Assembly (NCBI GenBank): GCA_964394685.1
Contig: CAYMYO010000003.1
Span: forward strand, 16,218 to 80,217
Source: an uncultured Gammaproteobacteria bacterium
GTDB taxonomy: Bacteria > Patescibacteriota > Microgenomatia > UBA10105 > UBA927
Length of the DNA: 64,000 bases
Direction of reading: 5' to 3'
Position numbers and translations under genes: made by a program. The stretch's first letter is position 1; each line of letters starts with the position of its first letter. The notes beneath the pieces were generated by a model that saw only the letters and a list, made by a program, of their open reading frames with translations, did not search any database and was not told where the DNA came from. Shown piece by piece: positions 1 to 64,000 of the stretch.

Positions 1-102
1 AATTGTTCAGTATATACTCATGGCATCACATACAAAGCGTTATTCTGTTTGTTCTCAAACACGGGATCGTATTAAAAAGAACCCCACAAGCATACATATA
101 AC

Positions 103-1068
103 ATGACAATAACATGTATCATTGCGTCGTCTGGAACATCACGGGTCATCCCCGTATTAACACGGTGTATCTTGTCAATTTACGGCGCGAAAACACGAAC
201 AACAAACATCCGTGTCATTGTAACGACAAACAATAAAGATCACGTGCTGTCGTCGGTAAAAGCACACATACATAAAATATTAATTTCTCCGAGCAATGCG
301 GGTTTTGTGGGAATTAATAATAAAGCAATAAAGACAACTCTCCGTCAAAAAAATGATTATTATCTGATCATTAATGATGACGCGTGGATTAATAAAAACT
401 TTTTTACAAACCTGGAAACCATCATTCGAACAAGGCGCGATCACAGGGAAATTATTATCCCTCTCGTCTATGAATCAAAAGGCAAAAATATCGATTCTTT
501 TGGGGTTGAATATTTCCGGACTGGATATGCCAAAAATGCGTACTCCAAAACTATTTTCACTTCCCTTGCGTCCATGTCTTGTTTACTTATCCAATATAGC
601 TTTATGAAAAAAATGATAAATTTATATGGATATTTTCTCAACCCTATTCTTGTATGGTATCTGGAAGATGTGGAATTTTCAATTCGTGCAAATGCTGTAG
701 GTGCAACGTTGTACAAAAATAGTTCTCTTGTCGCAAAACACATGCGGACGTTTACGTGGGGAAGAAAAAGCTATATGGTCATGTATTACAGCTTCCGTAA
801 TCTTATCTGGACCATATATATAACCTGGCCTAAAAAGATCCTCACAAAACAGATGTTTCGGTTGTTCGCATGGCAGATTCTTGTCAGTATATATTGCCTT
901 ATTAAATACAATCCCTTTATGTATCCAAAAATCATTTGGGAAACCGTGCTCAATTGGAAAAAATTGCGGCGGTGCAGACTTCAAACCCTACCAACGTATC
1001 GTCCTTCGTTTAATTTTGAATCTTTATTTTCTCAATTGGAAATTAGGCATGACAGAGTCACCTTTTGA
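103..1068 (+). CDS. putative family 2 glycosyltransferase
   Basis: DxD-like LIINDDAW and downstream EDVEFSIRA motif typical of GT2. Sits in a surface-glycan gene neighbourhood. No exact motif match was verified. Confidence 0.4.
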   Translation: MTITCIIASSGTSRVIPVLTRCILSIYGAKTRTTNIRVIVTTNNKDHVLSSVKAHIHKILISPSNAGFVGINNKAIKTTLRQKNDYYLIINDDAWINKNFFTNLETIIRTRRDHREIIIPLVYESKGKNIDSFGVEYFRTGYAKNAYSKTIFTSLASMSCLLIQYSFMKKMINLYGYFLNPILVWYLEDVEFSIRANAVGATLYKNSSLVAKHMRTFTWGRKSYMVMYYSFRNLIWTIYITWPKKILTKQMFRLFAWQILVSIYCLIKYNPFMYPKIIWETVLNWKKLRRCRLQTLPTYRPSFNFESLFSQLEIRHDRVTF

Positions 1069-2400
1069 CCATGAGATGCTCGCAGCAAAGATAAAAAATA
1101 TCACAACAACATTATTCGGGGCAGTATTTTCAAATAGGCCATATAAATAATATGTAAGGAGAGAAACAAAAAACGTAATGAGAAATAATTTCTCTTCTTT
1201 TTGATTATTCATGGACATAGAGCGTATACACCGTAGTAGATGTGTACTTATTAAAACATTAATCCACACAAATAATAGAAGAGATACCACACCTCCTTCA
1301 GCTAATATCGTTAATAGTTCATTGTGTGAAGAAATCGGTTGTCTATTGGTCTCTGAAAAGCGGTTTGCAAGGGGAATCCGATAATCAACCCCAATAATTG
1401 GATCAACAAAATATGGATAATTCCCCATGCCTATTCCAAAAACAGGTGATGAAATAAACACATCAATTGCTTGTTGATATAAATATAACCGGCCTGTGGA
1501 AATTGTTATGTCTCTGTCAACATCTTTAAACAATAGTCTGTCTATTATATTGTAATGAAAAAAGGTAGTAGCGAAGACCAAACCGAGCGCTGTGGCCACA
1601 AGCGACATTGTTATTGGAAAAAGTAACTTATGAATTTCTATATATCGATATAAAACTAACAAAACGCTTAATATCCCTATTCCAATAATAAAACAGGTTG
1701 TTATCCAACGAAAATTAGAAACCACAAAAGCAAATGGGATAAGTAGCGATCCGATAAAAAGATATAAGCGTGGTAAAAATGCGTTTTTTTGTACAAAATA
1801 CAATGAACTGAAAAAGAATGGAAACGCCATGGTAAGATTTCCCCAATGGGGCACTCTTCCGCGAAGGAGTTCCCACTCAACGCCATATGCCGCATCACCA
1901 AACAACAACATTCTAGAAAGCGCAATGGCAGAATCACGAAACAATACCTGAAACGCGCTTGCAAAAGAAATTATGAGTGCTGTTGCGGAAATCCCCACAA
2001 TGAGAATTTTCTTTTCTTTTGAAGAAAAAGCGACAAACCGAATACATCCATATTGGATACCGGCAATCAACAGGATTCGAAATGTTGTTAATTGATACAC
2101 TACCGGAGCAACAAGAAGGGATAGCGCTTGAAACGCAATATATAACAACATTAAATAATCAATCAACTGAATAGATTTATGAAACACTCCTAAGCGCTTC
2201 ATATGCATCCACACAACTAACCCAATGAGCATCGCTGCTATTCCCGTCATTCCTCCGATAGAAGTGCGGGGTGGAATAGGAAGTAGTGTAGAAAATGTGT
2301 TGATAATCCCGAGAGCGTTCTGTACTACCAGTAATATTATAAGGGTCGTCCGAACAACCTTTTTGTTGTATACTATCTGAGCTATCCAAGGAGTAAACAT
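1024..2400 (-). CDS. O-antigen ligase/Wzy-like polytopic membrane protein
   Basis: About 10 predicted TM helices. Loop motif SHNELLTILAEGGVVSL resembles the HN.yL..lAE.G signature of O-antigen ligase (WaaL/Wzy) family proteins. Confidence 0.5.
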   Translation of the reverse strand: MFTPWIAQIVYNKKVVRTTLIILLVVQNALGIINTFSTLLPIPPRTSIGGMTGIAAMLIGLVVWMHMKRLGVFHKSIQLIDYLMLLYIAFQALSLLVAPVVYQLTTFRILLIAGIQYGCIRFVAFSSKEKKILIVGISATALIISFASAFQVLFRDSAIALSRMLLFGDAAYGVEWELLRGRVPHWGNLTMAFPFFFSSLYFVQKNAFLPRLYLFIGSLLIPFAFVVSNFRWITTCFIIGIGILSVLLVLYRYIEIHKLLFPITMSLVATALGLVFATTFFHYNIIDRLLFKDVDRDITISTGRLYLYQQAIDVFISSPVFGIGMGNYPYFVDPIIGVDYRIPLANRFSETNRQPISSHNELLTILAEGGVVSLLLFVWINVLISTHLLRCIRSMSMNNQKEEKLFLITFFVSLLTYYLYGLFENTAPNNVVVIFFIFAASISWSKGDSVMPNFQLRK

Positions 2401-2423
2401 GCGTCCACAGTATACTTAAAGAC

Positions 2424-3596
2424 ATGAAAAATAGAAAGCTATTAATCCTTCATACAGAATGTGTCAGCTTGCGGGGAGGAGAAAAATATCTCTATGAGAC
2501 AATAAAAAGGCTTCCTAAATCCCTACGTGTCATCCTCTGTCTTGAAACCGTTTCTCCTTATTGGAATAAACGGTTTAGCGCGCGGGGTATTGCGGTTTTT
2601 CACCTTTGGAAACCCTTGTTTGGATATTGGTTTTTTCTTCCGCTTACCGTTCTTGTAAATTGTTATCGTTTAAAAGAGGTTGTTGATGACCACACTGTTG
2701 TTCTCGCAACTAATTTTCCTTTAAATTTTTTGGCGGTGCTTCTTTCTAAGAAAACCGTTGTTTTTTGTTTCGAGCCCCTATCAATCTTTTATGATCGGGT
2801 GCGGATATGCACCATGTCTTTTCGTGCAAAGATTCTATTGATTATGGCTCGAATGTGCTATCAATGGTTTGACGCGTACGCAATACGCCGCGCCTCTGTG
2901 TTAGCAACATTAAACGCTCATGTTGCGCTATATATAAAAAATAGATACAAGCGGACACCCGATGTTTATTTACCTAATGGGGTAGACCATAAAATTTTTT
3001 TTCCAATTAATAATCGTGCTTCGCATAATCATTTAATACTGCTTCATAGCACCGATTACACCATTTTGAAGGGAACAGAGCTTCTTATTCGATCTTTAAG
3101 AAAGGTTGTCCAACAGTATCCCAATATAGAAGTTCGCATTTCAGAGAGTGTAAACAATTCCGTAGAAAAAGAAAAATATCTCGCTTTAGTGAATTCGCTT
3201 CATTTAAAAAAGGTGGTTCGGTTTATGGGAACGATATCAGAAAATCAGCTCCCTTCCTTTTACCAATCTGGTGATGTTTTTTGTTATCTGGGCTCTCCTT
3301 ATTGCGGTGGGGGATCGACGGCAAGCTTATCTGTCATAGAGGCGCAGGCCTGTGGTATACCAGTGCTTCGCTCTTTGGGTGGAGACCAAGAAATTGTTAA
3401 CTCCAAAACAGGTTATTACATTCATGACTATTCAGAAAAGGGTATTGCAAAAGCAATATTACGCTTTCTTCTGCTTTCCAATTCGAAAAGACGCTCGCTT
3501 TCTAAAGGGGCGCGACAACACGCAGTAAAACAATTTTCTTGGGACAAAACGGCCGACACACTGAGCAAAGCCGTTCAAAAAATATACTATGCGTAA
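2424..3596 (+). CDS. glycosyltransferase family 1 (GT4-like)
   Basis: C-terminal GGGSTASLSVIEAQACGIPVL matches the GT1 E-x7-E/nucleotide-sugar binding region. Size is about 390 aa. Confidence 0.6.
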   Translation: MKNRKLLILHTECVSLRGGEKYLYETIKRLPKSLRVILCLETVSPYWNKRFSARGIAVFHLWKPLFGYWFFLPLTVLVNCYRLKEVVDDHTVVLATNFPLNFLAVLLSKKTVVFCFEPLSIFYDRVRICTMSFRAKILLIMARMCYQWFDAYAIRRASVLATLNAHVALYIKNRYKRTPDVYLPNGVDHKIFFPINNRASHNHLILLHSTDYTILKGTELLIRSLRKVVQQYPNIEVRISESVNNSVEKEKYLALVNSLHLKKVVRFMGTISENQLPSFYQSGDVFCYLGSPYCGGGSTASLSVIEAQACGIPVLRSLGGDQEIVNSKTGYYIHDYSEKGIAKAILRFLLLSNSKRRSLSKGARQHAVKQFSWDKTADTLSKAVQKIYYA

Positions 3597-4356
3597 TGAC
3601 AAACCATTTATCAAAACCGCTTCTTTATACGACGCTATATACGCAAAAAAACAATACAGTTATGAGGCGCGGGTTATTGATAAATTAATTCGGCACTATA
3701 AAATTCAGGGAAAAGCCTTGTTAGACCTTGGATGTGGAACAGGAAAACATTGTATTGAGTTTGCTCGTCTAGGATATTCACCAACTGGAATTGATTGCTC
3801 TTTGTCCATGCTTACTGTTGCAAAACAAAACATGAAAGCCGCTGGGTGCTCTTTTAACCTCGTTCATACAAATATAAGTAATTACCAAACGCGGAAAAAA
3901 TTTGATGTTGCGGTGTCTCTTTTTCAGGTCCTTAGTTATCAACTAACAAATGATTCTGTTGTAAAATACTTTCGCTCAGCTTGTCGTTGCATTAAACCGG
4001 GTGGATTGTTTGTTTTTGATTGTTGGTATGGACCAGGGGTATTTCTTCTTACTCCTAAAAATAGCACACAAATACTCCAGTTTAACAACTCACGGTTTAC
4101 AAGAAACAAAAAATCTGTATGGGATATTGAACACAACGTGGTTCACGTACATCACACGATTTATGCCCGTGGTGTAAAAAGGACACCAGCACACGAGTTA
4201 CATTCAATGCGATATTTTTTCCTTCCAGAACTAAATCACTTCCTTTCAGTGGCGGGTTTCCGACTTCTTGAGTGGGGCAAGCTCGGCTCTCCTCTTAAAT
4301 CAGTTGGCAAGAGTCCGCCGTGGGAGGCCTGGTTGGTTGCACAAAAAAACGTGTGA
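3589..4356 (+). CDS. class I SAM-dependent methyltransferase
   Basis: Motif I LDLGCGTGKH (GxGxG SAM-binding) about 45 aa from the N-terminus. 4-nt-class overlap with the upstream GT gene suggests an operon. Confidence 0.65.
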   Translation: MRNDKPFIKTASLYDAIYAKKQYSYEARVIDKLIRHYKIQGKALLDLGCGTGKHCIEFARLGYSPTGIDCSLSMLTVAKQNMKAAGCSFNLVHTNISNYQTRKKFDVAVSLFQVLSYQLTNDSVVKYFRSACRCIKPGGLFVFDCWYGPGVFLLTPKNSTQILQFNNSRFTRNKKSVWDIEHNVVHVHHTIYARGVKRTPAHELHSMRYFFLPELNHFLSVAGFRLLEWGKLGSPLKSVGKSPPWEAWLVAQKNV

Positions 4357-4360
4357 TTAT

Positions 4361-5194
4361 TTATTGAAAGTCGATAATAAATGGGGAAATAATAACTTTG
4401 GGTAGGTTAATAATTAACACATCTCCTACTTTAACCGATAAAAAATAGGCAAACACCTCGCTATTTGTAGCAAGCGTTGTTTGTATCTCTGCTGTAAGCG
4501 TGACATCTTTTTTAAACGGGTCTGTGGTTCCTATTACAACATTACTTTGTTGGTTTTGTGGGTTTGCGTTCAGAATAATTTTCTCTGCATTAACAACTTC
4601 TTTTGTCAAAATTGTTGCCCACACATCGTTTTCAGAACTGATCATCTGATCCCCAATAGAAATAGCGTCTGCTTGCCACGGATATACGTTATACCACTTA
4701 AGAACAACGGTTCTTTTTTTTTGTTGTCTCTCTGGTGACACCCCTTGTATTCCAATAACGTTTGCGTAAAGCTGAACGTTGTTGGGGGCCAAAAGAAGTG
4801 TTGCTCCAATTTCGAGAGGTGTTTGTTTATATCGATATTTTTTTGTCCATTTATTCAGGGTGGCAAGTAGTTTTGCTTTGATATATATTGTTTTCTTGTT
4901 TCCTTCGTTAAACTTTTGTACCTCCAGCAGCTCTATTTGTTTTTTCCCTTGGATAGTATATTCCACCGCCCCCTCAACAATGGGGTCGCCTAACCAATAT
5001 GGAGGGTGGGTAGTATCCCACCACCATTCACCGCCGGTTACCAACAGCTCTGCTTCTATGTGTGTGTCTTTAATAAGAAAGCTTTTTACAAACACAGCAA
5101 GACAAATAATAATAGAAAAAATAACAAAAATAAGGGCGGTGGTTTTTTTTGAAGAAGGGGTCGTTTTGTTTGAATTTTTTTTCATAGAAAGCAT
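4361..5194 (-). CDS. hypothetical membrane-anchored protein
   Basis: Lys/Ser-rich N-terminus followed by a single TM (LIFVIFSIIICLAVFV). No recognisable domain. Confidence 0.3.
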   Translation of the reverse strand: MLSMKKNSNKTTPSSKKTTALIFVIFSIIICLAVFVKSFLIKDTHIEAELLVTGGEWWWDTTHPPYWLGDPIVEGAVEYTIQGKKQIELLEVQKFNEGNKKTIYIKAKLLATLNKWTKKYRYKQTPLEIGATLLLAPNNVQLYANVIGIQGVSPERQQKKRTVVLKWYNVYPWQADAISIGDQMISSENDVWATILTKEVVNAEKIILNANPQNQQSNVVIGTTDPFKKDVTLTAEIQTTLATNSEVFAYFLSVKVGDVLIINLPKVIISPFIIDFQ

Positions 5195-5212
5195 TATATC
5201 ACTCTTTCGCTA

Positions 5213-5241
5213 TTGACTATAAACCTTTTTACAATTATATT
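5213..5241 (+). promoter_or_regulatory. candidate sigma70-type dnaA promoter (TTGACT-17 nt-TATATT)
   Basis: -35 TTGACT at 5213-5218, 17-nt spacer, -10 TATATT at 5236-5241, about 40 nt upstream of the dnaA ATG. Read directly from the sequence. Confidence 0.4.
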
Positions 5242-5259
5242 GTGGATAACTTGTCCACA
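5241..5259. promoter_or_regulatory. pair of DnaA boxes overlapping the dnaA promoter
   Basis: TGTGGATAA at 5241-5249 (reverse complement of consensus TTATCCACA) and TTGTCCACA at 5251-5259 (1 mismatch). They abut the -10 element, the classic dnaA autoregulation arrangement. Confidence 0.5.
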
Positions 5260-5279
5260 ACCCCCTGCCGCAACGCATT

Positions 5280-6653
5280 ATGGAACCAAACACAATTTGG
5301 AAAGCGGTTTTATCAGAACTTGAAATTTCCGTTTCAAAAGCCATCTATCAAACGCAATTTGCTCATAGTGAATTATTATCCCTGAAAGACGGCGTTGCGA
5401 CGGTTGGATTAAATAATCCGCTTGTCAGAACCATGGTGGAAACCCGATATTACTCTCTCGTAAAGAGCATCTTGGATCATCACACAAATTCAAACATCAG
5501 CATTGTTTTTGTTGTTACCCAAAAAAAACTCGCGCTTTCTGACAAAGAAGCCGGGCCGTTGTTCTCTCAATCAACCATGGAATCTCCCCATGCCGATGCG
5601 GCAAGTGCCGCAAAACGCATGCATATACGGCCAGAATTTACATTTGAAACGTTTGCTGTTTCCACAACCAATCAAATTGCCTATGCTGCGGCTTCCGCTG
5701 TTGCAAAGTCTCCGGGGAGCGCATATAACCCTTTGTTTTTTTATGGTGGGGTGGGGGTAGGGAAAACACACCTCATGCACGCTGTTGCTAATATGCTTCT
5801 TTCCAAAAAACCAACGTCGCGCATTGTGTATTGTGCCGGAGAAGAATTTTTAAACGACATTATTGAAGCAATTCAAACAAAATCCGTTCGATTATTTAAA
5901 CAGAGGTATCGCTCCGCAGAACTGCTCCTTGTTGATGATGTTCAATTTATTGCAGGAAAACAAACAGCACAGGAAGAGTTTTTCCACACATTTAATGCGG
6001 TACTTCGAGAGGGCGGGCAAGTCATTTTAACAAGTGACCGATCACCGGGAGAAATTTCGCGCCTTGAAGACCGTCTCAGGTCCCGATTTGAAGGAGGGCT
6101 CATGGTGGATATTTCCCCACCAGATTTTGAACTTCGCGCGGCGATTGTTAATATCAAATCGCAGGCAATTGGTCTTCAGTTGTCTATCGACTCCTCTAGG
6201 GTTATTGCAGCAAATCTAACCGATACGCGTGCCATTGAGGGGTTTTTAAAACGCCTTACCACAGAGGTTTCTACTCATAAAACAGAGCTTACGCCCGACT
6301 CCATCACAGCTCTTTTGTCAGCGCGCGGCGCTTCTCCTTCCTCAACAACCCCATCTTCCAAAAGGCGGGTTAGTCCACAAGAAATTTTAGAAGCCGTTTC
6401 AAAATACTACGACATAAAATCAACTGCTTTAAAAGGAATTAAAAGGGATAGACCCATTGCAAGACCCAGACAGCTTGTTATGTATTTATGTAAAGTTGAA
6501 CTTGGGCTCACGCTTGATGATATAGGAGGGATGCTTGGCGGAAGAGATCACACAACCATTATGCACGGAATTGACACAATTACCCACGAACTTTCAACAA
6601 ACGAGCGCTTACGAGATGCGGTGATGGGGATAAAAAAACAACTATGGGTTTAA
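5280..6653 (+). CDS. dnaA: chromosomal replication initiator protein DnaA
   Basis: Walker A GGVGVGKTHLMHAV, Walker B LLLVDDVQF, and sensor/box VII regions. C-terminal DnaA-box-binding domain (HTTIMHGI). Length 457 aa. Confidence 0.95.
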   Translation: MEPNTIWKAVLSELEISVSKAIYQTQFAHSELLSLKDGVATVGLNNPLVRTMVETRYYSLVKSILDHHTNSNISIVFVVTQKKLALSDKEAGPLFSQSTMESPHADAASAAKRMHIRPEFTFETFAVSTTNQIAYAAASAVAKSPGSAYNPLFFYGGVGVGKTHLMHAVANMLLSKKPTSRIVYCAGEEFLNDIIEAIQTKSVRLFKQRYRSAELLLVDDVQFIAGKQTAQEEFFHTFNAVLREGGQVILTSDRSPGEISRLEDRLRSRFEGGLMVDISPPDFELRAAIVNIKSQAIGLQLSIDSSRVIAANLTDTRAIEGFLKRLTTEVSTHKTELTPDSITALLSARGASPSSTTPSSKRRVSPQEILEAVSKYYDIKSTALKGIKRDRPIARPRQLVMYLCKVELGLTLDDIGGMLGGRDHTTIMHGIDTITHELSTNERLRDAVMGIKKQLWV

Positions 6654-6819
6654 AATACATAAGTTTTCCACTTGTCCTCTTTTATCAACATTTTATCCAC
6701 AGAGCTATCCACACGGTTAAGCTCTTTATTAATTTTAAATACCAGCCAGTTGACAGGCCCGCCATAAAACCATACACTTTTCAACACTGCTTATTACTAC
6801 TAATACTAATAAATAGAAT
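6654..6819. other. candidate oriC (dnaA-dnaN intergenic DnaA-box cluster plus AT-rich stretch)
   Basis: TTATCAACA (6682-6690, 1 mismatch), perfect TTATCCACA (6693-6701), CTATCCACA (6705-6713), and TTTTCCACT (6664-6672). Followed by AT-rich TTATTAATTTTAAATA and TACTACTAATACTAATAAATAGAATA, which are DUE-like. Confidence 0.55.
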
Positions 6820-7926
6820 ATGAAAGTTTCGATATTACAAAAACACTTATTATCTACGCTGACAAGTGTAGGAAGAATTATTTCTTCAAGGGCCCAACTC
6901 CCAATACTTCAAAACTTTTTATTAGAAACAAAAGGAAATAATTTTATTATTACTGGAACCAATACGGAAACATCAATTGTATCCAGAAGCAGCGCAAAAA
7001 TTGAAAAGGAAGGGGGAGTATGTACTCCTGCAAAACTCCTCGTTGAGTTTATTACTTCTCTTCCAGAGGGAGTAGTGGAATTGAGTGCAAAAGAAGGAGT
7101 GCTTATCATTACTAGTAATGGGTTTGAGGCATCTATCCCCTGTGTGTCAAAAGAAGAATTTCCTCCTCTTCCAAAATATGATAAAACAAAAGGCGCGGAG
7201 ATTCCAAAAGAAACGTTTTTAAGAGCGTTGGAGTCAGTTTTATTTGCGGCGGCAACTGACGAAGGGAGACCAATATTAACAGGGGTGAAGATTCAAAAAG
7301 CAGATAAAGAAACGCTTTTTGTTGCAACAGACGGATATAGGCTTTCTTTAAAGAGAGTAGATTTGGCCATGGAAGAAAACCTCGACATAACCATTCCAGC
7401 AAGAACTTTAACTGAGGTGGTTCACATTGGGCTTGGGGACGGAGAGAATAAGAGTATTATACTTAAAACAATTGATGCGTCTCAACTCGGGTTTTTCCTC
7501 GGAGAAACCGAAATTTACACGAGAATTTTAGACGGAGAGTATCCTAACTTTGAAAAAATTCTTCCTAAAAAATACACAACGAAAATTATCCTTGATAAAG
7601 AAAAGTTTCTTCAGGCGGTTAAATCAGCAAGCATTTTTGCTCGAGATAACGCAAACATCATAAGGTTTATGATGGCCGACGGAGAAATAACCATATCAGC
7701 AAACACCCCGCAAGTTGGGCAAAACAAAGTCGTTCTCGAAGGAGAGGTTGATGGGGAAGGGGGGGAAATCGCCTTTAACTCTCGTTTTGTTCTAGACTTT
7801 CTAGGTCATTTTCAGGAAGAAAAACTTCAATTTGAAATGACAGGCTCATTGAATCCCGGGGTATTTAAATCCACAGAAGACGACAGCTTCCTTCATATCA
7901 TTATGCCGGTAAGAACAAGTGGTTAG
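6820..7926 (+). CDS. dnaN: DNA polymerase III beta sliding clamp
   Basis: 368 aa immediately downstream of dnaA. N-terminal MKVSILQKHLL and three-domain beta-clamp length and architecture. Confidence 0.9.
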   Translation: MKVSILQKHLLSTLTSVGRIISSRAQLPILQNFLLETKGNNFIITGTNTETSIVSRSSAKIEKEGGVCTPAKLLVEFITSLPEGVVELSAKEGVLIITSNGFEASIPCVSKEEFPPLPKYDKTKGAEIPKETFLRALESVLFAAATDEGRPILTGVKIQKADKETLFVATDGYRLSLKRVDLAMEENLDITIPARTLTEVVHIGLGDGENKSIILKTIDASQLGFFLGETEIYTRILDGEYPNFEKILPKKYTTKIILDKEKFLQAVKSASIFARDNANIIRFMMADGEITISANTPQVGQNKVVLEGEVDGEGGEIAFNSRFVLDFLGHFQEEKLQFEMTGSLNPGVFKSTEDDSFLHIIMPVRTSG

Positions 7927-8906
7927 TAAGATTCCATTGCAGAGACGGCATATTTAATTATTAGATTTTCCCCACCTGCTTTTGTTGTTCCGGTAAATAT
8001 ATAGTATGGCTCGAGAAGCAGAGCCCCCTTGTTTGGATAATATATATAAGAAAAGGAAGAGAACAAAACCTCTTGAAAAGAAGGAATTTCATCGAAAAAA
8101 GATACCGCCCTCTCTCTTCCAAGTGAAATAAGCACCCCTTTTCCGTGTTGAATATTATAAACAGCCTCTTCTGTGGTAAGAATGGGCCGCTCGTGTGAAG
8201 CACCAACATCAACAACAAAACCATACATTATTGAACGGACAACACCGGCCTGATTGATAATTAACAGTGCGGAAATCTCGCCAAAAGAAGAGTTGACGAT
8301 CGTTTGGCCGTTTGGAGTTTGACAGGAAAAATAAAACCCTCGAAGCGTTTCTAACGAAACAATTCCATCAAATTGACCCGTTGATTCTTTTGCTAACACC
8401 AAAGAGCAAGAGTTGGCGGATGGGGGAAACGTTTTTTCAATGAAGTTTTTTGCTTGAGCAGCGCTAGTAATCAACCCATGAGAAAAAACAGGCTTATCGC
8501 CCTGACCAAACACCCACCTGTTTTCACCGCTTTGTTCGATGAAAACAAGAGAGGCGGTTTTGTCAGTCCATTTATAAGTAGTGGTATTTTTTGTTGATGT
8601 TTTTAGAGGAATACTAGAAAAGCCAACGCGTCTTGCAATAGAAGCCGATTCGCTGGCCGAGGTGGTTTTTTTTGAATATGAAAACACAGGAAGAACGTTT
8701 TCTGTTGCGGGGATTTTTATTGAAGAAAAATCAATTGTTGTTGGCACCCCAGGAATAATGGTTATCTGGGGCGGGAAAGAAGCCGTTCTTGGCGTTGGGG
8801 CTGAAGTTGGACCGATAATTCCACGAGGTCCTGTTTTGCTTGAAAAAACAAATCCCAGCATGAGAGCAAGAATACCAACAATAACAAAAACTGCTTTTCG
8901 TTTCAT
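7923..8906 (-). CDS. hypothetical exported/membrane-anchored protein (last gene of T4SS-like operon)
   Basis: N-terminal TM/signal (AVFVIVGILALMLGFVF) then Ser/Thr/Pro-rich linker. 4-nt overlap with the upstream M23 gene. Confidence 0.3.
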   Translation of the reverse strand: MKRKAVFVIVGILALMLGFVFSSKTGPRGIIGPTSAPTPRTASFPPQITIIPGVPTTIDFSSIKIPATENVLPVFSYSKKTTSASESASIARRVGFSSIPLKTSTKNTTTYKWTDKTASLVFIEQSGENRWVFGQGDKPVFSHGLITSAAQAKNFIEKTFPPSANSCSLVLAKESTGQFDGIVSLETLRGFYFSCQTPNGQTIVNSSFGEISALLIINQAGVVRSIMYGFVVDVGASHERPILTTEEAVYNIQHGKGVLISLGRERAVSFFDEIPSFQEVLFSSFSYIYYPNKGALLLEPYYIFTGTTKAGGENLIIKYAVSAMESY

Positions 8907-10801
8907 TGGCCACCTCCACCAACGGCCGGATAATTACAGGCAGTACAACCGGTTGTGCCATTGACACAACGATCTATGGCAAAAGGCAATATTGAATTAA
9001 TACTCCTGTTTTGCCCGCTGTTATCAATGAAACTAAAATGAAGATGCGGCCCGCTTGAGCTTCCGCTGTGATCAACTTCGCCAATAACAACGTTTGGAAA
9101 CACCTCTTGCCCTTCGGAAATGCGTATGGTAGATCGAAGCAAATGACCAAATTTAAGAGTGTAATTATATGGAGAAATTCCAACAATAATAATATGATTG
9201 CCCAAATATCCCCCACAAGGGTTTCCTAAAAACCCCTCATAATCAGGACAACCGGCGAAAACCCTAGTTGCGTGTCCGCGGATGGTGGCGTATACATCCG
9301 TTCCACTTGGTGCACCTATGTCAATGGCGTTTGCTTTCGCGTGAGTACCGCCGCAGGAGGTAAATGGTCCTTGGGTAATTGTTCCGTTTGTTGGCCAACG
9401 ACAATCTTGGGAAGAGGGATCACAAGCGGCCATAGAACATAGTGGATCTGTCGGGTTGTTCTCGCAATCAACAAATTGATTTTCGTCTCCCGTTCCAAAC
9501 GCCTGAACAAACGCATTGTCGTCGACGAGTTGTACATATTTTGTAGAAGGAATAATTCCAAGAGAGTCGACAAGAGGAACAACGCCCGCAATGAGAGCGA
9601 CAATTGAAACAAGAACGAGCGCGATGATAAAACTTGCATCTTTCCAGACAGACGGTGTTTCAAAATTGCCGTTGACAAGATCGGTAATAAATTTTAATGA
9701 GAAAAGATTAAACAACCCGGAAACACCGCGACCGACAAAAGAAAGAGCTTTGTCGATAACCAGATCTCCCACAAACCATCCCACGACACTTCCTATTCCG
9801 GGACCGAAAAATCCGCCAATCCACGCACCAAAACTTTTCCCAATTGTTGATGTGACCACTTTTTCTCCTGCCTCTTTTAGCGCCGTTCTTGCGACACCCC
9901 GCATGGTTGCTCCACTTAACGACAATGCAACAGTTGACATTTGGCTCCATGAATAAGATATTGGTTGTTGAAGATAGACGGCATAACGAACCGCATAGAG
10001 CTGTGGGCCAACAAACACAGAGGTGTATGCGTCTGAAAAAAAATTAAACAAAGCATTGTTTGGGGTAAGTCGTACCCCAGGTTGTTGAAAAGACCCAGCA
10101 TTCATTTGTGTTAATGCGCGCTTTATTTCACCGGAATCTGCAATTGTGGATCCCAATTTATCTGTTTTATCTTGAATGGTTTTATGCGCCTTTCCAATTG
10201 CAGCTTGTATGATGTCTTGCTGGGCACCCCGTGGAAGAGCATCAACAACACCCGCAACAATTTTTTGAAGCGGAGTTTCAGCAACAGTTTTAAAAAATCC
10301 TTTTGGTATTTCTGGAAAACCAAGAGAATTAATTGGAAGGTCGGTTTTATCAGAAAAGAAAGAAGCTGCCTCAACAAGTTTTGGTGCCAAATCAGTAAGC
10401 ACAACCTGAGTTGGAGTGGGTTCTGTTTTTGGTTCTATTTCTCGGGTAGTGCGTTCTTGTTTAATTTGTTTAATGTATCTATCAACTTTTATTCCATTGC
10501 TATCAAAAGGAACACGATTTTTTTGAGAAGCTTGCGCCTCTCTTATTTCTTGCATTAATGGTTCGAGCACCTCTTTTGTCGGAATGTTTTTTTCGATAGT
10601 CGTCTGATCAGTCGGTGCTTCGAGTTGTGACAAATAAAAACGAAATTGAGCCTTAAATCCATCAAGCACGCCCAAAAACCTATCATTTGCAAAGTCCATT
10701 GGAATCGCGTTTATATCTAACTGGTGAACAAAATTTGCATATTCTTTTGGATAGAATTTTTGGGCATACAGAAGTAGTTGTAGTGCGTCTTTATCTATCA
10801 T
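8903..10801 (-). CDS. membrane protein with C-terminal M23 (LytM-type) metallopeptidase domain
   Basis: C-terminal HAKANAIDI (HxxxD) and GPHLHFSF (HxH) zinc-ligand motifs of M23 peptidases. Cys-rich segment upstream of the domain. Central TM (IIALVLVSIVALIAGVV). Translationally coupled to the VirB4-like gene. Confidence 0.6.
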   Translation of the reverse strand: MIDKDALQLLLYAQKFYPKEYANFVHQLDINAIPMDFANDRFLGVLDGFKAQFRFYLSQLEAPTDQTTIEKNIPTKEVLEPLMQEIREAQASQKNRVPFDSNGIKVDRYIKQIKQERTTREIEPKTEPTPTQVVLTDLAPKLVEAASFFSDKTDLPINSLGFPEIPKGFFKTVAETPLQKIVAGVVDALPRGAQQDIIQAAIGKAHKTIQDKTDKLGSTIADSGEIKRALTQMNAGSFQQPGVRLTPNNALFNFFSDAYTSVFVGPQLYAVRYAVYLQQPISYSWSQMSTVALSLSGATMRGVARTALKEAGEKVVTSTIGKSFGAWIGGFFGPGIGSVVGWFVGDLVIDKALSFVGRGVSGLFNLFSLKFITDLVNGNFETPSVWKDASFIIALVLVSIVALIAGVVPLVDSLGIIPSTKYVQLVDDNAFVQAFGTGDENQFVDCENNPTDPLCSMAACDPSSQDCRWPTNGTITQGPFTSCGGTHAKANAIDIGAPSGTDVYATIRGHATRVFAGCPDYEGFLGNPCGGYLGNHIIIVGISPYNYTLKFGHLLRSTIRISEGQEVFPNVVIGEVDHSGSSSGPHLHFSFIDNSGQNRSINSILPFAIDRCVNGTTGCTACNYPAVGGGGQ

Positions 10802-12642
10802 AGTGGTTGTTTGTCTTGACTTATCGTTTCAACGGTAAACATAGGACGGGCCTGTGTCTGTTCTTTTTGTTCAGCAATTTCTTGTGGTTTTGTTGTAGCA
10901 AGAGCGTGTTCTTCAGGGCTTGCGATAACCCGGATTGCTGCGTGGGCAGGTCCAGCAAACAACAGCCCCTGACCAATATCAGAAGAGAGGAGTAAATGTT
11001 TTTCTCCTTCAGACAAATAAAATACTTCTGCAACGCGATCGATAGCCGCAGAGGATTGTTTGAGAAGAATTTGAATGGAGCTGTTTTGTATGATGGTTTT
11101 CCCTAAATCTCCAGCCAAAAAATCCTCCACGTCCTGCGTGATGGTTGTTAAACCCAAATAGTATTTTCTACTACGCTTTGCTATGGAATTAAGAAATTGT
11201 GCCGAATCGGGGTATTTCATGAGATACCAAGCTTCATCAACAATTAACACCCGTTTTTTTATAGATTTTCTAATCTTTGTCCAAATAAAATCAAGAATGA
11301 GATACATTGCGATAGGTCGAAGTTCGTCTTCAAGATCTCGAATAGAAAACACAGTAAGATGGTTGGTTATTTCCATATTGGATTGCTGATCAAAAATTCC
11401 AATGAGAGACCCACGAACAAATTTTTCTATTCTATCAGCAAGTCCTCGGGCGGTTGTTTCCTCCATTCCAACCAATGCTTTATACAGGTCTTCCATAAGA
11501 GGAGGCTCCCTGTTTTGTGTAGTTGGATCCGGGGTAATACCCTTTTGTTTATAGGTAAGAACGAGTGCCCGATCAAGAAGTGCGTCTTCAGTGGGTGTTA
11601 GTTTCCCCATAACAACACGGAAAAACCCGTGAAGAGAAAGAATTTTTTGGTTGAGATCATTTTCCTCTTCGCCCACATCTTTCAAAACCGATAAATCAAA
11701 TGGATTGATTTTTGTTTTCCCACCAAATTCAAAACGGGTATACTCGCCTCCAAGTGCATTCGTTAACGCTTCATACTCGTTTTCCGGATCAATAATAATC
11801 ACCTCTGTGTCAAACATGAGGCTTCGAATGACTTCAAGCTTAACCATATACGATTTACCAGATCCGGATTTTCCAAACACCACAGTATTTGCGTTTTCAA
11901 GTGTAAAACGGTCAAAAATAACTAAGCTTTCGTTTCCTTCATTAATTCCATACAACACCCCTTCGTTTGCAGTCAGTTCCGAGGTGGTAAATGGAAATGT
12001 TGTAGCAAGAGAGGTGGTATCCATATTTCTTGTGATCATGAGTCGGTCTTGTCCCATGGGAAGTGTTGTTTTGAATCCCTCTTCCATTTGAAGAACCGCC
12101 TTTTTAGGCATAATCATGAGTGATGCAAGCGTCGCCTCAACCTGTTTAGTAGTTTTGTTTAATTCCTCAAGAGTTTTTGCTGGTATGGTGACATAGAGAC
12201 CAAATTGAAAAAAACGTTCAGAGCCCTTTGCAAGCTCCTGTTGGAGGGATAATGCGTCTTCAAGAGCAACCTGTATTGAGGGTTCAATAACACGACCGCG
12301 TTTTAAATCTGATTGAATAGTGGCCTCCATTTCTCCAACTTTTCGTTTCAGATTGTCTAGTATTTCCTCAGATTTTGATGGATAGACATAGAGCGCCACG
12401 TCAAGTGTGTGATTGAAAGAAATAAGTGGCTCTAGCCAATTAGCGCTAACATAGCGTGGATAGCCTGCAATAAAAAGAGTTCGAACAAGCTGGTCACCAA
12501 TGGTAAGGTGATCGAAGTCAACCTCAATTGCGGGTGGCGCAATGATGTCTTTTGTGGTCAGTGGACCTGACGGAGTCGGACCTTTTAGTGCACTTGGAGG
12601 CTGCAATGTAATAAATGATCGGATGGTATTTTTTATATTCAT
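10798..12642 (-). CDS. VirB4/TrbE/TraC-family type IV secretion ATPase
   Basis: Walker A VVFGKSGSGKSYMV, Walker B RVLIVDEAWYL, and C-terminal ATPase fold. Size 614 aa matches compact VirB4/CagE-like proteins of Gram-positive/CPR-type T4SS. Confidence 0.75.
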   Translation of the reverse strand: MNIKNTIRSFITLQPPSALKGPTPSGPLTTKDIIAPPAIEVDFDHLTIGDQLVRTLFIAGYPRYVSANWLEPLISFNHTLDVALYVYPSKSEEILDNLKRKVGEMEATIQSDLKRGRVIEPSIQVALEDALSLQQELAKGSERFFQFGLYVTIPAKTLEELNKTTKQVEATLASLMIMPKKAVLQMEEGFKTTLPMGQDRLMITRNMDTTSLATTFPFTTSELTANEGVLYGINEGNESLVIFDRFTLENANTVVFGKSGSGKSYMVKLEVIRSLMFDTEVIIIDPENEYEALTNALGGEYTRFEFGGKTKINPFDLSVLKDVGEEENDLNQKILSLHGFFRVVMGKLTPTEDALLDRALVLTYKQKGITPDPTTQNREPPLMEDLYKALVGMEETTARGLADRIEKFVRGSLIGIFDQQSNMEITNHLTVFSIRDLEDELRPIAMYLILDFIWTKIRKSIKKRVLIVDEAWYLMKYPDSAQFLNSIAKRSRKYYLGLTTITQDVEDFLAGDLGKTIIQNSSIQILLKQSSAAIDRVAEVFYLSEGEKHLLLSSDIGQGLLFAGPAHAAIRVIASPEEHALATTKPQEIAEQKEQTQARPMFTVETISQDKQPL

Positions 12643-13274
12643 AGTTTTATTGTTGGCTGTTGAATTCCAGGATTATATAAAGAGAAAAACAATTGAATAA
12701 GCTGATCGTTAGTTAATTGGGAGGAGCGAAGCCCAAGTCTTCCAAGAAGGCGCTGTATATGATCTCGTTTTGGAAGAAGAGCAATGAGAGCTCGTTCGAT
12801 AATATAGGATTTCGCGTAAGGGAGCCCACTCTTTTTGGTGCCAAAGAGCACGTTCGTTGATGGACCCAGTTCAAGATTTGAAAAAGGAATGACGATATAA
12901 AACTTTTTATCCAACACCTCTTTTTCTTTTACTGTTGATTCAATAAAAGCCCGATATCCATGAATACTTTTGATAAGCTTTGGATTTTGCTGTTCTTTTT
13001 CTTTATCTTCAAGAAGCTTGAGGTACGCAGTAATGTCCTTATGTTTAGAGCGAATCAATATCTGAATGGGAAATGATAAAGAGTTAAGAATTCCAGCGTA
13101 CGCGTAAATAATTGCCTCCTGCTCTTTTTCAGAAAGCAAGCCAAAATTAACTGCTGTTACCGACAAAATTAAAGCACACGAGCCGTCAACAAACATGACA
13201 ACGTTTTGTAAAACATCCTCTATTTCTGTAAATTGTTGTGTTGATGCCCGTATTGGTACGACTGGTTCTGTCAT
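12639..13274 (-). CDS. hypothetical protein (T4SS-like operon)
   Basis: 211 aa with no recognisable motif. Overlaps neighbours by 4 nt on both sides, indicating co-transcription. Confidence 0.3.
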   Translation of the reverse strand: MTEPVVPIRASTQQFTEIEDVLQNVVMFVDGSCALILSVTAVNFGLLSEKEQEAIIYAYAGILNSLSFPIQILIRSKHKDITAYLKLLEDKEKEQQNPKLIKSIHGYRAFIESTVKEKEVLDKKFYIVIPFSNLELGPSTNVLFGTKKSGLPYAKSYIIERALIALLPKRDHIQRLLGRLGLRSSQLTNDQLIQLFFSLYNPGIQQPTIKL

Positions 13275-13277
13275 ATA

Positions 13278-14384
13278 TTATGAATTAACTGTTTGCCCAA
13301 AGATTTGTTTTGAGAGCTCTTCTCTGTTAATATCCCGTTTGCTTTTGGCAACAATTTCAATAGCTGGCATGACGGTGCCATTTAATGTAATTTGTGCCCG
13401 GTCAAACAAAAAGCGGCTTCGTGGATCTTCAACCTCAATAATATAAGTTCCATTAGGAAGCTGAGTTGAGGCAGCGAATTGTCCCAGCTTATTTGTTTTT
13501 AGAGCCCGAAGCGGCACCCCTTCTTTATCGCGCACCGTTACCAAGACACCAGGAAGCAATCCTCCAACGTTGTCCTTCACAATTCCGGTTACAACATTGG
13601 AAAAAGTCGTAAGTCGAGGAAGCCCTGCGCGTGTCGCTGCCTCAGGCGGAATTATTTTTACCGTTGGACCCCTTAAAGCCGCGTTTGACGCGGTTATTGG
13701 TGGAGCGGGTTGGTGTGCGCGCATCGGCAGAGGAGGAATGGGTGTTTGAACCTCTTGTTTTTGAAGTTCAAGCGTTTTCAGTTCCGATTGTGTTTTTTCA
13801 TCTAATTGTTGTTCTAATGTTTTTATTTTGTTCTGTAAATCAAGATATTCAGATGATGGTTGTGTTTGTAAAACCGGTTGTTGAACAGCTGGTGAGACAA
13901 TTGGGCGCGTTACGATTACTGACTTAGGAAATAAATCGTCCAGCCAGCCAAAGAGCATATCGCCAAACGACCTCTTTTGCGCAACTGTTTGTTGTGTATA
14001 TAGTCCTCTGAGCCTCTCAGATACAGCTGGACGCTGCGTTGTTGCGGTTGGAGGTTGAGGTTGCACCACTTGTGCTCTTGCTGGTTCTGAAGCAGCTGGA
14101 ATACGATGCCAAATGAATTGAGTGGGACTATATACATTTCGTAAAAACGATAACACCCACACGTCCATCGGGCGTTCTTCAATGGGGACAAACGCAAATC
14201 CAAACCCAAGAAGTCCAAAGAGTACTGTCATTGGCCACGTAAAAAAGAAAGGCAATGGGAGTTTGTAGGAAATAAAAGCAAGTATTGCGCCACCGGCAAG
14301 ATACCCAAATTGTTTAATGGTCATATCTCCGATGAGCCGAAATTGAAACGTGGTGACGTTTTGAGGGACAGGATGTTGTTCCAT
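13278..14384 (-). CDS. membrane protein with Pro/Gln-rich linker, coiled coil and C-terminal beta-sandwich-like domain (VirB10-like topology, speculative)
   Basis: Two N-terminal TM helices, PQPPTATTQRP/Pro-rich region, and QQLDEKTQSELKTLELQKQ coiled coil. C-terminal LPNGTYIIEVEDPR resembles carboxypeptidase-regulatory-like folds. First gene of the operon. Confidence 0.3.
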   Translation of the reverse strand: MEQHPVPQNVTTFQFRLIGDMTIKQFGYLAGGAILAFISYKLPLPFFFTWPMTVLFGLLGFGFAFVPIEERPMDVWVLSFLRNVYSPTQFIWHRIPAASEPARAQVVQPQPPTATTQRPAVSERLRGLYTQQTVAQKRSFGDMLFGWLDDLFPKSVIVTRPIVSPAVQQPVLQTQPSSEYLDLQNKIKTLEQQLDEKTQSELKTLELQKQEVQTPIPPLPMRAHQPAPPITASNAALRGPTVKIIPPEAATRAGLPRLTTFSNVVTGIVKDNVGGLLPGVLVTVRDKEGVPLRALKTNKLGQFAASTQLPNGTYIIEVEDPRSRFLFDRAQITLNGTVMPAIEIVAKSKRDINREELSKQIFGQTVNS

Positions 14385-14446
14385 AGTAGTTATTTTATTG
14401 TAAAGAGAAAACCATATTCCCGCAAGGGGAAAAGCGCATTAGAATC

Positions 14447-16708
14447 GTGAAAACTCAAATTTTTCATTTCACGCAAATTCTCTTGCATCTATGTTATGAT
14501 ATTTTTATGGGTGACGAGCTAACCATTGTCGAAATAAAAAACTCCCGTGATAGCGAAGAAACACCACTTGTTATGGAACAGGTGTTTGCGGCCCTTGGTG
14601 TTGGGAGATCTCATGGAATTCTTGAACAACTATTTGGTCTCAAAGAACATCGATGGTTTTCGTTTGAAATTGGAGTATTCCAATCAATCATTCATTTTTA
14701 TGTTGTGACCCCAAAATCTGCATATTCCTATCTCGAAAGCCAACTCAGTGCACAATACCCAAAGATTATGGTAGCAGCCGTTGCTGATTATGTTCCACCA
14801 TTTATGGCAAATTCACATGCTCTTACACAACTAACGCTCGCGAGCCCGTCATATTATCCTCTAAAAAACTATAAAGACGTGAAAGACATTGATTTGCTCG
14901 CAAGCGTGCTTGGGTGTCTTGCGCGATTTTCAAAAGAACAATCAGCAGTAATACAACTACGAGTTGCGCCCGCTGGAAACGGATGGCGACAAAATGCCGC
15001 TGGGGTTCTTGCCCGCGGTATTGTTGATTCGATTGATCCGCGGCGCTCTAAAGCGCATCCGCAAGCCAGACTCATAGAAACCAAAATGAATCAAACCGGA
15101 TTTCATACGGCATTTCGTGTGGGGATATCAGCGTCAACGCAAGAAGAAGCAAATACGCTACTCCAAACACTTGTTGGAACATATGGAGTATTTGCGCTCG
15201 GAGAAGGGAATGCCCTTGTTTTAACAAAACCAGCATTCTGGCAAACCAATAAATTAAAAGAATCTTTCGTTACCCGCGCAAGGGGTCCAGTGCCGCGACA
15301 TCAAGTGCTTGGATCGGCTGAACTTGCGACACTCTGGCACCCTCCGGGCCTCCTTCTTTCGGCAATTAAAAATATTTCGTGGGGACTGACTCTTGCAGGT
15401 GAACCGCCAGAAAACCTTCCCATTGCAATAGAAAACGAAGAAGACCGGAAACTTATTAACTTTTTTGCCCGGACGGAATTTCGCAATAAGCAAACAACAT
15501 TTGGCATTAAACGCGATGATAGAAGAAAACATATGTATGTGGTGGGAAAAACAGGAACCGGAAAATCAACAATGATAGCTAACATGGCAATTAATGATAT
15601 GAGAAATCACGAGGGATTAGCAGTTATTGATCCCCACGGTGATTTAACAGACGCGCTTCTTGATTACATTCCCTCATTTCGGGTGAACGACATAGCATAT
15701 CTTGACCCATCTGATATTGCCCACCCTTTTCACCTTAATCCGCTTGAGCTCAAAAATCCGGCACACCGGGAGCTTGTTGCCTCAGGTATTGTTTCAATAT
15801 TTTACAAACTCTACCATTATTCGTGGGGACCGCGACTTGAATATATTTTAAGAAACTGTATCCTTACACTGTTATATATTCCAAACACCACACTTCTGCA
15901 GGTGCCGGAGCTTCTGACAAACGACAGATATAGAGATAAAGTGTTGGAGAAACTTCCGGACCAGGTCTTAAAGAATTTCTGGATCAATGAGTTTAACAAA
16001 CTGAGTCCTCAGATGCGAAGCGAAGCAATTATGCCAATATTAAATAAAGTGGGGCAGTTCCTTTCCTCACAAACAATTCGAAACATTGTGGGCAATCCTC
16101 AATCGACCGTTGACTTAGAAGATATGATGAATAAAGGAAAAATAATTTTAGTCAACCTTGCTCAAGGAAAGCTCGGAGAAGACAGCAGTGCGCTACTCGG
16201 AGCCATGATTATAACCAAAATTCAACTAGCGGCCATGAACAGAGTATATGATCAGGAAGCCAATAGGAAGGATTTTTATTTGTATGTGGATGAGTTTCAA
16301 AATTTTGCTACTACTTCATTTATCAAAATTCTTTCAGAGGCGCGGAAGTATCGACTCAATCTAACTCTGGCCAATCAATACATTGGGCAAATTGATGAAG
16401 ATGTCCAAAATGCCATCTTTGGAAATGCCGGATCTCTCGTTTCATTTTGTGTCGGTGCAACAGACGCAAGACCATTGGCAAGAGAATTTGGTCTGAAATA
16501 CAAAGAAGAAGAGTTGGTGCAAATAGGGAACTATCAAGTAATCCTTAAATTATCTATTGATAATCACACCTCAAGTCCATTTTCAGGAACCACCCTTCCG
16601 CTTCCACGGTCTCATAATCAAAACAGAGAAAAAGTCATTCGGTCAAGCCGGGAACGATTTACAAAAAGTTTTGAAAACATTGGAGTGAAAGAAGAAAGTG
16701 CAAAATAA
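14447..16708 (+). CDS. VirD4/TraG/TraD-like type IV coupling ATPase (T4SS DNA-binding domain protein)
   Basis: HMYVVGKTGTGKSTMIAN Walker A followed by VIDPHGDLTDALL. Walker B YLYVDEFQNFAT. Divergent from the VirB4 operon. The likely true start is the internal ATG at 14507 (MGDELT...). Confidence 0.65.
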   Translation: MKTQIFHFTQILLHLCYDIFMGDELTIVEIKNSRDSEETPLVMEQVFAALGVGRSHGILEQLFGLKEHRWFSFEIGVFQSIIHFYVVTPKSAYSYLESQLSAQYPKIMVAAVADYVPPFMANSHALTQLTLASPSYYPLKNYKDVKDIDLLASVLGCLARFSKEQSAVIQLRVAPAGNGWRQNAAGVLARGIVDSIDPRRSKAHPQARLIETKMNQTGFHTAFRVGISASTQEEANTLLQTLVGTYGVFALGEGNALVLTKPAFWQTNKLKESFVTRARGPVPRHQVLGSAELATLWHPPGLLLSAIKNISWGLTLAGEPPENLPIAIENEEDRKLINFFARTEFRNKQTTFGIKRDDRRKHMYVVGKTGTGKSTMIANMAINDMRNHEGLAVIDPHGDLTDALLDYIPSFRVNDIAYLDPSDIAHPFHLNPLELKNPAHRELVASGIVSIFYKLYHYSWGPRLEYILRNCILTLLYIPNTTLLQVPELLTNDRYRDKVLEKLPDQVLKNFWINEFNKLSPQMRSEAIMPILNKVGQFLSSQTIRNIVGNPQSTVDLEDMMNKGKIILVNLAQGKLGEDSSALLGAMIITKIQLAAMNRVYDQEANRKDFYLYVDEFQNFATTSFIKILSEARKYRLNLTLANQYIGQIDEDVQNAIFGNAGSLVSFCVGATDARPLAREFGLKYKEEELVQIGNYQVILKLSIDNHTSSPFSGTTLPLPRSHNQNREKVIRSSRERFTKSFENIGVKEESAK

Positions 16709-16732
16709 TAGCTTCTGATTTATACTTACAGC

Positions 16733-17338
16733 ATGAAAATTGGACTTCTCGGTGGAACATTTGACCCTCCGCACATAGGCCATTTATTAATTTCTGAATA
16801 TGTATTAAAAAATACAACTCACTCCGTCGACGAAATGTGGTTTATTCCAACGTATGAGCAGCAATATTTCGGTATAGACCCATCAAAGAACGCCTCATCC
16901 TATGCAATACGTCTAGAAATGGCCGAATGTATATCTTCCCACATTCCTCATACGCGAGTTTCAACAATTGAACAAGAGCACCGATTGTCCGGTCAGACAA
17001 AGGATTTATTTCCATTCTTGCCACTTGAACACGAATACTGTTTTATTATTGGTACAGATCAACTACCCTCGTTTCATCGATGGATGGAGTATAAACAATT
17101 GCTAAAACGAATGCCGTTTTTAGTGTATCCCCGCGCAGATTATCCACCAGAACCACTCTACAAAGGAATGATTCTTCTCGATGGAGATGCGCCGATAACC
17201 AATTTTTCTTCTACTATGGTGCGGGAAATGATAGCAAGAGGAGAAAAAGCAGACGGCATCATTTTACCAGAAGTCTTTCGTATTATTGAGCAGCACGGGT
17301 TATATCGAAAATCAGGGAGAAAAGAACATAAACCATAG
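16733..17338 (+). CDS. nadD: nicotinate-nucleotide adenylyltransferase
   Basis: N-terminal LLGGTFDPPHIGHL (HxGH nucleotidyltransferase motif). About 200 aa. Confidence 0.8.
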   Translation: MKIGLLGGTFDPPHIGHLLISEYVLKNTTHSVDEMWFIPTYEQQYFGIDPSKNASSYAIRLEMAECISSHIPHTRVSTIEQEHRLSGQTKDLFPFLPLEHEYCFIIGTDQLPSFHRWMEYKQLLKRMPFLVYPRADYPPEPLYKGMILLDGDAPITNFSSTMVREMIARGEKADGIILPEVFRIIEQHGLYRKSGRKEHKP

Positions 17339-17359
17339 TGATAAATTACAAATTACAAT

Positions 17360-17746
17360 TTGAAATTTGAAATGAAATCAGAAATTTCAAAAAAACCAAA
17401 CGAGAAAAAATACGATTTAGAAGAAAGAACAGCAATGTTTGCCGAACATATTATTGATTTGTGCAAGAAATCACAAAAGAATATCATTACCATTCCAATT
17501 ATTAATCAATTGATTCGATCGGGCACAAGCGTTGGAGCAAATTATTGCGAAGCTAATGGAGCCTCCAGTAAAAAAGATTTCAAGAATAAAATATATATTT
17601 GCAAAAAAGAATCAAAAGAAACGAGATATTGGCTTCGATTACTGGTTAAGGCGTTGCCAGAAGCAAGAGAAGATTGTAAAGTGTTATGGAAAGAAGCGAG
17701 CGAGTTCGTATTGATATTTGGATCAATTGTGAGTAAAACTGTTTAA
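17360..17746 (+). CDS. four-helix-bundle protein (TIGR02436-like, 23S rRNA intervening-sequence protein family)
   Basis: SVGANYCEANGASSKKDFKNKIYICKKESKETRYWLRLL matches the conserved core of the four-helix-bundle family commonly encoded in rRNA intervening sequences. 128 aa. Confidence 0.7.
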   Translation: MKFEMKSEISKKPNEKKYDLEERTAMFAEHIIDLCKKSQKNIITIPIINQLIRSGTSVGANYCEANGASSKKDFKNKIYICKKESKETRYWLRLLVKALPEAREDCKVLWKEASEFVLIFGSIVSKTV

Positions 17747-17803
17747 GATTTGAAATTTGTAGCTTGAATATTCATTTCAAATTGTAAATTTCAAATTGAA
17801 TTT
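17746..17803. repeat. palindromic/inverted-repeat element downstream of four-helix-bundle gene, partner of IR at 17345-17372
   Basis: CATTTCAAATTGTAAATTTCAAATTG at the right end is the near reverse complement of CAAATTACAATTTGAAATTTGAAATG at 17347-17372. The right copy is also internally palindromic (TTTGAAATTTG...CAAATTTCAAA). Confidence 0.45.
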
Positions 17804-17805
17804 TT

Positions 17806-18576
17806 ATGAAAAGCATAAATGTACAACAAGAAGTTGATCATATTGTTGCCTTTCTTCGTGACACATTCCAGAGAGTCGGCTTTTCAGATGCTGTCGTTGG
17901 TCTGTCGGGAGGTGTCGATTCAACAGTGTCATTTATACTTGCTGTACAGGCGCTGGGGATAGACCATGTCTATCCCATTCTTCTTCCGTACGGAGCGTTA
18001 AGCACAAAAGGAGTAATCGATGCAATGAAAATTATTGAAGCCACCCACATTCCTCTTACTCATGTGGTTCGGATTGACATCCAACAAGCGGTAGACGCAA
18101 TTGTGAAAGTAGACCCCATGATGGATAAGGTGAGAAAAGGAAACATTATGGCGCGCGTAAGGATGACAAATCTTTTTGATCAGGCAAAAAAAAGAAAAGC
18201 GCTCGTTATTGGAACCGAGAACAAAAGCGAACATCTGTTGGGGTATTACACACGATATGGAGATGAAGCAAGCGATGTGGAGCCCATACGGCATTTGTAT
18301 AAAACGCATGTATGTGAGCTGGGAAAATATTTGAAAATTCCGGAGGAGATTCAACATAAAACTCCATCAGCTGATCTCTGGCCAGAGCAAACAGACGAAG
18401 GAGAATTCGGCTTTACCTACAAACAGGCCGATGAAATTCTGTATTTCCTTGTCGATGAGAAAAAGACAGAAGAAGAGATCATCACCGCGGGATTTGAAAA
18501 AAACCTCGTTTCAGCAGTTGTGCATCGTTTATCCTCCAACAGCTTCAAGCACAAAACACCATATATATTAGCTTGA
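17806..18576 (+). CDS. nadE: NH3-dependent NAD+ synthetase
   Basis: PP-loop GLSGGVDSTV near the N-terminus. About 256 aa. Confidence 0.8.
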   Translation: MKSINVQQEVDHIVAFLRDTFQRVGFSDAVVGLSGGVDSTVSFILAVQALGIDHVYPILLPYGALSTKGVIDAMKIIEATHIPLTHVVRIDIQQAVDAIVKVDPMMDKVRKGNIMARVRMTNLFDQAKKRKALVIGTENKSEHLLGYYTRYGDEASDVEPIRHLYKTHVCELGKYLKIPEEIQHKTPSADLWPEQTDEGEFGFTYKQADEILYFLVDEKKTEEEIITAGFEKNLVSAVVHRLSSNSFKHKTPYILA

Positions 18577-18611
18577 GTATCGACTATGTATCGTCCAATA
18601 TCGTCTATTCA

Positions 18612-18735
18612 TTGAAAGTGACATTTTCGTTATGCACGTGCGTATGAAATACAGTACATTTTTAATCTCGGACCCGCCCTCGGCCCGCTTCGCCGAATCG
18701 AGGCGAGCGAGGCAAGGCTTGTTGAGGCTGATTTT
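18612..18735. repeat. cassette-boundary repeat A, copy 1
   Basis: About 120 bp (TTGAAAGTGAC...CACGTGCGTATGAAAT...CTCGGACCCGCCCTCGGCCCGCTTCGCCGAATCGAGGCGAGCGAGGCAAGGCTTGTTGAGGCTGATTT) recurring at 19542-19673 at roughly 95% identity. GC-rich core contains an imperfect palindrome around GAATCGA. Confidence 0.6.
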
Positions 18736-18769
18736 GCACAAAAGCACTAGATTGCTATACAATAGAAAT

Positions 18770-19156
18770 ATGAGTCAGACAGAAGTAATCCAATATTGGC
18801 TGGTTTCGGCCAAAGAAGCGCAAAAAACCGCAGAAGATTCGCTCGTTGATAAACATTATGATTGGGCGTTTTTCCTGTTTCATTTAACTATCGAAAAGTT
18901 ATTAAAAGGGCTTATTGTTAAACAAGACAAAACTCCATTGCCCATTCATGATTTACCGAAATTAGCAAGATATGCAGGCCTTAAGGCAACAGAGGATCAG
19001 CGTATCATTCTTGAAGAGGTAACAACATACAATATTAAAGCGCGATATGATGATTATAAACGAAAGTTTTATAAAAAAGTTTCAAAAAAAGAATATCAAG
19101 AACAATGGATTCGTGCGTGTAAGGAGATTATCATATGGCTGCAAAACGAGTATTAA
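18770..19156 (+). CDS. HEPN domain protein (toxin component of HEPN-MNT pair)
   Basis: Adjacent to and overlapping a minimal nucleotidyltransferase gene. About 129 aa from the ATG at 18770 (the ORF track extends upstream through the repeat). Helical HEPN-sized protein. An Rx4-6H motif was not verified by eye. Confidence 0.55.
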   Translation: MSQTEVIQYWLVSAKEAQKTAEDSLVDKHYDWAFFLFHLTIEKLLKGLIVKQDKTPLPIHDLPKLARYAGLKATEDQRIILEEVTTYNIKARYDDYKRKFYKKVSKKEYQEQWIRACKEIIIWLQNEY

Positions 19157-19464
19157 ACCAAGCGGTGGTGAAGGAAGTGAAAAAGTATGGAGCTATTCTT
19201 CGTGAAAAGCATATCCCATACGAACGTCTTATTGTATTTGGATCGCAAGCAAAGGGTTTGGCAAAGAAATGGAGTGATATAGACATTTGCGTTGTTTCAA
19301 AAGCATTTGGAAAAGACCCACACGCAGAAATGGTTAATCTTATGCGAGCGCGTGAAGATTCAGACTATATTATTGAGCCGCACCCATACAGCCCTGTCGA
19401 TCTGCAGGAAAAATACGACTCTCTTGCTTCAGAAATCCGTAAATACGGCATCACCGTAGTGTAA
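19135..19464 (+). CDS. minimal nucleotidyltransferase (MNT, antitoxin of HEPN-MNT pair)
   Basis: LIVFGSQAKGLAKKWSDIDICVV is the GS...DxD Pol-beta-like nucleotidyltransferase motif. 109 aa. 22-nt overlap with the HEPN gene. Confidence 0.7.
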   Translation: MAAKRVLNQAVVKEVKKYGAILREKHIPYERLIVFGSQAKGLAKKWSDIDICVVSKAFGKDPHAEMVNLMRAREDSDYIIEPHPYSPVDLQEKYDSLASEIRKYGITVV

Positions 19465-19466
19465 AT

Positions 19467-19489
19467 CTTGTCAGGATGTCACCCTGCCA
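19467..19489. repeat. cassette 3'-end repeat B, copy 1 (CTTGTCAGGATGTCACCCTGCCA)
   Basis: Begins 2 nt after the MNT stop codon. An identical 23-mer recurs 6 nt after the Fic stop (20974-20996). Confidence 0.6.
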
Positions 19490-19541
19490 TGGAGCGATAA
19501 GACAAGCTAAACAAGAAGAATATATCAAAAGATATCACTGT

Positions 19542-19673
19542 TTGAAAGTACTATTTTTGCCACGCACGTGCGTATGAAATTAAGTACATTTTAATCTCGG
19601 ACCCACCCTCGGCCCGCTTCGCCGAATCGAGGCGAGCGAGGCAAGGCTTGTTGAGGCTGATTTGGTAGTGTAT
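19542..19673. repeat. cassette-boundary repeat A, copy 2
   Basis: See copy 1. Ends in CTTGTTGAGGCTGATTTGGTAGTGTAT, which also recurs at 21006-21032. Confidence 0.6.
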
Positions 19674-19755
19674 TTGCTTTCATTTTCTTAATTTGATATA
19701 TTTTAATTAGATTAATTACTAGACCAATCATTAGACTAATAATTAGACCAATATT

Positions 19756-20967
19756 ATGACAAATTCGAACGTAATTCGACCATTTTCAAATATATTTCTC
19801 TCTCAATTTTTGTTTGCTCCCGAACAACTTCCATTTACCAATGATGAAATCATGGAGTTTGATCAAACGCTTTCAACATACGAACAGATATTTCTAAATC
19901 CCGATATAGAAAGAACGCTTATTAGTAAGAATGAACTATTAGCGTCATTCGCTATTTCAAAAGCAGAAGCATCACAACTTACAATGAAAGAAGCACAAGA
20001 CGTATACGCGCTTTTGGTAGAGAATTCACAGTATGATTTTATTGGGAAAAAATTGCGGGAGAAAAAGAAATTGACTCAAAAAGATCATGATCAGCTTGAG
20101 TTTTTCAATATTGCAAAAACATTTCGCATGTTTTCTCAAAAGAATATGGTCATAGAAGATATAACTCCGTCATTTATTCAAGAAATACACAGGCAGGTAA
20201 CCCAAGGCATGGATATATTCAAAAATCATCTTTCTGACTTTACTATCTATAAATCTGGTTTATGGCGGGACAATGATGATATTCGAGTGGGAGCGTATAT
20301 TCCTGCACATTTTGGCGATATACAAAATGGCGTGGATGAGCTTCTTTTGTATTTAAAAAAGAATCAAACACCAACCGGAATAGCTGTTTTTCACACTGGT
20401 CTTTATGGACTGCATCCATTTAATAATGGAAATAAACGGGTATGTCGCATACTCGAACACATGCTTTTTCGAAGTATTGGATTGAATGAAAAAAACTTAT
20501 ATAGCACATCGTATTACTACCACATAGAGAAAACTCGATATTACAAATATCTGTTGTTTTCATTGGAACGAAAAAATTTGAATCATTTCGTTTCATTTAT
20601 GTTGGAATCACTCGTTTTTTCTATTGTGTCTGTGTTAAAAACGAGTATTGAAGTAAAACGGAATGAATTTTTTCAAAAACAACAGATCGAAGGCGTCGGG
20701 AAGACTGTTTTAAAACCTCTTCTCAAACGAAAAGAATTGCAATTTAAGCATCTTGCAAAATACGCGAGTGGAAAAGTAGCACGGCAAACGTTAGTAACAA
20801 CGCTTCAAAGCGCCGTTTCACAAGGAATATTGATTCGTCGAGAATCTGGAAAAACAACATATTATCGTTTGAACCTCTCGCTTCCAGAAGAGCAAACCTT
20901 GGAACAATGGTTACAAACTATTCGAGAGCGGCTATCCTATATCCCAGATGATATAGCACTAGCATAA
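19756..20967 (+). CDS. Fic/DOC family protein
   Basis: Canonical Fic motif HPFNNGNKRVCR (HxFx[D/N]GNGRxxR). 403 aa with a C-terminal winged-helix-like extension. Confidence 0.75.
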   Translation: MTNSNVIRPFSNIFLSQFLFAPEQLPFTNDEIMEFDQTLSTYEQIFLNPDIERTLISKNELLASFAISKAEASQLTMKEAQDVYALLVENSQYDFIGKKLREKKKLTQKDHDQLEFFNIAKTFRMFSQKNMVIEDITPSFIQEIHRQVTQGMDIFKNHLSDFTIYKSGLWRDNDDIRVGAYIPAHFGDIQNGVDELLLYLKKNQTPTGIAVFHTGLYGLHPFNNGNKRVCRILEHMLFRSIGLNEKNLYSTSYYYHIEKTRYYKYLLFSLERKNLNHFVSFMLESLVFSIVSVLKTSIEVKRNEFFQKQQIEGVGKTVLKPLLKRKELQFKHLAKYASGKVARQTLVTTLQSAVSQGILIRRESGKTTYYRLNLSLPEEQTLEQWLQTIRERLSYIPDDIALA

Positions 20968-20973
20968 AAGCAC

Positions 20974-21032
20974 CTTGTCAGGATGTCACCCTGCCACGCC
21001 CGCATCTTGTTGAGGCTGATTTGGTAGTGTAT
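20974..21032. repeat. composite repeat (B copy 2 plus 3' segment of repeat A)
   Basis: CTTGTCAGGATGTCACCCTGCCA (20974-20996) followed by CTTGTTGAGGCTGATTTGGTAGTGTAT (21006-21032). Confidence 0.6.
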
Positions 21033-21045
21033 ACTTTATGTATCT

Positions 21046-24000
21046 ATGAGCGAGAAGAAAGAAAATGTTTCAGAGATAGTTTCACGATGGATTGGTGCGA
21101 TTGCTGAGGCCGCTGATGCAAAAAAAAGCAAGATTACTCCAGACACGCTTGAAGCAAGAGTTCAAAAATTAGGAGAGACAAAACATACACCCGTTGAGAG
21201 CTTTGAAACTCGTATTCAAAGAGAGCAACGAGAGGCAAAGGAATTTACAGACGCGATTCAGTCGAATCAAAAAAATATTTCTTTAGTGATGGAACAATGG
21301 AAAGCATCAAACAAATACGAAGATCTATTGCCTTTAGATAAAGCAAAAAATAAATTAAAGACAGCATGGAGCTTGTCTAAAAATCAGCCGACGTGGTCAG
21401 GAATAAGCAGTCCAGAACAAATTGAGTATAGCGCCGCGGCCGCTGAATATCTATCAACAGTTGCGCTTTTACCACAAGAACTTGCAGAAGATCCGAATGT
21501 TTTTTTCCACGAAACCGCGAAATTTGCCGCATCCATGAGCAGTGATCCTTTGGCTCGGGAAGAAGAATTAAAAATACTTAACCAGGCAATTATTCATCAA
21601 GAAAAATTAAAAGGTTTTACTTTAAGTAAAGAAGACACCATTTACACCCTTCGCGGATTTGTTCTGTATGACAAAGAACTAGATGGTGACATTTTAGATC
21701 CGGTTAACCAAGTTGAAGCAAAGAATTTTCTTACGGAAATACAAGGGAGAATTGAAACGAGAAAAACAGGTGGCATTTCTGCTCAAGACGAGGCAATGTA
21801 TTTAAAACGACAAGGAGATACCATTGCCGCAAGTGATTATTACGTCATAGATAATATCCATCCGTCGCAGAAATATCAAATTAAGGATAAAAAAGTTCTA
21901 GAACCATTCGAAAGAAGAATTAATCGTCGAGTTGCAGAATTGACAGAAATAAATAAAGCACAGCGTCAAGCAGAATATCAATCACGCACATTTGAAGGAG
22001 CAGAATTTAATACCCCAGAGGAGTTAAAAAAAGGAATCGAAGCTCATTTTCTGAGATTTGAAGCTCCAACCGAGGAAATAAAAGAGAAAATGCTACGTCT
22101 GAGTCCAGAAGACCAGGAAAAATTTAAAAAAGAAATAATAAAAGGGATACGAAAAACTGTTGAGAGGTTGGAAAATAATCCCGAAAATTGGCGTATTGGC
22201 GGTATAGAGCCACTTCCAAGATCATTGATGTCTTGGATGCTTATTTTAGAAGATATGGGAGACCATAAATTATATGAAAAGATACATATAGAGACAGAAG
22301 CAAGATCCTGCCAGCATGTGATATATGAAACTTTAAAAAAGGGTGGTTCGCCAAGTGATATGAAAGATTTTCAAAAAGTTCAAGGTGATTTTGATAAAAT
22401 GGAGTTTCAAGAAGCAATAACTCATATTCCAGGTATGGCCAAGACACAAATGTTACTTGATGAACGATATGAAAGAGTTATTAAGGGCGAATTAAATCCA
22501 GTAGAAAAACAAAAAGTAAAAGATGAAATCCTAACAATATTACGAGACGACAAAACAATTTGTGATACAGAACACACAGGGATAACACCAGAAGCAGCAC
22601 TTGAGCTGGCTACCCGACACTATTTTGAACAAGGTAGGGATGGATTTAAGTATAGGGAATACATTCGTAAACATCATCTCCTTGGGACAACAAAAGATAA
22701 ACATGGAAATACAATTTGGGTTGTTGATCCGAATGCTCCGCTTAAATGGGATCCATATCGTTTATTATATTGTCCTGAGGCAATGCCAGCGTTTTTTAAA
22801 TTTGGTTCTAGTCAAGCTGGAGATGTTAGTAAGCTAACATTGCCAAATGGTAAGACAATTGAGGCAGTATTCGCTCAAGGAGTTGGAGCAGATTTTTATA
22901 AAAGTCTACTGGATCACGGATTTGATTTAAAAGTTACTGACTATGTTTCTCGGAGAAGAGATTATGAACTAGAAGCATGGATTTCAGAACAATTAGATAC
23001 GAAACAGGAACGCGGAGGAAGTAGTCAAGTGATTTGGGAATTAGGGTCGTTAAAAAGAGATGAACGAGGAGAAGATTCCATAGAATGGAATGCACTTCAA
23101 AGAGAAATAATGACTAATGATCCAACATTAGGAGAGCTTCGCTCTTTTCAAAGACAAGAAATCCGTTTGAGTTATAATATCAAATTTGCAGATGAGTTTG
23201 GTGTGAATGTATGGTCAGCATATTCAGAAAATGAAAAAAATTATCTTCAAAACGTTCAGACTTTGCGCACTAAAGCGTCAAATCAAGGTAGAACAGATAT
23301 TGTCCAGGAGCTTGATGCATTAAAGGATAGATATACAGCTACTCTTGCCAGAGCACGAGAAATTAATGATAAGTTTAAGAAAGACGTTTGTGAGAAAAAC
23401 GGTATAAAACTAGAAGAATACGAGTTCGTCTATGGAGATTTTTTTCCGTCGTTAGCTAAATTTGACGAAAGTAAAATTCCATGGATGAGAGTAGGAAGAC
23501 TTCAGGAAAACAAAAGAGGTAACTATAGAGACCATATAAACGCACTTACCCCAATGCAACAGGTGGCTGACTGCGCCATATATCCATCAGAAGAGAATAT
23601 TTTGAAAGTAGATCATAAAGCTATGTGTGGATATACAACGCTAACAAACGCACAAAAACATTTGATGTACCCCGTTTTGCAAGCATATATAGATGTTCAA
23701 AGAGGGAAAGGACCATTTGGGTCTGAAGTGACAAGTCTTTTGGAAGTAGGGAAAAGTAAAGTTGCAAAAGCATATGATCAAAAATCCAAGACTGATTTGG
23801 ATATATATAAGATTGTTCGTCAGCTTGTTGCCAAGGGAGCTTTATCTCGGGATGTAGCATATAAGATTAGAGGAGGATTTGCCGGTCGTGTTAGAGATAA
23901 AATACTTGAATACGCTGACCCTGCGAGTTTGGTTATTTTGCTTGGAGCTATAGTTCAGGAAGAAGCGAAAAAAACACAAAAGGATTTAGAAAAAGGTTAA
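21046..24000 (+). CDS. large hypothetical protein (984 aa), Glu/Lys-rich, predicted largely helical
   Basis: Long uninterrupted ORF with no recognisable catalytic motif. Lies between the cassette array and the VirB6-like/pilin genes. Confidence 0.4.
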   Translation: MSEKKENVSEIVSRWIGAIAEAADAKKSKITPDTLEARVQKLGETKHTPVESFETRIQREQREAKEFTDAIQSNQKNISLVMEQWKASNKYEDLLPLDKAKNKLKTAWSLSKNQPTWSGISSPEQIEYSAAAAEYLSTVALLPQELAEDPNVFFHETAKFAASMSSDPLAREEELKILNQAIIHQEKLKGFTLSKEDTIYTLRGFVLYDKELDGDILDPVNQVEAKNFLTEIQGRIETRKTGGISAQDEAMYLKRQGDTIAASDYYVIDNIHPSQKYQIKDKKVLEPFERRINRRVAELTEINKAQRQAEYQSRTFEGAEFNTPEELKKGIEAHFLRFEAPTEEIKEKMLRLSPEDQEKFKKEIIKGIRKTVERLENNPENWRIGGIEPLPRSLMSWMLILEDMGDHKLYEKIHIETEARSCQHVIYETLKKGGSPSDMKDFQKVQGDFDKMEFQEAITHIPGMAKTQMLLDERYERVIKGELNPVEKQKVKDEILTILRDDKTICDTEHTGITPEAALELATRHYFEQGRDGFKYREYIRKHHLLGTTKDKHGNTIWVVDPNAPLKWDPYRLLYCPEAMPAFFKFGSSQAGDVSKLTLPNGKTIEAVFAQGVGADFYKSLLDHGFDLKVTDYVSRRRDYELEAWISEQLDTKQERGGSSQVIWELGSLKRDERGEDSIEWNALQREIMTNDPTLGELRSFQRQEIRLSYNIKFADEFGVNVWSAYSENEKNYLQNVQTLRTKASNQGRTDIVQELDALKDRYTATLARAREINDKFKKDVCEKNGIKLEEYEFVYGDFFPSLAKFDESKIPWMRVGRLQENKRGNYRDHINALTPMQQVADCAIYPSEENILKVDHKAMCGYTTLTNAQKHLMYPVLQAYIDVQRGKGPFGSEVTSLLEVGKSKVAKAYDQKSKTDLDIYKIVRQLVAKGALSRDVAYKIRGGFAGRVRDKILEYADPASLVILLGAIVQEEAKKTQKDLEKG

Positions 24001-24021
24001 CTCCTTGATTTTTCTGGCTAT

Positions 24022-25401
24022 TTATTTTCCTGCCTCTGGTTGTTTATTTTTATCCGCATTTGTCCATTCTTTTCCTCTCATGAGGCCTTCCATCTGTCTT
24101 TTGCCCATATAGTATTGAATGCCCATTTGTGTTGCGGTGCCGACAATACCCATTGCTCCTCCACCCATTGACACCATTGGTTTTACTTTCAGCGCGTCTT
24201 TGAGAGATTTCACAATTGATGGTATAGATAAAGAGAGACCTAGACCAATAAGCGCTGCTATTCCATTACCACCCATGCCAAGAAGAGGAGGTGTCCATAC
24301 CTGGGTTGTGCTATTGACTAAAATAACACTGATCATTAAAAGAATTGCGGTGATGGGGAAAACAATAATGTTTGAAAAAAGATTTTTTATCCAAGATTCA
24401 AACGATTTAGAACCGGGAATTGCCTCTAAAAGCAACTGAAGCGGTGATGTTAGAAGTCCAATGATGATTTGAACATATGCATTGATAAGCATAAAAAAAA
24501 TTCGAAGTGCGGCAAATAAATAGGCAATAGCAAGAAAGACTATTAATAAAATACTAGCTATTGCTCCACCTAAAAGATAACCATATGCGTTTCCTTCGTT
24601 CATTCCCAAGAAACTTAATAATTCACCAAAACCAGCATATCCTCCAAATAACCCTTTCCACACAGCTCCAAACCCACTTGTTGTATATTGACTTAACACA
24701 TCGGTTTTAAATATACCGGGAGAAGCAGAATTGAGAAGTTGGATAATAATAACGAGAAATACATACATCAAATCGATCATGAGGCCGACGATTGCGTAGG
24801 AGAAGGTGATTAATAAAAGAGCGATAACGATGCGGGGGAGGGCGTTTTGGACGGAGACGACGGTTTTTGGATCGATTTTTTTCCGAAACATCACCATAAA
24901 TCCGATGACGATCATGACAATGGCAAGCAGGAAATACGCCATATTGCGGAACACTTTCCATATGGGAAGAAGAGCGGATAAGCCACTGAACCCCACTCCT
25001 TGTGCGTACGCGGATTTTGGAATAAATCCAAGTGTTTGCCCCATGTCTTGAACAAATGCATAGGTTGACGCCGGAGGATTGAGATACATGGCAGTGATAT
25101 ATGAGGATAAATTATAGATTGCGCTCTGTGCGAGCATTTGTTTAGCAATAGCAGAATCCATAGATTTAACAGTTATGCCCGGAACGGCACCCAAAATTTT
25201 TCGTATAAGTTCTACCTCAGAACCTGAACCTACATTCGCCACATGTCCAAGAGAATTTACTCCTCCGCTATATATGTCCTCATAGCTTTCTGGAAACCCC
25301 TGATCGGGCCAAAAGCTTGGTGCTTCTGCATAGACAGGAGTAACACGTGGTAGTGCAAAAGAAATAACAAGCGCGAGAAGCAAAATGACTATTTTCTTCA
25401 T
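24022..25401 (-). CDS. polytopic membrane protein, VirB6/TrbL-like (putative T4SS channel component)
   Basis: N-terminal signal peptide (MKKIVILLLALVISFALP), about 130-aa extracytoplasmic segment, then at least 6 TM helices and a Gly/Met-rich tail. Topology and size fit TrbL/VirB6. The assignment is by architecture only. Confidence 0.4.
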   Translation of the reverse strand: MKKIVILLLALVISFALPRVTPVYAEAPSFWPDQGFPESYEDIYSGGVNSLGHVANVGSGSEVELIRKILGAVPGITVKSMDSAIAKQMLAQSAIYNLSSYITAMYLNPPASTYAFVQDMGQTLGFIPKSAYAQGVGFSGLSALLPIWKVFRNMAYFLLAIVMIVIGFMVMFRKKIDPKTVVSVQNALPRIVIALLLITFSYAIVGLMIDLMYVFLVIIIQLLNSASPGIFKTDVLSQYTTSGFGAVWKGLFGGYAGFGELLSFLGMNEGNAYGYLLGGAIASILLIVFLAIAYLFAALRIFFMLINAYVQIIIGLLTSPLQLLLEAIPGSKSFESWIKNLFSNIIVFPITAILLMISVILVNSTTQVWTPPLLGMGGNGIAALIGLGLSLSIPSIVKSLKDALKVKPMVSMGGGAMGIVGTATQMGIQYYMGKRQMEGLMRGKEWTNADKNKQPEAGK

Positions 25402-25522
25402 ACTGGTATTATGTTCAAAAATGGCAAGATAATCAAGGAGGGAGATTGCCGGTCGCCAAGTTGTCTTTTAGTCGGGCCAAAGTACTACTTGACTTATATA
25501 ATAGTCGTGTTAAAATACACCT

Positions 25523-26761
25523 ATGTTCATCAAAAGAACGATTTTTCATGAAGTTCAAAAACATCTTAATAGTCAGGAAATAACCCTTATTGTTGGGCCT
25601 CGTCAGGCTGGGAAAACGACTCTCATGGAAATGCTTCGCGACGACCTAGAAAAGCAAGGTAAAAAAACATTATTTCTTAATTTAGATTTTGAATCTGATC
25701 GGCCGTTTTTCGAATCTCAAGATCGATTAATTCAGCGGATTGTTTATGCAATCGGAAACGATCGCGGATATATATTTATTGATGAAATTCAACGGAAAGA
25801 AAATGCAGGATTATTTTTGAAGGGTCTCTACGACATGAAATTACCGTATAAATTTATTGTGTCCGGATCCGGAAGCATCGAACTCAAGGAAAAAATTCAT
25901 GAATCTCTTTTTGGGAGAAAACGGATATTTGAACTTACAACATTGAGCTTTGAAGAATTTATTGGATATAAGACGAAAGATTCTGATTTTTCATCGTTTT
26001 TCACATTATATAAAGAGAAAGGAATACAATATTTGGAGGAATATCTAAATTTCGGTGGGTATCCAAAAGTAGTTCTTTCGCCAACGATTGCAGAAAAACG
26101 TGCGGTTATTGCTGATATTTATCAAAGCTTTTTAGAAAAAGATATTGCCATTCTTCTTGGTATTCAAAAAACGGAAAGTTTTACTCAACTCGTGCGTCTT
26201 CTTGCTTCTCAAGTGGGGAAGCTGGTTAATGTAACGGAATTATCAAATACGTTGGGTATGTCCCAACAGACGATCAAAGACTATCTTTGGTATTTAGAAA
26301 AAACATATTGTGTTCATAAGGTAACGCCCTATTTTAAAAACGTGCGCAAAGAAATTACGAAAGCGCCTTTGTACTATTTCACTGATTTAGGGCTAAAAAA
26401 TTATGCCGCAAATACATTTGGTATCGCCACAACATCTCGGGACGGATTTTTATTTGAAAATTTTGTGTATAATGTGTTGGAAAAAAATGAAAAACTTACT
26501 TCAACAACAATTCATTTTTGGAGAACACGTGACGGCGCTGAAGTGGATTTTGTTGTAAACATCGGACAAGAGCAAATTCCTGTCGAAGTAAAATACTCAC
26601 GGTTGAAATCATTGGAAATTACCCGTTCATTCCGTTCGTTTTTGAGTAAATATAACCCACAAATTGGTTATATTGTTCATTTAGGTGATTCATTTGAAGC
26701 AACTATTGAAAAAACGACAGTGTCTTGTGTTCCGTTTTTTAATATTCCAACATTTAGTTAA
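25523..26761 (+). CDS. AAA-family ATPase with DUF4143-type C-terminal domain
   Basis: Walker A IVGPRQAGKTTLMEM and Walker B YIFIDEIQ. Typical AAA_14/DUF4143 architecture of about 410 aa. Confidence 0.6.
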   Translation: MFIKRTIFHEVQKHLNSQEITLIVGPRQAGKTTLMEMLRDDLEKQGKKTLFLNLDFESDRPFFESQDRLIQRIVYAIGNDRGYIFIDEIQRKENAGLFLKGLYDMKLPYKFIVSGSGSIELKEKIHESLFGRKRIFELTTLSFEEFIGYKTKDSDFSSFFTLYKEKGIQYLEEYLNFGGYPKVVLSPTIAEKRAVIADIYQSFLEKDIAILLGIQKTESFTQLVRLLASQVGKLVNVTELSNTLGMSQQTIKDYLWYLEKTYCVHKVTPYFKNVRKEITKAPLYYFTDLGLKNYAANTFGIATTSRDGFLFENFVYNVLEKNEKLTSTTIHFWRTRDGAEVDFVVNIGQEQIPVEVKYSRLKSLEITRSFRSFLSKYNPQIGYIVHLGDSFEATIEKTTVSCVPFFNIPTFS

Positions 26762-26816
26762 TCTATTAAATTTGGATACCGAAGGTTGTGATGTTAACGC
26801 CGGAATAGGAAGATAA

Positions 26817-27206
26817 TCAAGGAGTAGGTATTTCAATGCCGAATGTTGTGACGGTAACTCCTGTGAACTTTTCAATAAGAAGGAGAATGAGGTAACTACT
26901 GACGAGAACCAATAGTCCTGCAAACGCGCCGGTGAGCGTTCCTTTTGCTTTTTCAAGCTTTTTCTGATCTCCTCCTGAAAAAAGAAAAGAAAATCCGCCA
27001 ACCAGTAACATAACGAAAAGAACCACTCCGGAAAACATCACAATGGCCTTAATGATATTAGTAATAAGCATTGTCAGAGAGCCAATGGTTGCTACATCAG
27101 CAACTGCATCAGTACCAGATTTCTGTAATGCTCCCCAGGTTGGAGCCTGTGCAAGTAATGACATTTTTTTAATATGGCCTTGGAAGATTAATTCCTTGCG
27201 AACCAA
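26817..27206 (-). CDS. T4SS pilin (VirB2/TrbC-like) paralog 6
   Basis: Two TM helices flanking a conserved GGFSFLFSGGD...KLEKAKGTLTGAFAGLLVL loop. A probable start at an internal Met (about 27164) would remove the overlap with the upstream paralog. Confidence 0.55.
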   Translation of the reverse strand: MVRKELIFQGHIKKMSLLAQAPTWGALQKSGTDAVADVATIGSLTMLITNIIKAIVMFSGVVLFVMLLVGGFSFLFSGGDQKKLEKAKGTLTGAFAGLLVLVSSYLILLLIEKFTGVTVTTFGIEIPTP

Positions 27207-27498
27207 TGACGTTGATACCTAGGAAATTCTGAACCAATGCCATGACTGCCCATGCGGCGCCGACGATAATAAGACCAACAATAGCATGCGTTATCTTGTT
27301 TCTTGCTGTTTCCATGTGCGTTTTATCTCCACCAGAGGTGATCCACTGGATGCCTCCAAGAATAAGATATAAAAACGCCATGAGTGCAGCGAGTATGAGA
27401 AGCGTGCCGACGATAGCGCTAATAAGCATTCCAACATCAGTAATTTTTACACCCGGTGGTTGTGCGACCGTTAAATCAGCTGCAAATATTTTAAACAT
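27169..27498 (-). CDS. T4SS pilin (VirB2/TrbC-like) paralog 5
   Basis: LYLILGGIQWITSGGDKTHMETARNKITHAIVGLIIVGAAWA conserved core shared with neighbouring paralogs. 109 aa. Confidence 0.6.
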   Translation of the reverse strand: MFKIFAADLTVAQPPGVKITDVGMLISAIVGTLLILAALMAFLYLILGGIQWITSGGDKTHMETARNKITHAIVGLIIVGAAWAVMALVQNFLGINVIGSQGINLPRPY

Positions 27499-27547
27499 AC
27501 GTCACCTCCTCATGGTTACTACTTTTTATATTATACGGTACTTTTTA

Positions 27548-27907
27548 CTATTGAGCAATCGTTCCGCCAAAAGACGGAATTCTAAGAGCCTTCACATTAA
27601 GTCCAAAAAATTGTCCGACAAGAGCAAAAATAGCGTAGGCCGCTGCCACAATAACAAGCCCAACAAGCGCATTGGTAATTTTATCTTTTGCCGTTTCGAG
27701 TTTTGATTTGTCTCCGGATGATGTTATCCACGATAGACCTCCAGTAAGGAGATAGAGAAAAGTGAGAAGAAATGCAAAAAGAAAGAATAATCCGCCGATA
27801 TTTGATATAAGCATGCCGATAATCGTTGCACCTTGTTCTTTTGGTCCGGAGCCAAGAATTGGAGGAAGGACAGGGTTAGTTAGATCAGCGAGTAATTTTT
27901 GTTCCAT
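27548..27907 (-). CDS. T4SS pilin (VirB2/TrbC-like) paralog 4
   Basis: LYLLTGGLSWITSSGDKSKLETAKDKITNALVGLVIVAAAYA core. 119 aa. Confidence 0.6.
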   Translation of the reverse strand: MEQKLLADLTNPVLPPILGSGPKEQGATIIGMLISNIGGLFFLFAFLLTFLYLLTGGLSWITSSGDKSKLETAKDKITNALVGLVIVAAAYAIFALVGQFFGLNVKALRIPSFGGTIAQ

Positions 27908-27909
27908 AG

Positions 27910-28356
27910 TTATTTAAATTTAATTGTATGAATGACAGAGTCAGGCATTAAAATATTTTCCCACCCAAAAAATTCACCTGCTAAGGCAAGAACCGCCCAA
28001 CCGGCCACAACAATGACAAGTCCCACAAATGCATTGGTGAGTTTATCCCGTGCTTGTGTGAGTTTTGTTTTATCTCCTCCAGCGGTAATCCAGGAGATGC
28101 CTCCGGTGATAAATGTTATAAAAAACCAAAATGCTGCCACAACGGTCATGAGTCCAATCACAGCTGATAATGCGCCAGTGAGTTTCCCCATTGCTGTTAA
28201 AGGATTATTTAGCCCAGCTGCGGTTGGATTGCCGAATGGCCCCAATCCTTCAATGTTGCCCAATGGTGTTCCTGTTATTTGTGGCATAGCATTATTTTGG
28301 CCCGTAAATAACGGGACTAAGCATAAACATCGGATTTCCAAAGAGTATGTAGCCAA
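27910..28356 (-). CDS. T4SS pilin (VirB2/TrbC-like) paralog 3
   Basis: FITGGISWITAGGDKTKLTQARDKLTNAFVGLVIVVAGWA core. Probable start at the internal Met near 28287, which removes the overlap with paralog 2. Confidence 0.55.
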   Translation of the reverse strand: MATYSLEIRCLCLVPLFTGQNNAMPQITGTPLGNIEGLGPFGNPTAAGLNNPLTAMGKLTGALSAVIGLMTVVAAFWFFITFITGGISWITAGGDKTKLTQARDKLTNAFVGLVIVVAGWAVLALAGEFFGWENILMPDSVIHTIKFK

Positions 28357-28648
28357 ATATGGCTGTCAGGACAAATGATCCGGCGATGATGGCAAGTCCC
28401 AGAAGTGTTTGCCATATTCTACTCCATGCGCTTGTTAGTTTTTTTGCATCTCCTGCAGCGGTCATATATTCAAAACCAGCAATGATGATATTTACGAGTG
28501 CGTACATACCGGCCACAACAAAAATAAGCCGCAGGATATTTGAAAAAAAGGCAGTAAGCCCTCCACCCTCTACACCACCATAGAGGTTCAATGGATTCTT
28601 AATTTCCCCGACAATAGAATCAGCCGCAAAAATTTTTTCTAGTATCAT
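28292..28648 (-). CDS. T4SS pilin (VirB2/TrbC-like) paralog 2
   Basis: NIIIAGFEYMTAAGDAKKLTSAWSRIWQTLLGLAIIAGSFV core. 118 aa. Confidence 0.55.
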   Translation of the reverse strand: MILEKIFAADSIVGEIKNPLNLYGGVEGGGLTAFFSNILRLIFVVAGMYALVNIIIAGFEYMTAAGDAKKLTSAWSRIWQTLLGLAIIAGSFVLTAIFGYILFGNPMFMLSPVIYGPK

Positions 28649-28995
28649 AAAAAAGTCGGTTTGAGAATGTCAATACCAGTAATAATTTCAATAATTTGAA
28701 TGATCCAATACGCTGCAATAATCAATATTAGTCCGGTGAGTGCGCTGGTAATAGTGTTTTTCCCTTTTTCCTTGGCTTTTGCATCTCCTCCTGCTGATAC
28801 TATAAAGCTAAATCCGCCTAAAATCAATAAAACAAGGCATATGACCCCGGCAATAGTCAGCGCATTTTTAAGAAGTATGTTAACAAGAGTACTAATAGAG
28901 GTGATGGATGTTGACGGAGCAAGATCTTTTAAGTCCATATAAAAAGTGTACGAAAAACAAGTAGCAAATACAAGGCTGAGTTTGTATAATAGCAC
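28645..28995 (-). CDS. T4SS pilin (VirB2/TrbC-like) paralog 1
   Basis: LLILGGFSFIVSAGGDAKAKEKGKNTITSALTGLILIIAAYW core. First gene of the six-gene array. Divergent from the ECF sigma gene. Confidence 0.55.
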   Translation of the reverse strand: MLLYKLSLVFATCFSYTFYMDLKDLAPSTSITSISTLVNILLKNALTIAGVICLVLLILGGFSFIVSAGGDAKAKEKGKNTITSALTGLILIIAAYWIIQIIEIITGIDILKPTFL

Positions 28996-28996
28996 T

Positions 28997-29509
28997 ATGT
29001 TTCTTCGTGATAAACAGACAGCCGCAAAATTTTACCAAACATATAGACCAAAACTGTTGGCTTTTGTGCGGTCTAAAATTACCAATCCTCATGAAGCAGA
29101 AGACGTTGTGCAGGATACTTTATTTGCGTTTCTTGAGGCAATCCGTGATTTTCATGGAAACTGTCGGATATCTACATACCTTTTTTCCATTTGCAGACAT
29201 AAAGTAATAGATTATTATAGGAAGAAAAAAATAAAACAGATTGTATTTTCTCATGCTTCGGAAATAGAAGACGTATTATCACCGCTTTTGAGTCCGGAAG
29301 AAACATTAGACGCAGTTTTACTGAAAGAAAAGCTTCATAAAACACTTCAAAAATTGTTGCCTCAATATACGTATATTCTTCAAGCGCGATATATTCTTAA
29401 TATGTCTGTCGCTGATATCGCAAAAAAACTGGCTACCACGCTCAAAAGCGCAGAAATGACCTTGTTTCGGGCACGAAAAGCATTTATACAAACGTATGAA
29501 AAAGAATAA
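28997..29509 (+). CDS. ECF-type RNA polymerase sigma-70 family factor
   Basis: Region 2 (YRPKLLAFVRSKI...EAEDVVQDTLFAFLEAIRDF) and region 4 HTH (LQARYILNMSVADIAKKLATTLKSAEMTLFRARK). Start taken at the second Met to avoid a divergent overlap. The ORF track starts at 28946. Confidence 0.7.
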   Translation: MFLRDKQTAAKFYQTYRPKLLAFVRSKITNPHEAEDVVQDTLFAFLEAIRDFHGNCRISTYLFSICRHKVIDYYRKKKIKQIVFSHASEIEDVLSPLLSPEETLDAVLLKEKLHKTLQKLLPQYTYILQARYILNMSVADIAKKLATTLKSAEMTLFRARKAFIQTYEKE

Positions 29510-29726
29510 TAAGCAAGCGTTTTTGAACAGGTGGCAGGAGACGACTGAAATTCCTGTGCAAACCATTGGACCCTTTACTCCGTATTACAAAGAAGTGACA
29601 AAGCGATTAAAAACAATGCCATTTCCATTATTAATTGCAGTATCCATTATAATCGTGGGATTGCTGGTATACTTGCTTGGGTCTTCTGTAACCAGACTCG
29701 TGTCCTTATTACAACGAGGGTTTTAA
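29496..29726 (+). CDS. small single-TM protein, putative anti-sigma factor
   Basis: Overlaps the sigma stop by 14 nt. Single TM (FPLLIAVSIIIVGLLVYLLG). The assignment is positional only. Confidence 0.3.
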   Translation: MKKNNKQAFLNRWQETTEIPVQTIGPFTPYYKEVTKRLKTMPFPLLIAVSIIIVGLLVYLLGSSVTRLVSLLQRGF

Positions 29727-29761
29727 GCTCCTCATACGACTAATTTATACTACCCTTTGTC

Positions 29762-30409
29762 ATGCTGAATTTGTTTCAGCATCTATTTATTATGTCAGAT
29801 CAACTAGTGCTCAGTTTTTATACGTTTGGTCGATCAATAATCGGTATTTTGACACGGCCGTATGAAACATACCGTAAGATTATTAATCACGGTTCATTGT
29901 GGGAATTCGTTCCGCTGACGATCCTTATTGCAAGCTATTTGGGTATTGCATCGCTTGTAAAAACTGCTGCGTTCCGTCCATACATTCTTACTAAGCAATT
30001 TGTTGTGTTGGGAAGCGCAGTGGGCGCAACATATATATTAGTTGTTGTGTTGTTATGGACAGTTGGAAAAATTGTTGGAGGGAAGGGGAAATTAAAAACA
30101 ATCGCTTTGGGATGGGCATATACGCTTATTCCGACGACAACATGGTTTTTGGCAACATCTTTTTTGTATATGCTTCTTCCTCCTCCAAGAACAACTCGTC
30201 CGCTGGGAATTCTTTTTAGCGCATCATTTCTTCTTTTTTCGTCTGTGCTTTTCTTCTGGAAAATTATTTTGTCGTACTTGACTCTACGCTTTAGTATGAA
30301 GCTCGACTTGCTTCGCATCAGTATTGTTTTTTGCATCGTTATCCCGATTGTTGCACTATACAGCATTGGAATGTACCGGTTAGGAATATTTAAAATTCCA
30401 TTCGTATGA
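29762..30409 (+). CDS. polytopic membrane protein (Yip1-like, uncertain)
   Basis: Five predicted TM helices in 215 aa. No catalytic motif. Confidence 0.3.
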   Translation: MLNLFQHLFIMSDQLVLSFYTFGRSIIGILTRPYETYRKIINHGSLWEFVPLTILIASYLGIASLVKTAAFRPYILTKQFVVLGSAVGATYILVVVLLWTVGKIVGGKGKLKTIALGWAYTLIPTTTWFLATSFLYMLLPPPRTTRPLGILFSASFLLFSSVLFFWKIILSYLTLRFSMKLDLLRISIVFCIVIPIVALYSIGMYRLGIFKIPFV

Positions 30410-31356
30410 AATTACACACTGAGGGTATGGTTAAAAAAATAGTTTTAGTAAAACCCCGGGGGTTATGTGCCGGAGTGGAGCGGGCTTTAAGAATTTTGGA
30501 TTTAGTGGTGAAAAAAAGCAAAGGACCAGTGTATTGCCGACACCAGATTGTACACAATAAAAAAGTCGTAGAAGAATTTATTAGAAAAGGCGTAGTTTTT
30601 GTGGAAGATTTAAACCAGGTACCCAATGGTTCGGTGGTGGTTTTTAGCGCTCACGGCAGTAGCCCGAAGTTTTTTAAATTAGCCCAAAGGAAAAATTTAA
30701 CAGTAATTGACAGTGTTTGCCCTCTAGTAACTAAGGTCCATATGGAGGCAAAAAGTTATACAAAAAGAGGCTACTTTGTTGTTTATTTGGGCCATAAAAA
30801 TCATCCCGAAGCGATCGGAGTCTTAGGGGAAACGGAAGGAAATTCAGTTTTAATCAACAATTTAGAAGAGGCCAAAAAGTTACGTTTAACGAAGAAAGCG
30901 GTTTTATTAACGCAAACAACTTTAAGTTTGGATGAAACCAAAGAAATTATTGACTATTTAAAAAAGCGCTGGCCGGACTTAGAGTTTCCACCCGGAAAAG
31001 ATATTTGTTTTTCCACAACCAACCGGCAGCTGGCGGTAAAAGAGTTAGCCAAAAAAGCAGACTTAATCTTGGTCGTGGGTTCAAAGGAAAGTTCAAACTC
31101 AAATCGGTTAAGAGAAATGGCGGAAAAATCAGGAATCTCAGCCTACCTAATTGACGGGCCGGAGGATTTACACGATGAATGGTTTGAGAATAAAAAAAAG
31201 GTTGGGATTACAGCCGGAGCGTCAGTGCCAGATAAATTTGTTCAACAAGTAATTCAGGCGGTTCAGAAAAGATACGGCGGAGTAGTTGAAGAATTGGAGA
31301 TTTTTCCAGAAAATGTCAAATTTCTTAACTTACCCAAAGAATTAGAAATGTTATGA
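30406..31356 (+). CDS. ispH: 4-hydroxy-3-methylbut-2-enyl diphosphate reductase
   Basis: N-terminal KPRGLCAGVERAL (IspH/LytB PRGFCAGV motif) and conserved Cys. 316 aa. Confidence 0.8.
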   Translation: MKLHTEGMVKKIVLVKPRGLCAGVERALRILDLVVKKSKGPVYCRHQIVHNKKVVEEFIRKGVVFVEDLNQVPNGSVVVFSAHGSSPKFFKLAQRKNLTVIDSVCPLVTKVHMEAKSYTKRGYFVVYLGHKNHPEAIGVLGETEGNSVLINNLEEAKKLRLTKKAVLLTQTTLSLDETKEIIDYLKKRWPDLEFPPGKDICFSTTNRQLAVKELAKKADLILVVGSKESSNSNRLREMAEKSGISAYLIDGPEDLHDEWFENKKKVGITAGASVPDKFVQQVIQAVQKRYGGVVEELEIFPENVKFLNLPKELEML

Positions 31357-32354
31357 AAAAAATAGCAATTTTAGGTTCAACAGGAGTAATTGGTTCTAAA
31401 GCTCTGGAAGTAGTTCGGGATTATCCTAAAGAGTTTAAAATTGTTAGTCTGGCTTGCGGCCATGAGTCAGAAAAATTTAAAGAGCAAATTAAGGAATTCA
31501 AGCCGGAGATCGCGACAGTTGGAGAAGAGGATTTGGTGAAAGCCGTATCTCATCCAGAGATTGATTTAGTAATCGTGGCAGTGGTGGGAACGGCCGGAAT
31601 TAAAGCGACGCTAGCAGCGATTAAACAGAAAAAAAATATTGGGTTGGCAACAAAAGAAGTATTGGTGGTAGCCGGAGAAGAGGTGATGAAGGAGGCAAGA
31701 AAAAATGAGGTAGAAATAATTCCAATTGACAGCGAACACAGTGCAATTTTCCAGAGCCTAAAATCCGGAGAAAAAAGAGAAATAAAAAATATTTATTTAA
31801 CGATAGGGCAGGGCAAAATCAGTCAAATGAACAGAGAAGAGTTGGAAAAAGTGACGCCGGAAATGGTGTTAAATCGGAAAACGTGGACGATGGGACAAAA
31901 AATCAGCGTGGATAGCGCCACGTGTATTAATAAAGCGTTTGAAATTATTGAAGCCAGGTGGTTGTTTGGAGTTCGGCCGGAGCAAATTCAAGTGGTGATC
32001 CACCCAGAATATCTATGTCATTCGATGGTGGAATTTGTGGACGGTTCAGTGATAGCGGAGTTGGGCGTACCGGACATGAAGCGATATGTATCTTACGCGA
32101 TGTTTTATCCGCAAAGACGGGAAGTTAAAAACATTCCCCAAATAAATTTAGCTGAGAAAAGTTTATCTTTTAAGGCAGTCGACTTGGAAAAATTTCCAGG
32201 GTTGCAGTTAGGGTATTTGGTTTTGGAAAAAGGGGGTAGGGCGGCGGAAATTTTATACCAGACAGACGAGGCAGCCGTAGCTGAGTTTTTAAAAGGAGAA
32301 ATTAAGTTCACCCAAATAATCCCTATGATTGAAATGGAGATGAAAAAACTATGA
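31353..32354 (+). CDS. dxr: 1-deoxy-D-xylulose 5-phosphate reductoisomerase
   Basis: KKIAILGSTGVIGSKAL NADPH-binding N-terminus. Conserved IPIDSEHSAIFQ. Short for Dxr at 333 aa. Conserved IDSEHSAIFQ segment is present. Confidence 0.75.
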   Translation: MKKIAILGSTGVIGSKALEVVRDYPKEFKIVSLACGHESEKFKEQIKEFKPEIATVGEEDLVKAVSHPEIDLVIVAVVGTAGIKATLAAIKQKKNIGLATKEVLVVAGEEVMKEARKNEVEIIPIDSEHSAIFQSLKSGEKREIKNIYLTIGQGKISQMNREELEKVTPEMVLNRKTWTMGQKISVDSATCINKAFEIIEARWLFGVRPEQIQVVIHPEYLCHSMVEFVDGSVIAELGVPDMKRYVSYAMFYPQRREVKNIPQINLAEKSLSFKAVDLEKFPGLQLGYLVLEKGGRAAEILYQTDEAAVAEFLKGEIKFTQIIPMIEMEMKKL

Positions 32355-33016
32355 TTTCTGCTATTATCACTTGCGCCGGCAACAGTTCCCGATTCGGAAA
32401 AGAAAAGTTGTTTAAATTAATTAAAGGCGAGCCGGTTTTTATCCGAACAGTAAAACAGTTTGTTCAAGTTAAAGAAATAGGGGAAGTGGTAGTGGTGGTG
32501 AGGAAAGATACCAGAAAAAGATTTGAACGATGGCTGCAGAAATTCAAGCTCACTCCCAAATTGGTTGAGGGCGGAGAGGAGCGGTATATTTCTGCCTATA
32601 AAGGGGTGCAGGTCAGCCGGGGACGTTACGTTTTAATTCATGACGGCGCCAGGCCTTTGGTTTCCGCAAAATTAATTAAGAAGGTGATTAAAGCGGTTAA
32701 GCAGTATCCGGCAGTCATGACGGCGTTGGAAGCAACGACCTGCGTAAAATTAATTAATCCGAAAAAAATGGAAGTGGAACAATGTTTGGAGAGACAGAAA
32801 AGCTGGCTGGGCCAGACTCCGCACGGTTTTAAAAAAGAGATTATTTTGCGGGCGTACGAAAAAGCGATGAAAGGGGAAATAAGCGGAATGGACGATTGTG
32901 AATTAGTCAGAAAAACCGGAGTGAAAGTAAGGGTGGTTCCGGGAGAATGGACCAACAAAAAAATCACTTTGCCGTCTGATTTAGACATTATTAAAAACTG
33001 GAGTAAATATGTTTAG
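32351..33016 (+). CDS. ispD: 2-C-methyl-D-erythritol 4-phosphate cytidylyltransferase
   Basis: AIITCAGNSSRFG (IspD AxGxGxRxG-type motif). 221 aa. Confidence 0.8.
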   Translation: MISAIITCAGNSSRFGKEKLFKLIKGEPVFIRTVKQFVQVKEIGEVVVVVRKDTRKRFERWLQKFKLTPKLVEGGEERYISAYKGVQVSRGRYVLIHDGARPLVSAKLIKKVIKAVKQYPAVMTALEATTCVKLINPKKMEVEQCLERQKSWLGQTPHGFKKEIILRAYEKAMKGEISGMDDCELVRKTGVKVRVVPGEWTNKKITLPSDLDIIKNWSKYV

Positions 33017-33479
33017 AATCGGTTTAGGTCAGGATAGCCATAGATTAAAAGAAGGTGGTGAGTTAATTCTCGGAGGGGTCCAAATAACAGAAGAATGTTC
33101 TTTGGAGGCGGATTCAGACGGGGACGTGATTATTCATAGTTTATGTAATGCCTTATCAACAGCCATTGGCGGAGGGTCGTTGGATACTTGGGCGGGGGAG
33201 ATGTTTAGAAACGGAATTACGGACAGCAAAGAGTATTTAAGAAAAATTTTAGCCAAAGTTAAGGCCGGAAAATATACAATTAATAATGTGGCGATTATGG
33301 TCGAGGCAGCTAAGCCAAAACTGGAAAAATATCGGGAGGAAATACAAAAATCTTTAGCTAAGTTATTAGAGATTGAAGCGGAGAAGGTTGGGATGGCGTT
33401 TACCAGTGGTGATGGGTTAACTAGTTTTGGGCGGGGGGAAGGAATACAAGTAATCAGCACGGTGTTAATCGAAAAATGA
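33009..33479 (+). CDS. ispF: 2-C-methyl-D-erythritol 2,4-cyclodiphosphate synthase
   Basis: RIGLGQDSHRL (RIGxGxDxH) and SDGDVIIHSL (second IspF motif). 156 aa. Confidence 0.85.
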   Translation: MFRIGLGQDSHRLKEGGELILGGVQITEECSLEADSDGDVIIHSLCNALSTAIGGGSLDTWAGEMFRNGITDSKEYLRKILAKVKAGKYTINNVAIMVEAAKPKLEKYREEIQKSLAKLLEIEAEKVGMAFTSGDGLTSFGRGEGIQVISTVLIEK

Positions 33480-34258
33480 AGCTAAAACTGAGAGCGCCAG
33501 CTAAGATTAATTTAGGCTTAAGCATTTTGAAAAAGCTTGATAATGGCTTTCATAAAGTGAAAACAATTTATACAAAAATAAATATATTCGACTTGATAGA
33601 GCTGGAAGAAATAAAACAGGATTATATTGATTTTCTGGACAAAAATAACTTGGTTTACAGAGCGGCATGGCTGGTTAAAAACGAGTTAAAAATAAAACGG
33701 GGAGTAAAAATAAGCTTAACAAAAAAGATTCCGGCGGGGTCAGGCTTAGGTGGCGGCAGCAGTGATGCGGCCGCGGTTTTAAGAGGCTTAAATAAAATAT
33801 GGCAGCTGAATTTAAAAGAAAAAGAATTAATTAAGTTAGGAAAGAAATTGGGTAGTGACGTTGCTTATCAAATCGTTGGCGGTACAAAACTGGAAATTCA
33901 GGGAGGCAAAAAAGCAGGGAAATTTGTTGATTTAGGAAAATTAATTAAAGATTGGATTGTGGTTTGCGTACCGAATATTTTTATCAGCAGTCAGGAAGCC
34001 TATCAGAAAGTCGCGTATGATAAAGTCGGCAAAAACGAAGTTTTATGGCACAATGATTTTGAAATTTGGACTTTTAAGCAATATCCTGAAATAAAGAAAA
34101 TTAAAGAAATGATGATAAAAAATAGCGCCGAAAAAAGTTTGATGAGCGGTAAAGGTTCAGCAGTGTTTGGAATATTTAAAGATAAAAAAGAAGCGAAAAA
34201 AGTATATAATCAATTAAAATTAAAATACGAGCAAACATATTTAACTAAATCTTTATGA
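33476..34258 (+). CDS. ispE: 4-diphosphocytidyl-2-C-methyl-D-erythritol kinase
   Basis: APAKINLGLSI N-terminus and GHMP-kinase motif PAGSGLGGGSSDAAA. 260 aa. Confidence 0.75.
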   Translation: MKLKLRAPAKINLGLSILKKLDNGFHKVKTIYTKINIFDLIELEEIKQDYIDFLDKNNLVYRAAWLVKNELKIKRGVKISLTKKIPAGSGLGGGSSDAAAVLRGLNKIWQLNLKEKELIKLGKKLGSDVAYQIVGGTKLEIQGGKKAGKFVDLGKLIKDWIVVCVPNIFISSQEAYQKVAYDKVGKNEVLWHNDFEIWTFKQYPEIKKIKEMMIKNSAEKSLMSGKGSAVFGIFKDKKEAKKVYNQLKLKYEQTYLTKSL

Positions 34259-35310
34259 TTAAAAGAAGACTAACGAAAAAAATCAGAGTGGGGAAAATTG
34301 CTATCGGCGGAGATAGTCCGATTACAGTGCAGACAATGGTGAAAGTTGATGCCCATGACGTTAAAGCGGTGGTCAGGCAAATCCGGGAACAAGAAGAAGC
34401 CGGATGCGATATTACCCGGATGAATGTTTTGGATATGGAGAGTGTCAAGAATTTTTCCAAGATTAAAAAAGAAATTCATATCCCAATTGTGGCGGATATT
34501 CATTTGAATTATGAGTGGGCTTTGGAGGCGATCAAGCAAGGGGTGGATAAATTAAGAATCAATCCGGGGAATATAGGCGGAATTGATAAGGTTAAACAGG
34601 TGGTGAAACTGGCTAAAGAAAGAGGAGTGCCGATTCGGATCGGAGTTAATGCCGGTTCTTTGGAAAGGGATTTGCTCATAAAATATAGCCGGCCAACACC
34701 GGAAGCCTTAGTTGAGTCAGCCAGCCGGCACATTAAAATTTTGGAAGATTTAAACTTTGACCAGATTGTGGTGTCGTTAAAAGCGTCGGATGTAATTCAA
34801 ATGACACAGGCCTACAGATTATTCAGTCAAAAATACGATTACCCGGTCCATTTAGGGGTGACTGAAGCCGGACCGCCGAGCATTGGGACAATTGTTTCCA
34901 GTATGGGAATTGGGTCGTTATTATTGGAGGGAATCGGAGACACGATCAGAGTGTCTTTAAGCGGAGACAGCCGGGAAGAAATCAGGGTGGGAAAAGAGAT
35001 TTTAAAAAATTTAGGCTTAAAAAGCGGGCCGATTTTGGTTTCCTGCCCGACCTGCAGCCGGACTCAATATGACATGATTCCTTTAGTAGCCAAAGTGGAA
35101 AAATATTTACAAACAATTGAAAAACCGATTAAGGTGGCAGTGATGGGGTGTGTGGTGAACGGGCCGGGAGAAGCGAGAGAGGCGGATGTGGGAATTGCCG
35201 GAGGAAAAAATGCCGGAGTGATTTTTAGTAAAGGAAAGATTGTGAAGACGGTGAAAGAAAAAGAGATGTTTGAAGAATTAAGAAAGCATATTGAGCAGTT
35301 ACTTGCTTAG
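34255..35310 (+). CDS. ispG: 4-hydroxy-3-methylbut-2-enyl diphosphate synthase (GcpE)
   Basis: TVQTMVKVD N-terminal TIM-barrel region. CPTCSRT plus downstream MGCVVNGPGE Cys ligands of the 4Fe-4S domain. Confidence 0.85.
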   Translation: MIKRRLTKKIRVGKIAIGGDSPITVQTMVKVDAHDVKAVVRQIREQEEAGCDITRMNVLDMESVKNFSKIKKEIHIPIVADIHLNYEWALEAIKQGVDKLRINPGNIGGIDKVKQVVKLAKERGVPIRIGVNAGSLERDLLIKYSRPTPEALVESASRHIKILEDLNFDQIVVSLKASDVIQMTQAYRLFSQKYDYPVHLGVTEAGPPSIGTIVSSMGIGSLLLEGIGDTIRVSLSGDSREEIRVGKEILKNLGLKSGPILVSCPTCSRTQYDMIPLVAKVEKYLQTIEKPIKVAVMGCVVNGPGEAREADVGIAGGKNAGVIFSKGKIVKTVKEKEMFEELRKHIEQLLA

Positions 35311-35380
35311 GTTTTGGCCTTGGGTTTGATACACGGGAAAGAAATATTGAGTACGCGCATAGAAACGTAAACAAAGTACG

Positions 35381-35911
35381 ATGACCATGTTAAATCAAAT
35401 AGATACGACAGATGATCAGTCAGAACAATTTATTATAGTTGATGTGCATGACAATATCATTGGATATAAATCACGGTATGAGTGTCATCATAATAAAACA
35501 CTCATACATCGCACAGTTGGTACAGCGATCTTTAATTCAAAAGGTGAACTTTTATTATTAAAACGGAGCAGGACGAAAGATTTAGGAGCTGGTCTATGGG
35601 ATGTGTGTTCTGCAGGACATGTAAATAAAAATGAATTATATGAGCAAGCTGCTAAAAGAGAACTATTTGAAGAACTAGGTATTGATAATCCATTGGTTTT
35701 TCACTCAAAGACTATTTTTTCTGACTCCAATGAAACAGAGATGCAAGGATTATTTACCACGAAATATGATGGAGAATTTAAAATAAACAAAGAGGAAATC
35801 GAAGAAATTTTGTTTATTCAGCCAAACACATTACGAAGAAAATTACAAGTGAAAGAAATACTATTATCTGCTTGGGCCAAGCAGGATGTAAAAAAATTAC
35901 ATATCGTATGA
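35381..35911 (+). CDS. idi: isopentenyl-diphosphate delta-isomerase type 1 (Nudix fold), probable
   Basis: LHRTVGTAIFNSKGELLLLKRSRTKDLGAGLWDVCSAGH and ELFEELGI follow the IDI-1 pattern (H..F.....N.G.lLlQ.R....K...G.W...C..H). 176 aa. Confidence 0.6.
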   Translation: MTMLNQIDTTDDQSEQFIIVDVHDNIIGYKSRYECHHNKTLIHRTVGTAIFNSKGELLLLKRSRTKDLGAGLWDVCSAGHVNKNELYEQAAKRELFEELGIDNPLVFHSKTIFSDSNETEMQGLFTTKYDGEFKINKEEIEEILFIQPNTLRRKLQVKEILLSAWAKQDVKKLHIV

Positions 35912-36591
35912 AGCAAGGACAAATTCCGACACATATCGCAGTAATTATGGACGGGAATCGCAGGTGGGCAAAAGAACGAGGACTTCCCATTCTTGAAGGG
36001 CATCGAAAAGTAGCCGATGAGATACTCGAACCCCTGATTGAAGCTGCTGCGAAATGCGGGGTGAAATACATGACGTTCTGGGCATTTTCAACAGAAAATT
36101 GGAAGCGATCTGAAAAAGAAGTGCATGGGATTATGACAATTTTCAGACACGTGGTACAAAAACGATGGCAGAAACTTCACGAAAAAGGCGTGCGTATTCG
36201 GGTGATCGGAGATATTTCAAAGTTTCCTCATGATATTTCTGATGCCCTTACAAAAGTAGTGGAGCAAACAAAAGGTAACAATAAAATAACTGTTGTGTTT
36301 GCACTTAATTACGGGGGTCGTGACGAGATAGTACGTGCGGTGAAAAAAACAAAAAACATTTTAAAAATAAATGAACAAGAATTTTCAACTCTTCTTGATA
36401 CACAAGGAATTCCGGATCCAGAACTCATTATTCGGACAGGCGGAGAACAACGACTGTCAGGCTTTCTTCTTTGGCAAAGTGAATACAGTGAGTTATATTT
36501 TCCTTCGTGGTATATGCCCGAATTCACCCCAAAAAAGCTTGATGAAGTTATTAATGAGTATGAGAAACGAAACCGAAGATTTGGAAAGTAA
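35872..36591 (+). CDS. uppS: undecaprenyl/isoprenyl diphosphate synthase (cis-prenyltransferase)
   Basis: HIAVIMDGNRRWA signature. Probable start at the Met at 35908 (MKQGQ), overlapping the idi stop by 4 nt. Confidence 0.85.
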   Translation: MGQAGCKKITYRMKQGQIPTHIAVIMDGNRRWAKERGLPILEGHRKVADEILEPLIEAAAKCGVKYMTFWAFSTENWKRSEKEVHGIMTIFRHVVQKRWQKLHEKGVRIRVIGDISKFPHDISDALTKVVEQTKGNNKITVVFALNYGGRDEIVRAVKKTKNILKINEQEFSTLLDTQGIPDPELIIRTGGEQRLSGFLLWQSEYSELYFPSWYMPEFTPKKLDEVINEYEKRNRRFGK

Positions 36592-36966
36592 CTATTTGAA
36601 TATATCTGTTATTCCCTTCATTCCAAAAACTATCCCTGTTATTTGTACGAGCCAGTACGCAACAAAGATGATCACAAACCCAGTTATTCCATTCGTAAGT
36701 CCCTTTTTCCCTTTTTCCATGGCTTTTGCATCGCCCGCGCTGGTCAGAAGCGTAAATCCGGCGCTTAAGATAACAATGAGTAATCCTATCCCGGCAAGAA
36801 CATAGATATAGTTTGTAATTCCTGTGACGACAGAAGCGGTGTTTGTGAATTTAAATCCTGTTGGATATGGGATTTGAATTGGTGATCCGCTTGGTCCAGG
36901 AAGAATAAGTTGTGCAAGTGTGTTCATATTATTTAAATCCCGGAACGCCGAGAATATCTGCGCCAA
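36592..36966 (-). CDS. T4SS pilin (VirB2/TrbC-like) paralog, dispersed copy
   Basis: ILSAGFTLLTSAGDAKAMEKGKKGLTNGITGFVIIFVAYW core matches the tandem array at 26.8-29.0 kb. Confidence 0.55.
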   Translation of the reverse strand: MAQIFSAFRDLNNMNTLAQLILPGPSGSPIQIPYPTGFKFTNTASVVTGITNYIYVLAGIGLLIVILSAGFTLLTSAGDAKAMEKGKKGLTNGITGFVIIFVAYWLVQITGIVFGMKGITDIFK

Positions 36967-37975
36967 TCAATTTTAGTAAAAATACAGAGAAGATAATAAG
37001 AAGCAGTCCGACAATAGCGGACGTTACCAATTCTTTTCCTGCATTGAGTTTTTCCGGATTTCCGGCACTGGTCATTATCTGCAGTGCGCCAATGAGCATG
37101 AGAAGAAACGCAATTCCCCCTCCAAGTCCCATGGCAAACGGAAGAATGGTTTTTACAAACCCACTAGGGGTTGATGAAATACATCCGATTGCTGTCCAAA
37201 TGCCTGGTGGAGAACCGCCGATACACGCGGTACATTGACTTCTTCCTTCTCCTTGAGCAAAGGAACAAAGATCGGTAAATTGCGACTCAAGCATGCCTCC
37301 GCCATTCTCTGTTACTTGAAAGCTGCGTTCACAAAGTTTACTGCTCACTCTATTTTTCGCAATATAAAATTTATTATTACTTATACCGTAATTGGATATC
37401 AGGATATTTGGTTTGTCTGCATTGATTGAAGTAACCAAGTGATTTGTGATTCCCTCTATTCCTGGTTTTGCGCCATCATGATACAGATTATAATTACCGG
37501 TTGCATTGAATTTTACATTAACAGTAAGTGTGTCTCGGACGGATGGCGCGGGAGGATTAACAGTAATAGTACAATTTCCTGATTCTGTTGCTGATATTCC
37601 AAATGATCTTGTACAAATAGTGACAAGATTACCGGTCGGTGGATCATAATTGAGTTTGATTGTATATGTTTTTCCTGCACTAAAGGTTGACGCGGCTTGA
37701 GTGAAAGAAATAATCCCCCCCATTGCTTTCGCTGATTTATTCGGACCTGATGAGAATACAGCTGTGAATGATCCATTTGGATCATACGCGGCAGGTTGAC
37801 TATCTGATAAATCAAATTTAAATGTAAGAGCGGTGTCACTTGGGATTGCAAAGATATCGTTTTGTCCTTCAATTCGAAATGATTCACATGTCTTTGCAGC
37901 AACGATTTGACCAGTGGGAATGGCAAAAAACAGAAAGGCAGCGAACAATGCGAGTATAAATAATCGAATTTTCAC
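36929..37975 (-). CDS. secreted Cys-containing protein with C-terminal T4SS-pilin domain (extended pilin / tip-like subunit)
   Basis: Signal peptide, about 230-aa extracytoplasmic domain with several Cys, then a pilin core LLMLIGALQIMTSAGNPEKLNAGKELVTSAIVGLLLIIFS. Overlaps the downstream pilin gene by 38 nt. Confidence 0.5.
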   Translation of the reverse strand: MKIRLFILALFAAFLFFAIPTGQIVAAKTCESFRIEGQNDIFAIPSDTALTFKFDLSDSQPAAYDPNGSFTAVFSSGPNKSAKAMGGIISFTQAASTFSAGKTYTIKLNYDPPTGNLVTICTRSFGISATESGNCTITVNPPAPSVRDTLTVNVKFNATGNYNLYHDGAKPGIEGITNHLVTSINADKPNILISNYGISNNKFYIAKNRVSSKLCERSFQVTENGGGMLESQFTDLCSFAQGEGRSQCTACIGGSPPGIWTAIGCISSTPSGFVKTILPFAMGLGGGIAFLLMLIGALQIMTSAGNPEKLNAGKELVTSAIVGLLLIIFSVFLLKLIGADILGVPGFK

Positions 37976-38004
37976 TCCTTAAGTGTATCAAAGTCCATGT
38001 TACA

Positions 38005-39771
38005 ATGGAAGATATGTTCCGCAAGCTATTTGTTACTTTGTTACTTTGTTACTTTGTTACTTTGTTTATTCATGCTCCCGTCTATGCTCAATCCTGTGAT
38101 TCTTCTTGTGCAAATACGATTGAGTGTCAACGGAAAATTGAAAAATGCCAAGAAGCGTGGGATCAAATGGAAGCAGCTAAAAAGCCTCATGTGGACTCGC
38201 TTCGAAAAATGGAAGCAGACATTATTGCATTTCAAAATAGAATTAAACTCATTGAATCGGAACTGGTTAAAAAAGCAGCAGCAATTCTATTAGGAGAGAA
38301 GGAACTTATTGGATTATTGGATGTGGCTGGACGCCGGATTCGACAATTCTATATGCGATCAACAAAATCCAATCCTGTGTTTATATTTCTTTCATCAACC
38401 AATGTCGGTTCAGCACTTCGCTCCTACGGCTATCAACAAGCAATTACCAATGAAGATAAAAAAGTCATCACCCAAACTGCGCTTCTTGTGAAGGATTTGG
38501 AGGATAAGAAAAAAACGTTAGAAGGAGAAAAAATTATGCTTGCTTCCATGAAAGAAGATGTAGATAGACGAGCGGTATCGATACGAAAGCTGGTTGGTGA
38601 TGCGAGTGCATATCAAACAAAATTGTCCGGCTTTATTGCATCTCTTTCTACTCAGCAACAGGAATTTTTAGGAGCAAAGCTATCTGGATTAAACTTACCG
38701 ACAAGTTTAGGCGCGGGACCACTTTATTGTACTGATGATCGAAAACTTGATCCGGGATTTTCTCCAGGATTTGCCTTTTTTACCTTCGGTATTCCACACC
38801 GCGTTGGAATGAATCAGTATGGAGCTTATGGCAGGGCTAAGACGGGCCAGGACTACAAAACGATTTTGCAGGCATATTTTAACGGGATTAGCTTTGAAAG
38901 CGGCAAGGAAGATATAAAAATTAAGATCCAGGGATATGGAGAGAGATCTTTGGATGAGTATTTGCTGGGAATTTACGAGATGCCGGAAAACTGGGACATG
39001 AATGCTTTAAAAGCCCAAGCAGTGGCAGCCAGAAGTTATGCTTTGGCTTACACCAATAACGGCCAGGGGGAAATTTGTACGACTCAAGCTTGTCAAGTGT
39101 GGAAGCCGGATAAAAAGACCGGACAGTGGCAACAGGCAGTGGAACAAACTAAGGGCGAAGTGATGGTCAATGGAGGGCAAGTGATCAAGGCCTGGTATTC
39201 GTCAACTGACGGCGGTTACACTTTTACTTCCGGTGATGTATGGGGTGGGGATAAGGCCTGGACGAAACGGCTTCGCGATACCAATGGAGACGTCAGTAAT
39301 TTTTCTGATTTGTTGTCTAAAGCATACGACAGGGATTCACCTTGTTTTTATGCAGCGCAAGGGTGGCGAAGTGAACACGGAAAATCTGCATGGCTTAAAT
39401 CTGATGAAGTTGCAGACATCGTAAATGTTATTCTTCTTGTGCAAAAAGATTCTTCTCGCGGATGTTATGTTTTTCAGCCAGACAAACCTCCTCCTTCTCC
39501 TGATCCCAAAAAAGGATGTCCGGTAACTGACAATTGGAGCGTAGATAAGGTTAAACAAGAACTTTCATCACGGGGAGTAACCCCATTTAATAATATAAAT
39601 AATATTTCTGTTTCAGTAGATTTTGGTGTGGGAACAACTTCTAATGTAAGTTTTTCTGGAGATGCCGGATCAGTCAGTTTTCCAGGAAGCGATTTCAAAA
39701 ACTATTTTAACCAAAGGGCCCCTGCTAATATTCAAATTGTCGGACCATTGTTCAACGTAGAACGGAAGTAG
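38005..39771 (+). CDS. SpoIID/LytB-domain protein (cell-wall amidase enhancer / lytic transglycosylase-like) with N-terminal coiled coil
   Basis: GYGERSLDEYLLGIYEMPENWDMNALKAQAVAARSYALAY and GEICTTQACQVW match the SpoIID/LytB conserved core. Signal peptide overlaps the 8-bp tandem repeat. Confidence 0.6.
   Translation: MEDMFRKLFVTLLLCYFVTLFIHAPVYAQSCDSSCANTIECQRKIEKCQEAWDQMEAAKKPHVDSLRKMEADIIAFQNRIKLIESELVKKAAAILLGEKELIGLLDVAGRRIRQFYMRSTKSNPVFIFLSSTNVGSALRSYGYQQAITNEDKKVITQTALLVKDLEDKKKTLEGEKIMLASMKEDVDRRAVSIRKLVGDASAYQTKLSGFIASLSTQQQEFLGAKLSGLNLPTSLGAGPLYCTDDRKLDPGFSPGFAFFTFGIPHRVGMNQYGAYGRAKTGQDYKTILQAYFNGISFESGKEDIKIKIQGYGERSLDEYLLGIYEMPENWDMNALKAQAVAARSYALAYTNNGQGEICTTQACQVWKPDKKTGQWQQAVEQTKGEVMVNGGQVIKAWYSSTDGGYTFTSGDVWGGDKAWTKRLRDTNGDVSNFSDLLSKAYDRDSPCFYAAQGWRSEHGKSAWLKSDEVADIVNVILLVQKDSSRGCYVFQPDKPPPSPDPKKGCPVTDNWSVDKVKQELSSRGVTPFNNINNISVSVDFGVGTTSNVSFSGDAGSVSFPGSDFKNYFNQRAPANIQIVGPLFNVERK
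38029..38068. repeat. octanucleotide tandem repeat (TTTGTTAC x4 plus one degenerate unit) inside 5' coding region
   Basis: Read directly: TTTGTTAC at 38029-36, 38037-44, 38045-52, 38053-60, then TTTGTTTA. Two candidate ATGs (37997 and 38005) lie exactly one unit (8 nt) apart in different frames. Confidence 0.8.
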
Positions 39772-39794
39772 TATACTTATGTGAGGTATTTATC

Positions 39795-40391
39795 ATGTCA
39801 GAACGGACACGTGAGATAACCAAAACAAATCTTTTTACCGCGTTTGCGACGTGGCCCCCAAATCTTCGGTTTGAACATCAGGAAAAAAATGAAACAGTTA
39901 TTTTGTTTTTACGACAGCATCTCATTACAATTGTTCCGACTATGGCATTTGGAGTGCTCCTTATTTTTGCTCCTATGGTTTTATTCCCAGTGCTTTTAAA
40001 AATGTTATCGACGACAATCACTATACCGGTTGGATACATCATTGTCGGTACAATTTTTTGGTATACCGCATCGTTTGGAGTGATTCTGGCTAAATTTCTT
40101 CACTGGTTTTTTAATATTTTTATAGTGACAAACGACCGGATTATTGATATTGATTTTATTAATCTCCTGTATAAAGATGTCGCGGAAGCGCAGCTCTCAA
40201 GAGTGCAGGACATTTCGTATAATCAAAAAGGAATTTTTGGAACCATGTTTAATTATGGAAATGTCGTCATTCAAACTGCCGGAGAATTACCAAATTTTTC
40301 ATTTGAAATAGTTCCAAAGCCAAGTGAAGTAGTTGACATTGTCAGTGACGCAGCGAAATTGAAAACAAAGAATGGGGGAGACGGTCATTAG
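39795..40391 (+). CDS. membrane protein with two TM helices and PH-like (bPH_2/YdbT-like) C-terminal domain, uncertain
   Basis: Two TM segments (residues about 45-100) then a soluble about 90-aa domain. The assignment is by architecture only. Confidence 0.3.
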   Translation: MSERTREITKTNLFTAFATWPPNLRFEHQEKNETVILFLRQHLITIVPTMAFGVLLIFAPMVLFPVLLKMLSTTITIPVGYIIVGTIFWYTASFGVILAKFLHWFFNIFIVTNDRIIDIDFINLLYKDVAEAQLSRVQDISYNQKGIFGTMFNYGNVVIQTAGELPNFSFEIVPKPSEVVDIVSDAAKLKTKNGGDGH

Positions 40392-40639
40392 TATGGATAC
40401 ACAACAATTTACGAATATTGGGTGGATGGCAATAAAGATACTTACCATTGTCGGATTATCTTTCTATGCAATATATGGAGCAATTATCATCAGACAAGAA
40501 GAGCTCATGTCGAAGGTGCTCGCTGAAACGTCGGAGCCAATTTTACGGTTGCTGTCTATTATTCATTTTATTTCTTCTTTAGCTGTTATCGTTTTAGCCA
40601 TCATTCTTCTCTAATTAAAACGTGATACGATAGAAATAT

Positions 40640-42379
40640 ATGCGAATCATTCCCATTGTTGGATCGGTGGTTGGTGCTACAACCACGTCTTTCTGGACCC
40701 AAACAATAAAAACAGAATTTGTGTACGGTGTCGTTGAAACAAATTCTCATTCAGAAAATGCTCAAATAATAGGAATGCAGGCAATTACTACAATCGTAGG
40801 TGTGTGTTCGAATCCAATTCAAGAGCTTTCGGTAATTGAAGCACTCGTTCGTGATGCATTAGCACCGGGCGTACAATCTATAGTCCTTTTTGTACCAGTT
40901 GGTTTGACAACACATGTTGTTATTGGTGGTGGAGGCGCTGTATATATAAAAAGGGAAGGACAATACGCAAAATTATTAGACAAAAGCGGATCTATTTCAG
41001 GAGTTGCTCAAAAAGGAGATATATTTATTCTTTTGTCTAAAACGTGCAGAGCCATTCTTCCAGAAGAAGAATTATTTAGTATTTTCGATCACTTATCAGC
41101 AGATGTTTTAGCTGAAAAGTTAACGCTCTGTTTACAAGGAAAAGAATCAATGTATGGTTGCGCAGCGCTTTTATTTGAAGTGAAAGATATACAAGAGGAT
41201 GAGTTGATACAACCGAAATTACATATATCATTCCCTTCGTTGAAAAAACGCCTTGTTAATCTTCGGCATATCAAGCAAACACCAGGGGCATGGATCACTA
41301 TGATCCTCATTGGTATATTTTTAATCAGCGTTATCGTTGGTATACGTCGCGAAATGATTTATAAACACGACACAAAACTGCAAGCAGTCGTACAAGAAGC
41401 AGAGCGTTTGTATGAAGAAGGACAAGCACTTCTTGAGCTAAATGGGGTAAAAGGAAGAGAACGTCTCATGGGAGCAAAAGCACTGCTTGCTCCCATTGCC
41501 GAAATTGTGACAGATAAGACAAAAGAAGAGCGCTATGCATCAGAATTATATGGACGCATTACTTCAACATTAACCACGGCAATGCATATTTATACACAAG
41601 AACCCCAAGTATTTTATGACGTGGAATTATTAAAACTTGGAGGTTTCATATCAACAATGGGTCTTTGGGGAGATACGCTTGTTATTGGAGACACATCTCA
41701 AAAAGCGGTCTATGCGCTTACTGTTTCATCTAAAACTGGAAAAATAATAGGTGGTGGAATGGGGTTTGAACAGGTATTTGCGGTTGATGCACAGGGGGAT
41801 ACGGTGTATGTGTTAACCCCTGATGGGATTCGTCAACTATCCATAGAAAATAAAAACATGATTGTGCAACGTATCAAAAAAAGTAGTGAATGGGGAAGCG
41901 TTGAGACGATGACGGTTTTTGGTGGAAATATATACTTACTTGATACAACAAAAAGCAGAATTTGGAAGTACATCGCTACTGAAAAGGCTTTTTCTGAACT
42001 TAAGGAATACCTTAATCCGGATACGCTTCCTGATTTAAGCAAAGCCACAGGAATGACTATTGATGGATCTGTGTGGATAGGAACGAGTGATGGAAAAATA
42101 CAGCGTTTTTCTCAGGGAAAAGAAAACACATTTGTGTATAAAGGAGTAGATCCGCCATTCGGGAAGGATTTGATACTTTTTACAAGTGATGAAACGAAAA
42201 ATCTTTATGTTCTTGACTCGCAAAACAAACGGGTAGTTGTTGTTGACAAAGACGGAATTTATCTTGCTCAATATATCTGGACAGGGGATATCATCCCAAG
42301 CCAATTGGTTGTAGCGGAAAAACAAGGTAAAATACTACTTCTGGCAACTGGAAAGCTTTATAGCCTAGATTTAAAGTAA
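40640..42379 (+). CDS. hypothetical protein with central TM helix and C-terminal beta-rich (propeller-like) region
   Basis: 579 aa. TM AWITMILIGIFLISVIVGI. No catalytic motifs recognised. Confidence 0.3.
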   Translation: MRIIPIVGSVVGATTTSFWTQTIKTEFVYGVVETNSHSENAQIIGMQAITTIVGVCSNPIQELSVIEALVRDALAPGVQSIVLFVPVGLTTHVVIGGGGAVYIKREGQYAKLLDKSGSISGVAQKGDIFILLSKTCRAILPEEELFSIFDHLSADVLAEKLTLCLQGKESMYGCAALLFEVKDIQEDELIQPKLHISFPSLKKRLVNLRHIKQTPGAWITMILIGIFLISVIVGIRREMIYKHDTKLQAVVQEAERLYEEGQALLELNGVKGRERLMGAKALLAPIAEIVTDKTKEERYASELYGRITSTLTTAMHIYTQEPQVFYDVELLKLGGFISTMGLWGDTLVIGDTSQKAVYALTVSSKTGKIIGGGMGFEQVFAVDAQGDTVYVLTPDGIRQLSIENKNMIVQRIKKSSEWGSVETMTVFGGNIYLLDTTKSRIWKYIATEKAFSELKEYLNPDTLPDLSKATGMTIDGSVWIGTSDGKIQRFSQGKENTFVYKGVDPPFGKDLILFTSDETKNLYVLDSQNKRVVVVDKDGIYLAQYIWTGDIIPSQLVVAEKQGKILLLATGKLYSLDLK

Positions 42380-42386
42380 TCTTTGT

Positions 42387-42836
42387 ATGAAAATAATAAA
42401 CCGAAAAGCATCCTATGACTACACGATCATTGACCGTATTGAAGCCGGTGTGAGTTTACTAGGAAGTGAAGTAAAATCTCTTCGGTCTGGTCACGGAAAA
42501 TTAGAAGGGGCATATGTAAAGATAGCAAGCGGAGAAGTGTTTTTAATCAACGCTGAAATAATGCCGTATAGTTATGCACGTCCGCCAGCTGGCGGGTATG
42601 ACCCAAAACGGACACGGAAGCTACTTTTGCATAAACGGGAGGTTATTAGCCTTCAAAACAAGCTGGATAGCGCTAAATTGACCCTTATACCCCTCTCCTG
42701 GTATACTAAGGGACCTCAAATCAAGCTCGAAATAGGACTCGCGCGTGGAAGAAAAGTTTACGAGAAACGAGAGAAAATGAAAAGGGAAGATCAAAAACGG
42801 GAACTAGAGCAAGATTTTCGAGGAAAAATAACGTAA
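42387..42836 (+). CDS. smpB: SsrA-binding protein
   Basis: KIINRKASYDYTIIDRIEAGVSLLGSEVKSLR matches the SmpB N-terminal consensus. 149 aa. Followed by a tmRNA-like sequence. Confidence 0.85.
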   Translation: MKIINRKASYDYTIIDRIEAGVSLLGSEVKSLRSGHGKLEGAYVKIASGEVFLINAEIMPYSYARPPAGGYDPKRTRKLLLHKREVISLQNKLDSAKLTLIPLSWYTKGPQIKLEIGLARGRKVYEKREKMKREDQKRELEQDFRGKIT

Positions 42837-42885
42837 CGCTTCGTTTCCAATAAAGGGGTTTACCCTGAGGAGCGATAGCGACGAA

Positions 42886-43292
42886 GGGGATGAATGATTC
42901 GACGGGAATGCACATTAACAAACAGCAAGCCGACATTGTTAGATTGTCGTAAATTAACTATCAAAAAATACATGCTGATAACACTATCAGTAAACTTGAA
43001 GCGAAACTCGCTCAACTTGAGCAGGCATTAGCATTCAAGAATTCCCGAGCTTTTGCATTCGCACAAGCATAAGGAATCATCTGTGAATATCTGTTGTTCA
43101 GCGAGATTTTACAGGTGACAACATAGCTGGACCATCAGAAGGTAGATGACTGGTTACCTTTGGAGTATCTATTCAGTCAACCCCTCATTATTATTTTTGT
43201 CCATTTCTATAATGATGAGGAATAAAATGGACTACGCTTGTAGACGTTTGTTGTTTGCGTTTTCGGACCCGGGCTCACCCCCGGCATCTCCA
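42886..43292 (+). ncRNA. ssrA: tmRNA (ssrA), candidate
   Basis: 5' GGGGATGAATGATTCGACGGGAATGC closely matches the tmRNA 5' consensus (E. coli GGGGCUGAUUCUGGAUUCGACGGGAUUUGC). 3' GGACCCGGGCTCACCCCCGGCATCTCCA resembles the T-arm plus acceptor strand, and CATCTCC pairs with the 5' GGGGATG. Length about 407 nt. Lies immediately 3' of smpB. Tag-peptide reading frame not resolved. T-loop is 6 nt and noncanonical. Confidence 0.55.
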
Positions 43293-43408
43293 CACTCCGC
43301 TCCGATAAAAAATCGGAGCTACGTGTGGCACGGCCATACTTTTATTACATGAATGTTTTATGTTATAAGAGCGGAGTGTGTCCCACGAAGCTTTAGCGAA
43401 GTGGGGCT

Positions 43409-43645
43409 ATGTATTATGTTTATATTCTTCAATTAATTAATAAAACGTATTATATTGGTTTCTCTTCAGATTTATTATCTCGAGTTCAAAATCATCAACA
43501 AGGGTTGGTTTCACAAACAAAGAATTTTCGACCAATAAAATTGGTTTATTACTCCGCCTTTGATTCAAAATTAAAAGCACTTCATTTTGAATCATACTTA
43601 AAGACGGGTTCCGGTTTTGCATTTCGAAACAAACATTTTATTTAA
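43409..43645 (+). CDS. small GIY-YIG nuclease-family protein
   Basis: N-terminal MYYVYILQLINKTYYIGFSSDL (GIY...YIG motif) and conserved R/H/N downstream. 78 aa. Paralog of 44612-44851. Confidence 0.6.
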   Translation: MYYVYILQLINKTYYIGFSSDLLSRVQNHQQGLVSQTKNFRPIKLVYYSAFDSKLKALHFESYLKTGSGFAFRNKHFI

Positions 43646-44312
43646 TATGCACCTTTTTGATCTTTTTTTCCCAAAGTTTTGTCTCGGGTGCGGGAAATTA
43701 GGATCATATATTTGTTTTTCCTGTTATTCAAAAATCCATAAGCTTCCATACCTAAAATGCCCCGTGTGTAGCCGTGCTTCCATTGATGGGATTACCCATC
43801 CTAGATGTAAAAAACAATTCGGTTTAGACAGACTGATAAGTTTTTTTCCATATATGGCAGTTATACAAAAAGCTATAAAAACGATTAAATATCGATATGC
43901 GCACAAAGTGACAGATGATTTATTACGCTACGCATCATTTTCCAAACTACCAAAACAATCATTATTTGTTCCCATTCCACTTCATCCGGCACGTCGTAGG
44001 CTTCGTGGATTTAATCAGGCTGAAATAATAGCTCGTCTATTGTCAAAACGTTTTAATATACCAGTTCAAACTGATATTTTGAAGCGAATTCGAAAAACAG
44101 TTCCGCAGGTCGATATGAAAAATCGGGAAAATCGGCTTTTCAACATGAAAGGCGTATTTATTGTGAACGAAGAGGTAATACCGTCAATACAACAAAACAC
44201 CATTATTTTAGTTGATGATGTCTATACAACTGGAGCAACCATGCAATCAGCATGCGAGGCGCTTAAACGTGCTGGCGTAAGAACTGTATGGGGACTGACA
44301 ATAGCACAGTAG
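43617..44312 (+). CDS. comF: ComF family protein (phosphoribosyltransferase-type competence protein)
   Basis: N-terminal Cys4 zinc ribbon (CLGCG...CFSC...CPVCSR) and C-terminal PRTase motif IILVDDVYTTGATM. Confidence 0.7.
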   Translation: MHFETNILFNMHLFDLFFPKFCLGCGKLGSYICFSCYSKIHKLPYLKCPVCSRASIDGITHPRCKKQFGLDRLISFFPYMAVIQKAIKTIKYRYAHKVTDDLLRYASFSKLPKQSLFVPIPLHPARRRLRGFNQAEIIARLLSKRFNIPVQTDILKRIRKTVPQVDMKNRENRLFNMKGVFIVNEEVIPSIQQNTIILVDDVYTTGATMQSACEALKRAGVRTVWGLTIAQ

Positions 44313-44350
44313 GGAAGCTTCTTGGTATAATGAAAGCCGAAGTTTGTATT

Positions 44351-44433
44351 GGAGAGTGGGCAGAACGGTAATGCACAGGTTTGCTAAACCTGCATCGCGC
44401 AAGCGGTGAGTGGGTTCGACTCCCACACTCTCC
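44351..44433 (+). tRNA. tRNA-Ser (anticodon GCT)
   Basis: Acceptor GGAGAGT/ACTCTCC, anticodon stem CAGGT/ACCTG with loop TTGCTAA, 17-nt variable arm, T-arm GTGGG-TTCGACT-CCCAC. CCA not encoded. Confidence 0.8.
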
Positions 44434-44456
44434 GCAGCACCAAAAAATATAACATT

Positions 44457-44539
44457 GGAGGGGTGCTCCGAATGGTAAGGAACCAGTCTTGAAAACTGGC
44501 GCTCGCAAGGGCTTGCAGGTTCGAGTCCTGTCCCCTCCG
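44457..44539 (+). tRNA. tRNA-Ser (anticodon TGA)
   Basis: Acceptor GGAGGGG/CCCCTCC, anticodon stem CCAGT/ACTGG with loop CTTGAAA, long variable arm, T-arm GCAGG-TTCGAGT-CCTGT. Confidence 0.8.
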
Positions 44540-44611
44540 CCTTCGCCTCGCTAAAGCTCGGCTTCGGCGAGATGAAATCCGCCAAGACGAGCGAAAGCGG
44601 GTTTAGCTTAT

Positions 44612-44851
44612 ATGTATTATGTTTATATTTTGAAATGTTCAGACAATAGAACCTACTCAGGTTGCACAGATAATCTGAAAGACAGAATAGATAGACACAA
44701 TAAAGGCAATGTCCCCGCCACAAAAGATCGTCTTCCAATAAAACTCATTTCATATTTTGCTTTTTTAAACAAATATACTGCTTTCAACTTCGAAAAATAT
44801 CTCAAATCTGGTTCAGGAAGAGCGTTTCTAAAGAAACACAAAATTATATAA
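44612..44851 (+). CDS. small GIY-YIG nuclease-family protein (paralog)
   Basis: MYYVYILKCSDNRTYSGCTDNLKDRIDRHNKG. 79 aa. C-terminus FEKYLKSGSGRAFLKKH parallels FESYLKTGSGFAFRNKH of the first copy. Confidence 0.6.
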   Translation: MYYVYILKCSDNRTYSGCTDNLKDRIDRHNKGNVPATKDRLPIKLISYFAFLNKYTAFNFEKYLKSGSGRAFLKKHKII

Positions 44852-44855
44852 TTTT

Positions 44856-45518
44856 ATGAATACAACAGACATCCTTCAAGAACTAAAAAAACACAAAAAT
44901 CCTCAAAATGTTGCCGGCATGGCGCGGTTTGGGATTAATCCGAAGAATACTCTTGGTATTTCCATTCCATTACTTCGTGTACTAGCTAAGAAAATTGGAA
45001 AAGATCATGCTCTTGCACAGGAATTGTGGAAAAGCGATATCCATGAGGCACGGATTTTAGCAGCCCTAGTTGATGACGTTAATCTTGTAACACAAAAACA
45101 AATGGACCAATGGGTAGCCGACTTTGATAGTTGGGATGTGTGCGATCAGGTGTGTATGAATTTATTTGATAAAACGCCGTGGGCGTATGAAAAGGCGATT
45201 GAATGGGCCAGTAACAGGAAAGAATTTACGAAACGCGCAGGTTTTGCGCTTATGGCTGTACTTGCATTTCATGACAAGAAAGCAGAGGATAAAAAGTTTG
45301 ATCAGTTTTTTCCCATTATCGAGCGCGAAGCAATGGATGAACGAAATTATGTAAAGAAAGCAGTTAATTGGGCTCTTCGGCAAATAGGAAAACGAAACAA
45401 CACATGTATGAAGAAAGCAACAGTGTGTGCAAATAGACTCATAGAAATTGATAGCAAAAGTGCTCACTGGATAGCGTCAGACGCACTTCGAGAATTTCGA
45501 AAGAAATCTCTACGTTAA
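44856..45518 (+). CDS. DNA alkylation repair protein (AlkD/AlkC-like HEAT-repeat glycosylase family)
   Basis: N-terminal LQELKKHKNPQNVAGMARFGINPKNTLGISIPLLRVLAKKIGKDHALAQELW is characteristic of the DNA alkylation repair enzyme family. 220 aa. Confidence 0.55.
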   Translation: MNTTDILQELKKHKNPQNVAGMARFGINPKNTLGISIPLLRVLAKKIGKDHALAQELWKSDIHEARILAALVDDVNLVTQKQMDQWVADFDSWDVCDQVCMNLFDKTPWAYEKAIEWASNRKEFTKRAGFALMAVLAFHDKKAEDKKFDQFFPIIEREAMDERNYVKKAVNWALRQIGKRNNTCMKKATVCANRLIEIDSKSAHWIASDALREFRKKSLR

Positions 45519-45557
45519 CACTACTTTTTTTCTGCTTCTTGGTATATACTTTCTAGT

Positions 45558-46064
45558 ATGGATACTGATTCTGCCCCAAAAGAAGAAGTTGCTCTTACCT
45601 GGTCATCTCCTTCAAGATTATTTAAGCGCAGGGATAAGGAATATTTTACTAATATTGGTGCAATTGTATTTCTTCTTACGGTTATTCTCATATTTGCACG
45701 GGAATTTGTACTCGTTGGTGCCGTATTATCAATCGTATTTCTTGTCTATGTTCTTTCCACAGTTGCCCCAGAAGAAGTAAAGCATAGTATTTCCAATCTT
45801 GGCATTGAAAGTGCTGGACATTTTTATCGATACGAGGAGCTTGTAGAGTTTTGGTTTGAAGATCAATGGGGACAAACACTACTCATCCTAAGACCTATTA
45901 TTGGGTCAAGAATTATTATACTTCTTGGTGCAATAGAGAAACAGCGTGTTCAAGAAGCACTAAAACAATTTATTGCATATCGTGAACAACCGGAAAAGTC
46001 ATGGGTTGATAACGCCGCATCCTGGCTTTCTAAAAAAGTCCCCCTCGAAAAACCTCAATCGTAG
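45558..46064 (+). CDS. hypothetical membrane protein
   Basis: Two adjacent TM helices (IGAIVFLLTVILIFA...LVGAVLSIVFLVYVL). 168 aa. Confidence 0.3.
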   Translation: MDTDSAPKEEVALTWSSPSRLFKRRDKEYFTNIGAIVFLLTVILIFAREFVLVGAVLSIVFLVYVLSTVAPEEVKHSISNLGIESAGHFYRYEELVEFWFEDQWGQTLLILRPIIGSRIIILLGAIEKQRVQEALKQFIAYREQPEKSWVDNAASWLSKKVPLEKPQS

Positions 46065-46105
46065 TGTTTAGCTGTTATTCGTAGTAAAATACACGCATAG
46101 CAATT

Positions 46106-46178
46106 GCGCCCGTAGCTTAATGGATAGAGCATTAGATTGCGGATCTAACGGTTGTGGGTTCAACTCCCGCCGGGCGCG
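46106..46178 (+). tRNA. tRNA-Arg (anticodon GCG)
   Basis: Acceptor GCGCCCG/CGGGCGC, D-arm GCTT-AATGGATA-GAGC, anticodon stem TTAGA/TCTAA with loop TTGCGGA, T-arm GTGGG-TTCAACT-CCCGC. 73 nt. Confidence 0.75.
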
Positions 46179-46190
46179 CAAGAAGCAGTT

Positions 46191-46212
46191 CCCTGCCTGC
46201 CGGCAGGCAGGG
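46191..46212. terminator. perfect 22-bp palindrome (CCCTGCCTGCCGGCAGGCAGGG), hairpin/terminator candidate after tRNA-Arg
   Basis: Read directly. 11-bp perfect stem with no spacer. Followed by ATTCTG rather than a clean U-tract. Confidence 0.35.
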
Positions 46213-46251
46213 ATTCTGCACAGGAACGCCAAGGGAGGGTTGGTTGAGTCG

Positions 46252-46280
46252 TTGACAGTAAGCACATTAACATTTATGAT
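46252..46280 (+). promoter_or_regulatory. candidate sigma70-type promoter for LAGLIDADG gene (TTGACA-17 nt-TATGAT)
   Basis: TTGACA at 46252-46257, 17-nt spacer, TATGAT at 46275-46280, 6 nt before the ATG at 46287. Confidence 0.45.
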
Positions 46281-46286
46281 GTTTAT

Positions 46287-47282
46287 ATGAATAGAGTGCA
46301 ATTAGATCCTGAAGACTTAAAGATGTACTTTGAGCAAATTAAAATCAAATCAAATTTATCTTATGCTAATTTTGCTAGCTTGTGGAAGATAAATCCTCGA
46401 ACATTTCGGGATTGGAAAAAAGGAACGTATTCTTTTCCCGAAGAGTTTAGTATTAATATTGGTCACCAATTACATGTTTGTCTCCCTTCGACTGCGATGA
46501 TAAAAAATGAAACTGAAATTAGGGCACGAGCAGGTAGAATTGGTGGGATTGTGAGTATAAAAAAATATGGGAATCCGGGAACAGCCATCGGGAGATCAAA
46601 AGGAGGAATGAATTCGCTGGTTACACATCAAAGAATGCGTACTGGCTTTAAAATAGCAAAAGTGTTTTCTGTACCACAACTAACAGCGCAATTTGCAGAA
46701 TTTATTGGCATAATGCTTGGTGACGGAGGCATAACAAAATATCAAATAAGAATAACATTGAATAAGATTGATGATAAGGATTACGTTGTTTACGTTAGAA
46801 AACTTATTAATAAAATATTTCGAGAATATCCATCGCTTGAGTTTAAAAAAGGGAAAGCGGTTGATCTGGTAGTTTCTGGAAAAAATCTTGTGCAACTATT
46901 ACTTTCTTATGGGCTCGTAAAGGGAGATAAAATTAAACAACAAATAAAAATACCTTCTTGGATTAATACTAGCGATGAGTTCAAGTTAAGTGTATTACGA
47001 GGGTTGTTTGATACTGATGGATCAGTCTATTTAGATAAACATTATAAAAAAAAGATTGTTTATAAAAGTATTTGCGTTGCTTACACGAGTTATTCAACCC
47101 CTTTACGGCTAAATATTTATGATACTTTACGTGAATTTGGTTTTTCACCTACAGTTAGTACAAAAAATAGAATTATGCTGAGAAAAAGAAAAGATGTTGT
47201 TAATTTTTTTAACTTAGTAAAATCAAATAATAAGAAGCATTTAATACGTTATGCACAATATTTGAAAATGTGTGAAGGTTAA
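46287..47282 (+). CDS. LAGLIDADG-family homing endonuclease-like protein (two-motif, single-chain type) with N-terminal HTH-like region
   Basis: Two LAGLIDADG-type motifs: FIGIMLGDGGI and LRGLFDTDGSV, about 100 aa apart. 331 aa. Stop codon is 5 nt before the tRNA-Ser(CGA) start. Confidence 0.7.
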   Translation: MNRVQLDPEDLKMYFEQIKIKSNLSYANFASLWKINPRTFRDWKKGTYSFPEEFSINIGHQLHVCLPSTAMIKNETEIRARAGRIGGIVSIKKYGNPGTAIGRSKGGMNSLVTHQRMRTGFKIAKVFSVPQLTAQFAEFIGIMLGDGGITKYQIRITLNKIDDKDYVVYVRKLINKIFREYPSLEFKKGKAVDLVVSGKNLVQLLLSYGLVKGDKIKQQIKIPSWINTSDEFKLSVLRGLFDTDGSVYLDKHYKKKIVYKSICVAYTSYSTPLRLNIYDTLREFGFSPTVSTKNRIMLRKRKDVVNFFNLVKSNNKKHLIRYAQYLKMCEG

Positions 47283-47287
47283 TACGT

Positions 47288-47376
47288 GGAGAGGTGCAGG
47301 GAATGGCTATCCGGACAGTCTCGAAAACTGTTACCCTGAAAGGGGTTTGTGGGTTCGAGTCCCACCCTCTCCGCCA
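47288..47376 (+). tRNA. tRNA-Ser (anticodon CGA), CCA encoded
   Basis: Acceptor GGAGAGG/CCTCTCC, anticodon stem ACAGT/ACTGT with loop CTCGAAA, long variable arm, T-arm GTGGG-TTCGAGT-CCCAC, then GCCA. Confidence 0.75.
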
Positions 47377-47488
47377 AGACGGACAAAATGAAAAACGGGT
47401 TGTTCTGGCAATCCAGAGCATTAGAAAAATACGTTCTAACCTAAAACAGAGGTTGGCCTGACGGGGGGCGGGATTAGAACCTAATATT

Positions 47489-47992
47489 ATGGAAAAAGCG
47501 AATCGACAACCATTGGCGCACGTTATTATTGGTTTTATCGGATCAGGAAAAACGACATTTGCAAAAAAACTGGAAAAAGAAACCGGGGCGTTGCGATTTA
47601 CAAAAGATGAATGGGTAATTGCAATTTTCGGTCATGATCCAACCATTGATGGATTTGAAACATACGATAATCGAATCTCAAAGTTGGCCGTTGACGTAGC
47701 GCTGTATTGTTTAAAAGCTGGGAACGATATCATTATAGATGAAGGATTTTGGGTCCGATCTCAACGAGATGAAATTCGTAAGAAAATAGAAAAGGCCGGC
47801 GGAGAAGTTCAATTGTACTATGTAAAAAATACCCATGAAACGATGAAGCAAAGAATATCCAAAAGAAACCAAAAACCAACGGAGGACGCTTTTGTTATAA
47901 GCCAGGAAATGTATGATGGCTATAAAAAATATTTTGAAGAACCCTCACCTAAAGAAAAATGTATTATTGTTGAGAATATAGAGGAGAAGTAA
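47489..47992 (+). CDS. P-loop NTPase/kinase-like protein (AAA_33/zeta-toxin-like fold)
   Basis: Walker A IGFIGSGKTTFAKK at the N-terminus. 167 aa. Family not resolved. Confidence 0.4.
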   Translation: MEKANRQPLAHVIIGFIGSGKTTFAKKLEKETGALRFTKDEWVIAIFGHDPTIDGFETYDNRISKLAVDVALYCLKAGNDIIIDEGFWVRSQRDEIRKKIEKAGGEVQLYYVKNTHETMKQRISKRNQKPTEDAFVISQEMYDGYKKYFEEPSPKEKCIIVENIEEK

Positions 47993-48035
47993 TTGTCTGG
48001 AAATAGGTTATAACTCTGTAAATGGTATTCTGCCT

Positions 48036-48452
48036 ATGAAAATTGCAATATCCGCAAGTATGACGTTTTTTAAAGAAATGCGCTCTGTTAAAAAGGAGTT
48101 GGAACAACGTGGACATACAGTTATTGTCCCGATGGGGATAGAGGAAGAAGTACCTATTGAAGCAAAGCCAGGTATTTCAAAAGATGAACTTATCGCAGCA
48201 AAAATTGAATATGATTTCATAAGAAAACACTTTAAGAATATTGAAGAATCAGATGCAATTTTCATATTAAATTATCCAAGAAAAGGAATTAATGGGTATA
48301 TTGGTGGAAATACATTTTTGGAAATGGGTCATGCGTTTGGGCTAAGAAAGAAGATATTCATCTTATATCCACTTCCAATAATGGATTACGAATCAGAAAT
48401 GCACGCAATGCAGCCGGTTGTTCTTAACGGAGATTTAACAATAATTAAGTAG
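48036..48452 (+). CDS. nucleoside 2-deoxyribosyltransferase-like protein (uncertain)
   Basis: MKIAISASMTFF N-terminus and FLEMGHAFGL region resemble the NDT/Rossmann-like fold with catalytic Glu. 138 aa. Confidence 0.35.
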   Translation: MKIAISASMTFFKEMRSVKKELEQRGHTVIVPMGIEEEVPIEAKPGISKDELIAAKIEYDFIRKHFKNIEESDAIFILNYPRKGINGYIGGNTFLEMGHAFGLRKKIFILYPLPIMDYESEMHAMQPVVLNGDLTIIK

Positions 48453-48455
48453 TAT

Positions 48456-48530
48456 GCTCTTGTAGTTCAATGGATAGAACGCGGCCCTCCGGAGGCTGTA
48501 ATTGCAGTCCGACTCTGCACAGGAGCGCCA
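48456..48530 (+). tRNA. tRNA-Arg (anticodon CCG), CCA encoded
   Basis: Acceptor GCTCTTG/CAGGAGC (one G-U), D-arm GTTC-AATGGATA-GAAC, anticodon stem CGGCC/GGCTG with loop CTCCGGA, T-arm TGCAG-TCCGACT-CTGCA (noncanonical T-loop), then GCCA. Overlaps the 3' 64 nt of the minus-strand EamA ORF. Confidence 0.5.
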
Positions 48531-49453
48531 CGTCTTATTTTCCCAATTGTTGCAATTGCCACACCTGTTAATACTAATAGTCCTCCGGCAATAAGTCCGT
48601 AGGTCAGTTTTTCTCCGAGCAATAGAAAATTCAATACAACTGCAAAAACAGTTTCAATATATTGTTTGAACGATGCGGTTGTCGCGCTAAGATGTTCAAT
48701 GGCCCACTGAAAGAGGAAATAGGTAATGATGGTCAGAAAAATTGCTGAGTATGCTAACACAAAGATATAACTTGGTTGAAACACTTGAGGAGTGAAAAAC
48801 TGTTGTTTGGTAAGAAGAACAAGAATAAAACTAGTAAGCGTTGCAAGAAAAAAATAAAATGATGTTGTCGTAACAGGAGAAAATTGATTCAGTGCTCTTA
48901 TGCGGCGTGACCAAATTGCATATAACGTCCAAGAAAGCATTCCGACTGCAATAAAGAGATTTCCTTGAAAACTTCCAGCCATCATCTCACCTTTTTCGAT
49001 AACAGGAAGAATAATAATAATACAGACTCCGATAAGTCCTACAAAAATTCCTATCCATTTTGATAAAGAGTTTTTTTCTCGTATCAAAATATACGATAAA
49101 ATCGCAGTTGTCAGTGGTCCAGCGGTATAAATAAGGGTTGCAGAGTTTGCAGTGGTTGTTTTAATACCATAAAAAAATAATGGTACATTCAATGCACCAA
49201 TGAAACTAGGAATGAGCAATTGTTTCCAGTTTAACCAAGCCTTTTTCTCGCGAAGAAAAAATGGAAGGATGAGGATTGATGCGATGAAGAATCGATAAAA
49301 AGCGACAACAAATGGATGCATGTCCTTTACTAATATTTTTGCCGTAACTCCGGCGGTTGACCAAAGGAGAGATGCGACAATAAGCGCAATTAATGCCAGA
49401 GTCTTTTGTGACATATGACGATTATACCGTACAAAATGATATAATACATCCAT
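48467..49453 (-). CDS. EamA/DMT-family transporter
   Basis: 10 predicted TM helices in two 5-TM halves (EamA duplication). 328 aa. C-terminal tail reads through the tRNA-Arg complement. Confidence 0.6.
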   Translation of the reverse strand: MDVLYHFVRYNRHMSQKTLALIALIVASLLWSTAGVTAKILVKDMHPFVVAFYRFFIASILILPFFLREKKAWLNWKQLLIPSFIGALNVPLFFYGIKTTTANSATLIYTAGPLTTAILSYILIREKNSLSKWIGIFVGLIGVCIIIILPVIEKGEMMAGSFQGNLFIAVGMLSWTLYAIWSRRIRALNQFSPVTTTSFYFFLATLTSFILVLLTKQQFFTPQVFQPSYIFVLAYSAIFLTIITYFLFQWAIEHLSATTASFKQYIETVFAVVLNFLLLGEKLTYGLIAGGLLVLTGVAIATIGKIRRGAPVQSRTAITASGGPRSIH

Positions 49454-50040
49454 TCAAAGACTTATATTTTATGAATAATAACAAAAAAATCGCCAATATT
49501 ATTTATGAAGCTGCGACAATGAAACGCATGAAGCGAGTTGGGTTTCAGATTCTGGGTAATGGTGAAGAGACAATTGGTGAACATTCATTTATGACAGCAG
49601 TGATTGCGTATTTTTTAGCAAAGAAATTACATCTTGATATTGGGAAAATCCTTACAATGAGTATATTTCACGATATGCATGAAACAAGAGTTGGTGATGC
49701 ACATAAAATTTCTCTTCGGTATATTACTCGGAATCAAAAAAAGGCAAATCAAGACATTTTTGGATTCGTAGACACAAGCCTCGTTCAATTATTAGAAGAG
49801 TATGAAGAGAAAAAATCAATAGAAGCGCAAATTGTATTTGAGGCAAATGTGATAGCGCTTCTTGTTCGATTAAAACCTCTTGTTGAACGAGGGGATATGC
49901 ATGCAAAGAAATGGATGATGAATAAAAGTCGCATTCGAACTCCCGAGGGGATTGCTTTAACGAAGACGCTCCTCGAGACAGATTCTCAAGACTGGTGGTT
50001 GGATATCCAACAAGAGTTAGAAGAGGAATATAAACGATAA
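49393..50040 (+). CDS. HD-domain phosphohydrolase (YfbR-like 5'-deoxynucleotidase family)
   Basis: H...HD...H...D metal ligands (EHSFMTAV, FHDMHETRVGD). Likely start at the Met near 49471 to avoid overlap with the divergent EamA gene. Confidence 0.55.
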   Translation: MPESFVTYDDYTVQNDIIHPFKDLYFMNNNKKIANIIYEAATMKRMKRVGFQILGNGEETIGEHSFMTAVIAYFLAKKLHLDIGKILTMSIFHDMHETRVGDAHKISLRYITRNQKKANQDIFGFVDTSLVQLLEEYEEKKSIEAQIVFEANVIALLVRLKPLVERGDMHAKKWMMNKSRIRTPEGIALTKTLLETDSQDWWLDIQQELEEEYKR

Positions 50041-50104
50041 TGCTTTTTGGAAGGGTCGCATATTGAACGAAGTGAAACCCTGAGCAAAGCGAAGGGGTTG
50101 GTAT

Positions 50105-50190
50105 GGAGAGGTGTGATAATTGGTAGTCGCCCCGCTTGGAAAGCGGGTGTCCCGGAAACGGGATTAGGGGTTCGAGTCCCCTCCTCTCCG
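50105..50190 (+). tRNA. tRNA-Ser (anticodon GGA)
   Basis: Acceptor GGAGAGG/CCTCTCC, anticodon stem CCCGC/GCGGG with loop TTGGAAA, 18-nt variable arm, T-arm AGGGG-TTCGAGT-CCCCT. Confidence 0.8.
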
Positions 50191-50322
50191 CAGTAGTCTC
50201 AAGGTTCTACCCGACCCATTCACTACCTCTGAAGGGGTTGCTGTGGCTTGCTAAACCCTCTTGAAATAAACATTTATCGTTTCTGAAGCCTGGAGAGAGC
50301 TGGGGGATGTGATTATAGGACC

Positions 50323-50829
50323 TTAATGTCTCTTTTTAATTCCGAATTTATCCGCTTTTTGTATTTCCTCGATAGTTGTTTTGATCTCTTCAAATCCCTC
50401 TTGTAGAGTTAGTGTTTTACCACAATTATCACACTTAAATATTCCACCGTTTTTGCGCAGTTTTATTATTTGCTTTTTTCCCCTCAGCCAATTTTTTGAA
50501 TAATAAGCTGCCGTGTTGGTGGCAAGTTGTAAATTCCATTTTCTATTTGATTCTTCATCTGATAATCCATTGTCTGGAATGCTCCATTTTTTTCTTAGAA
50601 GAGCTATATCTTTTTGAAAATCAGGTTTGGCGATTAGAAGTTTCGTTCTTTGTTTGGCTCGTGTAGCTAATGTTTTGAAATATTCGTCTTTCATAGCCTG
50701 ATTATAGTGCAATGATGTCGCTTTAGGTTCAGGAATAGAGTAAAATACAGACAACATGAATACCGACTTAACCTTTATTACCAACGAAAAAGACAAGAAT
50801 CTTTCTGAGAGGTTCAAGGTACTCATCAA
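50323..50829 (-). CDS. hypothetical protein with C-terminal CxxC zinc-ribbon-like motif
   Basis: CDNCGKTLTLQEGFEE near the C-terminus. Probable start at the internal Met (about 50754), which removes the overlap with the divergent PLD gene. Confidence 0.3.
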   Translation of the reverse strand: MMSTLNLSERFLSFSLVIKVKSVFMLSVFYSIPEPKATSLHYNQAMKDEYFKTLATRAKQRTKLLIAKPDFQKDIALLRKKWSIPDNGLSDEESNRKWNLQLATNTAAYYSKNWLRGKKQIIKLRKNGGIFKCDNCGKTLTLQEGFEEIKTTIEEIQKADKFGIKKRH

Positions 50830-52270
50830 AGATACTAAATTCTTTGATGTTTTAGTCGGCTATTTTTATACCAGCGGTTTCTATGCCATCTACAAATCAC
50901 TTGAAAATACCGAGAAAGTAAGAATTCTCATTGGTATTAGCACGAACAGGGATACGTATAACCTAATTCAAAAGTCCTATGTTCCAGTACAAGAAAGCCT
51001 GCAATTTTCTCATGCCGAAGCAAAAGAAAAGTTTTCTGACACTTTAGTTGAGGAAATGGGCACTTCAGAAGACAATCACGATACAGAAGAAGGGGTCAAT
51101 AAGTTTCTGGAATGGTTAAAAAGTGGGAAGCTGGAAATAAAAGCCTATCCCTCGGAAAATATCCACGCCAAGCTCTATGTTATGACCTTTGCAGAGGGAG
51201 ATAGAGACGTTGGTAGAGTCATTACTGGTTCGAGTAACTTTACTCAAGCGGGCCTAATTGATAACTTGGAATTTAACGTAGAACTGAAAACTAGATCTGA
51301 CTATGAATTTGCACAACTTAAGTTTAATGAGCTTTGGGAAAATGCAGTTGATGTTTCAGAAAAATACATAGAGACAATCCAAACCAAGACTTGGCTAAAT
51401 AACACCATTACTCCATACGATTTATACCTAAAATTTCTTTACGAGTATTTTAAGGACGAGATAAGTCGAACAAGCGAAGTATTTTACAAATATGTTCCAA
51501 CAGAATTTAAGAAATTAGAATATCAAGAGCAAGCAGTATTAAATGCTAAAAAGATTCTCGGAATGGTTTTAAATTCAGACGAAAACACAAATAAAGGAGC
51601 TTTTGCCAAAGATGATTTAATTTCCGAAGTTAAAACAGACGTTAATACAAAGCCTTATATAGAAGGTAAGTACCTCAAAAAATATTTAATAGAGAAAACA
51701 TTATTTCTGGAATGGGATACAAAAAGAGTTCCCCATCTTTTAAGTAGACCTACTTTCCCTGAACTTTATAACAGGCCTAAAATAATGAGAGGCAGAGTAA
51801 CAGAAGGAACATATGATGATACAGGTCTAGTTAGTAATGACAGTATATTGCTTTTTCAAAGATTTGCAGATCTCAAAGGAGTTAAAAATAACAGTATTGC
51901 AATTAGCATACAAAAATTTAATTCTCACTCAAGGGAGGAACTAGAAAATATTTCTCTTAAGTTTGATCTGAAATATCTACTAGCAATAATAAATTCACAA
52001 TTTGCTAATGTTTATCTTAATAATATTCGTAGACATCGTTTAGAGAATTATTTTTACCCTGATGATTTTCGTAATCTTCCTATAGCGGAAATTCCCCTAT
52101 CTGAGCAGAAGCAATTTATTGATTTTGTAGACAAGATTATCGACTTAAAGAAATCTAGTTTGGAAAAAGATAAACATCAAGCACTTGACTACGAAAAACA
52201 AATTGACCAATTAGTTTATAAACTCTACGACTTAACTGACAAAGAAAAAGAAATTGTTGAAAACGCTTGA
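50756..52270 (+). CDS. PLD-family (HKD) nuclease fused to TaqI_C-like target-recognition domain, no methyltransferase motifs
   Basis: N-terminal HKD motif NIHAKLYVMTF...GSSNFTQAGL. C-terminal KYLLAIINSQFANVYL and QIDQLVYKLYDLTDKEKEIVEN match the TaqI_C signature that normally follows a gamma-class N6-MTase domain. No NPPY/DPPY motif found. Confidence 0.6.
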   Translation: MNTDLTFITNEKDKNLSERFKVLIKDTKFFDVLVGYFYTSGFYAIYKSLENTEKVRILIGISTNRDTYNLIQKSYVPVQESLQFSHAEAKEKFSDTLVEEMGTSEDNHDTEEGVNKFLEWLKSGKLEIKAYPSENIHAKLYVMTFAEGDRDVGRVITGSSNFTQAGLIDNLEFNVELKTRSDYEFAQLKFNELWENAVDVSEKYIETIQTKTWLNNTITPYDLYLKFLYEYFKDEISRTSEVFYKYVPTEFKKLEYQEQAVLNAKKILGMVLNSDENTNKGAFAKDDLISEVKTDVNTKPYIEGKYLKKYLIEKTLFLEWDTKRVPHLLSRPTFPELYNRPKIMRGRVTEGTYDDTGLVSNDSILLFQRFADLKGVKNNSIAISIQKFNSHSREELENISLKFDLKYLLAIINSQFANVYLNNIRRHRLENYFYPDDFRNLPIAEIPLSEQKQFIDFVDKIIDLKKSSLEKDKHQALDYEKQIDQLVYKLYDLTDKEKEIVENA

Positions 52271-53465
52271 TTCACAAAATATACGATTAACTAAAGGTAA
52301 GTATATGGGAACAAACTTAGATAATGATAATTGGATTCAATCTTCTGATGACAATTTTAATATCGGAGAAGAGACCTTTAATGATTTAGAAATCCACCCC
52401 ACCCCAATAAATAATTTTTACTATTTTTTTAACAAGAGTAAAAATAAATTAATTAAGCAATTCGTTTTAGAAAAGAAAGCCAAAGTCGATTATATATGCA
52501 AGGTTATTTTAATTAAAAAGGGAGATAAGTTTACACCCCGGCTTTCTTTTTCAGTTAGAAATAGAGCCGGAAAAATAGTTGAAGATTCGATTGTACTAAC
52601 AGAGATTGACACCCACTTGGTTAAGGCAAATATAAATTTAAATGAATGTCATGAAAACTTCTGGCACCTCATTTCCTTTTTGGAATCACTTCGACAAATT
52701 GAAATACCGAGAGAAAGTTTTTCTTTGGTCTCTCAAGCAGAGAGCGACATAGTTAAAGCCATAAGAGGACGCGGTGTCGAGAGCGTGTTAAGCATTATTA
52801 AGCAACTAGCTTTAATTAATGGTGTATCTCTGTCAGAGAAAGATATCAATCAAATATTAAAACGCAAAGAGAAGCTTACTTTGTTTGGCTCTTCAATAAT
52901 AGAACAATCATCTGATGAAAAATGGTGGCAGATTTTTTTTGAAAACAATAAATGGATATTTGGTTATGGTTTAAATTATCAGATTTTACGACAGGAACAG
53001 GATCAACCTCATTATGGAGGAACAAGAGTAAATGGAAGAGGCGGACAAATAGGAGACTATTTAACTTCAACAGTGGGAGATTTAAGTTTTACGGTATTAG
53101 TTGAAATAAAAACTCCCGACACCTCACTCCTCCAAGGAGCTAAGGAAATAAGATCAGGAGTATGGAGCCTTTCTAAGGAGCTCACTGACGCTTTATCGCA
53201 AATACAAGCAAATATCGATATTTGGGATAAGCAAGGGTCTAGACAGCCTGAAAATGTAGACGAGTTTGAGAAAAAAAATATATTTACCGTTCAACCTAAG
53301 GGTATTATAGTTATTGGACAACTAAGCCAACTTGATAGTAGAAGTAAAAGAGAAACTTTTCAGAGATTTCGAAAATCTATACATGGAATAGATATTTTGA
53401 CTTTTGACGAATTATTAAACAGAGCAAAATTTATTGTTGACGAAAAAGCAGAAGATAAAAAATAA
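52254..53465 (+). CDS. Shedu-like DUF4263 nuclease-domain protein
   Basis: EKWWQIFFENNKWIFGYGLNY, GDLSFTVLVEIKTP (D...E.K PD-(D/E)xK-like core) and KGIIVIGQ resemble the DUF4263 (Shedu SduA) conserved blocks. Overlaps the upstream gene by 17 nt. Confidence 0.5.
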   Translation: MLKTLDSQNIRLTKGKYMGTNLDNDNWIQSSDDNFNIGEETFNDLEIHPTPINNFYYFFNKSKNKLIKQFVLEKKAKVDYICKVILIKKGDKFTPRLSFSVRNRAGKIVEDSIVLTEIDTHLVKANINLNECHENFWHLISFLESLRQIEIPRESFSLVSQAESDIVKAIRGRGVESVLSIIKQLALINGVSLSEKDINQILKRKEKLTLFGSSIIEQSSDEKWWQIFFENNKWIFGYGLNYQILRQEQDQPHYGGTRVNGRGGQIGDYLTSTVGDLSFTVLVEIKTPDTSLLQGAKEIRSGVWSLSKELTDALSQIQANIDIWDKQGSRQPENVDEFEKKNIFTVQPKGIIVIGQLSQLDSRSKRETFQRFRKSIHGIDILTFDELLNRAKFIVDEKAEDKK

Positions 53466-54225
53466 AGATATGTCTCAATATTACAATCCAAACCGCGTGA
53501 GGAATAAATACGACTCGGGCGCAAAAGAGCTGTTCAGGTTGAGTCGGGGGAAGATTGATTTATTTATTAATTGTCCTCGTTGTTTTTATCTTGACCGCAA
53601 GCTTGGCGTCAAACAGCCGCCGGGATATCCGTTTTCTCTCAATTCCGCTGTCGATAAACTTCTCAAGAAGGAATTCGACATCCATCGAGCCAAAGGCACA
53701 CCACATCCGCTCATGAAAGCCTACGGCATAGATGCTGTACCACTTGCTCACAAGAAGATTGATGAATGGCGGGACTCACTAAGAGCTGGTATTACGTTTC
53801 AGATTGAAGGAACGAATGTAGTCGTTACCGGTGGCGTTGATGATGTATGGGTAAAACCTGATGGAGAATATATTATCGTTGATTACAAGGCGACATCAAA
53901 GGATGCGGAAGTGACACTCGATGCTGATTGGCAAATAGGATACAAACGGCAGATGGAAATATATCAATGGTTGTTTAGAAAAAACGGCTTCAAAGTATCT
54001 TCAACGGGATATTTTGTTTACTGTAACGGCGATGCTGATAAAGATGCTTTTGATGGTAAATTAGAGTTCGATATTAAAATTATTCCTTATACTGGCGATG
54101 ATTCTTGGGTCGAAAAAACAATTCTTGATGCGATTGAATGTCTCAAGGGAAATAAACTACCTGCACCTGGATTAGACTGCGATTACTGTAAATATCGTCA
54201 AGCCGTAAAGAAATTTGAGCAGTAG
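53434..54225 (+). CDS. Cas4-like PD-(D/E)xK nuclease family protein with 4-Cys cluster
   Basis: N-terminal CPRCFYLD, catalytic-core-like GGVDDVW...YIIVDYKAT (D...D/E.K), and C-terminal CDYCKY give the Cas4/RecB-nuclease-like Cys arrangement. Likely start at MSQYY (53470). Confidence 0.55.
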   Translation: MLTKKQKIKNKDMSQYYNPNRVRNKYDSGAKELFRLSRGKIDLFINCPRCFYLDRKLGVKQPPGYPFSLNSAVDKLLKKEFDIHRAKGTPHPLMKAYGIDAVPLAHKKIDEWRDSLRAGITFQIEGTNVVVTGGVDDVWVKPDGEYIIVDYKATSKDAEVTLDADWQIGYKRQMEIYQWLFRKNGFKVSSTGYFVYCNGDADKDAFDGKLEFDIKIIPYTGDDSWVEKTILDAIECLKGNKLPAPGLDCDYCKYRQAVKKFEQ

Positions 54226-54251
54226 TATGGTATGGACGGTAAGGAGAAAAA

Positions 54252-55556
54252 ATGGATCTACTGACAAAATCATTGAACAGTTTTAGTTTTGAAGACATCG
54301 TTGCTTTTCAAAAACAGAATCATCCGGAAGGCACAGAACTCGATTATAAAAAAGATTTTCCAGATAAGGGATTAGCAAAAATTATTGCGTCGCTTGCCAA
54401 CACAAGGGGCGGAGTGATAATTCTTGGTATTGAAGAAGATGAAAAAACTGGATTACCAATAGGTGCCGATGGTATCGTTCCCGGAAAACATGAAGACAGG
54501 GTATATCAATTTGTCGGGAATATTAATCCTATTCCGAAAATTGTATGCAATACAACCAATGAGGTTAATGGAAAAGTTTTTGTGCTAATCAGAGTGTTTG
54601 AGGGTGATGAAACACCATACTATGCGCATAACGATTCAAATATATGGATTAGAACAGGAAATATATGTAAACCGATTGATATTGTGTCACCGGAGGGCGC
54701 GGAACTTTTGTTTAAGAAGAGCGAGCGAGCAGAGATGGGAAGAATGCAAAATCGAGACGCAGCGGAAAGTAACCTACAGTCCTTTTTGAAAAGAGCAGAA
54801 AAACAACGGTTACGTGAGATTGAAATAGAAAAAGAAAATTATGAAACTAAAAAAAGACAACACGAGGACGGTGATAACTTTCCTCCCTTTAAATCTCAAA
54901 TTGTTCAATCGCCAATCGGACAGAAGGTTTCGTTATTAAAAATATTGGTACAACCATATTATCCGCATGGAGAATTTATCCGTCCGTTAGATATTGAGCC
55001 AATTATTCTTGAGGCTAGGAGCAGGAATGCTATTTACGAATTTCCAGCCAACCAGATGTATGAGTCTATAACTGAAGGAATGGTTTATTTCGATTGGTCG
55101 CGAGGAGATGGAGAGGTACAATCTCAACAGATATTTGCTAATGGGTTGGGATATAGCGTTCATGATGTTTTGCGCCCTACACGTGAAGGTCGACCAGTAA
55201 CTCATCTTGGTTGGCTAGCAGGAGAGGTGTATATAACATTGGTTGGAATGAAGAAAATTCTAGAAAAATTTGGCTATCAGGGAACACTAATAGGTAAAGT
55301 GTCAATTGATAATATTGAAGGAGTAATAATTAATCCAATAATAGAAAGAATGTTTCCCGATAATAAAACTTCCGTTTTTGCTCATAGAACTTGGCCGCTA
55401 CGACTTGATACAAGAATTTTATCCGAATCAGAAAAGCTTCAAGAATACGTAACCGAGTTGGTTCGGGACATCCATTGGTCGTTTGGCTATAAAGACGTTT
55501 CAAGACAAATTACGATGAAATATTTATTTGAAAAGGGATATTTGAAAGAAAGTTAA
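54252..55556 (+). CDS. AlbA_2 (Schlafen-like divergent AAA / putative DNA-binding) domain protein
   Basis: N-terminal EDIVAFQKQNHPEGTELDYKKDF...LAKIIASLANTRGGVIILGIEED matches the AlbA_2 (PF04326-like) consensus. 434 aa with an uncharacterised C-terminal half. Confidence 0.6.
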   Translation: MDLLTKSLNSFSFEDIVAFQKQNHPEGTELDYKKDFPDKGLAKIIASLANTRGGVIILGIEEDEKTGLPIGADGIVPGKHEDRVYQFVGNINPIPKIVCNTTNEVNGKVFVLIRVFEGDETPYYAHNDSNIWIRTGNICKPIDIVSPEGAELLFKKSERAEMGRMQNRDAAESNLQSFLKRAEKQRLREIEIEKENYETKKRQHEDGDNFPPFKSQIVQSPIGQKVSLLKILVQPYYPHGEFIRPLDIEPIILEARSRNAIYEFPANQMYESITEGMVYFDWSRGDGEVQSQQIFANGLGYSVHDVLRPTREGRPVTHLGWLAGEVYITLVGMKKILEKFGYQGTLIGKVSIDNIEGVIINPIIERMFPDNKTSVFAHRTWPLRLDTRILSESEKLQEYVTELVRDIHWSFGYKDVSRQITMKYLFEKGYLKES

Positions 55557-55572
55557 AAACAGTAATATTATT

Positions 55573-56349
55573 ATGAACCAATCAACTTTATCAGAAATAA
55601 TTAAGACCGAATTAGGATTAATCGAAAATGCGCCCAATAAATACAAAGATTTTTATCATCATGCGCTTCAATCAATTAACTTACTACAATCTTTTATTAT
55701 TTCTGTAAAAAATGAAGGGTGGTTTTTTGTGGCCTTTCTGTCGCATATAAAAAAGCATCAATTACTTTCGTTGTTATCAATAATTAGAAGACATCATGTC
55801 CAGACCGTAATGAATTTACGGCAAGTATTAGAATCAGGGGTAAGTGCCTCATATGTATTAGCAAATCCGAATATCGATGATTTTGCAATAATTACGCCTG
55901 AAGGCTTGCTAGATGTCAAAGAAGAATTGAAGAGTAGAAGGTATAAATGGTTAGAAAAAAACTATCCCAAAGGATCTGGTGCTATTAAAGCTATGAAAAA
56001 ACAAATGCAGTTGTCCAGTCATTCCAATATTGTTGATACACAAAGAACTTTCAAATATGAAGAAATTGACGGCGCGTCTCAATTAAAGACGTCTTTTTTT
56101 GATCTCGAAAATGAATTTCAAGAAAAAGCGGATTTGTGGGCTACTGCAAATATCGTAATGGGATTAATGGATTTATTCTATGGAATAAACATGAAGCAAA
56201 AAGTTCTTACTTTCTCACCAGCATTTATAGAAGAATTGCAGAATTTGGATAAGGAAAGTAAAAGGCTGAAAGAAATTATTATGAATACTCCCAATTTTAA
56301 AAGAGCTGATAAAATTGCAAAAAAGAGAGATAAAAGGATTAATTATTAA
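55573..56349 (+). CDS. hypothetical protein (last gene of 5-gene operon)
   Basis: 258 aa, 16 nt downstream of the AlbA_2 gene. No motifs recognised. Confidence 0.3.
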   Translation: MNQSTLSEIIKTELGLIENAPNKYKDFYHHALQSINLLQSFIISVKNEGWFFVAFLSHIKKHQLLSLLSIIRRHHVQTVMNLRQVLESGVSASYVLANPNIDDFAIITPEGLLDVKEELKSRRYKWLEKNYPKGSGAIKAMKKQMQLSSHSNIVDTQRTFKYEEIDGASQLKTSFFDLENEFQEKADLWATANIVMGLMDLFYGINMKQKVLTFSPAFIEELQNLDKESKRLKEIIMNTPNFKRADKIAKKRDKRINY

Positions 56350-56894
56350 ATAATAGTTTGAAGAAGAGGATCTATTTGTTGGCGCAACATATTTTCATCA
56401 TATGTTTCAGCTACTTGAATTGCGAGAAATTTAATTCCAGCTTTAGTTAATACGCTTTCAACTTTTTGATCCCTATTTCTTCGGTTGAATTGTAGATGCG
56501 ATTTGCCGTTGAGTTCAATTGCAATTACGGGTGACATGACTTCTTTATCAAATAGCACAAAGTCTAATGAGAGATGGTCAATCAGCCGGTACAGATTATC
56601 ATGGTCCTTTACGTCGTTTTTAACATCCAAAATTGCAGCAAGGCGCACCTGTGGGTATGTGTAGTATTTGTCGCCATAGAGTTTCACAAGGATATCGAAA
56701 AATTGCCGTTCATCTGCACGCATAATTGAGGGTTTTTTGGAGAAGAAACCACGTATGTCTGCCAGATCCAGAAGCTCATCGCGCGTTTTATTGTATTTAT
56801 CTTTGTAGTAAATAGCGATCCAGGCAAAAATGACAATGAAGCCGATAAGGAAAACGAACGCTGTATTGTTAAGAGTAGTGGTTAGTATGGGCAT
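56346..56894 (-). CDS. DUF2726-family (PD-(D/E)xK-like) protein with N-terminal TM
   Basis: LSLDFVLFDKEVMSPVIAIELNGKSH...IKFLAIQV matches the DUF2726 core (D..l.d....v.aIElDG.sH). N-terminal TM anchor. Confidence 0.55.
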   Translation of the reverse strand: MPILTTTLNNTAFVFLIGFIVIFAWIAIYYKDKYNKTRDELLDLADIRGFFSKKPSIMRADERQFFDILVKLYGDKYYTYPQVRLAAILDVKNDVKDHDNLYRLIDHLSLDFVLFDKEVMSPVIAIELNGKSHLQFNRRNRDQKVESVLTKAGIKFLAIQVAETYDENMLRQQIDPLLQTII

Positions 56895-56962
56895 ATATTT
56901 ACTATAGAGCTTCTCAGGGTATAATCAAAGGGATTTCAGTATAGATCGTTCCTCTAATAACT

Positions 56963-57400
56963 ATGAATCAAACAGACGCCTTGCTTCAAGGTCAATTTGG
57001 ACAATACATAAAGAAGCTCGAAGAGTTTGAAAAGAAATACGGTGTGGCGTGGGTAAGGAGTAAATACGCGGATTTTCCCACGAAAGACAATCCATATTAT
57101 GAATTTGCAAAAAAGATGCATGCAGCGTACTTATACCGACAAAAAAGAAACAGGCCTTCAGAAAAACCCATTCATGAAGTCAGCATCACAAGGAATGCCC
57201 TTAAAAAGATGCATAAGGAGAAGTTTGGTATTTCCAACCAATTGCTAAATTCTTTAGCAGGATTTAATAGCGGCGGTGGTAAAATAGCTCACTCCTCTGA
57301 GGAGTTTTACGATGGCTGGATTGCATTTAATTCCAAGAATATACATAATCCCAAAATAAAAACTATTGTTGAGGAGGCGGCTGTAAAAAAGATGAAGTGA
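56963..57400 (+). CDS. hypothetical protein, co-transcribed with RNaseH-helicase gene
   Basis: 145 aa. 4-nt overlap (ATGA) with the downstream gene. Confidence 0.3.
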   Translation: MNQTDALLQGQFGQYIKKLEEFEKKYGVAWVRSKYADFPTKDNPYYEFAKKMHAAYLYRQKRNRPSEKPIHEVSITRNALKKMHKEKFGISNQLLNSLAGFNSGGGKIAHSSEEFYDGWIAFNSKNIHNPKIKTIVEEAAVKKMK

Positions 57401-59244
57401 TGAAAAAGATCTCTCATTTTATTAGCAACAGAGAAAAAAAAGTAAAAAAGTATATCGATCGAAACGGACTAACGGGGAAGAGAGTAAAAGTAAAGAGAGT
57501 GAGGCCAGTAAAGCCCGTAGGCAAGGAAATTCTTGAGTCCTCTGAAACTATCGATGTCTATTACATCACGGGGGGAGGTTCAAATGCTACGATTCATGAC
57601 GCTGCATCCATATCGGTAGTCAAAAATGGAAACATTTTTATTCAAAAGAATATTGAGGGCAAGACGGCAAATGAGGCAGAATATTTAGCACTCATCGAAG
57701 CGTTGCGCGATGTTGGTGATAAAAGGGCGGTCATTTACAGCAATTCGCAGTTGGTGGTGTTTACGGTTACCAATTACTACAAGATGAAAGCGGAAAATTT
57801 GAAACCTCTATATAAACAAGCTAGGGATCTAATTGATGGAAAGAATGTTGATATTTTATGGATTTCCTATTTCAAAAATAAGGCGGTTGATCAGCATGCG
57901 CAGCATTCTTTTAAATCCCAACCGAAACAGAGATTAAATGAAAGACGCATCGATATATCAGACATCACTTTAAGTTCAGAACAAAAAGAACTATTTGAAT
58001 TACTTGAAAAGGCGAATAATCACTATTTTTTTACGGGTAAAGCTGGAACAGGCAAATCTGTATTGCTTCAATACTTTCGTCAAAAGTCAGAAAAACACAT
58101 TGTTGTATGTGCGCCGACAGGTGTGGCCGCTCTGAATATTGGGGGGCAAACTATTCATTCGCTTTTTAAAATACCTCCTGGGTTTGTGAAAAAAGATAGT
58201 CTGAAAATTGAGAAAAGAACGGCTAAGTTGTTAAAACATATTGATTCCGTGGTTATTGACGAGGTTTCTATGGTGAGTCCTGATTTGATGGATGCGATGG
58301 ATCATCTCCTGAGGCAGGCGAGAAATAGCACTGTGCCGTTTGGAGGAGTACAAATGGTTATGTTTGGTGATTTGTATCAGCTACCTCCAGTGTTGACGGA
58401 TAAAGAACTTTATGAGTATTTTGAGAAAAATTACGGGGGATATTTTTTCTTCAACGCGCATGTTTGGCAACGCACTTCGTTTGAAATTCGGGAATTAACA
58501 ACGATTTTTCGGCAAAAAGATGAGGATTTTAAAATAATACTTAATGCAATAAGAGAGGGAACTATTACCGATGAGCAACTTGCGCTACTAAATAAGAGAA
58601 CTGTTGCAGCACCTTCGGAGGGCGTTGTGATTCTAGCAACCATAAATGTGTCAGTTGCCAAAATTAACGAGATGAGACTCTCGAAGCTTGAAGCAACGGT
58701 GTATGAATACGAGGCTGAGATAGAGGGAAGTCTTGAAAAGTCAGCGTTTCCTGCTGACGAAGTGTTACGTTTGAAAAAGGGAGCACAGGTAATGTTGCTT
58801 AGAAATGATAAGGAGAAGCGATGGGTTAATGGATCAATGGGATATATACATTCCCTTACTGATACGATAATACAAGTGAGTATTGATGGTGTTAACTATA
58901 CGATTCCAAAAGAGACATGGAAAAAAATACGATACAACTTTAATCAAACTACAAATAGTATTGAAGAAGAGGTTGTCAGTTCATTTACGCAATTTCCGTT
59001 GAAACTTGCCTGGGCGATCACTATTCATAAATCACAGGGACAAACATATACGACAGTAGCTATAGATATGGGAAGAGGCGCATTTGCCTCTGGACAAGCA
59101 TATGTTGCGTTAAGCAGGTGTCGAACGCTTGATGGTATTTATTTGAAAAGACCGATATTGCGACAAGATATTATTGTGGAATCGAAAATTAAGGATTTTA
59201 TGAAGAATACTATCCATTTACAAATTCCGCCCAATTTGGGTTAA
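57397..59244 (+). CDS. RNase H-like domain fused to PIF1/RecD-family (AAA_30) helicase
   Basis: N-terminal RNase H block (YITGGGSNA...TANEAEYLALIEALRDV...YSNSQLVV). Helicase Walker A FFTGKAGTGKSVLL, Walker B VIDEVSMV. C-terminal ITIHKSQGQTY...ALSRCRTL is typical of PIF1/RecD-type helicases. Confidence 0.65.
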   Translation: MMKKISHFISNREKKVKKYIDRNGLTGKRVKVKRVRPVKPVGKEILESSETIDVYYITGGGSNATIHDAASISVVKNGNIFIQKNIEGKTANEAEYLALIEALRDVGDKRAVIYSNSQLVVFTVTNYYKMKAENLKPLYKQARDLIDGKNVDILWISYFKNKAVDQHAQHSFKSQPKQRLNERRIDISDITLSSEQKELFELLEKANNHYFFTGKAGTGKSVLLQYFRQKSEKHIVVCAPTGVAALNIGGQTIHSLFKIPPGFVKKDSLKIEKRTAKLLKHIDSVVIDEVSMVSPDLMDAMDHLLRQARNSTVPFGGVQMVMFGDLYQLPPVLTDKELYEYFEKNYGGYFFFNAHVWQRTSFEIRELTTIFRQKDEDFKIILNAIREGTITDEQLALLNKRTVAAPSEGVVILATINVSVAKINEMRLSKLEATVYEYEAEIEGSLEKSAFPADEVLRLKKGAQVMLLRNDKEKRWVNGSMGYIHSLTDTIIQVSIDGVNYTIPKETWKKIRYNFNQTTNSIEEEVVSSFTQFPLKLAWAITIHKSQGQTYTTVAIDMGRGAFASGQAYVALSRCRTLDGIYLKRPILRQDIIVESKIKDFMKNTIHLQIPPNLG

Positions 59245-59472
59245 GGACAGCTGTTGAGTGAATATAAAGAATCGGTTAAAGACTTGAGAAGTAGAATATA
59301 TCAAACTACATCATAAGAATTTGAGACATTCCCTTTTTATACTGTCTCATTTGTCTCATTTAGCCACGACTACGGGACATGAAAAACGCTGAATCTGGTA
59401 CAATACTACATTAGGAGTATAGAGAGACTAAGGGATACAAGAGTTCCCAACTCGTATGCTCCGCCACGATTT

Positions 59473-59889
59473 ATGAAATTTAATACACTACTTCCCGAAT
59501 TATACGTTTTGGATTTTGATGAGAGTCTGTTTTTTTATCGGGATATCCTTGGGTGGTCCGTCGAATATACCCGAGAGGATCCGAAATTTGCGTTTTTGTC
59601 ATACGGTAAAAGTCAGTTGATGATTCAAGAGTTACAACCTGGAGAAAAGGAAAAAGAAAAATTGGATTATCCGTTCGGTCGAGGCATTAACTTTCAAATC
59701 GAGACAGGTAGCGTGCAGAAAATAATCGATTCATTAAAAAAGCATCAGTATCCATTAAAACGGGGGATTAAAGACAGCTGGTATCAGGGAGATGGGATAA
59801 GCTATGGCTGTCGAGAGATATTAGTACAAGACCCGGATGGATATCTGTTACGTTTTTCTGAAGATTTGGGTGAAAAAAGCAGCGCTTAA
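59473..59889 (+). CDS. VOC/glyoxalase-bleomycin resistance family protein
   Basis: N-terminal LYVLDFDESLFFYRDILGW pattern typical of the VOC fold. 138 aa. Confidence 0.5.
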   Translation: MKFNTLLPELYVLDFDESLFFYRDILGWSVEYTREDPKFAFLSYGKSQLMIQELQPGEKEKEKLDYPFGRGINFQIETGSVQKIIDSLKKHQYPLKRGIKDSWYQGDGISYGCREILVQDPDGYLLRFSEDLGEKSSA

Positions 59890-59913
59890 TATAGGTTATA
59901 ATACTGTCAATTA

Positions 59914-60696
59914 ATGAATAAGAAAACAATACTTCTTACCGGGGATGATGGGTATAACTCGATCGGAACGAGATTGCTGATCCATTTTTTAAAAAATGAT
60001 TTCGATCTTGCCATTGTTGGAACGCTCAAACAGCAAAGCGGTGTCGGCGGGTTTAAATCCATTCAGCTAACTGGCACATGGGGAAAAGAAACGGTTGACG
60101 GAATACAAACGTTTTGGATAGACGGATCTCCCGTTGATGCAATGGAGCTAGGGAAAGATGTGTTTCCAGTTCCATTTGACTATATCATTTCCGGTATTAA
60201 TTTGGGAGCAAATATTGGAGGATGTTTAGTAACTTCAGGAACATTTTCAGCTGCCGCACATGGAGTAAATCTTGGAATAGCTCGTCGGGCTATTGCAATC
60301 AGTTGGGATACGCCTGCATCATTTCATTTCCGAAACCATTCAATCAAAGACGATTTTTCTTCATATCTTGCGCATCCTGGAAAAGCAGCGTACAGAGTTT
60401 TAAAAGATGTTATATCGAATGCGTGTTGGGGAGCTGATATTGTTAACATCAATCTTCCACAACACCCAACAACAACCGTTGAGTTTGTTAAGCCGTTGAA
60501 AGATATATATACCCTGTGGCCAAGCATTAAACTGAACAAGAAAACAAAAACGTATTCATATATGAAAGGAAATATGTCAACGCATCTTGGAGCGAAAGAT
60601 ACTGATGTGCAAGCATTAGCGCGAGGACACATTGCGGTTTCGCCCTGTCAGTCAACCTATTTTCATACAATGGCATATAAGAAAATGGTAAAATAA
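59914..60696 (+). CDS. surE: 5'/3'-nucleotidase SurE
   Basis: N-terminal ILLTGDDGYNSIG (SurE ILxTNDDG motif). 260 aa. Confidence 0.7.
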   Translation: MNKKTILLTGDDGYNSIGTRLLIHFLKNDFDLAIVGTLKQQSGVGGFKSIQLTGTWGKETVDGIQTFWIDGSPVDAMELGKDVFPVPFDYIISGINLGANIGGCLVTSGTFSAAAHGVNLGIARRAIAISWDTPASFHFRNHSIKDDFSSYLAHPGKAAYRVLKDVISNACWGADIVNINLPQHPTTTVEFVKPLKDIYTLWPSIKLNKKTKTYSYMKGNMSTHLGAKDTDVQALARGHIAVSPCQSTYFHTMAYKKMVK

Positions 60697-60701
60697 AGGA
60701 T

Positions 60702-61298
60702 ATGGAATACAATAGACAACAATTTTTTGAAGTGTTACAAAAACAGCTTGAACCGAACATTCTCAATCATTCACTCGCTGTGGAAGCCTGTATGGATGGG
60801 ATATATGAATATCTTGCCTCTCAACAGCAATTAGGGAGTAATGAACCTATCAAAGAAGATTGGCTTCTTGCTGGGCTCATTCATGATATTGATTACGGAG
60901 GAGAGTTTAAAAATGACCATCCGTTTAAGCTCAAAGAAGCATTGCAAAAATGTCAGTTAGAAATATCACCTGTTGTTGAGAAGATTATCCGTGCTCATGC
61001 TGCATCTCACTTTAAAATAACTCCATCTAATAAAGCGGAGTGGGCAATATATTGTGCTGATAGTTTAACTGGTCTTATTATGGCCGTAGCTTTCGTTTAC
61101 CCCTCACGAAAGCTGGCTGACGTAAAAATATCCTCAGTAATAAAACGATTTTTAAAACAACCAAATTTTGCTGCTGGAACAAGACGAAATGAGGTAGCGG
61201 AGTGTAGTAAATCTGAAGGACTTGCTATTCCACTCGAAAAATTTATTGAAATTTGTCTTTTATCCATGCAGAAAATCGCAGATCAAATCGGTTTATGA
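60702..61298 (+). CDS. HD-domain protein
   Basis: H..(A)..C and LIHDIDYGGEF (HD motif) metal-binding residues. 198 aa. Confidence 0.45.
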   Translation: MEYNRQQFFEVLQKQLEPNILNHSLAVEACMDGIYEYLASQQQLGSNEPIKEDWLLAGLIHDIDYGGEFKNDHPFKLKEALQKCQLEISPVVEKIIRAHAASHFKITPSNKAEWAIYCADSLTGLIMAVAFVYPSRKLADVKISSVIKRFLKQPNFAAGTRRNEVAECSKSEGLAIPLEKFIEICLLSMQKIADQIGL

Positions 61299-61765
61299 TT
61301 ACCTGTACGTTTGAAAATGGAAACACCAATTCTCTTCGACATGTTGTTGTTCACATGATTGTTGAAAAAGACGGATGTTTACTGTTGGAAAAACGTGATG
61401 GACCAATTTTGGAAACCGGGAAATGGAGTTTACCAGCCGGATTTCTTGATCGAGGAGAAACAGCAGTGGAATGTGCTGTGCGGGAATTGAAAGAAGAAAC
61501 AGGGTGGATTGGAGAGGTTGTAAAACTGTTTAAAATTAACACCAGCCCCAATCGTCCAAAAGAGGATCGTCAGAATGTAACGATTGAATTTATTGTAAAA
61601 CCCACTAAAAAAGTCGGTGAAAAAGATTGGGAGTCGTCAAAAGTAGAATGGATTCCTTTTGACAAACTGCTTCCGTATGATGAGTATGCATTTGACCATG
61701 GAGAAACAATCAAGCAATATCTTGAATATCGGAAAAAATCATTCCAACTACCAATCCTTATTTGA
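61253..61765 (+). CDS. NUDIX hydrolase
   Basis: Nudix box GFLDRGETAVECAVRELKEETGW (Gx5Ex7REUxEExGU). Probable start at the internal Met (about 61295). Confidence 0.65.
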   Translation: MSFIHAENRRSNRFMITCTFENGNTNSLRHVVVHMIVEKDGCLLLEKRDGPILETGKWSLPAGFLDRGETAVECAVRELKEETGWIGEVVKLFKINTSPNRPKEDRQNVTIEFIVKPTKKVGEKDWESSKVEWIPFDKLLPYDEYAFDHGETIKQYLEYRKKSFQLPILI

Positions 61766-61833
61766 AATTTTATTTTTTTGTGGTATTCTTCCCATACGAG
61801 TAATGTAAGACTGTTTTTGAGAGGTGTATTGAT

Positions 61834-63615
61834 ATGGGTGATGCAGATGAAGTAAAAGCAAAATTAAATATCATCGATGTTATCGGTGAAAAAGTACCAC
61901 TCAAGAAAGCTGGCCGTAACTTCAAAGGACTGTGTCCGTTCCATAACGAAAAAACTCCATCGTTTATGGTATCCCCAGAGAGACAAGTATTCCATTGTTT
62001 TGGGTGCGGCAAAGGCGGATCAGTTATTGATTTTGTCATGGAATACGAACATATGGAGTTTCCGGAAGCACTTGAGGAACTAGCTGAGCGCGCGGGAGTA
62101 ACCTTAACAAAAAGGAAATCAGATTCACCCGAGCGAAAATTAAAAGATACACTGTTTGAAATCAACCACCTTGCGAGTGAATTTTATCACTATATATTAA
62201 CCAAACACCACTTAGGAGAAAAAGCGCTCCTGTATCTTCGAAACCGTGGAATCACAGACAAATCGATCCGCACGTTTTCTTTAGGGTACAGTCCGAATAC
62301 ATGGGAATCGTTGTATCAATTTTTAAAAAAGAAACAGTATGACGACACGATGATAGAAAAAGCAGGGTTAGTGCTTCGTGGAAATCGTGGGATGTATGAC
62401 CGATTCCGCGGACGGCTCATGTTTACACTTCGAGATCACAAAGGAAACATCGTCGGTTTTTCAGGACGAGTACTAGATCCAACAATTAAGGAAGCAAAAT
62501 ACATTAATACTTCTGAGACACCAGTCTATAGTAAAAGCAATGTTCTTTATGGTCTCGACGTGACGCACGATGCAATTGTCAAAGCAGGGGAGGCAATTCT
62601 CATGGAGGGTGAAATTGATGTGATTTCCTCTTTTCAGGTGGGCGTATCAAATGTAGTTGCTATTAAAGGCTCAGCTCTTACAGAAGGACATGTTCATCTC
62701 CTTAAACGTTATACAGAGCGCGTTATCTTTGCCCTTGACGCTGACATGGCAGGCGATAAGGCAGCCAGACGTGGCATTGACGTCGGAGAGGGAGTGGGAC
62801 TGGATATGCGGGTTGCTATTATGCCGATTGGAAAAGATCCTGATGAAGCAGCGCGGGAAGATGAGGTGGGACTTAAACATGCATTAAAAAACGCAATTCC
62901 TATTTATGATTACTTTATAGAGTCTGCAAAAAAACGATTTGATCTCACCAGCGCGTTTGGAAAACAAAAAGCGAGTGAAGAGCTTCTTCCCATCTTATCC
63001 AAAATTGAAAATGGCATCGTGCAGGGTCACTATATTAAAAAAACTGCAGAAGTATTTGGCGTATCTGAAGAAACGGTCGTTGATGGAATCAAAAAGGTAA
63101 AACGCCCCATAGAAATGGTTCGCGGAAAAACTGTCGATAGGAACAAATCAAGTTTCGCCATTTCAGGACCGGAACGATTTGAGTTATACACATTGGGACT
63201 TCTTTTACAACGTGATACAAAAAAATTGTATGCTGATATCTTACAAGTGGTGACAATAGCTTCTTTGAAACATATGGGAGTGCGCCGAGTCATGGAACAA
63301 ATAGATTCGTATCTTAAACAAGATGCTGCGTTTGTGGTTTCAGAGTTTGCCGAAACGCTTCCAAAAGAGCTGCTTCCAGTTCTTGATGAAGCATATTTAT
63401 GGGACATATCGACCATTGTTGATGATCCGGACGCGTATCAAAAAGAATGGAGTAAAACCCTCAAGGAAGTACAAAAAAGCATCATCAGGCGTTGCATGCG
63501 TGATGTAACGGAAAAGATAAAATCAAGTAAAGATGAGGATACGGAAACCCTTCAACAAGAGCTTGTAAAGCTTACTGTTGCATTTACCGCTCTAGAAAAA
63601 CAAGAGCGAAGCTGA
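61834..63615 (+). CDS. dnaG: DNA primase
   Basis: CHC2 zinc finger CPFHNEKTPSFMVSPERQVFHCFGCGKGG. TOPRIM region EGEIDVIS...DADMAGDKAA. 593 aa. Confidence 0.85.
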   Translation: MGDADEVKAKLNIIDVIGEKVPLKKAGRNFKGLCPFHNEKTPSFMVSPERQVFHCFGCGKGGSVIDFVMEYEHMEFPEALEELAERAGVTLTKRKSDSPERKLKDTLFEINHLASEFYHYILTKHHLGEKALLYLRNRGITDKSIRTFSLGYSPNTWESLYQFLKKKQYDDTMIEKAGLVLRGNRGMYDRFRGRLMFTLRDHKGNIVGFSGRVLDPTIKEAKYINTSETPVYSKSNVLYGLDVTHDAIVKAGEAILMEGEIDVISSFQVGVSNVVAIKGSALTEGHVHLLKRYTERVIFALDADMAGDKAARRGIDVGEGVGLDMRVAIMPIGKDPDEAAREDEVGLKHALKNAIPIYDYFIESAKKRFDLTSAFGKQKASEELLPILSKIENGIVQGHYIKKTAEVFGVSEETVVDGIKKVKRPIEMVRGKTVDRNKSSFAISGPERFELYTLGLLLQRDTKKLYADILQVVTIASLKHMGVRRVMEQIDSYLKQDAAFVVSEFAETLPKELLPVLDEAYLWDISTIVDDPDAYQKEWSKTLKEVQKSIIRRCMRDVTEKIKSSKDEDTETLQQELVKLTVAFTALEKQERS

Positions 63616-63621
63616 TATACT

Positions 63622-64000
63622 ATGGCTGTTCAATCGAAGTCATTTGTCTCGGCTTATGGGACAAAGACTCACGGTACATATATGGCAAAAACAAAACCTA
63701 TCAGCAGCGTTGATGAACTTCTCAAAGAAGGGAAAGAAAACGGCTTTATTTCCCAAGAAGATATTCTTTATCTTTTCCCAAAACCTGAAGACCACATCAT
63801 TGAAATTGATCTTTTGTACGATAAACTCATTCGGTCCGGTATCGATGTATTTGAAACCACATCCGCAGATGTGGAAAAAGAAGCGGGAAAAAGCATTGAG
63901 GAGTTAGAAAAGGAGATTGAGGCGCTTGCGTCATCAAGCGCAGAACCCGTATCAGATCCCGTCCGGATGTATTTAAAAGAAATTGGCCGTATACCGCTTC
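63622..64000 (+). CDS. rpoD: RNA polymerase sigma factor RpoD (5' partial, runs off the window end)
   Basis: Translation from the ATG at 63622 gives ...GFISQEDILYLFPKPEDHIIEIDLLYDKLIRSGIDVFE...DPVRMYLKEIGRIPL (region 1.1/1.2). The DPVRMYL motif is diagnostic. The ORF track's 63644-63907 ORF is in a different, spurious frame. Confidence 0.75.
   Translation, partial: MAVQSKSFVSAYGTKTHGTYMAKTKPISSVDELLKEGKENGFISQEDILYLFPKPEDHIIEIDLLYDKLIRSGIDVFETTSADVEKEAGKSIEELEKEIEALASSSAEPVSDPVRMYLKEIGRIPL

Follow-up and report, generated by a model that had tools for sequence, protein, structure and literature searches.

Five consecutive plus-strand genes (g1 to g5) in the window, the 64,000-nucleotide stretch of DNA analysed here, form an unremarkable patchwork of unrelated elements rather than a new five-gene anti-phage system. 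The region is most probably a mosaic variable/defence island, in which independent modules are merely co-oriented within a small, gene-dense Patescibacteria genome (CPR, Microgenomates-like). A first-pass annotation had proposed a novel multi-nuclease module, and had itself named a lack of gene-order conservation as evidence against it. When conservation was checked, the order was not preserved: among 173 related loci, collected by using each of the five genes in turn as the anchor, the maximum was two of these families per locus. The individual genes also speak against one module: g1 is a unique deletion chimera, g3 is of the solo-Cas4 type of CPR bacteria, and the partners of g4 are DUF2188 and LexA proteins. 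The broader idea of defence-type DNA held up, given a bona fide Shedu gene, a restriction–modification (RM)-like relic, and neighbouring DUF2726 and PIF1-type genes; of the five genes, g2 is predicted to be the only one that represents a recognised anti-phage system in intact form.

Gene calls and spacing

All five open reading frames are present on the plus strand exactly as first annotated: g1 at 50756-52270, g2 at 52254-53465 (from a TTG at 52254), g3 at 53434-54225, g4 at 54252-55556, and g5 at 55573-56349. The overlaps of 17 and 32 nt reported between them are, however, a product of the TTG starts of maximal ORFs and do not occur in the public gene calls, which begin g2 at ATG 52305 and g3 at ATG 53470; all 80 relatives kept for g3 align to its ATG version from residue 1. 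With these starts, the gaps from g1 to g5 are 34, 4, 26, and 16 nt, without any overlap. Such tight spacing is the norm for this genome, in which the median same-strand gap is 24 nt, 63% of these gaps are ≤40 nt, and 91% of the sequence is coding. GC3 is uneven across the cluster (0.21-0.38), and no convincing intrinsic terminator was found between g1 and g5. A shared transcript for some or all of the genes is possible, and so therefore is some functional coupling; co-transcription is no proof of a shared mechanism.

These features could also be read as a lineage-specific cooperative multi-nuclease defence system, formed by g1-g5 or by g2-g5 and too young or rare for conservation to show. Consistent with this are the common strand, the gaps of 4-34 nt without clear terminators, the nuclease or nucleic-acid-binding domains known from defence contexts in four of the five products, and the defence-type DUF2726 and PIF1 helicase genes downstream. 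We nevertheless regard such a system as very improbable: the spacing is typical for the genome, none of the related loci combines more than two of the families, g1 is a deletion relic, g3, g4, and g5 each occur in other and differing neighbourhoods, and Shedu acts alone.

Gene 1 is a deletion chimera of a helicase and a methylase

The first-pass annotation described g1 as a PLD/TaqI_C nuclease. Its PLD domain was recovered by HMM searches (PLDc_2, 9e-9; RE_NgoFVII, 8e-8; aa 28-200), while TaqI_C proved marginal by this approach (25.3 bits, below the cut-off of 26.5, and an E-value of 1.9e-5, both obtained by scanning the C-terminal part alone), although type IIG-like methylases have homologous C-termini, which backs the call. 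Rather than a natural nuclease of this kind, g1 consists of fused fragments of two genes. Codons 1-268 (50756..51559, +) encode the start of a PLD-SNF2 helicase, comprising its N-terminal PLD (HKD) nuclease domain and the linker, and break off just ahead of the helicase ATPase motifs; amino acid identity to residues 1-268 of the helicase in the related locus L015 is 97% (blastp). This part keeps the HxK and GSxN motifs of the PLD domain, has a dN/dS of 0.034 relative to L015 and, judged by its sequence, shows no decay. Codons 269-504 (51560..52270, +) correspond to the TaqI_C-like C-terminal specificity region of an Eco57I/MmeI-type (type IIG-like) methyltransferase without its catalytic domain; the final ~110 aa of the L015 and L007 methylases are 44-46% identical to this part, which also matches the C-terminus of the PADLOC REase_MTase_IIG model (3.6e-11). 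GC3 also differs between the N-terminal (0.37) and C-terminal (0.21) parts.

The intact parents are a ~1063-aa PLD-SNF2 helicase followed by a ~1100-aa type IIG-like methylase: among the 42 relatives with enough flanking sequence, 41 have the full helicase and 41 the methylase directly downstream. What g1 lacks is the helicase from residue 269 to 1063 and the methylase from residue 1 to ~857, a loss of ~5 kb. We infer that an in-frame internal deletion of this size joined helicase codon 268 to approximately the last 236 codons of the adjacent N6-adenine methyltransferase. The blastp junction lies at residue 268, DNA homology stops at 51558-51560 in all relatives, and, since relatives remain 79-90% identical across helicase residues 251-400, the junction represents a true breakpoint. 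The best 120 protein matches of g1 span only ~53-60% of it and are nearly all PLD+SNF2 helicases or their N-terminal fragments, and among the best 80 of 265 confirmed relatives (from 185,579 species genomes) none extends past residue ~302. In an exhaustive HMMER search across 1.84 billion representatives, 92 proteins matched the N-terminal half alone and 56 the C-terminal half alone, with boundaries at 268/269, the latter carrying residues ~268-503 at the extreme C-terminus of ~1000-1300-aa proteins; the junction itself was not found in any other protein of this set. The loss of every ATPase motif and of the whole methylase catalytic domain shows that the RM-like system behind g1 is dead.

The junction, as well as the linkage of g1, g2, and g3, is known from a single MAG contig, and could be an assembly artefact if the real genome carried an intact helicase–methylase pair or another join and the contig skipped ~5 kb. 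In this direction point the occurrence of the 504-aa product on one NCBI contig only, the fact that g1 fragments in other assemblies all end before residue 204, an exact look-up of g1 in an assembly index that gave no match, the tendency of the helicase gene to break contigs (for 37 of 79 relatives, the sequence ends within 6.5 kb of where this gene begins), and the breaks inside g3 in Logan assemblies of related runs. An artefact is nonetheless unlikely, as the join is in frame, colinear, on the same strand, and in the right order (5' gene A to 3' adjacent gene B), which is the outcome of a genuine deletion, and an assembler would have required a shared k-mer between unrelated positions. Moreover, a 1300-aa protein (P0252) is an in-frame helicase::methylase fusion that is independent of g1 and joined at another point, hence such deletions can occur, or are at least recorded elsewhere.

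If g1 is thus taken as a genuine deletion product, its two fragments might still have acquired a new function, with the PLD nuclease and the TaqI_C-type recognition domain forming an ATP-independent, sequence- or modification-directed nuclease. BfiI, a PLD-type restriction enzyme with a separate DNA-binding domain, provides a precedent, and the reading frame of g1 is open, with a PLD domain 97% identical to that of intact relatives, both motifs present, and a dN/dS of 0.03. This low ratio, however, is mostly a record of the time before the deletion, a sequence-specific nuclease lacking its own methylase would be self-toxic, and the TaqI_C region normally acts inside a methylase scaffold. Because the architecture is unique among the 1.84 billion representatives, there is also no evidence of selection for the fusion, and we consider a new function highly doubtful.

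As a deletion relic, g1 can be compared with two known arrangements. It resembles the PADLOC C3a139 “HKD+Snf2” plus REase_MTase_IIG pair in that residues 1-268 correspond to the helicase N-terminus (97% in a Levyibacteriota relative) and residues ~269-503 to the methylase C-terminus; both genes are intact in 41 of 42 relatives but truncated in g1. A pairing of a PLD(HKD)-SNF2 helicase with a type IIG-like methyltransferase of the Eco57I/MmeI family has been recorded (PMC9881135). The intact ancestral pair also shares domains with DrmD (SNF2), DrmMI (N6 methylase), and DrmC (PLD) of Class 1 DISARM. Unlike in DISARM, however, the PLD domain of this pair is fused to the helicase, DrmA and DrmB/DUF1998 are absent from the window and from the loci of relatives, and the system is here deleted.

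Gene 2 is a type I Shedu nuclease

The assignment of g2 (52305..53465, +; 386 aa from ATG 52305 in the public gene call) as Shedu-like DUF4263 was strongly confirmed by Pfam SduA_C (6.5e-31) and by a full-length match to PADLOC SduA (PDLC00391, 1e-137). Its alignment with the nuclease domain of the B. cereus SduA structure (8ti8; 4e-19) extends across the catalytic strand VLVEIKTP, and g2 combines a C-terminal DUF4263/SduA_C PD-(D/E)xK domain with a long N-terminal region, as in type I Shedu, whose mean length of 386 aa (Loeff et al. preprint) is the same as that of g2. It differs from annotated plasmid Shedu proteins in being only ~30% identical to them and in originating from a CPR bacterium. 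Its plasmid relatives are stand-alone genes, and Shedu is a single-gene system, often found inside RM loci (602 of 5,499 Shedu genes lie beside RM genes; Gu et al. preprint). On this homology, g2 is best classified as SduA, the nuclease that by itself makes up a standard type I Shedu system (Doron 2018; Loeff et al. and Gu et al. preprints, 2023). By analogy with published Shedu work, it would form a tetramer in which N-terminal domains clamp free DNA ends and the PD-(D/E)xK domain nicks or cleaves.

The position of g2 directly downstream of RM-type genes and on the same strand is reminiscent of RM-embedded Shedu, but deletion has left its RM-like partner with neither helicase nor methylase activity, and any complementarity is therefore lost. 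A DUF4263 nuclease within a multi-gene arrangement is also known from KELShedu, in which a 12.6-kDa dsDNA-binding protein is encoded 3 bp upstream of a DUF4263 protein with a short N-terminus (PMC12577705). In contrast, the gene upstream of g2 encodes the 504-aa RM relic and is separated from it by 34 nt, and the N-terminal region of SduA is that of a complete type I protein.

Gene 3 is a solo Cas4-like nuclease in variable neighbourhoods

The Cas4-like PD-(D/E)xK fold proposed for g3 (53470..54225, +; 251 aa from ATG 53470, with Fe-S-type cysteines) is borne out by PDDEXK_1 (5e-14, HMM); PADLOC Cas4 matches are weak (~1e-9), and with 37 bits the cas4 model TIGR00372 falls short of its cut-off of 65. 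Metagenomes yielded at least 582 relatives, and the 80 kept are 68-84% identical over the full length. Their neighbourhoods vary widely, with the most frequent neighbouring family present in just 8 of 76 loci. Upstream lie OLD/Gabija-like ATPases, RhuM, AspBHI, and Eco57I, but also Obg, MFS, ROK, FtsK-gamma, and PMT_2; downstream neighbours are mainly housekeeping genes, and g3 sits among glycosyltransferases in 7-8 loci. The gene is a member of a solo-Cas4-like family that is highly conserved in CPR bacteria, sits in hypervariable neighbourhoods, and is largely vertically inherited. Its product probably processes DNA ends or acts in DNA repair in the cell, and variable, often defence-type genes would pile up beside the gene. 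In the parts of Hudaiberdiev et al. 2017 (PMC5704561) that we draw on, the solo-Cas4 of CPR are likewise described as vertically inherited and “regular-gene-like”. With the solo-Cas4 of CPR/DPANN covered there, g3 shares a Cas4-like sequence with Fe-S-type cysteines, strong conservation, and a location in a CPR genome away from all CRISPR-cas loci. The likeness is one of family description rather than placement in the phylogeny of that study; g3 scores under the curated cas4 cut-off, and the marked upstream variability of g3 is not described in those parts.

A same-strand upstream neighbour lies within 150 nt of g3 in 47 of 70 loci, often at 0-20 nt, and several of these neighbours are defence genes. 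In L015, L073, L105, and L126, the order is helicase, methylase, cargo (Dsr1-like, CBASS, or other), and g3; L173 has the helicase–methylase pair on the opposite strand, divergent from g3. These arrangements, together with a divergent SduA gene 3 nt upstream of g3 in L101 and the precedent of a Cas4-family accessory enzyme in pAgo/ACE1 (in the part of PMC12094033 considered here), would fit a role of g3 as a helper or terminal module common to several defence systems, which would be interchangeable, lie upstream, and share its transcript (Shedu here; elsewhere a Dsr1-like gene, CBASS, OLD/Gabija-like ATPases, or type IIG RM); the functional unit would then be only g2-g3 or RM-[cargo]-g3. In such a unit, g3 might for example process DNA ends that the upstream systems generate or sense, although both the unit and this role seem improbable to us. 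Plain housekeeping genes (Obg, MFS, ROK, FtsK-gamma, PMT_2) occupy the upstream position too, the 7-8 glycosyltransferase loci place g3 between opposite-strand genes without a defence gene, SduA adjoins g3 in only 1 of 80 loci (L101), short gaps are the genome norm, and solo-cas4 evolves like ordinary cellular genes in the account of PMC5704561 used above.

Genes 4 and 5

The AlbA_2 domain claimed for g4 (54252..55556, +) was recovered as SLFN_AlbA_2 (1.6e-14, HMM), and is followed by a long helix and a C-terminal alpha/beta domain. The family is Patescibacteria-specific, and the conserved partners of g4 relatives are DUF2188 and sometimes LexA. In the close relative L175, g4, g3, and the DUF2726 gene occur together at ~80% identity in a changed order. 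The 258-aa helical g5 product (55573..56349, +), rightly left as hypothetical with zero HMM domain matches, belongs to a small unnamed family with a HEPN-like fold and lacks the canonical Rx4-6H motif; its relatives sit in unrelated islands. Both genes come from small families with relatives in other contexts, g4 encoding a putative nucleic-acid-binding protein and g5 a HEPN-like one.

Flanking genes

Downstream, a convergent DUF2726 gene (56346..56894, -; 4e-25) overlaps the g5 stop by 4 nt and closes the plus-strand run; it has a 79% identical homologue in L175 and a 30% identical one near a g5-like gene in L093. Outside the cluster follow a 145-aa hypothetical protein and a 615-aa fusion of an RNase H-like domain and a PIF1 helicase (56963..59244, +; PIF1, 3e-35; RNase_H/RVT_3, ~6e-6). 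PIF1-like genes adjoin g3 relatives in 3 of 80 loci.

Upstream, ARAGORN agrees with the first-pass annotation on a tRNA-Ser(GGA) adjoining the cluster (50105-50191, +). Its fold is that of a type II cloverleaf (z = -4.25), and it scores below the gathering score of the Rfam tRNA model. No att-like repeat of its 3' end was found downstream, the sole recurrence being another tRNA-Ser at 47350. Between this tRNA and g1, a divergent ORF (50323..50694, -) encodes 123 aa, has a CxxC motif in its C-terminal part, shows no significant Pfam match, and is 44% identical over 108 aa to positions 613-936(-) of L175 (tblastn, E = 9e-27, in the correct frame). The L175 homologue is likewise divergent, and lies upstream of an RM system.

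Gene content and spacing of the 50756-56349 region

The five plus-strand ORFs at 50756-56349, whose coordinates proved exactly right, had been put forward in the first-pass annotation as one novel multi-nuclease defence operon. Most of the domains called there by eye were recovered with Pfam HMMs, namely a PLD domain in gene 1 (PLDc_2, 9e-9; RE_NgoFVII PLD, 8e-8), the Shedu DUF4263 in gene 2 (SduA_C, 6.5e-31, full profile 1-159), a Cas4-like PD-(D/E)xK nuclease in gene 3 (PDDEXK_1, 5e-14, not Cas_Cas4), and AlbA_2 in gene 4 (SLFN_AlbA_2, 1.6e-14). The TaqI_C call was marginal, as PF12950 matched the C-terminal part of gene 1, scanned alone, across the full profile at an E-value of 1.9e-5 and 25.3 bits vs a cut-off of 26.5, and gene 5 had no Pfam match. 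PADLOC returned a full-length SduA match for gene 2 (PDLC00391, 1e-137, residues 27-397 of 403), weak Cas4 matches for gene 3, and a match of the last 100 residues of gene 1 to the C-terminus of type IIG enzymes.

The idea of a single novel system was not supported. We pooled 173 related loci from other genomes (L-numbers below), anchored separately on genes 1, 2, 3, 4, and 5, and none of them holds more than two of the five families, so that the five-gene order is not conserved elsewhere in this pool. In all likelihood, the region is instead a mosaic variable or defence island. Such an island would be made up of a dead restriction-modification (RM)-like system, one intact single-gene Shedu, a solo Cas4-like nuclease, and two genes of small families, followed by a DUF2726 gene and then an RNase H-PIF1 helicase gene. 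The GC3 of the cluster is heterogeneous (0.37 and 0.21 for the N- and C-terminal parts of gene 1, then 0.27, 0.38, 0.29, and 0.28 for genes 2 to 5), with genes across the window at 0.33 +/- 0.05. This outcome keeps a false “novel five-gene system” out of candidate lists, and the region as it stands is a routine defence island.

The gene overlaps of 17 and 32 nt that had been read as a sign of one transcript are artefacts of maximal-ORF TTG starts, and disappear with ATG starts. Public gene calls begin gene 2 at ATG 52305 (386 aa) and gene 3 at ATG 53470 (251 aa), and the alignments of all 80 kept relatives of gene 3 begin at the first residue of the ATG-initiated protein. Because genes 2 and 3 start at these ATGs, the successive spacings are 34, 4, 26, and 16 nt. 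The window is 91% coding, same-strand gaps have a median of 24 nt, and 63% of gaps do not exceed 40 nt; the close spacing of genes 1 to 5 is thus nothing special in this genome. Co-transcription is possible, and carries little information because the genome is compact.

The upstream tRNA-Ser(GGA) was confirmed with ARAGORN at 50105-50191; it has a type II cloverleaf fold (z = -4.25) and scores below the gathering score of the Rfam tRNA model. A tRNA-targeted integrative island was considered and rejected, since the tRNA-Ser 3' end is not repeated downstream and no integrase occurs among the neighbours. No significant direct or inverted repeats bound the region.

Gene 1 as the probable scar of a deletion

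Gene 1 is best explained as an in-frame scar, left where the loss of ~5 kb joined two adjacent genes, a PLD-SNF2 helicase gene (~1063 aa) and a downstream type IIG-like methylase gene (~1100 aa), because its two halves match different proteins, the break falls at codon 268, and no relative shares the junction. Among the best 120 of 1,065 protein matches, nearly all are PLD + SNF2-type helicases or N-terminal fragments thereof, covering ~53-60% of gene 1 at 64-89% identity. A search of 185,579 species (one genome each) yielded 265 loci, and none of the best 80 extends past residue ~275-302; the nearest relatives are CPR genomes from Levyibacteriota (97%), Daviesbacteria (93%), and Roizmanbacteria (92%). 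Compared with the intact helicase of locus L015 (1063 aa), gene 1 is 97% identical over residues 1-268 and the similarity then ends, right after “...LNAKKIL” and just ahead of the ATPase motifs; no helicase Pfam match, and hence no SNF2-type ATPase/helicase core, was found in gene 1. In DNA alignments, too, the homology to all helicase relatives breaks off at 51558-51560 (codon 268). This stop does not mark the edge of a conserved module, as the relatives are 79-90% identical through helicase residues 251-400.

On the other side of the break, residues 400-502 of gene 1 align to the last ~110 residues of the methylases of L015 and L007 (Eco57I/MmeI/TaqI_C, 1099-1150 aa), which are encoded immediately downstream of the helicase genes. 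Gene 1 retains the equivalent of methylase residues ~858-1099. The Eco57I/N6_Mtase catalytic domain, located at residues 432-713 of the methylase in an intact relative, is absent from gene 1 and from its scanned neighbours in the window. Where at least 6.5 kb follow the helicase start, 41 of 42 relatives carry a full-length helicase and 41 of 42 an adjacent methylase. The proposed deletion would accordingly have removed helicase codons 269-1063 and methylase codons 1 to ~857, and gene 1 is left without any ATPase or methyltransferase catalytic part. When 1.84 billion representatives were searched exhaustively with HMMER, 92 proteins matched only residues 1 to ~268, at their N-terminus (median length 1067 aa), and 56 matched only residues ~268-503, at their extreme C-terminus (median 1115 aa). 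Two library proteins that seemed to match both halves, P0271 and P0274, were dismissed as BLAST run-ons in ordinary helicases, which have no real similarity to the C-terminal part of gene 1.

An assembly artefact could also place two distant gene ends side by side. The 504-aa product is found on one MAG contig only, with no fragment from another assembly spanning the junction; fragments of the gene 1 cluster all end before residue 204, an exact look-up of the junction gave no match, and contigs often end within the helicase gene (37 of 79 relatives). However, the join is colinear and in frame, which argues for a genuine deletion, and another library protein, P0252, is a second, independent helicase::methylase fusion with a different breakpoint. 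We consider an artefact improbable. P0252 (1300 aa) joins, in frame, helicase residues ~3-619 to methylase residues ~489-1098, and its existence implies that deletion between the two neighbours, or skipping during assembly, is recurrent. For the deletion scar, the dN/dS of 0.03 between the N-terminal part of gene 1 and its relatives suggests that the event was recent relative to their divergence, or that the PLD part is still selected. More generally, two neighbouring RM genes joined by an in-frame deletion can mimic a new domain architecture, here the “PLD/TaqI_C nuclease”.

The pairing of a PLD-SNF2 helicase with a type IIG-like methylase is an already recognised arrangement. PADLOC includes the models “HKD+Snf2” and REase_MTase_IIG, the latter matching the L015 methylase at 7.7e-236, and PLD + SNF coding sequences adjoining type IIG RM genes have been reported (PMC9881135). 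Across L007-L086, the pair occurs in CPR, Nitrospirota, Planctomycetota, Desulfobacterota, Bacteroidota, and bins labelled Nanoarchaeota and Halobacteria, and the ~270 matched N-terminal residues are 65-97% identical in amino acid sequence between distant phyla. Conservation extends over the entire helicase and into the methylase, through its N-terminal half, and the sole variable part is the C-terminal half of the methylase, i.e. its specificity region (20-30%). Such conservation across distant phyla points to wide horizontal spread. Membership in class 1 DISARM was rejected on architecture; no match to the DrmA helicase or to DrmB (DUF1998) was obtained in the window, nor in the scanned L015 helicase and downstream genes or the post-methylase genes of L073. 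Separately, in another relative (L002/L003, 4637-15117), IS91-type and tyrosine-recombinase genes directly follow an 878-aa helicase gene, which is probably interrupted (intact form ~1063 aa); the methylase is encoded in split form, together with a Y1 transposase domain, and unrelated genes (Bro-N, unknowns) separate helicase from methylase.

Gene 2, a type I Shedu

By sequence, gene 2 would be an ordinary type I Shedu. Its 386 aa equal the mean length reported for this type (386 aa, Loeff et al.), and it shares the long N-terminal region and C-terminal DUF4263. The nuclease domain matches that of Bacillus cereus SduA (PDB 8ti8) at 4e-19, with the catalytic strand reading VLVEIKTP vs VLIEIKTP. 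In the literature, Shedu consists of one protein, which clamps onto free DNA ends and introduces nicks, and full-length relatives of gene 2 on Streptomyces and Rhizobium plasmids stand alone amid unrelated genes. Any SduA was found in 1 of 80 kept gene 3 loci and 1 of 80 kept gene 1 loci, and this Shedu appears to work as a single gene without an obligatory partner. Its location directly after RM-type genes is a known pattern, since 602 of 5,499 Shedu genes lie inside RM loci (Gu et al.). Affiliation with KELShedu was rejected, as the characteristic layout of that two-component system is a dsDNA-binding partner of ~110 aa encoded directly ahead of a DUF4263 protein with a short N-terminus, whereas the gene upstream here is a 504-aa chimera and gene 2 has the long type I N-terminus. 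A search of IMG/VR for a viral origin gave no relative. The presence of a type I Shedu in a Patescibacteria genome is a minor point of wider use.

Gene 3, a solo Cas4-like nuclease

Gene 3 belongs to a family with at least 582 metagenomic relatives, of which the 80 kept are 68-84% identical over their full length. A CRISPR-associated Cas4 was rejected: the score against TIGR00372 cas4 is 37.2 bits, below the cut-off of 65, no CRISPR array lies in the 64-kb window, and no cas genes occur among the scanned window neighbours or the family matches listed for neighbours of gene 3 relatives. Gene 3 fits the solo-Cas4 of CPR genomes, being a Cas4-like PD-(D/E)xK nuclease outside CRISPR loci and conserved in small-genome lineages. 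Solo-Cas4 genes are described in PMC5704561 as being passed on mostly vertically and as evolving in the manner of regular cellular genes.

The surroundings of gene 3 are hypervariable, the most frequent flanking family being found in 8 of 76 loci. A same-strand neighbour lies within 150 nt upstream in 47 of 70 loci, and upstream neighbours include defence-type genes (OLD/Gabija-like ATPases, a Schlafen-type helicase, RhuM, AspBHI, Eco57I, type I HsdR, one SduA) as well as Obg, MFS, ROK, FtsK-gamma, and PMT_2. Downstream neighbours are mostly ordinary cellular (housekeeping) genes, and glycosyltransferase genes on the opposite strand flank the gene in 7-8 loci. Neither gene 4 nor gene 5 occurs in the 80 kept loci, helicase or methylase pieces occur in 4, and the one SduA (33% identical) is that of L101 (7504-11593), the only other SduA-gene 3 adjacency, where this divergent SduA ends 3 nt before an 81% identical gene 3 homologue. 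Genes for an SDH-type ClpP-like protease and an FtsK/SpoIIIE-like protein flank the L101 pair. In gene 1-anchored loci, a gene 3-like gene lies downstream of the methylase, and the cargo in between differs by locus, with a PIG-L and a Dsr1-like gene in L015 and a CBASS cyclase and NucC in L073.

The diverse defence genes recurring close upstream of gene 3 are the sole lead with some novelty, and the position of this gene (L095-L174; 53470-54225 in the window) may represent a hotspot or an anchor for defence genes in CPR genomes. The stronger reading, in which gene 3 is a common downstream partner or anchor of interchangeable defence cassettes, via DNA-end processing or as an insertion hotspot, we regard as unlikely. 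The cassettes so anchored would be Shedu, Dsr1-like, CBASS, OLD/Gabija-like ATPases, and type IIG RM-like pairs. This variable, often defence-rich position is the other minor point of wider use, and might help to explain what solo-Cas4 does in small-genome lineages that are poor in CRISPR.

Genes 4 and 5

The family of gene 4 comprises 52 clusters, matched over their full length, in Patescibacteria. DNA identical to the g4-g7 stretch is present in three related sequencing runs (SRR13723393, SRR13723394, and SRR13723397). Unlike many bacterial AlbA_2 proteins, which carry a C-terminal HATPase_c_4-type ATPase and wHTH, gene 4 has neither; no Pfam match was found beyond residue 142 even at E<=5, and a model of the C-terminal domain had no ATPase match. 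A small DUF2188 gene precedes the relatives of gene 4 in 3 of 3 independent contexts, and a divergent LexA-like repressor accompanies them in 2 of 3 (L175, 7430-9308; L176, 7446-9305; L177, 7728-9308), and DUF2188-AlbA_2(-LexA) is possibly an SOS-regulated module in Patescibacteria. In two cases, a 113-115-aa ORF lies between the DUF2188 gene and the gene 4 relative, and the window copy is without DUF2188 and LexA partners. L175 holds the closest relative of gene 4 (81%) and alone also has a gene 3-like gene (83%) and a DUF2726 gene (79%); gene 3 is there downstream of gene 4, with other genes in place of gene 5, and the grouping looks like local synteny between related genomes and not a conserved module.

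Gene 5 represents an unnamed family of 59 clusters without Pfam match. Its relatives (42-62% identity) lie in three unrelated contexts without homologues of genes 1 to 4, namely next to a SEC-C protein, next to an integrated element with GmrSD and EcoRI methylase genes, and following a type III RM system, with DUF7695 and DUF2726 genes nearby. Gene 5 shows a possible similarity to the HEPN four-helix fold, and a HEPN assignment on this basis was rejected: the invariant residues (E13, Q77, R83, Q84, E87, Y94, W126, H150, N152, D177, N193, and D200) do not form the Rx4-6H catalytic motif, and HEPN Pfam families gave no match at E<=5.

Neighbouring genes

Between the tRNA-Ser(GGA) and gene 1 lies a divergent 123-aa ORF on the minus strand (50323-50694). 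Its homologue in L175 (202-936, minus strand; 44% identity over 108 aa) also diverges from its neighbour, there a type III RM system, and the ORF may have a regulatory or accessory role in RM. Downstream, the DUF2726 gene (56346-56894, minus strand) is convergent with gene 5, overlapping its stop by 4 nt. A DUF2726 gene also lies two genes after a gene 5-like gene in L093 (11119-11619), and the L175 copy (11710-12240; 79% identity) is near the gene 4 and gene 3 homologues. A 145-aa hypothetical gene then overlaps the start of a gene for a 615-aa RNase H-like/PIF1 helicase fusion (56963-59244); PIF1-like helicases adjoin gene 3 relatives in 3 of 80 kept loci (L137, L153, and L170). Upstream, the window is dense in RNA genes at 42886-50191, with six tRNA genes (four Ser, two Arg) and a tmRNA (42886-43295) found with Rfam and missed by ARAGORN. 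Amid these lie small accessory-looking genes, including a LAGLIDADG-domain ORF (46287-47282) and genes for DNA alkylation repair, an AAA_33/zeta-toxin-like kinase, a nucleoside deoxyribosyltransferase-like protein, and an HD phosphohydrolase.
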